Shown here: one piece after another, positions 1 to 37,709 of the stretch
Numbering within the stretch: the stretch's first letter is position 1
How the letters are laid out: each line of letters begins with the position of its first letter
Source of the DNA: Nemertoderma westbladi
Taxonomy: Eukaryota; Animalia; Xenacoelomorpha
Assembly (NCBI GenBank): GCA_032718475.1
Contig: JAUCBJ010005080.1
Coordinates: 1-37,709 of the forward strand
DNA: 37,709 bases
Direction of reading: 5' to 3'
Made by a program: the position numbers and the translations under genes
The notes under the pieces: model-generated
Databases searched by the model: none
What the model was told of the DNA's origin: nothing
What the model saw: only the letters and a program-made list of their open reading frames with translations

Positions 1-524
1 TAATCATTTTGAAAGGAAAGGCGAAGAAGATATCTGCTGTTGAAATCTTGTGAATAACTGTTTGTGGGTGTTTGAACTTCAATTTATAGTTTCATTTTCT
101 TATTTCACAACATTATAATATGTATTACCAAAACATCAATGTTTAAATCATGAATCATAATATATCAGAAACGATCCAATTCCGCGTTTTGGATAGGATC
201 ACAATTTAGTAATATTTAGATTATTTTACTTGTATTATATAACGATGAATCATGTTTATTTTCTACTGGAATAGGTCGAAGGTATTCAGCTCATTTAGTG
301 TCTGGTTTCTTGAAGAACGATGACAAGTCTGAGTGTATTCGGTTCGGAGTTGTGTGTAGAAAACATTTCAGCATATTATAAGCAACACACCAAGACTCCA
401 ACAGCTTTATGAAACAGATGATCCGGAAATATATACATTATTATTGACAAGGGACAGACAGTTTCTGAGACTATCTCACCTTGTTCTAATTGCTAATTCT
501 AAGAAGCCAAGAAATTCTATAGAG

Positions 525-570
525 GGTGATTGATTGGCTGGTCATTGGCCATTCAGTGGTCGTATAAAGA
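525..570 (+). promoter_or_regulatory. Possible core promoter (two inverted CCAAT boxes followed by TATAAA)
   Basis: TGATTGGCTG and CATTGGCC at 531-550, then TATAAA at 563-568. The target transcript is unknown. Confidence 0.25.
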
Positions 571-950
571 GGTTTATTATTTGGCTACCCAGAGTATAGA
601 ATGTGGCCCAGTTGGGTGCCACTACTGTGTGTGTGTATGTATGTGGACAGCTATACTAATATGGCTCACAGGGCTCTATCTCAGTTGAGTGACAGTTCGC
701 GAACAAGCCGGTTGTTACTGGCTAATATAATGGTCTGAACAGCCAAGGCAAGCCCTTTTTATACAAAATCTGCCATAAATTGGAGTATTTGAGACATTCA
801 GCATTTTAAGTTGACTATTATTACTGCTTTACCTGGGCGAGTTACAGGCGTTAGGCGTTAAATTTTTATATACTGTTTATTGTAATACAATTTGTATTCA
901 GTATTATTAGAGCTCTTGTTGTTTGTAGAAGGAAGATTACTCAATTAAAT

Positions 951-956
951 TTTATT
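951..956 (-). terminator. Candidate polyadenylation signal of the ADAM10-like prodomain gene
   Basis: AATAAA about 47 nt downstream of the TAA at 1005-1003. A second AATAAA lies at 881-876. The AT-rich context weakens this evidence. Confidence 0.45.
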
Positions 957-1002
957 GAAGTTGCCGTCTTGCTGTGATTGTGGAAATGGTTTGAGAAATG
1001 GG

Positions 1003-1070
1003 TTAAGGAGTAACGGCCATGCAACTGTAATGGGAACCAGTTGGTACCCATTGGCCATTGCGGTATAAAA
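1003..1070 (-). CDS. ADAM10-like: Putative terminal exon 5 of ADAM10-like prodomain gene (cysteine switch, then stop)
   Basis: Strong acceptor atttttatttattttttAG, phase 1. Encodes (V)LYRNGQWVPTGSHYSCMAVTP-TAA, which completes the HSV-I/L-Y motif and supplies a Cys at the cysteine-switch position. AATAAA lies on the minus strand at 956-951. Confidence 0.72.
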
Positions 1071-1362
1071 CTAAAAAATAAATAAAAATAATTCTGTTTT
1101 TTTGCCAATTTTATTTTCAATTTATATTTTATTTCATTAGGCCTGATTGTTAAACAGAAAGTTAATATTATCATTGAAATAATAATAAAAATTAATTATC
1201 ATTCCGACTTGTAAGTTATTCGAATCATTCTCAGAATATGTCTCGTATAGAATATGTAATATATAGTCAACTAGATATACTACTATATGCTGCTCAACTG
1301 CAGCATATAAAATACTAGGACTGCAGGACTGACTCGCAATAATTATTAATAGTTTATAATAT

Positions 1363-2194
1363 CGGTCGCTCAGCAGGTTTTAACTTTTCGGTCGAAATTC
1401 TACTGAAATTTTATATATAAAGAATTTGTAATTTTCCAAATGTATCCTTATTAACTGTTTTATGGCGCTTATTTCTGTCTTATAACCAGTATAGATACTT
1501 AAACTTATTCGTTTATTGTTTTGGTTGGAATCAGCCCTTCTGAAACCTGTGGATTTAGTGAAAACCTGCTACGGTATTCTTCACGGCCCATATGAAGTAT
1601 ACTTTGCAGTTTACCCCCATGTGAAGAATACCAGGTTTTCACTAAAACCACAGATTTCAGAAAGGTTGATTTTAACCAAAACAAAAACTAATATGTCAGG
1701 CCCGTAGCCAGTCGTTGGTTCGAACGAATCGCCCTTTTGAGAAAAGTGCCCTCACGCTCACATGTTTGGGGAATATGCCCTTTTTATAATCACCTTTTTG
1801 ACAAATACTCTCCTATTATATTCACCAATTCGTAAAAGTGCCCCCCCCCCCCCCCCCAAAGCAAATATTAAAGTTACATTAGCAGCTTTTCTTTAGCAGC
1901 AGATAGAATTCAGATTCACATTATGCCATGGCCAATGTGCTTTAAAAAGTACCCCCCGCCTAATTCCAACCTTAATATGCTCTGGACAAACCAATGGATA
2001 TTTGTCATTATTTAAACAAATAAAAAAAGTGCCCTTTTAAAGTCCTGGCTACGGGCGTGTATCTATAAAGGTTATAAGACAGAAATAAGCGCCATAAAAC
2101 AGTTAATAAGGATACATTGGGAAAAATACAAATACTTCATATATAAAATTCCAGTAGAATTTCGACCGAAAAGTTAAAACCTGCTGAGCGACCG
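1363..2194. mobile_element. Foldback/MITE (near-palindromic non-autonomous DNA element, family A)
   Basis: 1363-1487 is the reverse complement of 2070-2194. The inner arms (about 1517-1585 and 1621-1685) are also inverted. A related copy lies at about 14085-14330. Confidence 0.85.
1697..2059. mobile_element. Nested MITE with 15-bp terminal inverted repeats (hAT-like ends)
   Basis: Ends are CAGGCCCGTAGCCAG and CTGGCTACGGGCGTG, with internal AAAAGTGCCC repeats. It interrupts the right arm of the family A palindrome. No clear 8-bp TSD. Confidence 0.7.
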
Positions 2195-2532
2195 CTATTC
2201 ACTATTATAAATAATTAATAATAATTAGAAAATTAGAAATCTTGAAAAATTAGACTAAACTCCGTTCAAACATCCTGCTGCTGGTTGAAAGCTTTGATTT
2301 ACTTCATGTGGTATTTATTTTACTGATTGGCGGGCTTTATTTGGAGGTATTCAATTAATGTTTAACTAATTAATTTGGTTATTATACGACAGAATAAAAG
2401 TGGTCCTATCGTTATAAAGTAAGCAAACTCTAAACTAAATCGAATTTGCTTCCAGGGATTAACGTGTTTGGGTGCCTCCACATAATACAGTAATACTGTT
2501 AGTAGGCCTAATATAAGTAACACACGTCATAA

Positions 2533-2630
2533 ACCAATTGAGGGAAAGGAGCAGGTTACAGAGGCAGGCTTTTCTAACCAAAATAATAAATGGCCACTTT
2601 ACCAATTGAGGGAAAGGAGCAGGTTACAGA
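2533..2630. repeat. 30-bp direct repeat
   Basis: ACCAATTGAGGGAAAGGAGCAGGTTACAGA at 2533-2562 and 2601-2630. The AGCAGGTTACAGAGGC core recurs near 14655. Confidence 0.8.
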
Positions 2631-3153
2631 ACACTGCCCCAGCACTACTGTACAACTACCTAAAGTACCGGTACAGTACAGGTGGAGACCCTGAAACACG
2701 TTAGTCCCTCGCTTCCATCCACGCAGGAAACATTCGACAACCCGGGGGTGCAGTACAGAATAGTAGAAATAAATAATATCTTTAATACTTTTCGATAGCT
2801 GCAAGTATACTGCAAGACCACGATGACGATGTCTTCTTCATGCTTTGTAGCAAGAAAAATAAAACTAGAAAAGGGTTGGAACCAAAATCAAAGATTCCTT
2901 ACAATATTAATATAACCTCGTTACGTAGGTTAATTACAAAAAGTATATTTAATTTAGAATTAAATTACGTGTGCTGTACTCCACGGGAATCAACATGTTT
3001 GTTTATAATAAGTGACAGTTGACAGTACTCGTTTCAATTACATACCATTCATTATCAGAATACCTTAACTGTTTAAATATGAAAACCGCACATAGAGAGG
3101 ATATTATTATTAATTTTATATAAAATAATTGTTACGCAAATTGGTTATTATAT

Positions 3154-6100
3154 ATGAACAACAACTGGACAGACACTGCGTCGGCTGATTCTGGCTACGG
3201 AAGTCAACAGACGCCATCCAGTGGCAGCTCAGGGCATTCGAGTCATCTTGTATTTAATCGGCATAATAGGTCGTTATCCAATCACACACGAGCTAATAAC
3301 AGGTGGGCAGCCAATTCCACGAGAGATTCCGTTATCCAACATACTAGTAACACTACTAGTTATACAGCACCACCTAGCGGTGCTATTGTGAGACCGCGAG
3401 CGATCCACCCACCGCTTTGTTTCTATCCCGTTCGGGTGCCTAGCGACGGACAACTGTTCGGAGAACCCTGGACTCTGGGTTGCCCGAGTAACCAATTCTA
3501 TCACCTAGGCAACCCATCCATGTACGACGTGAGACACTCGCTACCGATGAGTAATTTGTCGTCGGCGTTCTGCGCCCCGCCGCGGTTCAATACGGGTCCG
3601 CTAGGTGGCGTGGTGGCGACAGAAACGAATTTCACTGAGATGCGAGGCGGAGAGAACGAGACCGCTCTGGACAATAAAGGCAAGAAGCGTGTTCTAAGCG
3701 TAGCAGGGTCGTCTGAGACCACTAGCGGGGTGTATCAGAGCGCCCCCTTGCGGCCAGGCCGGCCGTTGCACCACCACATGTATCCCACACACCCAACAAC
3801 TGATTCCCTTAGCGGCAGCAAGCGGTATCAGGGACTCGCGATGGGCCCCCCCAACGGAAGGTCAACTCACCGCCCTCCTATGGAGCCCTCCAGCAACCCG
3901 ATCCGGCACACTATGACGTCATCCTGCTCCACTTCCGGCACTCTCTATCCGGGTATGACATCACCCGGCTCCACCCCCACAACACCATACCCTGGTATGA
4001 CGTCATCCTGCGTCACTTCCGGCGCGCAGATCAAGCTGGAGCCGCAGTGGGCCTGCGACACTGCGACCTGGGGCGAGCCATCGACGTGGGGCGAGCCATC
4101 GAGCGACCGCCTCCCCCCGCTGGGCCACAGCTGGGAGGACTCGCCGGGCGGGGCCGAGCCGCCCTACAGCCGGGCCGACGACGCCTCGGAATGGGGCGAG
4201 CCATCGAGCGTGGAAGCCACCGAGTGCTGGTGGGAGGGATGCGCGATCGGGTTCGAGAGACTGGCGGACCTGGTCCGGCACCTCAACGCGGACCACATCG
4301 CCGCCGCCGACCGCAAGGAGTTTGTCTGCCGTTGGAGGGACTGCTCCCGCGAGCGGAAACCCTTCAAGGCGCAGTACATGCTGGTAGTCCACATGCGTCG
4401 ACACACCGGCGAGAAGCCGCACTGCTGCACGTTCCCCGCCTGTCGCAAGGCCTACTCCCGCCTCGAGAACCTAAAGACCCACGTCCGCTCACACACGGGA
4501 GAGAAACCCTACCTGTGTGAGGTGCCGGGCTGCGGCAAGGCCTTCAGCAACGCGTCGGATAGAGCCAAACACCAGAACCGGACTCACTCCAGTGCCAAAC
4601 CCTACGGCTGCCACATGTGCCCCAAATGCTACACGGACCCGAGCTCCTTGCGGAAACACGTGAAGACGGTCCACGGCCCAGAGGCGCATCTTACGAAACG
4701 ACAACGTAAAGACATGGTCGCTCCCAAAACCGAGTCTCACCCTGCGGATCCGAGCGGCTCTGTACAGCGCGTCACACCATTGGTCGGCGCCATGACAACG
4801 GCGTACCGTTACGCGGAGGAGCCCCCTGCTGCACTGAGCTCCGTTGACTCCTCCCAGAAGGGATTCCTTCGTCGCCCCATGGAGTTCCTCCGGAGGTTCA
4901 AAGTGAAGAAGGAATCCCTCGGGGAGGATCAAACTCCCCCCAATTGCGAGGTGATGACGTCATCCTACCCCGCGCAATGCCCCGCCGCCGGGGCAACCAT
5001 CCATTACAAGAGTAAGTCGCTAGGGGGCCTCATCGAGGGGATGGGTGTCCCCGGGTCCCGAAGGGGGAGCAGCAAGACGTCTGCGTACGAGTCGGGGGGC
5101 CAGTCGGACGAGGGGGGCACCAAGGGAGGCACCGAGGGGGCGGGGGAGGAGAGGTCGAGTAGCCCCAGGGGGGAGAGTGTGGCGTCGGTTAGGGTACCTC
5201 CGGTGGGGGAAACCGACCAATCGGGGGGCAGAGTCATAGCCGCCGAGGTACATGTGGGAAGCGATAGTCACCTTAGCAATGGTGGTAACCTTAGCAACCA
5301 CAGCAACGGTGGTAACCTCAGCAACCTTAGTGACGGAGTAAACATTACTAACTGTGGCAACCTTAGCAACGGTAAGCTAAGCAACCCGACGGCGGGGATT
5401 GACTGCGTGGGCGTTTTACCTCGGCCCACCGGGGAGCCCAACTGGGCGGACATCGGGGCGGAGAGCGTGTTGGAGTTGGGCGGTCCGACGCAGTTTACGG
5501 ACCCGGAGAACGCCTCGGTCAGCGACGGGACGCTCGACGACGACATCGTACTTCCGGCGGAAGTGAACCAGTTCATACGGGAGCGACGGGCGGCGGCGAG
5601 ACGGCAGCGGGACGAGTCGGCCAATAAGGGCGCCGAGCCGCGCCATCCTGTGTGCCGGCTGCCGGCGCAGCCGGCCTTCCACGGCGGCTACGGGCACGAC
5701 CCCAGTGAGCCGATCAACCACACCGTGGTCTGGTACCCAGTACCCGTACCTATGTTCCCCTACCAGACGGAACACACGCCCTCCTCGCCAGTCAACAGGA
5801 CCGGCTCGTTGCCTAGACAACTCTCACGTGTCTGTGAGCCTCTGATTGGCCCGGGCGTTGCCCTGGGCGACTATGAGGAGACCATGGTACAATCGATGAC
5901 CAGACTCAGTACGGAGGAGAACTCATCCATGTTGGTGGATAAAGGCGCCTCTAGCGGCAACGTAAGGAACTCGAGAAGATTCGGTGGTAACCGACTAACC
6001 ATGGAAACCTCGACCAATCAGACGCCGAGGAATCGCCTGCCCGCCTCTCAGTCGATGCCGGCATTCGACCAATCGCAACTGGTTTCGGACAATCCGAACC

Positions 6101-6498
6101 TCAGGATGTCGGGATTCCCACAACAAATGAATCAGGTGTTGTCACCCGGGCAACCGCATTACTTCAACCAATCGGGTCAGCAGGTTTACTTGACTCAGCC
6201 GCCGGTATATCCGAGGCAACCACAGGGCCAGCAGCCCCACAGACAGATCCAGCAAGCCAACAACCCCGGAATGTACGGGGGAATGGCGCCCCGGGAAAGT
6301 ATGCTGAGTCCCCCGGGGGGGCCACAGAGGGGGCTAGTGAGCCCCCTCGGGCTGGTCGGTGAGAACCCCAGGTTCCCCCCGCGGGGGGTGGTGAACACGA
6401 ACAGAGGTCAGTTCGCAAATAACTCCAACCTCATGATGAGTACAATAGGAGAGAGTAACGGGAATTACAACGAATATTTGCACAGAGGAAATCGTTGA
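3154..6498 (+). CDS. GLI: Gli/Cubitus interruptus family C2H2 zinc-finger transcription factor, single uninterrupted ORF (1114 aa)
   Basis: Five tandem fingers (about 4225-4674) with Gli signatures: [76 protein letters not shown]. The downstream [14 protein letters not shown] resembles the Gli2/3 DDLVLPDDVVQY motif. The ORF is GC-rich in AT-rich flanks. Confidence 0.96.
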
Positions 6499-6884
6499 GA
6501 CACGATAGGCAGCCTATAAGCCGTGGTGGATTCAATCTGCCACAAACAGACATTGAGTCCGCTGTCCGCATAACTATCGATTAATAATTAATAATGAAGC
6601 AATAACCCAAGCATGATTAAATTTTAATGATATTAGTAAACATTTACTCGTAGACTTAATATAATATAAAGGCTTGTTTTGTTACCTAATATGCAATGTG
6701 AATCTTTATTGTAGAAGAAATGTAGATAATTACGTATCGCAACTAATTCTAGTTATATATATTTTATTTCAATTTCATCAGTCTAACAACATTAATATTA
6801 TTATTATTAAATAAAATTTGAAAGTATGGTTGTAATTTACTCGAAAACAACATCATTTAGTTATATAATATTTAAAGGGACTAG

Positions 6885-6968
6885 AGAGACCAGGGCTCAA
6901 CTCTTTATTACATCCTTAAATGGTAGTTAAGTGAGTAGCAGTTTCCTTTGGGGAGTAGAGTTGTGGGT
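6885..6968 (+). mobile_element. Degenerate SINE core fragment
   Basis: catccttaaatggtagttaagtgagtagcagtttcctttggggagtagagttgtggg matches the core of the SINE at 34330-34605. Confidence 0.7.
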
Positions 6969-7317
6969 TGTTGCTTTACTTTTTGTTGGTGCAAATGAAA
7001 GTAATGGAAAATGAAAGTAATTTGGTATTTATTCCTACGGAGTTATAACAGTTTCTAATAAAAAATATAATTTAGAGATTTACAACGACTTCTACTTGGT
7101 ATATATTTATTCCATAATAGTAAGATTTCTTACTTTATTTAACATCAAAAGGCGAAAATAATTGATACGATACGATACAAAAGCTAATATCGATGAAAAA
7201 ATACTGAGATTATTTTAATAATGTTAATATTATAATATGATACAAAATAGAAAATTTGATTTCGTATAAATGCATTACATTGCGGGAAGGATAAAGACAG
7301 ACTTGTTTATAACTTAC

Positions 7318-7455
7318 CACTGTGGTACATCGAGTCCAACAGACTTGGGTGCGAGGCCGTTGACTCAATGTAATAGGTTTCGTCGGGAGTGTGAATAGTT
7401 CCTTCGAACTGGCCATCGGTGTCTATAGTGCCGTAGACGTAGGAATCTGAACCGC
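7318..7455 (-). CDS. ADAM10-like: Exon 4 of ADAM10/Kuzbanian-like prodomain gene
   Basis: Acceptor tgtatccctAG, donor G|GTAAGT, 138 nt, phase 1 to 1. Encodes GSDSYVYGTIDTDGQFEGTIHTPDETYYIESTASHPSLLDSMYHS, which resembles ADAM10 DGRFEGFIQT..GTFYVEP...FHS. Confidence 0.92.
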
Positions 7456-8362
7456 CTAGGGATACAACATTTTATGTTTTATTTTTAAAGAAACGACTGC
7501 CACCTGGTACACTAACTACTTAACGTTTACTCAATCACTATTGGTGGAGTAGGAATACCGCTAAGTCACTTCAGACCCATTGAATCTATCAATTCAAGGG
7601 TCGTAATGGTTGTAACATTATATGGTAATCCCAATAAATATATCCAACAGTCCAACCAATGCATAATAATACCAGAACAAGCAGTCAAGTTTAGTGAAGA
7701 TCTGACTAGGGCTGTAAGACAGGAAACAGCTAAGCTACATTTATTTATACTTTAATCCGGGTGTCTTTTTTACTCTTTTTTTAGATATTTTTCATTTATA
7801 TTAAACAATGAATATTATTTATATTCTAGAGAGAAAGGCGTTTTGAGCTGCAACGTCTAGTTGTATTCATTAACAGTCGCAGATGGATTTTCAAATTGGA
7901 AATTCAATATTTTGACTAGAGAAAAAAGTTCCAATATTTTTATAAGTTACGGCCTTTCGAACTTTTGACTCCAGATCAAATCGAACTTACTCAAGTTCAC
8001 GTGCTGCGCGACGCCCCACGAACGTGTTTTTTTCATAATACAAACAAATCGAACAATTGTTTTCTAAAAAAGAAAAAGTTTCACCTTCACACCGCATTTT
8101 TCACATAATTTGCCCTATGTTTCGGCCTAAAATTGATGAAAAATTGTTCCCATTATTATGAGTATATCCATCATGACCCGTATATAATAGTGTTTTCTGA
8201 TGACCTACCCCCCCCCCCCCCCCCCCATTTTTTCTAGAAATTTTTATTATATTGCTTGAAATTTGAAACACAACTAATGCAACTCACCGTGCCGGTTAAG
8301 GCAGAGTCATACTTTTCTATTTTCAATTTAAAAAAAATTTCAAAAAAAGTGACTTTGTGGAA

Positions 8363-10128
8363 TTTTACCCTTCGTATCGCCGCCATTACTCACATTTAGT
8401 CGTGATTTTACCCTTCGTATCGCCGCCATTACTCACATTTAGTCGTGATTTTACCCTTCGTATCGCCGCCATTACTCACATTTAGTCGTGATTTTGCCCT
8501 TCGTATCGCCGCCATTACTCACATTTAGTCGTGATTTTGCCCTTCGTATCGCCGCCATTACTCACATTTAGTCGTGATTTTACCCTTCGTATCGCCGCCA
8601 TTACTCACATTTAGTCGTGATTTTACCCTTCGTATCGCCGCCATTACTCACATTTAGTCGTGATTTTGCCCTTCGTATCGCCGCCATTAATCACATTTAG
8701 TCGTGATTTTACCCTTCGTATCGCCGCCATTACTCACATTTAGTCGTGATTTTACCCTTCGTATCGCCGCCATTACTCACATTTAGTCGTGATTTTACCC
8801 TTCGTATCGCCGCCATTACTCACATTTAGTCGTGATTTTGCCCTTCGTATCGCCGCCATTACTCACATTTAGTCGTGATTTTGCCCTTCGTATCGCCGCC
8901 ATTACTCACATTTAGTCGTGATTTTACCCTTCGTATCGCCGCCATTACTCACATTTAGTCGTGATTTTACCCTTCGTGTCGCCGCCATTACTCACATTTA
9001 GTCGTGATTTTACCCTTCGTATCGCCGCCATTACTCACATTTAGTCGTGATTTTACCCTTCGTATCGCCGCCATTACCCACATTTAGTCGTGATTTTACC
9101 CTTCGTATCGCCGCCATTACTCACATTAAGTCGTGATTTTGCCCTTCGTATCGCCGCCATTACTCATATTTAGTCGTGATTTTGCCCTTCGTATCGCCGC
9201 CATTACTCACATTTAGTCGTGATTTTGCCCTTCGTATCGCCGCCATTACTCACATTTAGTCGTGATTTTACCCTTCGTATCGCCGCCATTACTCACATTT
9301 AGTCGTGATTTTACCCTTCGTATCGCCGCCATTACTCACATTTAGTCGTGATTTTACCCTTCTTCGTATCGCCGCCATTACTCACATTTAGTCGTGATTT
9401 TACCCTTCGTATCGCCGCCATTACTCACATTTAGTCGTGATTTTACCCTTCGTATCGCCGCCATTACTCACATTTAGTCGTGATTTTACCCTTCGTATCG
9501 CCGCCATTACTCACATTTAGTCGTGATTTTACCCTTCGTATCGCCGCCATTACTCACATTTAGTCGTGATTTTACCCTTCGTATCGCCGCCATTACTCAC
9601 ATTTAGTCGTGATTTTACCCTTCGTATCGCCGCCATTACTCACATTTAGTCGTGATTTTACCCTTCGTATCGCCGCCATTACTCACATTTAGTCGTGATT
9701 TTACCCTTCGTATCGCCGCCATTACTCACATTTAGTCGTGATTTTACCCTTCGTATCGCCGCCATTACTCACATTTAGTCGTGATTTTACCCTTCGTATC
9801 GCCGCCATTACTCACATTTAGTCGTGATTTTACCCTTCGTATCGCCGCCATTACTCACATTTAGTCGTGATTTTACCCTTCGTATCGCCGCCATTACTCA
9901 CATTTACTCGTGATTTTACCCTTCGTATCGCCGCCATTACTCACATTTAGTCGTGATTTTACCCTTCGTATCGCCGCCATTACTCACATTTAGTCGTGAT
10001 TTTACCCTTCGTATCGCCGCCATTACTCACATTTAGTCGTGATTTTACCCTTCGTATCGCCGCCATTACTCACATTTAGTCGTGACTTTACCCTTCGTAT
10101 CGCCGCCATTACTCACATTTAGTCGTGA
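8363..10128. repeat. Homogeneous tandem satellite, 41 copies of a 43-bp unit
   Basis: Unit TTTTACCCTTCGTATCGCCGCCATTACTCACATTTAGTCGTGA. 1766 bp = 41 x 43 plus one 3-bp insertion near 9360. The main variant is TTTTG versus TTTTA. Confidence 0.97.
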
Positions 10129-10372
10129 TTTTTAAGAAAGCTTCCGTTACAAGGATTCCAAATCTTTAAAATTGTTATGAAACAGCTGAGATATAGTCGT
10201 TCAAAGATTGCAAGAATTATCGTTATACTAAATCTCCAGCCTGTTATATACCCCGTAGGAACTTTTTATATGAGCTGCCCCACATAGATGTTTAGTACAG
10301 ATACGGGAGATTATAAATAGTTTGGGTTGACTTCACCAAACGGTTGCGCTGGTGTCTTAAACATAGCAACGG

Positions 10373-11268
10373 AGGAAATTGCCATAGTAACAGCTCTTAT
10401 AGTAGATACAGTGGCGAGTAACATTTATAGCAGATTAATATTTTGGATATCAAGAATTTAATGGCATATTTAGTTGTTTGAAAATACCATAGCAACCAAG
10501 TTAAAACGACCTTCAAATTAACAATATTGTCAATATCGATTCCATAGCAACGGGCTTTAAACGCTCGTAATGCATGTAGTATAGTGTTTAAACGGGTAAA
10601 GTGAATGCTGTTGCTCAAAACCCGCCACATATACTAATAACATCTTAAATGTCAAAAACTTATTGTTTGAAAGAATCTTATAAATTGGAATAAAAGTAAA
10701 ACATATTCCTTATACTCGATGTAGTTGGGGTGGAGGTTGATTTAATGACGCTGCGGCTAAGATATAGACCATTTCGAGTCAAAGTTACCCGTTGCCATGG
10801 CAACTACAACTGAAAAATAGAGCATATTGTTCGTTATCCTTAATATATTGGTGGTAGACTCGATGCCATGACGCTACGACCACTACATTATTAGTGTTTA
10901 AACGGGGTCAGACTTTTCGGGATCGGGACCGGGATTTCCACTCTCAGGATCCCGTTTTACGGGATGGGGATTGCAATTTTTGATTAAATTCCCTAAAGTT
11001 ATTACTATATCTGGCGGGTTTTGAGCAACAGCATTCACTTTACCCGTTTAAACACTATACTACATATGCATTACGAGCGTTTAAAGCCCGTTGCTATGGA
11101 ATAGATATTGACAATATTGTTAATTAGAAGGTTGTTTTTACTTGGTTGCTATGGTATTTTCAAACAACTAAATACGCCATTAAATTCTTGATATCCAAAA
11201 TATTAATCTGCTATAAATGTTACTCGCCACTGTATCTACTATAAGAGCTGTTACTATGGCAATTTCCT
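10373..11268. mobile_element. Non-autonomous DNA element with about 265-bp terminal inverted repeats
   Basis: 10373-10641 (AGGAAATTGCCATAGTAAC...) is the near-perfect reverse complement of about 10999-11268. No transposase and no obvious TSD. Confidence 0.9.
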
Positions 11269-11604
11269 GTAAGCCGGTAAGTTGTACTACCGCAGCTGGG
11301 CAACAATGCACTGCCTATAATAATAATTAATACTAGTACGTAGTGCCGTACGTACATATAGATAGATATTCATACATAAGCAAAACACAACGTTCTAGAA
11401 CATGGTTTATTTACTACCGGGAAATTGATTGAAGAAACATATTTTGGGAAAACTCATATCCCTAGAGTATGGACTTATAATCCGAAAATGGTTAAATGGT
11501 TAACACCCGTTCTTATAACATGGGCTCTTACGCTTGGAGTCTCAGAATCGCAGATAGATTTTAATTAGCCCGTAAGGTTTAGAGTTTGGGTGATTTTGAA
11601 AATA

Positions 11605-11735
11605 AGCCGCCGATTTCTATGGATCAATTTGAAATAAATATTGGACTGGGGCAACACCCATGGAGAATCGGAAAGTCTGGGAGGATTTAATTTCCAATGT
11701 CCGAGTCCGCTCGAACTAGTTGTAGTAGGAGGTAG
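11605..11735 (+). mobile_element. Degenerate 3' fragment of RTE-clade LINE
   Basis: atggagaatcggaaagtctgggaggatttaatttccaatgtccgagtccgctcgaactagttgtagtag matches the 3' end and (TAG)n tail of the LINE at 12283-13900, in opposite orientation. Confidence 0.75.
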
Positions 11736-11756
11736 GAGTTCCGTTTACCCACTCAC

Positions 11757-11938
11757 CATTAATGCTCCCCTGGTAGACATTATCAGCGTCCCAAGTAGTT
11801 TGTTCTCCGTTTAACTCTATGATGACGTCATCGCTGACTATATGGGGGTTGTGACTGAGAACTAGGTCGAAAGGTTTGGCGAATGCTTTAAAGGAGAGAT
11901 AAACTACAGGGCGTGACGGTTCGCTCGAGGCAACAGAT
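11757..11938 (-). CDS. ADAM10-like: Exon 3 of ADAM10/Kuzbanian-like prodomain gene
   Basis: Acceptor ctttatttacAG, donor G|GTGAGT, 182 nt, phase 2 to 1. Encodes SVASSEPSRPVVYLSFKAFAKPFDLVLSHNPHIVSDDVIIELNGEQTTWDADNVYQGSING, with the reprolysin propeptide pattern L.F.A..+.F.L.L...Y.G. Confidence 0.9.
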
Positions 11939-12282
11939 CTGTAAATAAAGGGAAGAGTTTAGATATAAACTACACGTAGTCTATTAGGTCATCGGATCGC
12001 ATCTGTTTACTTACAATCATGGTGGGGGGCGGGGGGGGGGGGGGGGGTAACTTAGAGGAAACACAAGAACACAAGTACCGATAGCTATAGTTAATAGTTG
12101 CTCCCAGATAACGGTATTAAAATGTGAAAAAATAACAAGCTTCCTTGGGGACATCCAATCATAAGTAAGTACGGTGGCCGGTAGAACTGTCATAGCGAAA
12201 AATATAAACCGACCCTATAGAGGGCCGAACCCGGTCCCTATTGGTTTCAAAGTTACTCATATCATCCGCACATTGAGGAAGC

Positions 12283-13900
12283 ACTACTACTACTACTAAG
12301 TCGAGCGAACTCGGACAGTGGAAATGAGATCCTTCCAGGCTTCCCGATTCTCCAACTACTACTACTAGGTCGAGCGAACTCGGACAGCGGAAATGAGATC
12401 CTTCCAGGCTTCCCAATTCTTCAACTACTACTACTAGGTCGAGCGAACTCGGACAGTGGAAATGAGATCCTTCCAGGCTTCCCGATTCTCCATAGTTGTC
12501 GCAATTTCGTTTCTCCCAAGTTCAGTATCCCTTTCAAGTTGATCTATATATGTTATGGCCGGTCGTCCACGACTACGCTTTCCATGAGTTGGTTGCCAGG
12601 AAAGTAGATCTGGTAAGACCTCGTCTTTACTTCGCCAGCAGTGCCAACTGAATCTTAATCTGCGTTCACTGAGGGTGGTTGATACAGGTGGTATTGTACC
12701 ATAAAGCTCGGCATTTGTCATGTGTTGTCTCCAGCTGATGTTTAGGGCTGCCCTTAGTAGTCTTGTGTAGCAACCATCAATTCGTTGTTCAAGTGATTTA
12801 GTCAGTGTCCAGGTCTCACCCCCGTATAAAAATACACTTTCCACTGTGGCTCGAAAGAACTTGGTCTTCAGGTGCCTGGAGAGATCTGATTTCCAGATGG
12901 TATCCATTTTTGATAGAGCTACCCAAGCCTTTGCTTTCCTAACTTCTATGTCCTTTTTGCTATTCTCTATCCATGATCCAAGGTACTGGAAGTCGTCAAC
13001 CTTCCTTAATTGATTATTATCAATGGTTGTCAAGTTTCCATCAACATTAAAGGTCATGAATTCGGTCTTTGTAGCATTTATATACAATCCAACCTCCTTA
13101 GCAGCCCTCTCCACTTTATTTAGTAAAAGCTGTGCATCTGCTAGCGTATTAGAGAGCAGGGCGATGTCATCCACAAAGTCGGTGTCTGTGACTGTAGTTG
13201 CCGGATATCTACTACTTCTGAGTTCTTGAAGTGTGAATCCCAGATATTCACCCTTTGTAGCCGTCCTCATTGCGTAATCCAGCACAATTACAAATAGTAA
13301 TGGTGTAAATGTGTCACCATGCAGTACCCCAGCCAGGATTGAGAAAAACTCAGTTTCACCATCTGGTGAGAGTACCTGCGCTTCTGTGTCACAATATAAC
13401 ACTCCAATGCCAGCAACAATTACTTCTGGTATTCCATAAGCTCTTAGGATTTCAAGCATTTTACCTCTATGGATGGAGTCGAATGGCTTCTTGAAGTCCA
13501 CAAAAGTCATGACTGCGGGGAGATTCTTCGACTTAATTCCTTCAATCAGTCTCCTTAGCGCAAGTATCTGAGCTATTGTTGATCTATTTGGTTGATCTAC
13601 GTTTTGGATCTTACGCAATAGTTTCTCTATGTGAGGCCTAATCCTATATAGAATCATTTTATTGTATATTTTGGCAGCTACCACAAGCAGACAGATCCCA
13701 CGATAGTTTGTTGGTATGCCGACTGCCGAGGTCTCCTTTCTTGGGGAGAGGCTTTACTTGACCTTTAGTCCAAATTGGTGGTGGCTTTTCCCCTTTTAAC
13801 ATCCGGTTGCAAACATTCAATAATGGTCTGTTTAGCACTCCTGTTTTCCATACCTCCGCTGGGAATTCATCTAATCCACTCGCTTTATTATTGGACATGC
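12283..13900 (-). mobile_element. 5'-truncated RTE-clade non-LTR retrotransposon (RT pseudogene) with triplicated 3' end
   Basis: RT motifs FVDFKKPFDSIHR, GVLHGDT, DFVDDIALL, FQYLGS and an RTE-type C-terminus (RRLRFSWHCWR...RGRP). Frameshift near 13690 to the upstream KASGLD...PLPKKGDL segment. (TAG)n tail directly at the stop codon. Confidence 0.93.
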
Positions 13901-14084
13901 TTTTTTATTGCACAATAAGTATATATATAATTTCGTTTTCTAGTTATGTCTACAAAAGTTATAAATTTCACACTAATCTTGGATACCAGGATACCTCCTT
14001 TCATTGCAGCACCATATTCGACAAAAAGTACGCCTCAGGCGGACGACGATGTGAAGAATACCAAATTTGAACTTTCGCCTTTGA

Positions 14085-14330
14085 GGTAAAAATTTTATGG
14101 TGGAATTTTATATATGAAGATTTTTTATTTTTATTAAATGTATCTTTATTAAGTGTTTTATAGCGCTTATTTCTGTCTTATAACCTGTACATATACTAAT
14201 TCGTTTATTGTTTTGGTTAGATTCAGCTCCTTCTGTAACCTGTGTTTTTGGTGAAAACCTGGTATTCTTCACATGGGGGTAACTGCAAAGTGAAATATAA
14301 CGGCAGAAAGTCAGGTACCGGTATTCTTAA
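14085..14330. mobile_element. Partial copy of foldback family A
   Basis: gcgcttatttctgtcttataacc...tcgtttattgttttggtt...gtgaaaacctggtattcttcac matches 1400-1640. Confidence 0.75.
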
Positions 14331-14394
14331 CATGGGCCGGTGAGGCGGTTGCCAGGCAACATTCAAACAAACACGACGGCAACAAACAACCTAC

Positions 14395-14473
14395 TTGCTA
14401 TGGTGGTCGAGCAGCTTATCTTTATCATAGGCTAGACCTTCGTAGTGCTGAATATATTCGTTGAGAGTCTCAC
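14395..14473 (-). CDS. ADAM10-like: Exon 2 of ADAM10/Kuzbanian-like prodomain gene
   Basis: Acceptor ttattttccAG, donor AA|GTAGGT, 79 nt, phase 1 to 2. Encodes GETLNEYIQHYEGLAYDKDKLLDHHSK, which resembles the ADAM10 prodomain start (LNKYIRHYEGLSY). Confidence 0.9.
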
Positions 14474-15358
14474 CTGGAAAATAACCAAAAAAGTAACCAA
14501 CCAGCAGCCACGGCCCTCTACAAAGTTACTACTAGGTGTATGGTAGGTACTTGCAACAACCCAGAATGATGAAATTCACACGTATCGGCGAATCCTCAAC
14601 GGCAAAGGCTACTGACCGGACCCATTGCGATTTAAAGGAGTAGGTTAGTAAAGAAGCAGGTTACAGAGGCGTGTTGTGGGAACCAAAACAATAAACGAAA
14701 GTTAAAACATGTTTCAAGATTATGGGTCCAGTCACAAAGTTGTGGTAATAAGGGGGCCGGTCAATAGGTAAAATATAAATCAAATATAAAGCTTCAATAC
14801 GGTATTTAGAGGGTCCGGTCAGTAGCCATTTCCATCCTCAACAATCTTCTTCAGGGAGAAATCTACGCAACTAATAGTTGTTAACTTCCAAAAATTATTC
14901 TTTAACCTGTGTTATTGACTTTTGTTTATTATTACTTTGATTAGAAAAAAGTGCCACTGCAGCACTGTAACCTGCTCCAGTGCTCCTTTTCATGAATCGA
15001 TGATTTGGTGTCATTATCATCAAACAAGAGAACAAAAAATCAATGAAAAATGGTTAACGAAAACATCTGTTCAATGTAATAAAAGGCCAATTATTATGAC
15101 GATAAATAGATAAATAAAATATGTAATACCGATATGTAAAAATAAATTACCCCCCATATAGCAGGATTCAATATTTAACACGTTCATTACGGTACTAAAT
15201 CTTCAACGTAAATACGGCGCCTGATAGAAATACTGAAATATATACGCCTAATATTTCAGTTTAAGAGTAAAATATTTCTTAGTAGGGCCTACCGTACCCG
15301 CGTACCGGTAGGCTTATATAAAGTTTATTTAATAATAATAAAATAATCAGAAACTTAC

Positions 15359-15422
15359 CACTGACGACAGCTAATATCGATAGCAATAACAACGATTTAC
15401 CGATGTTATACCAAAAGGCCAT
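15359..15422 (-). CDS. ADAM10-like: Exon 1 of ADAM10/Kuzbanian-like prodomain gene (signal peptide)
   Basis: ATG at 15422 gives MAFWYNIGKSLLLLSILAVVS-G, a hydrophobic signal-peptide-like stretch. It ends in phase 1 at a G|GTAAGT donor (64 nt), compatible with exon 2. Confidence 0.8.
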
Positions 15423-16068
15423 GTTATCGATTAGAAATTCAGCAGCCAATATAAAGGAATAAATACTCAACCTCGATGCAATATAGCAGTAAGCAGTACT
15501 CGATCAGCCAGCAGCCTACATAGATATATGTATGTACGTGATTAAAGTAAAAATATTATTTGAGTTTACAGTTTATTCTGTAATATACCGGTACCTATAT
15601 GTAATATGTAGAGACACAGCAACAGAGACCAATACAGCAATATGTTTGTTACATGCAAGATGCAACGAGTACAGCAGTACAGCAGTAATAACTGAATAAG
15701 TGACCGCTTAGACTGTTAGACAGTTAGACGTCGGTTTGTCGCCGCAAGTGAAGGTGGAAGGCATTCTCACAAGATCAAGCAAATAAATGTAAATAAAGTC
15801 AGAAAGTTGAAGAGAAATGGGACTAACCACTCGGAAGTAGCACTGCAAACTTGGGCCAATCGCCTTACCGGTAAATGATTGTTAATTAGCCTACTGAATT
15901 AAGCTACAGTATTAAGGCAGTAGGCGCTGCCTACTGTACTGGTCTGGTTAGTCTGGTATATCAGTATATTATTCTGGGAATCTGTGCTACTTAGGGCTGT
16001 AGGGCTCAGCTAAATCAGTAAATGCAAACACGCATTACAGTATTAGGCCTACATCAGTACATGTCCAT

Positions 16069-16440
16069 GTCCTGGAATATAGTGTCGTTATTCAGGTACA
16101 TGGACCCCACCCCCCAATTTTTTTTAAAAATCTTAATGAGATTGCATGAAATTTGAAACAGAGATAGTTTCACCTCCCGACCACTGACTGGGTGAGCCAG
16201 AATTTTTATTTTCGCTTTCGTTCTTTAGCTACAAACATTTAAAAAAAGTGTCTCCGTCGATATTGCACCAGTTACACCATAGTTATTCTTCAACCTTATA
16301 GTGATTTGTAGGTACTAGTGGAAAGCTGGCCATGCAAGGATTCCAAATATGTGAAAATATTTGAATTTGGTTGGGAAATAGCTGAGATATGGGCATTCGA
16401 ATTTTGCATGTATTTGCTTCTGCTGCGCCGGCCATTTATT
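16069..16440 (+). repeat. Dispersed MITE-like repeat, family B
   Basis: Aligns with 34970-35250 (ggaatatagtgtcgttattcag; cagaatttttattt...ctttagctacaa; ttgcaccagttacacc; agctgagatat). It aligns more distantly with the flanks of the 43-bp satellite. Confidence 0.8.
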
Positions 16441-17526
16441 CCATTTAATAAATACACAATGTTCTAGAACATTTTGAATTGATCTTTGTTCTAGAACATT
16501 CATTGATTATTATCAGATTTTCTTTGCCCTTTTATTTGTAGGCCTATATTTTTTCCGGTGTATTTTCCATTTTCAGCAAAACAAAACGGCTAAAAATACG
16601 GTATATTTTTTCTGCCTTTTGGGTTATATATCAGTATATTGAGGCTATACTTTGGATCCTAACGGATCCAAAGCACCCCTCACCCGGTTTCTACCTTTTT
16701 CCTAATCCCAGATGTTTTTCTACGGTGTTACAAGTACACTATTTTATTTGTTAGAAAGAAGCAATATACAGTATTATTTGGGAAGAACAGAAAATCAATG
16801 TGTTTTTGCACTATACTAAAAGGTTGTGGATGTCCGTAAATAACGATGAGCCATTGAAGGACCGTGTCCTAGTGGGAAATATTTCATGTCAGCCGGAAAA
16901 CCAAAACACTAAGCAAGATATAACACTCCTTGGAACTTTTTAGAGATTCAAAGCCGTTTTAGGAGCTTATCCATGTTATCGTACCAAGGAGCACGAGAAA
17001 TCCATTACATTATCGATCTCGAGTTTGTATTCCCAGATTCCGATTCTCCAGTACCGATAGCGGGTTCAGTGGGCTCGGACATCCAATCTGTGTCGTCGTC
17101 TGTGGTATCCCCGCTGACCGATTGTGTGGGTTCGCCCTGATGAGACATTGTCAGATTGTGAGTTTTCGCGATCAGTACACAGTAAACCTGTAGATTGCTG
17201 TATAGACGTTTAACATACATACTGCGTCATGTTGTGAGACGATAAGGTGAGGAAATATCAAGGTGTATTTCGTACCACCACGCTCAGATTAAGTCTATTT
17301 AATGATAATAAGATAATTAATAAATAATTAATAACAACGTAGATCTGTAGGTTGTATGACGTCAGTATCAGTAATGCAGTAATATGTACTAACATACAGC
17401 AGTATATCAGAAATGTTAATACCGCGGTACCGCAGAAAAGTTACCGAATATGAAAGTATGTTAATGAGATAGATAGTCTATAGGCTACGCGTATGGCAAT
17501 TAGTAATGATATCCTCACAGTTATAT

Positions 17527-17900
17527 TTAACACTATTTGGCGCGGGGGGGGGGGGGGTCATTTTATAATTTTTTTGTAATTCCTCAACATCTTTGAGTCC
17601 GAATTGTTTGGGAAACGGAGATTTCGTAACTTTTCTAAAATTTGATGGGATATCCAACAGAACAAACGTCATATATATAGCTATATTCGTTTTCGTGTTG
17701 TGGTCTCTTTCTGACACACATCTCCAGTATTTGTCGTGCTAAAATTTTCAAAAGTTTTTATGGGTTACATAAATTAATTTATTTACGGTATATAGCGGTT
17801 TTTTGGATGCTGATTACGATTATAGAACTCAAATACAGTATAACATTCGAGAACATTTATTGTAATTTTAAATGTGCCCCCTGGGGCACGAAAAAAACAA
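17527..17900. mobile_element. Probable MITE remnant
   Basis: Starts TTAACACTATTTGGCGCG(G)n-TCATTTT and ends AAATGTGCCCCC. This is a typical TTAA-type MITE layout, but the ends are degenerate. Confidence 0.35.
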
Positions 17901-19032
17901 GTAGTGGAATTGCACGAAGGACCCTATATAAATTATATTTAAGAAATCGCCCCACATCAAACTGAACTTTTTAGGCCTTCTAATAAATCACCGAACATTT
18001 ATGACCGAAACAAACACCTGTCTATTTCTGTATATTTTTTCAATTTATTTTTTAATAATTTTTTGAGTATTGAGTGGTGGGGGCCCCTATGCACGTGAAC
18101 ACTGTGCACATTGGGTAATCCGGCACGCGTTTTAGTCACAATGCCATTCACATTTTAGTCGAATAAGGACAGAAGGACGTTTTAAAGTGTTAAATGGTTT
18201 CTCGGTACACAAAATTCAACAAATTATAGGAAGTCAGGAACAAATTATAGGTGGCCATTTCAACCGTTTCCTAGTGTTTTTACAAAAACACACCCCGCCA
18301 TTCGATTCAGGGCACCTTGTTACCCCTTGTTCAATTTTCCCCAACAATTTGTTCGCGCACCAACACTATTCACACATAAACGAAATGCTTTCATTCCTCA
18401 AATTGAATGAAAATATAAAAATATGGCTATTGCACTGTAGTCAGTCTCTCTTTTGAACACGCACGCGAATGAGTGAACATCAGAATATGTGGGTGCAGCT
18501 GCCGGCCGGTGTGATACCGCATATGCGGTATCAGCCGATAGATGCGTGTTAAAGTTTCCCCCGCCCGCAGTATTGCGTGTTACATGTTCACATTCTTTAC
18601 ACCCACGCTCTGGCCAAGCGATATACTTTACTTTAATGAATATTCAACTATATTACATGTTATCCTCCAGCTTCCTTGAAAACCCATTTATATTGTTAGA
18701 ATATTCGATGTATTCTATTCGATTTTATCTCGCTACCTTCAAAATTCATTTAGAGATTCATTTCACATATCTGCGCTACGAGCGCTGTAGGTAAAAAACG
18801 GAAATTCGAACCTTGGGGAAAACACAGAGTAACTATTGATGAAATGAGCATGGAGGAAGGAGACCTCATTCCTCCTTGCCCATTTACCCTCTCCATTGCT
18901 TTCGACTACAAACTTGTATAAATAGCTCATGGGTGAATCAAATAATTATTCGATGGTGGCAAATGTTTCTTGTATGCAGCAAAGCATTTAAATTAGTTTA
19001 TCGGTTGATTTCAGGCGCTGATCTCTTCACAA

Positions 19033-19803
19033 ATGGATCTACCAGAATTAGAAAACATGTTCCCCATATTTCCTTCTACAAAGGGGCATTATCAACAGAT
19101 AGCGAATGTGCGCAGAAATTTTTTGGAGGATTCCACGGAATACATCCAAAATGAGGCGTTTTACTCCGCCGACGTGGAGAGCATCAAGCGGAAGGATTAT
19201 TGGGTTTGGCGATACATTCGCCACAATCGCAAAGCAGTCGATGTTTGCAGCGCCGCCGCGAGGAACATCCAGAAAAACTTCCTTTGGCGAAAAAAATTTG
19301 GTGTTAAAAACGCGATGAATCCGTCGAAAGTGAACGAGCTGCTATCGAGCAACTGTTTTGCTTTAGGGGAAGTCGATGATGCTGGCAACAAGATATTGAC
19401 CATAAGAAACAGACTCTACCACAAAAAACAAAGCGAAGATGCGAAACATCTGGTCATATTTATCATTGAGAATGAGATGTTGAATGAAATCGACGATGGC
19501 TCGAGATTGACGGTGTTATTTGATATAGACGGCGCAGGGATTAACAGTTTCGATTTCGGGCTGTTCAGTTTTACAGTCAAATGCCATAAGAGTTTATATC
19601 CAGATCAGTTGGCTTATATTCTTGTAAGCGAAATGCCGTATGCATTCGCAACAACGTGGGAGTTATTCAAGAATTTGATTGTAGGTAAACGCTGTGCGCA
19701 GAGCATCAGGTTTGTGGCTGAATTGGAGCTTATAAAGTATGTGGATAAAATACAGCAATGGGCGGCTGAAAAGAAGATTGCGTTGAGTGCCAACGATAAT
19801 TAA
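19033..19803 (+). CDS. CRAL-TRIO/Sec14 domain protein, MOSPD2-like N-terminal domain only (256 aa)
   Basis: DYWVWRYIRH...FLWRKKFGV (CRAL-TRIO_N), DDAGNKILTIR, LTVLFDIDGAGINSFD, YPDQLAYILVSEMPYAFATTW. An in-frame acceptor tttcAG at 19013-19014 suggests an upstream exon. Confidence 0.85.
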   Translation: MDLPELENMFPIFPSTKGHYQQIANVRRNFLEDSTEYIQNEAFYSADVESIKRKDYWVWRYIRHNRKAVDVCSAAARNIQKNFLWRKKFGVKNAMNPSKVNELLSSNCFALGEVDDAGNKILTIRNRLYHKKQSEDAKHLVIFIIENEMLNEIDDGSRLTVLFDIDGAGINSFDFGLFSFTVKCHKSLYPDQLAYILVSEMPYAFATTWELFKNLIVGKRCAQSIRFVAELELIKYVDKIQQWAAEKKIALSANDN

Positions 19804-19816
19804 CTCGTTTAACATA

Positions 19817-19922
19817 GTCCGTGTTGCTATTTTGTTTAAGTGTCCGTGTTCTTATTTTAAGAGTCCGTGTTCTTTTTTTAAGAGACCGTGTTCCTATTTT
19901 ACGTGACCATGTTCTCGTTTAC
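19817..19922. repeat. Short degenerate minisatellite (about 21-24 bp, GTCCGTGTTC core)
   Basis: About five units such as gtccgtgttcttattttaaga immediately after the CRAL-TRIO stop codon. Confidence 0.7.
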
Positions 19923-20198
19923 AGTGTTCCACTCTATTTTAGTGTCAATTTTGCCTAACTTTTCCGTGATATTTCCCTGAATTTTTGGAACAATTCCATG
20001 ACTGCAGCGGTGTAATACATTTTTATAGAATATATTATATTTTCCGCTTTATCTTATTCATGACCTCTTTATTATATTCTTTATAAGTTACATAGATATA
20101 ATTAGAGATTCTTCTTAATATCAAGATATTGGTAAACTACCACAACAGGCAAATTACGGACATACAGTTTTACATGATTGTAGGTACATTTTATTCGC

Positions 20199-20936
20199 TT
20201 TTGACACCAAAAAAGACCATCAAACCCCCAAAAACTTTTGTGATATCTTCAGAATCAGCGCCGAAAATTAACCTAGGTATCAAAACCATAAAACATTTTT
20301 GAAAAAATTTCTAATGCGTTTAGTTTTGGTGCTTGTTCGGTCACTTGTAATCAGGAGAAAATCTTAATGCAATTTTTCTCGCGTTTGCTTTTTTAGGACA
20401 CTTTCTCTATCTACCATTTAACTACGCAACCGATTTTCTTTCTGTTTTGCAGAATTATGTAGAGGAATATTCTACCTCAAAATTTTGTTGATATAATTCT
20501 GAAATTTTGTTTCATAAAAAAGTAATGTGATTTTTCGTTTCAAAAGAACGAAACGTTTTTTGAAACAAAATTTCAAAATTATGTAAACATAATTTTTGGG
20601 CGAAATATTCCTCTACATAATTCCGCAAACAGAACGAAAATCGGTTGAGTAGTGACGATAGAAGTAGAAAAAGCAGACAAACTTTTGTTTGTCTGCTTTT
20701 TGAATACTTTTTGGTAAAAAATACCAAAAAAGCTAACACGAGAAAAATTACATAAAAATTTCCTCCTGATTACAACTGACCAAACGTTCCAAAAGTGAAC
20801 ACTCTTCAAATTTTATAAAAAATATTCTTCTTTTATGGTTTTAATACCTGTAGGGTGATTTTCGGAGCTGATTTCGAAGATAGCAAAATAGTTAGAAATT
20901 TTTGGGTGTTTGATGGTCTTTTTTTGTATCAAAAAT
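20199..20936. mobile_element. Degenerate foldback (whole-length palindromic) element
   Basis: Inverted arm pairs: aaaaaagaccatcaaac/gtttgatggtctttttt, gtaatcaggag/ctcctgattac, aattatgtagaggaatatt/aatattcctctacataatt. The centre is near 20545. Confidence 0.85.
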
Positions 20937-21186
20937 GGTGCTGCACCAAAATTACAAATTTTCAAGTTTAGGGTGAAAATCACAAATGTTGACATGAAAT
21001 CACAAATGAATCATAATAAAATTTAACATCGAAAACACATCAAAAAGAAACTGACGAAAAAAGACCCCCCCCCCCCCCTATCCCCTCCCCTTAATCATAT
21101 AATTATTTACAGCCTTTTTCCATTTTCAAATAAAAGTACACCCAATTCCTAATCGAGTACTTTTATATTGGCCTTGAAGATGCGGA

Positions 21187-22343
21187 TGTACGCGCTTTTG
21201 AAGACCTTTAGCAGTTTAACCTGCCAAAATTTATATGTCTTTTGGTTTATAAATAGACTTTAGAAAATGACAAGTATTTAATACCAATAAACACAACATT
21301 AGCCGAAGCCAGCCTAGTGCGCGTCCATTCACCCGCTGGATATACCCGGGAGACTGGATTCGGAGGGCTTAGATTGTTATTGCAGTGTAAGCTTACTGTA
21401 TTATTCGATTGATCGTTAATAAATAATTTCTGACCAATATTATTCACTTTCGGGAAATATTAACAGTTCCTTTAGGACGTGGCGCTCTATCTAGGTAAAC
21501 AGAGATATGACTTATACCAAACACAACGGTAAGTCGGTAAGGCTTATGATTCACGTATGAGGCGCATTCTTTAGGAAATGCTTAGTTATCAGTCACAATC
21601 ATGCACACTACCGGTAACACACAATACTGCACACTAATTTGCCGACCGTCAATGAATTTTATCATATATAAAGAGAACAGCAATTGACTCATGTAGTGCT
21701 TATCAAATAGCATTAAATTCACTACAAACCACAATAATATAAGTCGCAATCGCTATATGTAACCCGTCTCTCTAACCTGTAGTGTATCAAGAAAATTGGG
21801 AAATTTGGGTTCTTTATAGATGTTCTCCAGATAATAATATTCAACCATAACACAACAGTAAATAGCAGTATAATAATGTATGTTGCAGTGATATAAGACT
21901 ACTGCTGATTGCACTGATTGTACTGGACCGATAACAGTTATACGCTCTATAATCTAAGCCTACTAATGTTTCTTCTAAAGTCTGAAACGAATTGACTCTA
22001 GAGCCGGTGTTCCTGGCCTAGATAGAAACAACACAACAGTATCCTGAAAAACAGTAAGACTGAACACTCCTAGCACGATCTGCCAAATATCTCCACATCG
22101 ACAGAAAAAATCGCTCTGATTGGCTGTTAAGCTAAACAAAGAACCATGTGTCCAATGGCCGTTTCCATGTCAGCAACCAGCTGTTAGATGTCGTAATCTG
22201 AATCATCAAGGCTAAGCTGTGCCAGGGTATTTGACGCATTGCGAGTTTTTTGCCTTACCATGTCCGCCAAAGCACACATATAGAAGAATGACTTTTATGT
22301 CCGTTAAAACACCTATAACGGTAGCTTGCGGGCGAGGGGGACT
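21187..22343 (-). repeat. 3' LTR
   Basis: On the + strand it starts TGTACGCGC and ends GGGGGACT (CA changed to CT). Direct repeat of 32418-33552. Confidence 0.9.
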
Positions 22344-22446
22344 GATTATATCCGCAAAAGCTTTTACACCGCTCCCAGAAAATGGGATTCAAGTTTATAA
22401 ATATACAAAAATCACAGTTTCTAATATATGTAAATACTCTAAACAG

Positions 22447-23895
22447 TTAGCCTTTCTTGCGCGGACGGCGTTTATGCAGTTTTTTAAAGCTGGCCAGAGT
22501 CCTTTTCTCTTTGGGGCGAGCCACCTTACAAGGAGGGCTATAACTCCTGGGTGAAGGGTGCAATATAATTGCATCAGAGGGTATAGGATTATGGTCGGTG
22601 TATCCGCCAGTCGAAGTGCCGGGTTGATTGACATCAACGTCGGGGGAGCGGGGTCTAACGGCTTTGAGAGCGCGTTTTAAGACAGCCGCTCTTACGGGTC
22701 CTTTACGAGTGGTCTGAACGAGAGCCGTGGGTGGACCATAGGCAGTTAGAAACCTCCGGGGTTTAATGGTTCTTTCCAACTCGCGTTCGCGGGCTCGGTA
22801 TTCGTAAGGCCGTCGATATACTTCCTGTAACTCGGGGTGTGAGTTAACAAATAAGTCTCCATAGTCCGGATCCTGACGGATATAATTGATTAAGTTATAG
22901 GAATGAAGGTCGCTAGGATTAACACTCCTGAGAAATTTGCGTACGAACTTGGTTGAAATACATTCTCCGACGCGCTTCAGTAGTTCGTAACTCGATATGC
23001 GTGATTTCTGTTCGACAGAAGCGAATAGATAAGGATGGAACGCATAAACTCCTTCGTAAGCGCGTCCAGGATAATAGCGATGGCGCGAATCACAATGTAA
23101 ATCAGCGTTCGCTTCCCAAGCTCTGATGTAACGTAGTGTGATCATTTCATCTACGCTTTCCAAATCGTGATTAAAAGGGCAATCGAAACTGGCGTGTCCC
23201 TTTAGTTGACAATGGTGACATTAAGTCATAAATTGAGGGCAAACCGCAAAAATGTGCAAGTTATTGAGTCTGCAATATGCACAATAAATTTCCATCACCG
23301 GTTGTTCGTGGAAATAGGAACAGCGGACGTTTGTGTCCATGGGCGTAACATGGTCTCTCGATGCGCATAACCGACAACGTTGCCGAGAAACATAGTTGGC
23401 ATGGCGATAATTGTACGCAGTGAGACACTGTGGACCTTGATACCATTCTAGGATGTAATCGTTGTCGCTGTTCCGGGCGCGATAGGCTGAATCTCCTCAG
23501 ATTCTAGGCATATTGGTTCTTCTTCCCAGTCTGTTATGAATAGAATTTTCGTGATCTATTCTCGGTTTATCATTACGACTCCACTGGGTATGATATTTAA
23601 ATAGAACCATTTCCCTTTCGGTGTCTACATCGTCCGTATCATGTAAATCGATAGGATGGCCGGTAGTTAGGAAGTCCATATACGTACTATTACGATGCGT
23701 ATAGCGAGCGGTGAATTTTCGATAGTCCAATTCACGCGTAAGTTGCTCTTGGGACATCGGCGGTTCGATATAACGACCATCATCCTCCGTAATGGTTGGA
23801 TCAGTTTCACCGCGTATCAAGCTATCCACAAATGCTTGTAAAGGTAGAGTATATCGCTCCCTGATACCAAGATCATCTTCTATCAACTCCGTCAT
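22447..23895 (-). pseudogene. Accessory ORF of the LTR element (483 codons, two in-frame stops) with three CCHC zinc knuckles
   Basis: ORFs 23497-23895 and 22447-23163 are in the same frame. Reading through TGA (23499-23497) and TAA (23223-23221) gives CRLCASRDHVTPMDTNVRC, CAYCRLNNLHIFAVC and CHHCQLKGHASFDC. The C-terminus is basic (KKLHKRRPRKKG). Confidence 0.8.
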
Positions 23896-24711
23896 ATCTG
23901 CTATCTGAGTTTATTAATATCGAAATGAGTTTATGTTTAGGCGAGTGGACGTCGCTGCCTACCTCTCTTTGCCCCCGGACAGTGGGATTCTCAGCGCCGA
24001 TGTACCGTCGTCGCGGTGTTTACGCCAACATGTAGCAACAGCACGACAACGATAACCGGCACAAGTCACTCCACTGTCCGTCCCAAAGGCTTGAATCCAC
24101 TTTAGGTTCTTTCTATAGGAGAGTTGGGCTACTTTCACAATTGCGAATAGCTACTGTAAACATACTTTAGCAGTAACATTCACCTATAAACGCACAAATT
24201 CCACACAACTGTCACCAATTGTACACATACAGGCCATTTGTCCGTTAGTCAGTGCCTTCCAGAATGTCACGTTATTACTGTGTATCTTTGGATACTAACA
24301 GTGTGCTATGTATTCTCTATGCTATGCAATGTGACAAGCTTTCTATTGTTCCTTTAACTTGCTTCTAATTCTAGCGTGGGTGTTGCTATGATGACATTAT
24401 GGAAAGCTAGCGGTAGAATTAGGGTAATTCTCATGCATACAGATCTGGAATGCTATTTAATAGTAATTCTTTAATTGTCAATATCCTCTTTATACATGAT
24501 TTTATTAATTTTATTAGCTATTGACTATATGTCGGAGATTCTCGCACTCTAATACACTCAATATGATGAATCTCCGCTCCCATGATCTATTAATTAATGG
24601 AATTTTGGGAATGTTATAAATTGCACAAAATGACAATTTATGAAATTCATTTAAAATATGAATTTAAATTTATTCCCGTGAATTTTATTATTTGATAGTA
24701 CAATTGACACA

Positions 24712-24980
24712 ATTTGATTCCAGAGCAGGTCTGGGGACATAGGATCCTTAATTCTATGAAAATTGTCTTTTAAGAGTATCTGTAAGTGCTGCGATATCTT
24801 AATTGACTAGAAATTTTAAAGGATCTGAATTTTACAGATTTTAATAAATATTAAATTAATATTTAAGATGGGCACCGATTTATTCCAGAACTTGTCTGGG
24901 GACGTTAACCACTGATTCTAGAATTTGTCTTTCAAGTATATCGGTGGGTGCCGCGATATCTTAATCGACTAGAATTACAG
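24712..24980. repeat. Diverged direct repeat (about 100 bp) inside the LTR element
   Basis: attccaga...gtctggggac...gcgatatcttaat.gactagaa occurs at about 24715-24812 and 24882-24975. Confidence 0.7.
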
Positions 24981-25552
24981 ATGGTCAAAAGGTTTAACAG
25001 ATTTATTTGCGTTTTACGCTACTGTTATATGGACATCACGCTACTATATGTATTATTTAATATAAGGTAGAAGAGCAATATCGCACGAAGCAATGTCAGT
25101 GTGAAGAGGCAAGTCGTTTCCAAGGTCTACCCAGAGCTTGGTTTAGCCGAGACACGAGGATCTGAACTTTGCATTCCTAATACTCTGCCTACCAATAATA
25201 CTTAAATATAGTAGGGGCTTTATTGTACTTTAATAAGCACGGACATTTCATCTTACTGTAGTCACGTATTTATAATATGATACGGACAGTAAGGAAAGAG
25301 AAAAATTATTTCTCGCCGTCACTAAATATATATTATAAGTAATTACGTACGTAATAAACACTAATATATTGCACTAATCTACTAAATAATCACTAAAATA
25401 ACATTCTACTAAATAAAATTAAAGGAAACGATTATAATAAAATTACATAATAATACATACATAAATATAAAATAAAAACAAATATAAAATGATATAGTCA
25501 CACGCCCACTCCATATGTTATTACGTTATGGAGTCCCTAGATATTTGTCGGA

Positions 25553-28500
25553 TTAGGGAAGTGGTCGTAGGAAGAGTATCTTGCCTTCCATAGTTTCCGG
25601 ACAGTTTTTTCGGTCTCTTTCCAGTAAACATAAACGACTAGCTGGGCGATTGAGTTGTTGTGTTACTTTCTCCGCTCCCTTGGCCTGTCTAATCTCCGCC
25701 GTGGTAAGATGAGGAGGCCATTCTTCTTCTTCTTTACTTAAGAAGTCGGATCCACCTAACCAACCTGGAGTATCTATCAGTTCTTGAGGAGTTGCTCCTC
25801 TGGAAGCGATGTCGGCTGGATTAATCGTCCTAAGGCAATGTCTCCATTGATCTACATTGGAGTTAATATCGTCATTATCTGAGGAGTATGGTGTTCCCTC
25901 AGTTGGATCGTCCACATCACTGCTTTCCACTTCCAATTCCTTTACTTGGTATACCTGTTGTTGAGGTAATCTCTCTTTGAGAGTTCTACGGGAAGGGCCA
26001 GTGAAGTACCAACCTACTCTAGTTCTTACCGCATAGGTTTGTAGTGGCTGCGGTTGAGCAGGCCGTTTCTCCAATGTCTCGAGCGCCTCATGCGCGTTTT
26101 GGCCGATGAGTATTTGCACTCCAGGATAATCTGTCTGGAATCGAGGTATCTTAAGCTGTTGGATGCTCTCGTCCTCGTCCCAGTTATAAGGTTCTACTTG
26201 GGTAGTAGCGAAGTTCTTTATAGCCACCATTTTTACTGACCTTATACTTTGTGCTCCTAATTTATCCTGGGGGGTGGACAACGCACCTACATAGTAATCT
26301 GCCGTTATGGTAGATTTCCAAACCTGCATAATTCCGGACATATTCAACTTAGTTTGGAATTTGGGTTGTCCAGCAAAGATATCTTTGGCTAGTTCTTGAT
26401 CGATGAATGTTCCTGTACTGCCGGAGTCAAGGAGGGCGTTCACTATGTAACTTTTGGTAGGACCGTGAACTCTTACCTGCACTACAGGAAATTCTCTGAT
26501 TCCTACGTTGGAAGTTGGAGCTTTCCAAGATGGTTGTCTGTCAAAGGTAGTTGGGGGGAACTCATTGTAGGTGTCCTTTTCGTAAGTAAGTGCTCGATAC
26601 ACTGCGGTATTTATTAGGTAACAGGATTCGTTGGCGTCGGAGAATTCGTCAGTATAGAATCCTTCCATCTCAGACTCTTGATCAGTGTCATTTACATCAC
26701 TGAATTGGACATGTAGTTCGGGCTCACTTACCTGACTCGGGTTGTCTCGTTCGAACTCACTGTGTAACAAGATGTGATGTTTCGCGCCACACTTTGCACA
26801 CTTTACGTCGGAGTAACAGGTTTGCAGTTGGTGTCCTGATCTGAGGCAATTATAGCATAACCGCTTATCCCACATGACTGCACGTCTGTCTACAAGGGAT
26901 TTCTTTAGAAATTCAGCACACGCACTCAAACGGTGGGGCCCGTCGCACAGCGCACAGTTTGGTTTGATGTTACTCACTTTACCTTGGGTAACTTGATGCA
27001 CTCTCGTTCTTTCTTCGGGCTTTCTTCGGTGCATTCTGTTAGGAGACTGAGGAGGAGTCTTGGCAACCTGTTCTCTCCTATCACTGGTGCGAGACTTATA
27101 TTTACTTACGTCTTTATAGGTCTTGTTGTCATAGTAAGATTTTGCTGTGTCTTTCCCGCTGTCCTCTTCTTGAGAAGCTTGGCTTTCGCCGTCGTCAGTA
27201 TAACACACTGGTATTATCCTTCTCCTAGAAACGGGTTTCTCACTTACCTTATTTTCCGATGTTTTCTCTCTGGACTGCTTTATGAGTTGTAATTTTACTT
27301 CACTATCTAAGAAGGACATGAGATCAGCCATGGTAGGGCTTCGTCGTTGCTGCTCATTCATATACAACACTTTCTTGTCCCAGCGTGTACATACTCCACC
27401 CTTTGGTAAAGTAGAGACTACAGCTCCAATAACCATGGACCTCTGATATTCATGAGACTTACCTAACCAGTCCAATTGTCTACAGATCTCCTGAATCTCA
27501 TCGGAAAACTCTATAATCCCGCTACTAAGAAAGTTTCGGGGGGCTACTAATTTTGCATACAAATACTTAGCTATGTTATCCTTGTTACCATACCTGATGT
27601 TTAATGTATCCCAAACTTGTCTTAATCCTTCTGGATGTCCAATAAACTTTAACGCCATTAACTTGGGAGGTCCTTCCAAGCACTTGATGAGGAATCTAAG
27701 TTTCTCTCCGTTAGATAGTACAGAGTTCTGTATGCTATCTTTGTAATATTCATTGAAAGGTAACCATTTCATCTCATCTCCATTGAATTTGATGATCTCT
27801 CCCACTTTAACCGCTTGGCGGGCTTCTGTTCTAGCCATCTGACGCGTAAAGCTTTCTTGGGCCATCGTGTTATTTAATATCGAATTATCGGTATAAAAAT
27901 TTCCCGGATTATTATCAGGTCTATAGGGAATATCACTAACAACAGGTTTATAATCACCCTTAATAGAGTTTGCTATAGGAGTTTCTACTTCACTAGCAGT
28001 ATAGATGCGTGTAGGCTCCACACCTTGCGCATGTAATACTTCAGACCTAACAGGTTGACACAATGTTACTGGGGGTATTGGTATACCCTTTTGTATATTG
28101 ACTAATTTGTCGCGTTCTAGCGCGATACTTTGCTGCACTTCTTGCAATTCTGCCCTACCTTCCCTTACTGTTCCCTTAAGTTGGTGGACAGTCTCCTGCA
28201 TCTGTCCGAGCAGGAGATTCATCCCCCGCCGTCCCTCCTCTACCCACTCGACCGCCGAAGCTGGAGTCGCCAACATTGTAGCGGGCTGACACGGGACGAC
28301 GGGAGACAAATCTTTGATTTCTCTCTCAGCTTCCAGGACAGGGATATTCTCATGGACTGTTCTACCGGGTACAGGCAGTGTAGTACTGTGTAAAGGGAAT
28401 TTAGAGTTAAGCTCTGGAAGTACAGGGGTCTCTAGCACAGTAGTGGCTTTGGGAACGACAGGCCCAATTATTTCAGGCTCATCAACTATTGTAGGGAGTC

Positions 28501-30181
28501 TTTTGACCTTAATAATTTGGTCTGTAGGTTCTATACTACCTAAGTCTGGGCTAGCTAGTTGTCTTCTAACCGCTGGGGGCAAATCAGGCAATTTGTGACG
28601 GTGAGATGTTTTTCTACGCCTGCTTAGACGAGATCTATTTCCTCCGCCTTCAGGATCGGTGGTTTCACTTTCCTCTGATGAGGTGTATCCCTGGAGTTTG
28701 GGAGTAGATCGACTCCTCATCTGCATTTGACTAGCAGTTAACTGTTTATTTATGCAATCTTGCGTCTCTTGAAGATTTTCCAACTCCAGTTGTGTGGTCT
28801 CTTCAGATTCCCTCTGTTCTGCTTCTGCCACTGCCTTTGCTGCTGCCACAGTCGCTTTTCTTTCTGCTTCGGCTTCTGCCGCCGCTGCCTTTCTTTCTGC
28901 TTCTGCTTCTGCCACCGCTGCCTTTCTTTCTGCTTCTACTTCTGCCGCCGCTGCCTTTCTTTCTGCTTCCACTTCGGCCATTGCCGCTGTTACTGCAGCT
29001 GCCTTTCGGTCCTCTATCCTTTTTTTCTTTACTAGTTCTTCTTGGACTCTAGTGAGGCGGAGTTTTTCATCAAACTCAGCTTGGTTAGCAGCTAACATTT
29101 CAGCATCGATTGAGTCTAACACACGCTGGGTTCCTTCACTATTAGGGGAAAGTCCAGACAGCCGTCTCCTCAACTCTTCGTCTCCTAGGAATCGCTGATA
29201 GTCGGACAGATATATGTCGATGGCGTCTCTCGTTCGTGGTCTCTCTGCGGTCTCTTCGCCTTCCACTTGAGAAAGGGTGGCATCGGTTGGTTCTTCATAG
29301 GTTAGTCTCTCAGACAGCTGGGATTTCCACTGGTCCGTTTCTTGTACTTTGAGACCTACCCGCTGGAACCAAGTTTTGACAGCAACCTGCAGCGACGTGT
29401 CCTGTCTTCTTTTGGAAGTTTCCTCAAAGGCTGATAGGATTAGTCTAATGCGCAGGGTTCTTTCGCGTACTTGATATAGCAGCTCTTCCTGCTCTTGAGG
29501 TCCTTGGGGTTGTCGAAACAGTTGTTCTTCCAATCGCTCCAAGGAGCCGAAGAATCCCTGCACATATCCTGCTGCCGACCTCTTCCAAACAGCTGGGTCC
29601 ATTGTATCTTTAGTCACTCCCATCCTGTATATATCCTCCCAAGTAGCCTCGGACAAATCTAACGGGAGTCCGGGTCCGGGAAAGTTCCATTGTGACTCGA
29701 CAATAGACATCAATTCTTCCCTGGCGTATCCCGCATAATTATCTTGGGTCGCTCGCTTACTTCTCGCCCAATCGGCTTGATGTTCCTCCACCGCAATCAA
29801 TATAGTAGTTAGCACTGCGGCAGGAAGGGTGAGAAGGGGGTCCGAGTAGGCTGTAGCCGCCATCTGTAATCCGCGTTCGGGGGTCAGCTCGACAGTATCC
29901 GAACTACTGGAGCTATCGGATCGCTGGGAACAAGTTTCTTGACTAGGCTGTTGCTGCTGTTGGACAGCTGCTTCCTGGTTCCGTTTGACTTGGGCCCGAG
30001 TGCCGATGATAGACCTACGGTGTTGGATTAGCTTAGGGTCTGACACTACTACTGGAGGGATGACCTTTCTTTCAGTAGGAGGTGAGCTGAACTCCTTTCT
30101 TAATCGCTCCACACTCCTATCTGTGTCACAGATGGTTGTATCGATTAGACTGTCTGACAGGTTTTGCTGGGTGTCAGACAT
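25553..30181 (-). CDS. BEL/Pao Gag-protease polyprotein fused to an RNase H C-terminal remnant (1542 aa)
   Basis: Knuckles CALCDGPHRLSAC, CYNCLRSGHQLQTC and CAKCGAKHHILLH. Aspartic protease ALLDSGS...ILIG. No YVDD RT motif and no integrase. The long N-terminus has (AAAAEAEAERK)n coiled-coil repeats. Confidence 0.9.
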   Translation of the reverse strand: MSDTQQNLSDSLIDTTICDTDRSVERLRKEFSSPPTERKVIPPVVVSDPKLIQHRRSIIGTRAQVKRNQEAAVQQQQQPSQETCSQRSDSSSSSDTVELTPERGLQMAATAYSDPLLTLPAAVLTTILIAVEEHQADWARSKRATQDNYAGYAREELMSIVESQWNFPGPGLPLDLSEATWEDIYRMGVTKDTMDPAVWKRSAAGYVQGFFGSLERLEEQLFRQPQGPQEQEELLYQVRERTLRIRLILSAFEETSKRRQDTSLQVAVKTWFQRVGLKVQETDQWKSQLSERLTYEEPTDATLSQVEGEETAERPRTRDAIDIYLSDYQRFLGDEELRRRLSGLSPNSEGTQRVLDSIDAEMLAANQAEFDEKLRLTRVQEELVKKKRIEDRKAAAVTAAMAEVEAERKAAAAEVEAERKAAVAEAEAERKAAAAEAEAERKATVAAAKAVAEAEQRESEETTQLELENLQETQDCINKQLTASQMQMRSRSTPKLQGYTSSEESETTDPEGGGNRSRLSRRRKTSHRHKLPDLPPAVRRQLASPDLGSIEPTDQIIKVKRLPTIVDEPEIIGPVVPKATTVLETPVLPELNSKFPLHSTTLPVPGRTVHENIPVLEAEREIKDLSPVVPCQPATMLATPASAVEWVEEGRRGMNLLLGQMQETVHQLKGTVREGRAELQEVQQSIALERDKLVNIQKGIPIPPVTLCQPVRSEVLHAQGVEPTRIYTASEVETPIANSIKGDYKPVVSDIPYRPDNNPGNFYTDNSILNNTMAQESFTRQMARTEARQAVKVGEIIKFNGDEMKWLPFNEYYKDSIQNSVLSNGEKLRFLIKCLEGPPKLMALKFIGHPEGLRQVWDTLNIRYGNKDNIAKYLYAKLVAPRNFLSSGIIEFSDEIQEICRQLDWLGKSHEYQRSMVIGAVVSTLPKGGVCTRWDKKVLYMNEQQRRSPTMADLMSFLDSEVKLQLIKQSREKTSENKVSEKPVSRRRIIPVCYTDDGESQASQEEDSGKDTAKSYYDNKTYKDVSKYKSRTSDRREQVAKTPPQSPNRMHRRKPEERTRVHQVTQGKVSNIKPNCALCDGPHRLSACAEFLKKSLVDRRAVMWDKRLCYNCLRSGHQLQTCYSDVKCAKCGAKHHILLHSEFERDNPSQVSEPELHVQFSDVNDTDQESEMEGFYTDEFSDANESCYLINTAVYRALTYEKDTYNEFPPTTFDRQPSWKAPTSNVGIREFPVVQVRVHGPTKSYIVNALLDSGSTGTFIDQELAKDIFAGQPKFQTKLNMSGIMQVWKSTITADYYVGALSTPQDKLGAQSIRSVKMVAIKNFATTQVEPYNWDEDESIQQLKIPRFQTDYPGVQILIGQNAHEALETLEKRPAQPQPLQTYAVRTRVGWYFTGPSRRTLKERLPQQQVYQVKELEVESSDVDDPTEGTPYSSDNDDINSNVDQWRHCLRTINPADIASRGATPQELIDTPGWLGGSDFLSKEEEEWPPHLTTAEIRQAKGAEKVTQQLNRPASRLCLLERDRKNCPETMEGKILFLRPLP

Positions 30182-31511
30182 GTTTAGCTATACAGTTGAA
30201 TGTCTACTGCTATAGTTACAGTTAAAGCAAGTCTAGTAATTCAGTATGACCGTTGGCCTAGTACCATTAATTTATTACAGTATATTAGAATATCGGTATA
30301 CACTTATAATATATATAGGTATTGTAAACTAGTTTTGTCACAGAGTACCGGTATATAATTTTAGCACAAATATATATAAATATATAATAGGCCTATCGTG
30401 AATACCGGTATACAGCTTACACTGATAGTATATATAAGTATAATTATGAACTAGAATTAATTACAGAATACCGGTATGATTTCAGCTCAAATTTATAGAA
30501 ATAAATATAATAAGCCTATGGTAAATACTGGTATGTCAATTATTTTAGAATAATTGAATTTCTGAATATTTTAGGGTTACTTGGTTACTTTAACTTACTT
30601 TGTTACCGTTATTTAAGCAGTAGTCCAACTGATATTGAGACCTAGTTGTTGTATGGCAGGCCTACTATTTATAAATCGTTTGAGTTGATTTAAAATATTT
30701 ATATACCCGTTTAAAAGGGGTTTTTTCAATATTTGAAATAAATGTTATTATTTCTGGGGAGAGTCACTACACAGAAGCTGTGCGCCCTCAGTGGAGTGCT
30801 ACTTATGGGACACTAAAACAGATAATTCTAATTTACCTAAGTTACTTAATACTACAAATTACTTACGATACGGGTGAGATTAAATCTCTAATTAAACACA
30901 ACAAAAATATTACGTACGAAATTTTTAGGGTAATTTCACAGGAAGTCTACAAACCAGCCTAACAAAGGGTTAGAATTCTGGTTATTACAACGGACAGGGT
31001 ACTACGGTATTTGAAATAATAAGTAGTAGTAAATATATTGCACTGTCCAGATAGGAAGATACCACCGCCTGACGACCTATAACCGTATCGCTATAGGTAC
31101 TACGTTATGTATCACGGAGTGTTCCTACCTAGAAGTTAATTACCGCGGACTACCAGATCCAACGTGCCTATTAACCACTTTACAACACAAATATACTGCC
31201 TACACACTAATTACCCTCGGAAAGCACTGTACACTAAACCCTAAATTAGGTACAAGTACTGGTACAACAATAATCAGTAGTTAAATATACTTGAACAGTT
31301 AAAAGAACCACGGCATCTGCTGGAGTGACCGAAGCACAAAGTCACCAGTCTTTTCCTATGCCAAGCAGCCCGTGTAGTACCGGGGTTAATTTAACTATAA
31401 CGGTATGTGTAACAAACACAATTACTGTAGGAATAAACTTGGGGACATGAATGTTGCGAATAATCGCATAAACTCTGAATAATAAATATTACGCTACCCG
31501 TACAGAATACT

Positions 31512-32050
31512 CAAACAAAATACAAACCAAACGCTGGCAGACTACCACCAAGCCTAAATAAACTACCGTACGTGTAGATTCCGAAATGGTTAGTTAGTAT
31601 GCGTTCTAACACGGTAGTACGACTTATTCTTTAAGAGGGGATTGACCTTACAGCTATGGCTGCCCCAACTTACTAACTGGCACTTTATCAGACAAACTCT
31701 ACACACGCAGCAATCTCTTCAGACCTAATAATAGCTAGACAACAATCCAGCCTACAAAATATCTGAGTAATAACTATTACGGTACCTGAACAGACTACAC
31801 AAACAAACACAGGCCAAAACGTTGGCATAATACTGTCAAGCCTAAATAAACTACAGTATGTGCAGATTCCAAAATGGTTAGTTAGTATGCGTTCTAACAC
31901 GGTAGTACGACTTATTCTTTAAGAGGGGATTGACCTTACAGCTATGGCTGCCCCAACTTACTAACTGGCACTCTATCGGACAAACTCTACACACGCCGTA
32001 ATCTCTCCAAACCCAACAACAATCTAACAACAGTCCGGCCTACAATTATC
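31512..32050. repeat. Tandem duplication (288-bp period) in the retrotransposon 5' leader
   Basis: AAGCCTAAATAAAC at 31550 and 31838, each followed by a near-identical core of about 150 bp. Confidence 0.9.
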
Positions 32051-32226
32051 TGAACAATCTGAGCAGACTTAGACGTCTTCAGCTCAATATTAACTTACAT
32101 GTAAATAAAACCGACAGAAATAAGTAAAATCTCAATAAAAAACCAGGGCTGCAGTCCCTGATTAAATACTAAGACCTACCGGTATACAATAATCAAAATC
32201 GAATAATACTAATGTACTTATACTGG

Positions 32227-32355
32227 AAGTACCGGTTAGGACAGTTGGGCCTACGGACCTACAGAAGTACCGGTTCTGGCAGTTGGACCTACGGACCTAC
32301 AGCAGTACCGGTTCTGGCAGTTGGGCCTACTGACCTACAGAAGTACCGGTTCAGG
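32227..32355. repeat. 38-bp minisatellite (about 3.4 copies) next to the 5' LTR
   Basis: Units like AAGTACCGGTTCTGGCAGTTGGGCCTACGGACCTACAG start at 32227, 32265, 32303 and 32341. Confidence 0.9.
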
Positions 32356-32417
32356 TTTACCGGTCGTCCGGTACTTTCAACTTTATTGCTTACTGCAATA
32401 AAGTCAATAACTGTTAT

Positions 32418-33552
32418 TGTACGCGCTTTTGAAGACCTTTAGCAGTTTAACCTGCCAAAATTTATATGTCTTTTGGTTTACAAATAGACTTTAGAAGTTG
32501 ACAAATATTTAATACCAATAAACACAACATTAGCAGAAGCCAGCCTAGTGCGCGTCCATTCACCCGCTGGATATACCCGGGAGACTGGATTCTGAGGGCT
32601 TAGATTATTATTGCAGTGTAAGCCTACTGTATTATTCGATTGATCGTTAATAAATAATTTCTGACTAATATTATTCACTTTCGGGAAATATTAACAGTTC
32701 CTTTTGGACGTGGCGCTCTATCTAGGTAAACAGAGATATGACTTATACTAATCACAACGGTAAGTCGGTAAGGCTTATGATTCACGTATGAGGCGCATTC
32801 TTTAGGAAATGCTTAGTTATCAGTCACAATCAGGCACACTACCGGTAACACACAATACTGCTCACTAATTTGCCGACCGTCAATGAATTTTATCATATAT
32901 AAAGAGAGCAGCAACGGACTCATGTAGTGCTTACCAAATAGCATTAAATTCACTACAAACCACAACAATATAAGTCGCAATCGCTATATATAACCCGTCT
33001 CTCTAACCTGTAGTGTATCAAGAAAATTGGGAAATTTGGGTTCTTTATAAATGTTCTCCAAATAATAATATTCAACCAAAACACAACAGTAAATAGCATT
33101 AAGACGGTAGGTTAAGATGGTAACACTGTTTGACTGGACCGATAACAGTTATACGCTCTATAATCTTAAGCCTACTAATGTTTCTTCTAAAGTCTGAAAC
33201 GAATTGACTCTAGAGCCGGTGTTCCTGGCCTAGATAGAAGGAACACAACAGTATCACAAAAACAGTAAGACTGAACACTCCTAGTATCATCGGCCGAATA
33301 TCTCCACATCGACAGAAAAAATCGCTCTGATTGGCTTAAGCTAAACAAAGAACCATGTATCCAATGGCCGTTTCCATGTCAGCAACCAGCTGTTAGATGT
33401 CGCAATCTGAATCATCAAGGCTAAGCTGTGTAAGGGTATTTGGTGCATTGCGGGTTTTTTGCCTTACCATGTCCTCCAAAGCACGTATATAGAAGAATGA
33501 CTTTTATGTCCGTTAAAACACCTATAACGGTACCTTGCGGGCGAGGGGGACA
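32418..33552 (-). repeat. 5' LTR
   Basis: TG...CA termini, 1135 bp. Direct repeat of 21187-22343. Confidence 0.9.
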
Positions 33553-33764
33553 TATATATAGTTAGAGAGCCTTTTAGAGTATTCCAGCGCCTGGGGGGAA
33601 ACTGGATTGCGAAGCAAAAGGGCCAGTTATATCCCACAGAAGCTTTTACAGGGGGGGAGTGTCCAGACATCCCTAAGTCAGGCAAGTTTTTATTCAGCGG
33701 ACATACCAGTCAGTATACCGGCAGTGATTCCGGAAACTGACAGTTCAGAAACGCCAAAGGTCAA

Positions 33765-34300
33765 CTGTAGCAACATATTACTATTGTCTTGGGATTCCCA
33801 TCAATTTTGCATTCAAAGCCCTGGAATTTATAGATTCGATGTTGTTTAGGGTCTGAAGTGCAAAGCAAATGGGCTTAGCAGAATTCCTACTCTACCAATT
33901 AATGCATTAACCGAATTTCTGTCTGCTGAGCTTGTTACTAACACCCATCCTATTTCTAATGTCATTGTACTTCATGGCAGTGTCTTCATGACAAATCCGA
34001 TGTTCTTGGATGCAGATGATGTCGATGTTATATTCCATTGCCAGAGCTACCATGTCACCCTGTTTGCTACGAGCTTTCCCTTTCAGTGTGCGTGCGTTCA
34101 ATGTAGAAATCTTTAGTGTCTTTTTACATTTCAACAGGGTGGTTTTTCTTTCTTATCTGTCTTAAGTCCCAGTAGCGTTCGACCCCAGCCGAGAGCACCA
34201 ATGATGAATGCGGGGACGCGGAAATTGTTGACCGGGCGACGACCGAGCCGGTATTAAGGTTCCAGGTTTAAATCTAATCCTGGAGGATTAGTAGATTTAA
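33765..34300 (-). mobile_element. 5' fragment of RTE-clade LINE (AP-endonuclease N-terminus, frameshifted)
   Basis: LKISTLNARTL...YNIDIICIQEHR, and further on GNPKTIVICCYS in another frame. Homology ends near 33765. Confidence 0.82.
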
Positions 34301-34329
34301 AACATTAATTAATTTTGCATATATATATA

Positions 34330-34605
34330 AAAAGTAAAGTAAAGTAAATTTTCTTCGGCCGCTAGGCCATGGATTACGCACAAAGTCTGACGACTTATTT
34401 CCCGTGCGGCCCAGAACTTTACTCCCCAGAGGAAACTCCAGTACTCATTTAGCTACCACTTAAGGATGCAAGGCAGAGATGCGCCATGGTTGGTCCCTTT
34501 AAAGCATTCGTGCCGAAACGAAAACTGCCCTGGCCCGTGTGAGGATCGAACCCACGACCTACGGGAGATGTGAATTCAATGCATCCACTACACCAAGGTG
34601 GAACC
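34330..34605 (-). mobile_element. tRNA-derived SINE
   Basis: A-box-like TGGTGTAGTGG, B-box GGTTCGATCC, central core catccttaagtggtagctaaatgagtac and (TTTAC)n tail. A second core copy lies at 6885-6968. Confidence 0.8.
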
Positions 34606-34615
34606 TTATAAGTAT

Positions 34616-34780
34616 GTATATATAAATAAATAAATAATATATATAAAATATATATAAATATATAAATATATAAATATATAAATATATAAATATATAAATA
34701 TATAAATATATAAATATATAAATATATAAATATATAAATATATAAATATAAAATATAAAATAAATAATATATATATATAT
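34616..34780. repeat. AT-only microsatellite (TATATAAA)n
   Basis: Direct 8-bp periodicity. Confidence 0.95.
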
Positions 34781-34969
34781 CTAGGGTAACCATTTACCGA
34801 AGATTGGAAAATGCCTACCATGTTAAAATTACAAGCGAAATGTTGCTAAAAATCAATAAGTAATTTTTAAATATTTTGTGTAGTCAACACTCTTGCTACA
34901 CTATGCCTTTTCATGTCAAAAACAGGTTTTTCATTCATGTGTTTAAGTGCATTTACTACTATACATCAC

Positions 34970-35250
34970 GTCCTGGAACTGGAATATAGTGTCGTTATTC
35001 AGTAAACCTGCCCACCAGAATTTTTATTTTTGCTTTCATTCTTTAGCTACAAGCGTTTGAAAAAGGCGTCTCCGTCGGTATTGCACCAGTTACACCGCAG
35101 TTATTCTTCAACCTTATAGCGATTTGTTGATATTGACAGAAAGCTGACATGCAAGGACAAATATGTATCGCAATCTTAAATTCGTAGAAAATTAGCTGAG
35201 ATATTGGCATTCTAAAGTTGAATGGTTTTACACCTGCGCAGCGCATGGCT
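34970..35250 (+). repeat. Dispersed MITE-like repeat, family B
   Basis: Aligns with 16069-16440, with an internal deletion. Confidence 0.8.
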
Positions 35251-35589
35251 ATTTGATTCTATTTCGACGGAGCAGAACGCCCAAAGAACTTAGTGTCTGC
35301 ACATGTGATCAGTGTAACGGAACTGCACATTTTATTAGATTTACCATTAACTATATAAAGTAACTTATAAGCCTATAAGCCTAACTTATATTGATTATTA
35401 TTTTATTAATGATTATCATATTATTATATTATTTTGTAAGTTTGTTGATAACATTCTAAACATTCTAAACATTCTAAAAGTTTATGAATAATGAAGAAAA
35501 ACTACTTATTAAGTCACTGTATATAAAAAAAAATTTCCTCTCATTTGAAAAATATTAATTTATTATTTAATTTTGTGCTTTAGTCCGTT

Positions 35590-36320
35590 CATTATTGCTC
35601 GTTGTTATTCGTTGTTGCTCGTTGTTTCTCGTTGTTATTCGTTGTTGCTCGTTGTTTCTCGTTGTTATTCGTTGTTGCACATTGTTGCTAATTGTTGCTC
35701 CTTTTTATTCGTTGTTACACATTGTTGCTCGTTATTTCCCATTGTTGCTCGTTGTTGCGCATTGTTGCTCGTTGTTGCACATTGTTGCTCATTGTTGCTC
35801 GTTGTTATTCGTTGTTGCACATTGTTGCTCATTGTTGCTCGTTGTTATTCGTTGTTACAGATTGTTGCTCGTTATTTCTCGTAGTTGCTCAGCTCATTGT
35901 TGCTCATTGTTGTTGTTGCTCGTTGTTGCCCATTGTTGCAGATTATTGCTCGTTGTTGCTTATTATTGCTCATTGTTGCACATTGCTGCTTGTTGTTTCT
36001 CGTTGTTGCTCGTTGTTGTTCCTTGTTGCTCATTGTCCCTCGTTGTTTCCCATTGTTGCTCGTTGTTGCGCATTGTTGCTCGTTGTTTCTCGTTGTTGCT
36101 CATTGTTGCTTATTGTTGCTCGTTGTTGCTCGTTGTTGCCCATTGTTGCAGATTGTTGCTTGTTGTTGCTCGTTGTTGCACATTGTTGCTCGTTGTTTCT
36201 CGTTGTTGTTCATTGTTCCACGTTGTTCCTCGTTGTTGCTCATTGTTGCTCGTTGTTTCTCGTTGTTGCTCATCGTTGCTCATTGCTGCTCCTTGTTGCA
36301 CATTGTTGCTCGTTGTTTAT
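35590..36320. repeat. 10-bp minisatellite (GTTGTTGCTC/ATTGTTGCTC)
   Basis: Strict 10-bp periodicity with variants. It resumes at about 37580-37709. Confidence 0.95.
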
Positions 36321-37562
36321 ACTACTACTACTAGGATCGGCATGCTGCATTGCAGCTGCATTTTTAAGAATGCTGTGCCGGAATTGTCAACAAAATTGCA
36401 CCGCCACAACTCCCTATCACCCATGACATTTGCTAGATCATCCGCATCTTCAAGGCCAGTGTCCTTTAAGATGCGTCTCAAGAAAGTCATGGGCTGTCCA
36501 CCATGCTTATTCACTCCATGAGGCTGCCAAAGTACAAGATTATGCACTGGCTGGTCCTCACGGCGAAAGCAATGTCGTGCAAAGCGGAGGCGATTTTGTT
36601 CTAGTGTCAAGCTTGGGGGAACCAATGAGACACCTCCAATGTTATATAGTGTCTGGTTGGAGATGTGTGCATTGTACTTGACACAATGAACCCGGCGTAG
36701 CATTCTTGTGAATGTGCCATCCAGAGATTTGGTGTCCTCAGCAGTTAGAGCCCAGCATGGACTCCCGTAGAGGAGTACTAGAACTACTGCTGCTCTAAAT
36801 AATCGGACCTTAAGTTTCCGATTAATTCTCGGTGACTTTCAAATCCTGGAAAGCCTATTCAAGGTGCCCATGCCTTTCCCTTACGTATTCGAAGGTCCTC
36901 ACCTGACTTCCGGATCCATGATCCCACGTAACAGAAGTCGTCCACATGCTCAAGCATACCATCCTTTGAGCTTATGCTCATCCGATCAGAGACTTGCTGA
37001 GGACTTTCAAAGTAAACTGTCAAAATTGTGGTCTTTCTGGAGTTAATAAAAAGACCAACATTAAAAGCAGCATGTTCTAATGAGCTGAGGAGCCGTTGGG
37101 CTCCCTCTAATGATTTTGAGAGTACTCCTAAGTCATCAGCAAAGTCTAGATCAGTTAGGTACTTGGCAGGATTTCCTCGACTTCTGGAGCCAGTAGATGG
37201 AGTTATCATCACCCCATCATCATTATGATGATCTAAGGACATGCGTAGAACATAGTCAACCACAATAATGAACAAGAATGGTGCAAGTGTGTCTCCTTGG
37301 AGGACGCCCCATAACACTTCAAATGGTTCTGTGTCACCGTCAACAGTAGACACAAATGTTGTCGAACCATCGTATACTGATCTGATTGCTGCAATAATTT
37401 CATCAGGAATCCCATATAATGAAAGTATGCTGAACATACGTGAGCGAGAGACTGAATCAAAGGCCTTGAAGAAGTCAACAAAGATAACAGCCAGATGCCT
37501 GTCTTTCTTTTTTGATAATTCTTCAATTATCCTTCTTAGTGCCAAAATGGACTCCATGGTCC
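36321..37562 (-). mobile_element. 5'-truncated RTE-clade LINE (second family, disrupted RT)
   Basis: ILALRRIIEE, FVDFFKAFDSV, GVLQGDTLAP, LDFADD, FCYVGS, and later RLRFARHCFR. Stop/frameshift near 36859. (TAG)n tail at 36321-36334. Confidence 0.92.
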
Positions 37563-37579
37563 CACAAAAATAAAATATT

Positions 37580-37709
37580 TGTCATTGTTTCTAGTTGTTC
37601 CTCATTGTGGCTTATTGTTGCTCGTTGTTGTTCATTGTTGCTCGTTGTTGCTCGTTGATGCCCATTGTTGCAGATTGTTGCTTGTTGTTGCTCGTTGTTT
37701 CCCATTGTT
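37580..37709. repeat. Continuation of the 10-bp minisatellite
   Basis: Same GTTGTTGCTC units run to the end of the window. Confidence 0.9.

Follow-up and report, generated by a model that had tools for sequence, protein, structure and literature searches.

According to PMC9863580, which cites Moss 2007, the recombinant prodomain of ADAM10 inhibits potently and competitively, and the stretch that precedes the switch Cys occupies the cleft (PMC12184519). In human ADAM10, residues 48–51 form the upstream furin site, and replacement of this site left basal shedding like that of the wild type (PMC9863580). For ADAM17, a prodomain with the upstream site mutated is furin-resistant and still inhibitory, and the R58A change alone worsened the IC50 from 145 to 307 nM (PMC5159831). 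In the literature searched, which covers few subscription papers, we found no natural gene that encodes an ADAM10 prodomain only. Here, we analyze a predicted gene of this kind in a 37,709-nt stretch of the Nemertoderma westbladi genome (contig JAUCBJ010005080.1), the whole of which we refer to as the window.

Gene model and likeness to the ADAM10 prodomain

The original prediction described a minus-strand gene of five exons with GT-AG sites, phases 1,2,1,1 and a terminal TAA, and all of these elements are present where they had been placed (table 1). The spliced open reading frame comprises 531 nt and 176 codons, none of the codons split at the four junctions is a stop, and exons 1–4 are free of stops, frameshifts, and broken splice dinucleotides. 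Exon 2 is one of four open AG-79-GT candidates and exon 3 one of two open AG-182-GT candidates; in each case it is this candidate whose translation matches the earlier model. Splice sites were scored with a rough consensus matrix with untrained weights, and donors were ranked among the 2,199 minus-strand GT sites. The donors of exons 1–4 (GTAAGT, GTAGGT, GTGAGT, and GTAAGT) map to percentiles 99.3, 95.6, 99.4, and 99.3, and the acceptors of exons 2–5 map to percentiles 100, 99.8, 79.5, and 99.5 with the same rough matrix; seven of the eight sites lie above the 95th percentile, and the exon 4 acceptor is mediocre because of its value of 79.5. The four introns measure 885, 2456, 4301, and 6247 nt, and introns 1 and 3 presumably match human ADAM10 introns 1 and 3 in position and phase. 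In exon 1, in-frame stops are found upstream of the ATG, and an N-terminal signal peptide is predicted from hydropathy: a basic residue precedes a hydrophobic stretch in which the 9-residue value peaks at 3.2 over residues 11–20.

Table 1. Coordinates of the predicted exons and of neighboring features in the window
Feature	Position	Strand	Description
Exon 1, coding part	15422-15359	-	64 nt; ATG and predicted signal peptide; phase 1 at end
Exon 2	14473-14395	-	79 nt; N-terminal piece of ADAM10-type prodomain
Non-LTR retrotransposon reverse-transcriptase fragment	12434-13753	-	Intron 2; 439-codon open frame; Pfam RVT_1, E 4e-26
Exon 3	11938-11757	-	182 nt; prodomain core
43-bp tandem array	8362-10132	.	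Intron 3; 41 copies, 98% matches
Exon 4	7455-7318	-	138 nt; prodomain beta-strands
Gli2/3-like transcription factor gene	3154-6498	+	Intact, intronless, 1114 aa; antisense within intron 4 (6247 nt)
Exon 5, coding part	1070-1003	-	68 nt including TAA; sole Cys; extends conserved motif opened at exon 4 end
AATAAA, candidate polyadenylation signal	951..956	-	46 nt past stop
Second AATAAA	881-876	-	Motif

To compare the product with ADAM10, the human prodomain printed in bioRxiv 10.1101/2025.01.13.632885 was used as reference, and identities were counted by eye, without an E-value. Over exons 2–4 and the exon 4/5 junction, 41 of 133 residues are identical in a colinear by-eye alignment with a single gap; these comprise 13 of 25 in exon 2 and 12 of 60 in exon 3 (both ungapped), 14 of 45 in exon 4 (one gap), and two of the three residues at the exon 4/5 junction. 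When the exons were scanned singly against Pfam, exon 3 weakly matched the reprolysin propeptide model PF01562 (E 8.4e-4, 20.3 bits, cut-off 23.7), exons 1, 2, 4, and 5 did not match PF01562, and exon 4 did not match any Pfam family. The model of exon 4 alone has three strands plus one helix at a pLDDT of 80, the fold predicted for exon 3 alone reaches a pLDDT of 54, and the single-exon fold models had no significant structural match in the PDB. The colinear alignment and the weak match of exon 3 support, at the level of sequence, the proposal of an ADAM10-type prodomain, here preceded by a predicted signal peptide. The ADAM17 prodomain presumably differs in the segments that are shared with ADAM10, and the provisional assignment to ADAM10, as opposed to ADAM17 or a third branch, leans on this difference and on the by-eye match to the human protein.

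Searches for homologs of single exons yielded little. Neither of the two candidates found with exon 4 alone was confirmed, nor was any of the four found with exon 2 plus its intron flank; exon 3 had two matches among 1.84 billion representatives, both of them repetitive chance matches; no relevant PDB entry was found by sequence with exon 2, 3, or 4; and none of 599 pattern matches in prokaryote genome contigs was confirmed.

Furin sites, cysteine, and 3' end

The four residues that align with human ADAM10 residues 48–51 lie at the exon 2/3 junction and do not include Arg; exon 2 contains no Arg, and no dibasic pair is found inside any exon. None of 93 candidate microexons that could restore the upstream furin site was convincing, and this proprotein-convertase site of ADAM10 is absent from the gene model. 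As for the boundary furin site, the stop comes first, and R-x-K/R-R does not occur in any minus-strand frame left of 1070. Absence of the upstream site fits an inhibitor; it argues for one weakly, because human ADAM10 with this site replaced had basal shedding like the wild type and the R58A change alone in ADAM17 worsened the IC50.

The stop was confirmed to fall five residues after the only Cys of the predicted protein. This Cys is located 16 residues into exon 5 versus 19 at the matching place in human ADAM10, and we regard it as a candidate cysteine switch. Its neighbors are not conserved relative to human ADAM10, and because identity fades after the first few residues of exon 5, the Cys may be there by chance. 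The acceptor of exon 5 ranks second among the 345 AG sites left of exon 4, and the motif that is continued in exon 5 is given in its strict form by 14 of 2,179 AG sites in the window. By our arithmetic from these two counts, an acceptor this good that also gives the motif has a chance expectation of ~0.01, or of ~0.1 if acceptors in the top 5% are allowed. Four open, internal-looking alternatives to exon 5 exist left of exon 4; none of them gives the motif, and three are antisense within the Gli gene. Exon 5 lacks a good donor before its stop, as all eight GT/GC sites there score at or below the 77th percentile.

The coding score of exon 5 is unremarkable (null fraction 0.15), and the 46 nt past the stop score as slightly coding-like once the frame is shifted (null fraction 0.027 for the best of three frames, with post-stop controls of 0.146 for Gli and 0.56 for CRAL-TRIO), as expected if a longer exon had been frameshifted. 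AATAAA does follow the stop, with starts at 956 and 881; this is weak evidence for polyadenylation because the local background on the minus strand is 2.9 per kb, at which we estimate that one such motif is expected within 100 nt about a quarter of the time. GC content drops from 0.46 to 0.21 across the AATAAA at 956, and exon-like GC persists for ~46 nt past the stop. Good donors are present further left at 832 and 479, and the transcript may therefore splice onward; in their open frames the pieces that end at these donors have acceptors at or below the 91st percentile, and the frames scanned have no family match. A 19-nt piece ending at the 479 donor is unlikely to be a further exon, as five such pairs occur in the window and its use needs a poor exon 5 donor that skips the Cys. 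A likeness of exon 5 to read-through of the exon 3 donor was also discarded (E 0.73, running into a retroelement tail).

Neighborhood and the nested Gli gene

The surroundings of the ADAM10-like exons are rich in mobile elements. The introns had been described as filled with transposable elements, which is too simple: intron 4 is mostly taken up by the Gli gene, intron 2 contains the reverse-transcriptase fragment, presumably of the RTE type, and intron 3 contains the 43-bp array.

The Gli gene encodes C2H2 fingers according to Pfam, including a GLI-type finger block, and among the best 120 of 2,683 matches the finger region is 72–74% identical to proteins named GLI2/GLI3. We also find what we take to be degron-like, PKA-like, and C-terminal Gli motifs in this open reading frame, and AATAAA occurs at 6810 and 7057. 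A metagenome scan with the Gli fingers gave 155 relatives, 80 of which were kept (best full-length match 71%), and none of these 80 has the ADAM exons (best E 0.08). In the metagenomes, several Gli-like loci align piecewise, with breaks near query residues 425 and 480 that we read as introns, whereas the gene in the window is intronless. The finger block is like that of GLI2/GLI3, and what distinguishes this locus is the intronless gene and its antisense nesting. A glass sponge as the host would fit the abundance of nested and single-exon genes in Aphrocallistes (PMC10282587); against it speak the mean intron lengths of 194 and 516 bp for the two scaffolds compared in that paper, and the best 120 of 2,683 matches included no close Gli.

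No HExxHxxG catalytic-type motif was found in the six frames of the window, no ADAM family match in 30 frames left of Gli, and neither catalytic, disintegrin, Cys-rich, or membrane exons of ADAM10 nor a second copy of any of the five exons in the window.

Readings of the locus and comparison with known systems

We tentatively favor a functional prodomain-only product from this locus, predicted to be a secreted inhibitor, as a possible reading of the sequence; about as plausible are a truncated copy and a normal gene of which these exons form the front half. A young ADAM10 copy, truncated or frameshifted by partial duplication or by a disabling change in exon 5, not yet decayed and without a working product, is in our view somewhat less likely than the favored reading. 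The original prediction took the intact frame as an argument against a decayed pseudogene; the frame is indeed clean over 531 nt, but a young truncated copy is compatible with this, and decay has little to act on in 531 nt and eight splice sites. Such a copy would also match the fading of identity to ADAM10 after the first exon 5 residues, the exon-like GC and the coding-like shifted frame past the stop, and the many mobile elements nearby. It sits less well with the undamaged exons 1–4 and with the place of the break, which comes right after a Cys near the switch position and shortly before an AATAAA.

Alternatively, exons 1–4 could be the start of a normal full-length ADAM10 that continues, with its real next exon and the catalytic exons, beyond the left edge of the window. 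The exon at 1070 would then resemble the next exon by chance, be left over from a duplication, or serve as an alternative end that is not used. We consider this alternative slightly less likely again, given that the 1070 exon joins an acceptor in the top 0.5% with the motif (the chance expectation given above), that the upstream furin site is missing, and that the pieces ending at 832 and 479 combine modest acceptors with no family match in the scanned frames. On the other side, the window extends 1002 nt to the left of the stop and the introns span 0.9–6.2 kb, so catalytic exons may lie further left; exon-like pieces could go on leftward from the good donors at 832 and 479, and the divergence from human is what would be expected of a distant ortholog. 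An assembly error in exon 5 of a working gene, a minor variant of the truncated-copy reading, is disfavored because no frame stays open as far as the next GT at 940, and the only possible donors would be two GC sites at 972 and 964.

If the prodomain-only reading is correct, the five exons would produce a small secreted protein consisting of a signal peptide and a prodomain that ends five residues past its one Cys and lacks both furin sites, and this protein would hold an ADAM10/17 enzyme encoded elsewhere inactive by clamping its catalytic domain. By analogy with known ADAM biology, the mature chain of ~154 residues would fold as the prodomain beta-barrel of the kind seen in ADAM17 (PMC12184519) and pack on the metalloprotease domain, the segment before the Cys would lie in the active-site cleft, and the prodomain would stay bound because furin could not cut it. 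The source may be a dedicated paralog or a short isoform, and a second candidate function for the same protein is that of a folding chaperone in the ER. Approximately 35 C-terminal prodomain residues are missing from the predicted protein, and the ADAM17 counterpart of this stretch is implicated in inhibition (PMC12184519). In its most specific version, the prediction is of a gene dedicated to a secreted, furin-proof ADAM10 prodomain, which would act as a natural protein brake on Notch and growth-factor shedding or as the chaperone part of an ADAM10 split in nature, and which has the Hedgehog effector Gli nested inside; this version appears doubtful. If real, a prodomain-only gene would give the animal an endogenous sheddase regulator, specific to the family, which evolution has shortened and deprived of the furin site, and such a gene would put to the test what part of the prodomain suffices to inhibit or chaperone. 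Otherwise, with a truncated copy or the front part of a normal gene, the finding reduces to an intronless Gli gene nested in an ADAM10 intron, which is mildly unusual.

Compared with the ADAM10/Kuzbanian prodomain (PF01562), the predicted protein shares the signal peptide, the colinear prodomain, and a single Cys near the switch position; human ADAM10 runs 40 residues past this Cys to the boundary furin site, whereas the protein predicted here stops after five and has neither furin site. In the propeptide-only snake venom metalloprotease genes of Echis and psammophiines, the same M12B family has its propeptide expressed without the enzyme, owing to a stop codon in Echis and an apparent frameshift in psammophiines (PMC8742412). 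Those propeptides belong to the venom metalloprotease branch, and the ones tested are neurotoxins, in contrast to the ADAM10-like sequence here, which has no copy in the window and nothing venom-like. The functional model proposed here is that of the I29 propeptide-like inhibitors (CTLA-2alpha, crammer, and BCPI), free-standing propeptide-like proteins that inhibit and can stabilize the cognate protease (PMC4089206); they concern another protease family, the papain-like cathepsins, and we claim no homology. The engineered ADAM17 inhibitor TPD likewise is an isolated prodomain acting in trans that becomes furin-resistant on removal of the upstream site, but it was made in the laboratory, covers the prodomain in full (Asp23-Arg214), and owes its potency gain to removal of the Cys, which is kept here (PMC5159831). 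Since propeptide-only genes are already known among snake venom metalloproteases and cathepsin inhibitors, the gene described here, if real, would be a variation on an existing theme.

Gene Model and Identity of the Product

All five predicted minus-strand exons of the ADAM10/Kuzbanian-type gene are present in the sequence, totaling 531 nt in the compatible phases 1, 2, 1, and 1 with no stop among the split codons, and are separated by introns of 885, 2456, 4301, and 6247 nt. Coordinates for exons 2 and 3, absent from the original prediction, were picked from the open AG-GT segments of the predicted sizes, of which there were four and two, respectively. By a rough, untrained consensus matrix, the four donors lie at the 95.6–99.4 percentile among 2199 GT sites and the acceptors of exons 2–5 at the 100, 99.8, 79.5, and 99.5 percentile.

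Features of the window
Feature	Position	Strand	Remarks
Exon 1	15422-15359	-	
Exon 2	14473-14395	-	
Exon 3	11938-11757	-	
Exon 4	7455-7318	-	
Exon 5	1070-1003	-	
Gli2/3-like gene	3154-6498	+	Intact, intronless, 1114 aa; antisense, fills most of intron 4
CRAL-TRIO gene	19033-19803	+	Intronless, 256 aa; Pfam E 5e-15
Direct repeats	21187-22342 and 32418-33551		~1.15 kb, 93% identical; bracket 11-kb stretch
gag-protease-like frame	25553-30187	-	1544 codons; DUF1759 and aspartyl protease; between direct repeats
Non-LTR reverse-transcriptase fragments (2)	12434-13753 and 36317-37581	-	
Inverted repeats/self-complementary stretches	10373-10641 with 10998-11268; 1503-1696; 20199-20934		97%; 76%; 68%
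10-bp unit arrays	35595-36317 and 37582-37709		

Exon 1 has signal-peptide-like hydropathy. Scanned singly, exon 3 hits the reprolysin propeptide model PF01562 under the curated cut-off (E 8.4e-4), and exons 1, 2, 4, and 5 gave no match to it. Sequence searches with single-exon queries retrieved no homologues, and structure predictions of single exons were uninformative on the product. Against the human ADAM10 prodomain as printed in bioRxiv 10.1101/2025.01.13.632885, identities counted by eye are 13/25 in exon 2, 12/60 in exon 3, 14/45 in exon 4, and 2/3 for junction residues, that is, 41/133 overall with one gap, which makes an ADAM10-type prodomain very likely; the putative assignment to ADAM10 rather than ADAM17 draws on this by-eye human match and on ADAM17 differing in these segments, rather than on a tree.

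Authenticity and End of Exon 5

Of 345 AG sites lying to the left of exon 4 (i.e., at lower coordinates), the exon 5 acceptor ranks second, and the exon carries on, in correct phase, the short motif that comes next in human ADAM10; with the strict motif produced at 14 of the 2179 AG sites of the window, such a coincidence is expected by chance about 0.01 to 0.1 times. Human likeness fades past the first residues, and the single Cys lies 16 residues into the exon compared with 19 in human ADAM10. The codon score, in which a low null fraction denotes a coding-like stretch, is unremarkable (0.15); because exons 1 and 2 are likewise unremarkable (0.25 and 0.12), this test is weak.

In human ADAM10, 40 residues separate the Cys from the boundary furin site, whereas the Nemertoderma product stops five residues past its Cys. 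The AATAAA predicted behind the stop is present, starting at 956 and 881 on the minus strand, and at 956 GC content falls from 0.46 to 0.21; the hexamer is, however, frequent locally (2.9 per kb). Neither a catalytic motif nor an ADAM family match was found in the window, but only 1002 nt of it lie left of the stop. The prodomain-only interpretation is plausible but unproven. The likelihoods given here are judgements, and we place that of a functional prodomain-only product somewhat below an even chance.

In a shifted frame, the 46 nt after the stop resemble coding sequence (null fraction 0.027, compared with 0.146 and 0.56 after the stops of the Gli and CRAL-TRIO genes), which counts against a clean terminal exon. 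A young truncated or frameshifted copy, or an assembly error, is judged a little less likely than the functional product. The eight GT/GC sites that precede the stop in exon 5 all score at or below the 77th percentile (best GT, 1047), and the stop is followed by GC sites at 972 and 964 and then a middling GT at 940, ahead of which all three frames are shut. Good donors left of the stop at 832 and 479 likewise count against a clean terminal exon. That these exons form the front part of a full-length gene, with exon 5 a look-alike, is judged about as likely as a truncated copy. The minus-strand pieces ending in those donors (479–498 and 832–872) have mediocre acceptors and short open frames, and are possibly UTR exons or additional exons belonging to something that extends beyond the window.

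Nested Gli Gene, Neighbors, and Repeats

The original prediction overlooked the content of intron 4, mostly a Gli gene whose zinc fingers share 72–74% identity with proteins that bear the names GLI2 and GLI3. Several Gli-like metagenome loci match it in separate pieces, so its intronless state looks unusual; it may reflect intron loss or a retrocopy. GC3 is 0.69–0.80 over most of its length, higher than in the ADAM exons (0.43–0.60) or the CRAL-TRIO gene (0.52). ADAM exons were found beside Gli in 0 of 80 retained Gli-like metagenome loci, all too distant to bear on conservation of the nesting. Nested genes constitute 12.4% of genes in Aphrocallistes and typically 5–10% in animals (PMC10282587); being common, nesting accounts for the size of intron 4 and implies no shared function. 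An exact 30-nt direct repeat with CCAAT (2533–2562 and 2601–2630), situated ~550 nt before the start of Gli, is possibly a promoter element.

The CRAL-TRIO gene is oriented divergently to the ADAM10 start, 3.6 kb apart, and Atlas neighbors of its protein are named CRAL/TRIO or motile sperm domain protein 2-like. The 11-kb stretch and its direct repeats resemble an LTR element that carries additional 3' genes, and we take the gag-protease-like frame to be of BEL/Pao type; no reverse transcriptase frame was seen in this stretch. Further minus-strand frames at 22447–23910 contain Cys-His clusters and have no Pfam matches. A 69-bp repeat at 12286–12492, adjoining the first non-LTR fragment, recurs at 11651–11731 directly past the exon 3 donor. 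The inverted and self-complementary repeats are probably MITE-like, and a dispersed repeat related to them lies at 1340–1584, 2059–2217, and 14079–14291. The right end of the window falls within a 10-bp array, as is often seen at contig ends.

Furin Sites, Proposed Mechanism, and Known Propeptides

Human ADAM10 carries an upstream convertase site at residues 48–51 and a boundary site at about 211–215 (PMC9863580). The four residues aligned to 48–51 span the exon 2/3 junction and include no Arg; the five exons together encode two Arg, and no dibasic pair occurs within any exon. Among 93 symmetric candidates for a furin-site microexon in intron 2, seven terminate in Arg and none pairs a good acceptor with a good donor. 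An ADAM17 prodomain with its upstream furin site mutated is furin-resistant and still inhibitory with a slightly worse IC50 (PMC5159831), the upstream-site mutation abolishes shedding in full-length ADAM17 (PMC12184519), and ADAM10 with the upstream site alone replaced shows wild-type basal shedding (PMC9863580). Given these mutants, the apparent loss of the site here fits an inhibitor but is also compatible with a working enzyme.

The five-exon message, if made, would direct its chain into the secretory path with loss of ~22 residues. If the ADAM17 zymogen structure (PMC12184519) is a guide, the chain would fold as a beta-barrel and pack on the metalloprotease domain, the segment preceding the Cys sitting in the cleft; we infer every step past the sequence itself. 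Recombinant ADAM10 prodomain is a competitive inhibitor (PMC9863580), and the prodomain doubles as a folding chaperone (PMC5355436); because a prodomain without furin sites would not be released, an inhibitor is favored over a chaperone. The predicted protein ends ~35 residues short of a complete prodomain, and in ADAM17 this missing C-terminal part has been implicated in inhibition (PMC12184519).

No natural prodomain-only ADAM10 was found in the literature searched, and each of two glass sponges is reported to have two ADAM10/17 proteins with the usual domain architecture (PMC10970066). Within the same protease family, snakes have evolved propeptide-only genes on at least two occasions, the enzyme part being cut off by a stop codon or, apparently, by a frameshift (PMC8742412). 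For cathepsins, free-standing inhibitors that resemble propeptides are already established (PMC4089206). A prodomain-only ADAM10 gene in Nemertoderma, if real, would be a variation on this already known propeptide-only theme.

What the first reader, a model, noticed from the sequence alone, without database searches (positions are those of the whole stretch)
1071..7317. Uninterrupted Gli ORF nested antisense in intron 4 of the ADAM-like gene
Seen: the 3345-bp Gli ORF has no introns, is far more GC-rich than its flanks, and lies wholly between ADAM-like exons 4 and 5 on the opposite strand. Known: characterised Gli/ci genes are multi-exon, with introns within the zinc-finger region. Inference: a retrogene or a fully intron-lost Gli inserted in a host intron. 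This physically couples the Hedgehog effector to a putative regulator of the Notch sheddase and allows transcriptional interference or shared enhancers.
Basis: partly seen in the sequence, partly recalled or inferred. Interest (0 to 1): 0.75.

Follow-up and report, generated by a model that had tools for sequence, protein, structure and literature searches.

The report
Intronless Gli inside ADAM10-like gene
An unidentified animal genome carries a complete Gli (Hedgehog-pathway) gene written as one uninterrupted, unusually GC-rich exon; it probably lies backwards inside an intron of an ADAM10-like gene and likely arose from a reverse-transcribed mRNA, which makes it a curiosity of gene structure, not a new kind of system.

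Summary
The ORF is real: 3154-6498 (+), 1114 codons. In 2000 shuffles the longest ORF was 380 codons.

- **Gli identity.** It encodes a five-finger Gli protein (2GLI, E=1.8e-73). It also carries a PKA-type site and a GLI2/3-type C-terminal motif, in the usual order.
- **Composition.** GC is 0.61 (GC3 0.71), against 0.28-0.34 in the flanks and GC3 0.52 in neighbouring coding sequence.
- **Missing introns.** In metagenome Gli loci the finger region breaks at two fixed positions, in 54 of 56 and 40 of 43 covered loci. The window ORF runs through both.
- **Host gene.** The minus-strand neighbour has four phase-compatible exons. They match the human ADAM10 prodomain in order, but by eye only. Exon 4 (7318-7455) lies just past the Gli stop.
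- **Exon 5.** The proposed exon 5 (acceptor at 1070) has no independent support. No catalytic exon lies in the window, so nesting is probable, not shown.
- **Retrogene marks.** No poly(A) relic and no convincing target-site duplication.
- **Not available.** No genome, no RNA run and no close relative.

Verdict: an intact single-exon Gli, likely made by reverse transcription, probably nested. Any Hedgehog-Notch coupling is speculation. Interest is moderate to low.

The parts
3154..6498 (+). Single uninterrupted Gli/Ci-type ORF, 1114 codons plus TGA
   Evidence: ORF and shuffles; Pfam C2H2 fingers; 2GLI E=1.8e-73; GC 0.607, GC3 0.714.
4219..4689 (+). Five C2H2 fingers (aa 356-512), continuous across the intron positions conserved elsewhere (aa 426/427 and 480/482)
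   Evidence: alignment to 2GLI; 106 of 116 columns invariant in 9 deuterostome Glis are kept, identity 74-77%. One search gives the intron positions in metagenome loci; the finger-5 C-x2-C spacing is found in 0 of 39 other loci.
3217..3243 (+). Degenerate SuFu-site-like stretch (aa 22-30, SGSSGHSS type). The canonical S[YF]GH is absent.
   Evidence: S[YF]GH is present in 9 of 9 comparators and absent here; present in 11 of 12 transcript-like environmental Gli ORFs.
5059..5088 (+). Single PKA-type site with the Gli signature RRxS..S.AY (aa 636-645)
   Evidence: Comparators carry 1-7 such sites downstream of the fingers, and the first one has the same signature.
5536..5604 (+). Acidic run plus [ILVM]LPx[DE]xxQ[YF] motif (aa ~795-808), followed by RERRAAARR (aa 809-817)
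   Evidence: the motif is in 72 of 120 stored Gli homologues and in 0 of 5000 shuffles of this protein. RERR[AN] appears in 7 of 5000 shuffles.
6616..7062 (+). Candidate polyadenylation signals after the Gli stop (ATTAAA at 6616 and 6806, AATAAA at 7057); no A-run of 7 or more
   Evidence: In DNA this AT-rich, such hexamers are expected by chance.
15359..15422 (-). ADAM10-like exon 1: ATG plus a hydrophobic, signal-peptide-like stretch; donor GTAAGT; ends in phase 1
   Evidence: The signal-peptide reading is by eye only.
14395..14473 (-). ADAM10-like exon 2 (27 codons counting the shared ones), with the pattern LN.YI.HYEGL.Y
   Evidence: one of 4 phase-compatible candidates between exons 1 and 3; splice sites ttccag| and |GTAGGT. 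By eye, 14 of 27 residues are identical to the human ADAM10 prodomain printed in the preprint read.
11757..11938 (-). ADAM10-like exon 3 (reprolysin-family propeptide-like)
   Evidence: Pep_M12B_propep E=2.9e-4, 21.8 bits, below the 23.7 cut-off; 30 of 30 named Atlas hits carry PF01562, score 0.92, which the tool rates weak; splice sites. By eye, 13 of 49 identical to the sequence.
7318..7455 (-). ADAM10-like exon 4, ending in phase 1 with donor GTAAGT (7317-7312), 820 bp beyond the Gli stop, convergent
   Evidence: By eye, 14 of 45 identical (one gap) to the sequence, including DG.FEG.I.T...T.Y.E and the final HS. Pfam, PDB and Atlas gave nothing firm.
1003..1070 (-). Unverified.
   Evidence: It is one of 4 candidate acceptors out of 347. 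The first three residues continue the ADAM10 order (HS|V-L-Y against HS-V-I-Y), by eye. No family match.
1071..7317 (-). Proposed intron 4 of the host gene. If exon 5 is wrong, the intron runs off the left end of the window.
   Evidence: Inference.
1340..2217 (.). Foldback or MITE-like element upstream of Gli (159-nt arms, 91% complementary)
   Evidence: I1. A related stretch near 14108-14326 was seen in the ORF translations.
2454..2709 (.). Small inverted-repeat element (28-nt arms) with an internal exact 30-nt duplication
   Evidence: I3, D7.

Best explanation
The 3154-6498 ORF is an intact single-exon Gli/Ci-type gene that likely arose by reverse-transcription-mediated removal of all its coding introns, most likely as a retrogene inserted antisense into the long fourth intron of an ADAM10/Kuzbanian-like gene, and it is predicted to be a working Hedgehog-pathway transcription factor.

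Shown:
- The ORF, its composition and its Gli-type fingers.
- The absence of the two finger-region introns that are conserved elsewhere.
- Four phase-compatible host exons upstream, on the opposite strand.

Inferred:
- That the host gene continues beyond Gli, so that Gli is nested.
- That intron loss happened in one step through cDNA.
- That the copy is ectopic and was not converted in place.
- That the protein binds GLI sites through fingers 4-5, is controlled through its single PKA-type site, and activates through the C-terminal motif.
- That the high GC3 helps an unspliced mRNA to be expressed, a relation so far documented in human cells only.
For: **The ORF is real.** 1114 codons against a shuffle maximum of 380.

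**It is a Gli.**
- 2GLI scores E=1.8e-73 and 250 bits; ZIC3 scores 128 bits.
- 106 of 116 invariant finger columns are kept, and fingers 4-5 are nearly unchanged.
- In GLI2/3 order after the fingers come the [10 protein letters not shown] site (aa 636) and the VLPAEVNQF motif (aa 799). That motif is in 72 of 120 homologues and in 0 of 5000 shuffles.

**Introns are missing at conserved positions.**
- Among 65 genomic-looking metagenome Gli loci, the match breaks at aa 426/427 in 54 of 56 covered loci and at aa 480/482 in 40 of 43.
- The window ORF is continuous there.

**The genome is intron-rich next door.** The host gene uses four exons for 154 codons, separated by introns of 0.9, 2.5 and 4.3 kb that carry transposons and a satellite.

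**The host looks like ADAM10.**
- Pfam gives a sub-threshold propeptide match.
- All 30 named Atlas hits are propeptide families.
- By eye, exons 2-4 follow the printed human ADAM10 prodomain in order.

**GC3.** 0.714 here against 0.526 and 0.516 in neighbouring coding sequence. In human cells GC is highest in single-exon genes (PMC7181179, abstract seen).
Against: - No retrogene hallmark was found. There is no A-run of 7 or more after the stop. The only flanking direct repeat is 14 of 15 nt in AT-rich DNA with no A-tract before it.
- No downstream host exon is verified. The acceptor at 1070 is one of 4 comparable sites, and no catalytic or disintegrin exon lies in 1-3200.
- No transcript data and no genome were available. 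A 5' UTR intron, a parent copy or a truncated host gene therefore cannot be excluded.
- The canonical SuFu site is missing, and only one PKA-type site remains against 1-7 in comparators. This could mean a diverged extra copy and not the main effector.
- Other lineages also lack some finger-region introns (L015, L016, L017), so stepwise loss does happen.
- The ADAM10 match rests partly on an alignment made by eye.
- The other single-exon ORF in the window (CRAL-TRIO) is not GC-rich (GC3 0.516).
Confidence: 0.5

Rival explanations
1. In-place intron loss. This is the animal's ancestral Gli locus. Its introns were lost gradually, or by cDNA gene conversion at the original site, possibly across the whole lineage. 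The position inside or beside the ADAM10-like gene is an unrelated rearrangement.
For: - No poly(A) relic and no target-site duplication.
- Some environmental Gli loci have already lost one or both conserved finger-region introns (L015, L016, L017).
- The protein keeps Gli motifs over its whole length, as a long-maintained gene would.
Against: - The neighbouring gene keeps many long introns, so the genome is not generally intron-poor.
- Losing every coding intron of a 3.3-kb coding sequence step by step is less economical than one cDNA event.
- Antisense placement within or next to another gene's intron is the typical landing pattern of inserted copies (PMC5174743, abstract seen).
Confidence: 0.25
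2. Not nested. The four ADAM10-like exons are a truncated gene, a pseudogene fragment or a transcript that ends near exon 4. Gli and the host are then only convergent neighbours, 820 bp apart.
For: - No exon with protease, disintegrin or cysteine-rich homology lies downstream of exon 4 in the window (0 of 37 ORFs).
- 'Exon 5' is short, ends in a stop after 22 codons and has no family match.
Against: - Exons 1-4 have intact splice sites, compatible phases and no stop in 154 codons, which does not look like decay.
- A signal peptide plus part of a prodomain is not a plausible complete product.
- The residues after the 1070 acceptor continue the ADAM10 order (by eye).
Confidence: 0.25
3. Extra diverged copy. 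An intron-bearing, canonical Gli exists elsewhere. This ORF is a younger retro-duplicate with altered regulation (no SuFu site, one PKA site), possibly tissue-restricted.
For: - Loss of S[YF]GH, which 9 of 9 comparators and 11 of 12 environmental Glis keep.
- A single PKA-type site.
- A finger-5 C-x2-C spacing seen in 0 of 39 other loci.
- Ten changes at otherwise invariant finger positions.
Against: - The other two genes in the window also found no relatives in the word-indexed protein search, so fast evolution may be lineage-wide and not specific to this gene.
- No hallmark of a young insertion was found.
Confidence: 0.25
4. Artefact. A cDNA or foreign GC-rich fragment was assembled into an AT-rich contig.
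For: Only the sharp compositional contrast.
Against: - GC rises gradually over about 300 bp at the 5' end, from 0.31 to 0.57.
- The change coincides with the ORF ends.
- There is no poly(A), no vector-like junction and no N in the window.
- The flanks carry the same repeat family seen elsewhere in the window.
Confidence: 0.03

Closest known systems
GLI2/GLI3 of vertebrates and Cubitus interruptus (bifunctional Gli proteins)
   Same: - Five Gli-type fingers, 74-77% identical.
- Fingers 4-5 almost unchanged.
- The post-finger stretch HGPEAH.TK.QR, as in the deuterostome sequences compared.
- A first PKA-type site with the RRxS..S.AY signature and the LP..V.Q[YF] C-terminal motif, in the same order.
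   Different: - One coding exon. Human GLI3 has 15 exons (three papers in the listing hold that phrase), and nearly all sampled genomic loci break in the finger region.
- No S[YF]GH SuFu site.
- One PKA-type site where most comparators have several.
- C-x2-C in finger 5.
- GC3 0.71 against 0.32-0.58 in 13 transcript-like environmental Gli ORFs.
Functional and 'orphan' retrogenes (processed-mRNA copies that became, or replaced, the working gene)
   Same: Intronless where relatives have conserved introns; sits in another gene's territory on the opposite strand; higher GC3 than its neighbours, as reported for human single-exon genes (PMC7181179, abstract only).
   Different: No poly(A) tract, no clear target-site duplication, and no known parent.
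Nested intronic genes (for example Drosophila nested genes, PMC5174743; vertebrate LRRTM genes in alpha-catenin introns, PMC3933685; abstracts only)
   Same: A complete gene on the opposite strand, apparently within a long intron.
   Different: Only one flanking host exon is verified. At 3.3 kb of coding sequence, the nested gene is not a short young duplicate.
Human ADAM10 / Drosophila Kuzbanian (host gene)
   Same: A signal-peptide-like exon, then prodomain segments in the same order as the human prodomain printed in the preprint (14/27, 13/49 and 14/45 identities, by eye). Weak support from the propeptide family.
   Different: Only the first ~154 codons are in the window. No catalytic, disintegrin or membrane-spanning part was seen.

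Membership tests
GLI/Ci family of C2H2 transcription factors | Five tandem fingers with Gli-type sequence, closer to GLI than to ZIC or other C2H2 proteins | tested here: met
   2gli_A E=1.8e-73, 250 bits over 153 residues; ZIC3 (2rpc_A) 128 bits; 74-77% identity to 9 Glis.
GLI/Ci family of C2H2 transcription factors | Conserved fingers 4-5 (the DNA-contacting fingers in the GLI1-DNA structure; that they make the contacts is recalled, not from a call) | tested here: met
   the helices [16 protein letters not shown] and [16 protein letters not shown] are unchanged. The finger-5 knuckle is shortened to C-x2-C.
GLI/Ci family of C2H2 transcription factors | N-terminal SuFu-binding motif S[YF]GH(LS) | tested here: not met
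   present in 9 of 9 comparators, absent here (the closest stretch is SGSSGHSS at aa 22-30); present in 11 of 12 environmental ORFs; L002 also lacks it.
GLI/Ci family of C2H2 transcription factors | Cluster of PKA sites C-terminal to the fingers | tested here: inconclusive
   one RRxS site with the family signature, where comparators have 1-7.
GLI/Ci family of C2H2 transcription factors | C-terminal acidic/LP..V.Q[YF] motif of GLI2/3 | tested here: met
   present at aa 799; found in 72 of 120 homologues and 0 of 5000 shuffles. Absent from 12 of 12 transcript-like environmental ORFs, so it is not universal.
Retrogene (processed gene copy) | Lacks the introns of the family at conserved positions | tested here: met
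   54 of 56 and 40 of 43 loci break at the two positions; the window ORF is continuous there.
Retrogene (processed gene copy) | Poly(A) tract at the 3' end of the insert | tested here: not met
   no A-run of 7 or more between 6499 and 7318.
Retrogene (processed gene copy) | Flanking target-site duplication | tested here: inconclusive
   the best pair is 3122-3136 and 7155-7169, 14 of 15 nt. This is one of 20 similar AT-rich families in 8.3 kb, so it is at chance level.
Retrogene (processed gene copy) | Intron-bearing parent gene elsewhere in the genome | not testable with these tools
   no genome is held for this window.
Nested (intron-hosted) gene | Host exons on both sides, joined in the host mRNA | tested here: inconclusive
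   Exon 4 is supported. The downstream exon is unverified. No RNA holder was listed.
ADAM10/Kuzbanian (M12B, host gene) | Prodomain of reprolysin/ADAM10 type after a signal peptide | tested here: inconclusive
   PF01562 at 21.8 bits, below the 23.7 cut-off; 30 of 30 named Atlas hits are PF01562, score 0.92, recognition value below the tool's bar. By-eye colinearity with the sequence. PDB gave nothing.
ADAM10/Kuzbanian (M12B, host gene) | Zinc metalloprotease domain (HExxH) and disintegrin/cysteine-rich domains | tested here: not met
   none of the 203 minus-strand ORFs of 25 aa or more that were scanned matched such families. They may lie outside the window.

The most novel reading that the evidence does not exclude
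This animal's only Gli is an orphan retrogene that replaced the ancestral multi-exon gene. It is embedded antisense in the gene for the Notch sheddase ADAM10. Transcription of one gene would then physically hinder the other, giving a hard-wired either/or switch between Hedgehog response and Notch activation. The loss of the SuFu site would mark a re-wired control of Gli.
Probability: 0.05. Interest if true: 0.75.

Novelty: new member of a known kind. Interest (0 to 1): 0.35.

Why it matters
Gli genes are textbook multi-exon developmental regulators with deeply conserved intron positions. A complete, apparently functional single-exon Gli in an otherwise intron-rich genome would be a clean natural case of whole-gene intron removal from a key signalling effector, probably through cDNA.

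- It could show whether a retro-copy can take over an essential pathway role, and whether high synonymous GC accompanies that outside mammals.
- The missing SuFu site and the reduced PKA cluster would make it a natural experiment on Gli regulation.
- The position inside an ADAM10-like gene is a curiosity that matters only if the two genes prove to be co-regulated.

None of this is a new kind of system.

Tried and rejected
- **Whole genome.** None is held, so no search for a parent copy and no synteny.
- **RNA runs.** No RNA holder was listed.
- **Earlier notes of this scan.** Nothing for this genome or this sequence. One loosely related note came up.
- **Rfam.** No family reached its gathering score.
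- **Identifying the organism.**
  - The exact ORF is not in the protein collection.
  - All named best hits are vertebrate, hemichordate or sea-urchin Glis, and they match only the finger region.
  - Word-indexed searches with ADAM-like exon 3 and with the CRAL-TRIO ORF found nothing.
  - The taxon stays unknown.
- **PDB with ADAM-like exons.** None for exon 3. For exon 4 only chance-level Met-tRNA synthetase hits (E 0.34-0.81).
- **Atlas with exon 4.** Mixed bacterial lipocalin-like hits and one ADAM9-like hit at 0.88; inconclusive.
- **Target-site duplication and poly(A).** Nothing beyond chance.
- **Literature.**
  - A search for intronless/Gli/hedgehog/retrogene found 187 papers with at least 3 terms. 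None of the 15 listed concerns a Gli retrogene by title or abstract start.
  - A search on Gli/Glis/Zic intron structure gave only a passage on the conserved zic intron.
  - I therefore found no printed report of an intronless Gli, within these two searches only.
- **Left out.** A scored alignment (tblastn or BLASTP) of the human ADAM10 prodomain against the window. That sequence came from a paper's text and is not a stored record, so the comparison was made by eye.
- **Rejected reading.** I rejected the idea that the host encodes a prodomain-only regulator, because it depends wholly on the unverified 22-codon exon.
Full report
**The observation**

- The plus strand carries one open frame from ATG 3154 to TGA 6496-6498: 1114 codons, or 3345 bp with the stop.
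- Read from stop to stop, the frame opens only ten codons further up, at 3124.
- In 2000 shuffles of the same 3345 bases, the longest ORF averaged 161 codons and never exceeded 380. The other five frames of the real sequence reach 88-235 codons.
GC is 0.607 with GC3 0.714 (795 of 1114). The adjoining stretches 1071-3153 and 6499-7317 have GC 0.337 and 0.280, and the rest of the window 0.39.
- GC climbs over about 300 bp at the 5' end and falls within about 100 bp of the stop. The shift follows the coding sequence and is not an abrupt junction.
- No 75-bp window inside the ORF is below GC 0.40, so no AT-rich intron of this genome's usual type is hidden in frame.

**What the ORF encodes**

- Pfam finds C2H2 fingers at aa 356-507.
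- Against solved structures, the best match is the five-finger GLI1-DNA complex 2GLI: E=1.8e-73, 250 bits, one unbroken alignment of 153 residues. ZIC3 scores 128 bits.
- Both large protein searches return Gli proteins. Every Gli match is confined to about aa 300-550:
  - 2097 hits among 7965 scored candidates, with 16-25% of the query covered.
  - 90,260 hits in the exhaustive search. The top of that list is crowded with poly-finger proteins, and the single-stretch hits cover at most aa 301-549.
- The 19 named clusters I looked up are vertebrate GLI1/2/3, a lamprey 'GLI4-like', Saccoglossus and Lytechinus. The exact ORF is not in the collection.
- Over the fingers, the window protein is 74-77% identical to nine deuterostome Glis, which are 78-98% identical to each other. 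It keeps 106 of the 116 columns that are invariant among them.
- Its own peculiarities:
  - K424C, E428P and G429A.
  - A two-residue deletion that turns the finger-5 knuckle into C-x2-C. None of 39 other loci with that finger share this.

**Motifs outside the fingers**

No BLAST segment lies wholly outside the fingers against any of the 314 stored proteins. Short motifs are nevertheless in the right order:

- One PKA-type site with the family signature ([10 protein letters not shown], aa 636). Comparators have RR.S...S(S)AY as the first of 1-7 sites.
- An acidic run followed by VLPAEVNQF (aa 799). This matches the GLI2/3 LP..V.Q[YF] motif, which occurs in 72 of 120 stored homologues and in 0 of 5000 shuffles of this protein.
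- The canonical SuFu-binding S[YF]GH is absent. It is present in 9 of 9 comparators and in 11 of 12 transcript-like environmental ORFs. The nearest stretch is SGSSGHSS at aa 22-30.

I read this as a full-length, divergent Gli of the bifunctional type. It does not look like a decaying pseudogene.

**Are introns really missing?**

- A scan of metagenome contigs with a Gli alignment gave 80 loci.
- Thirteen of them (L001-L013) look like transcripts: twelve have uninterrupted ORFs of 970-1523 codons, L006 is a 1.2-kb fragment, and two carry poly(A) ends. I set these aside.
- Two more (L019, L057) were dropped because no match reached 55% identity.
- In the remaining 65:
  - At ORF aa 426/427 the tblastn match stops, restarts or is split in 54 of 56 loci that cover the position (27 split, 27 ending or starting exactly there). 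L016 and L020 are continuous.
  - At aa 480/482 the same holds in 40 of 43 (17 split, 23 edge). L015, L016 and L017 are continuous.
  - A third position near aa 373-375 is an edge in 29 loci and continuous in 22.
- Several loci are near-duplicates, so these counts are contigs and not independent lineages. Their organisms are unknown.
- Human GLI3 is described as having 15 exons (three papers in the listing hold the phrase; I saw only the listing).
- The window ORF runs straight through all these positions. It therefore lacks at least two introns that are otherwise nearly universal, although a few other lineages have also lost one or two.

**The gene on the other strand**

Four exons on the minus strand fit together:

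| Exon | Coordinates | Features |
|---|---|---|
| 1 | 15422-15359 | ATG, hydrophobic stretch, donor GTAAGT |
| 2 | 14473-14395 | acceptor ttccag, donor GTAGGT |
| 3 | 11938-11757 | acceptor tttacag, donor GTGAGT |
| 4 | 7455-7318 | acceptor ctag, donor GTAAGT |

- Joined by coordinates, they give 154 codons without a stop, plus one base.
- Exon 3 matches the reprolysin-family propeptide just below Pfam's cut-off (E=2.9e-4, 21.8 against 23.7 bits). I scanned about 220 ORFs in all, so after multiple testing this is borderline.
- All 30 named Atlas neighbours of exon 3 are propeptide families, at a score (0.92) the tool itself rates as weak.
- Exon 4 gave nothing firm.
- A preprint on ADAM10 prints the human prodomain (passage read). 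By eye, exons 2, 3 and 4 follow it in order:
  - 14 of 27, 13 of 49 and 14 of 45 identities.
  - The patterns LN.YI.HYEGL.Y and DG.FEG.I.T...T.Y.E are shared.
  - Exon 4 ends on the same HS.
- I did not run a scored alignment, because that sequence is not a stored record.
- I conclude that the host is probably the 5' part of an ADAM10/Kuzbanian-type gene, that is, the sheddase itself.
- Its introns (0.9, 2.5 and 4.3 kb) hold a reverse-transcriptase ORF and a 43-bp satellite. The genome is clearly intron-rich.

**Is Gli nested?**

- Exon 4 ends in phase 1, 820 bp beyond the Gli stop, and the two genes converge.
It reads 22 codons and then TAA.
- Of 347 AG sites downstream of exon 4, four have at least 15 of 20 pyrimidines and at least 15 open codons in the right phase. 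Two of the others lie antisense inside the Gli ORF.
- The 1070 site has one point in its favour. Its first residues (V-L-Y) continue the ADAM10 order after HS (V-I-Y), and a proline and a cysteine follow at roughly the expected spacing. This is by eye only.
- None of the 37 minus-strand ORFs of 25 aa or more in 1-3200 matches a protease or disintegrin family. The rest of the gene, if it exists, lies left of the window.
- Because exons 1-4 look intact and cannot be a complete product, I put nesting at about 0.7. Only transcripts or the adjoining sequence can show it.

**Origin**

- No A-run of 7 or more lies between the stop and 7318.
- The only direct repeat that brackets the ORF (3122-3136 and 7155-7169, 14 of 15 nt) is one of twenty similar AT-rich pairs and has no A-tract before it.
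- Classical retrogene marks are therefore absent, as they would be for an old insertion.
- What favours a cDNA-mediated, one-step origin:
  - Every coding intron is gone in a 3.3-kb coding sequence, in a genome that keeps long introns next door.
  - The gene lies antisense in or beside another gene's intron. Nested genes are described as arising mainly by insertion of duplicates into long introns (PMC5174743, abstract start seen).
- High GC3 could be inherited or could be selected. In human cells, GC is highest in single-exon genes and helps unspliced mRNAs (PMC7181179, abstract start seen).
- Against a general rule, the single-exon CRAL-TRIO ORF in this window has GC3 of only 0.516.
- Whether this is the only Gli of the animal cannot be told.

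**Verdict**

- The ORF, its composition and its lack of conserved introns are confirmed.
- The host gene's exon 4 is confirmed. Exon 5, and therefore nesting, is probable but unproven.
- 'Retrogene or full intron loss' is a fair reading, with retroposition somewhat favoured.
- The functional coupling of Hedgehog and Notch components is speculation.
- This is a new example of known phenomena: a functional intronless copy and a nested gene, affecting a well-known developmental regulator in a poorly sampled animal lineage.

Noticed in passing
window 8362-10132: A 43-bp satellite, 41 copies at 98% identity, strongly C- and T-rich on the plus strand. It lies inside intron 3 of the ADAM10-like gene.
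   Followed up: no
window 12434-13753 (-): A 439-aa reverse-transcriptase ORF (RVT_1, E=4e-26) in intron 2 of the ADAM10-like gene, in the same orientation. It is followed by a 69-bp tandem repeat at 12286-12492. Its CpG observed/expected is 0.56, against ~0.95 for the window.
   Followed up: partly
window 21187-33551: An LTR-retrotransposon-like unit. Direct repeats of ~1.2 kb (21187-22342 and 32418-33551, 95-97% identical) flank a 1544-aa ORF with DUF1759 and aspartyl-protease matches (25553-30187, -) and two further ORFs (22447-23220 and 23497-23910, -).
   Followed up: partly
window 19009-19803 (+): A single uninterrupted ORF with a CRAL/TRIO domain (E=5e-15), divergent from ADAM10-like exon 1 and 3.6 kb away. 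The word-indexed protein search found no relative. GC3 is 0.516, so this single-exon ORF is not GC-rich.
   Followed up: partly
window 5578-5604 (Gli aa 809-817): RERRAAARR follows directly after the C-terminal LP motif. Vertebrate GLI2/3 carry Y.RERRNAI near the N-terminus (83 of 120 stored homologues). Here a similar string sits at the other end of the protein (RERR[AN] appears in 7 of 5000 shuffles).
   Followed up: partly
window 4612-4632 (Gli aa 487-493): The finger-5 cysteine knuckle is C-x2-C where others have C-x4-C. None of 39 other Gli loci show this. One transcript-like contig (L002) shares the rare HCC at aa 423-425 and also lacks the SuFu motif, but it is otherwise no closer, at 66% identity.
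   Followed up: partly
window 1841-1857, 8208-8224, ~12025-12045: Runs of 17 or more C on the plus strand recur in the introns and flanks. They may belong to a repeat family or be a microsatellite habit of this genome.
   Followed up: no
window 35595-36317 and 37582-37709: Long arrays of a degenerate 10-nt unit (TTGCTCGTTG-like, 72 copies). They flank reverse-transcriptase fragments at 36317-37581 (-).
   Followed up: no
L001-L013 and the window Gli, post-finger stretch: Eight of the transcript-like environmental Glis continue after the fingers with HGAEFYA-like or similar strings, and two with HGEQ. The window and the deuterostome Glis share HGPEAH.TK.QR. This hints at the animal's affinities but was not tested by a tree.
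   Followed up: no
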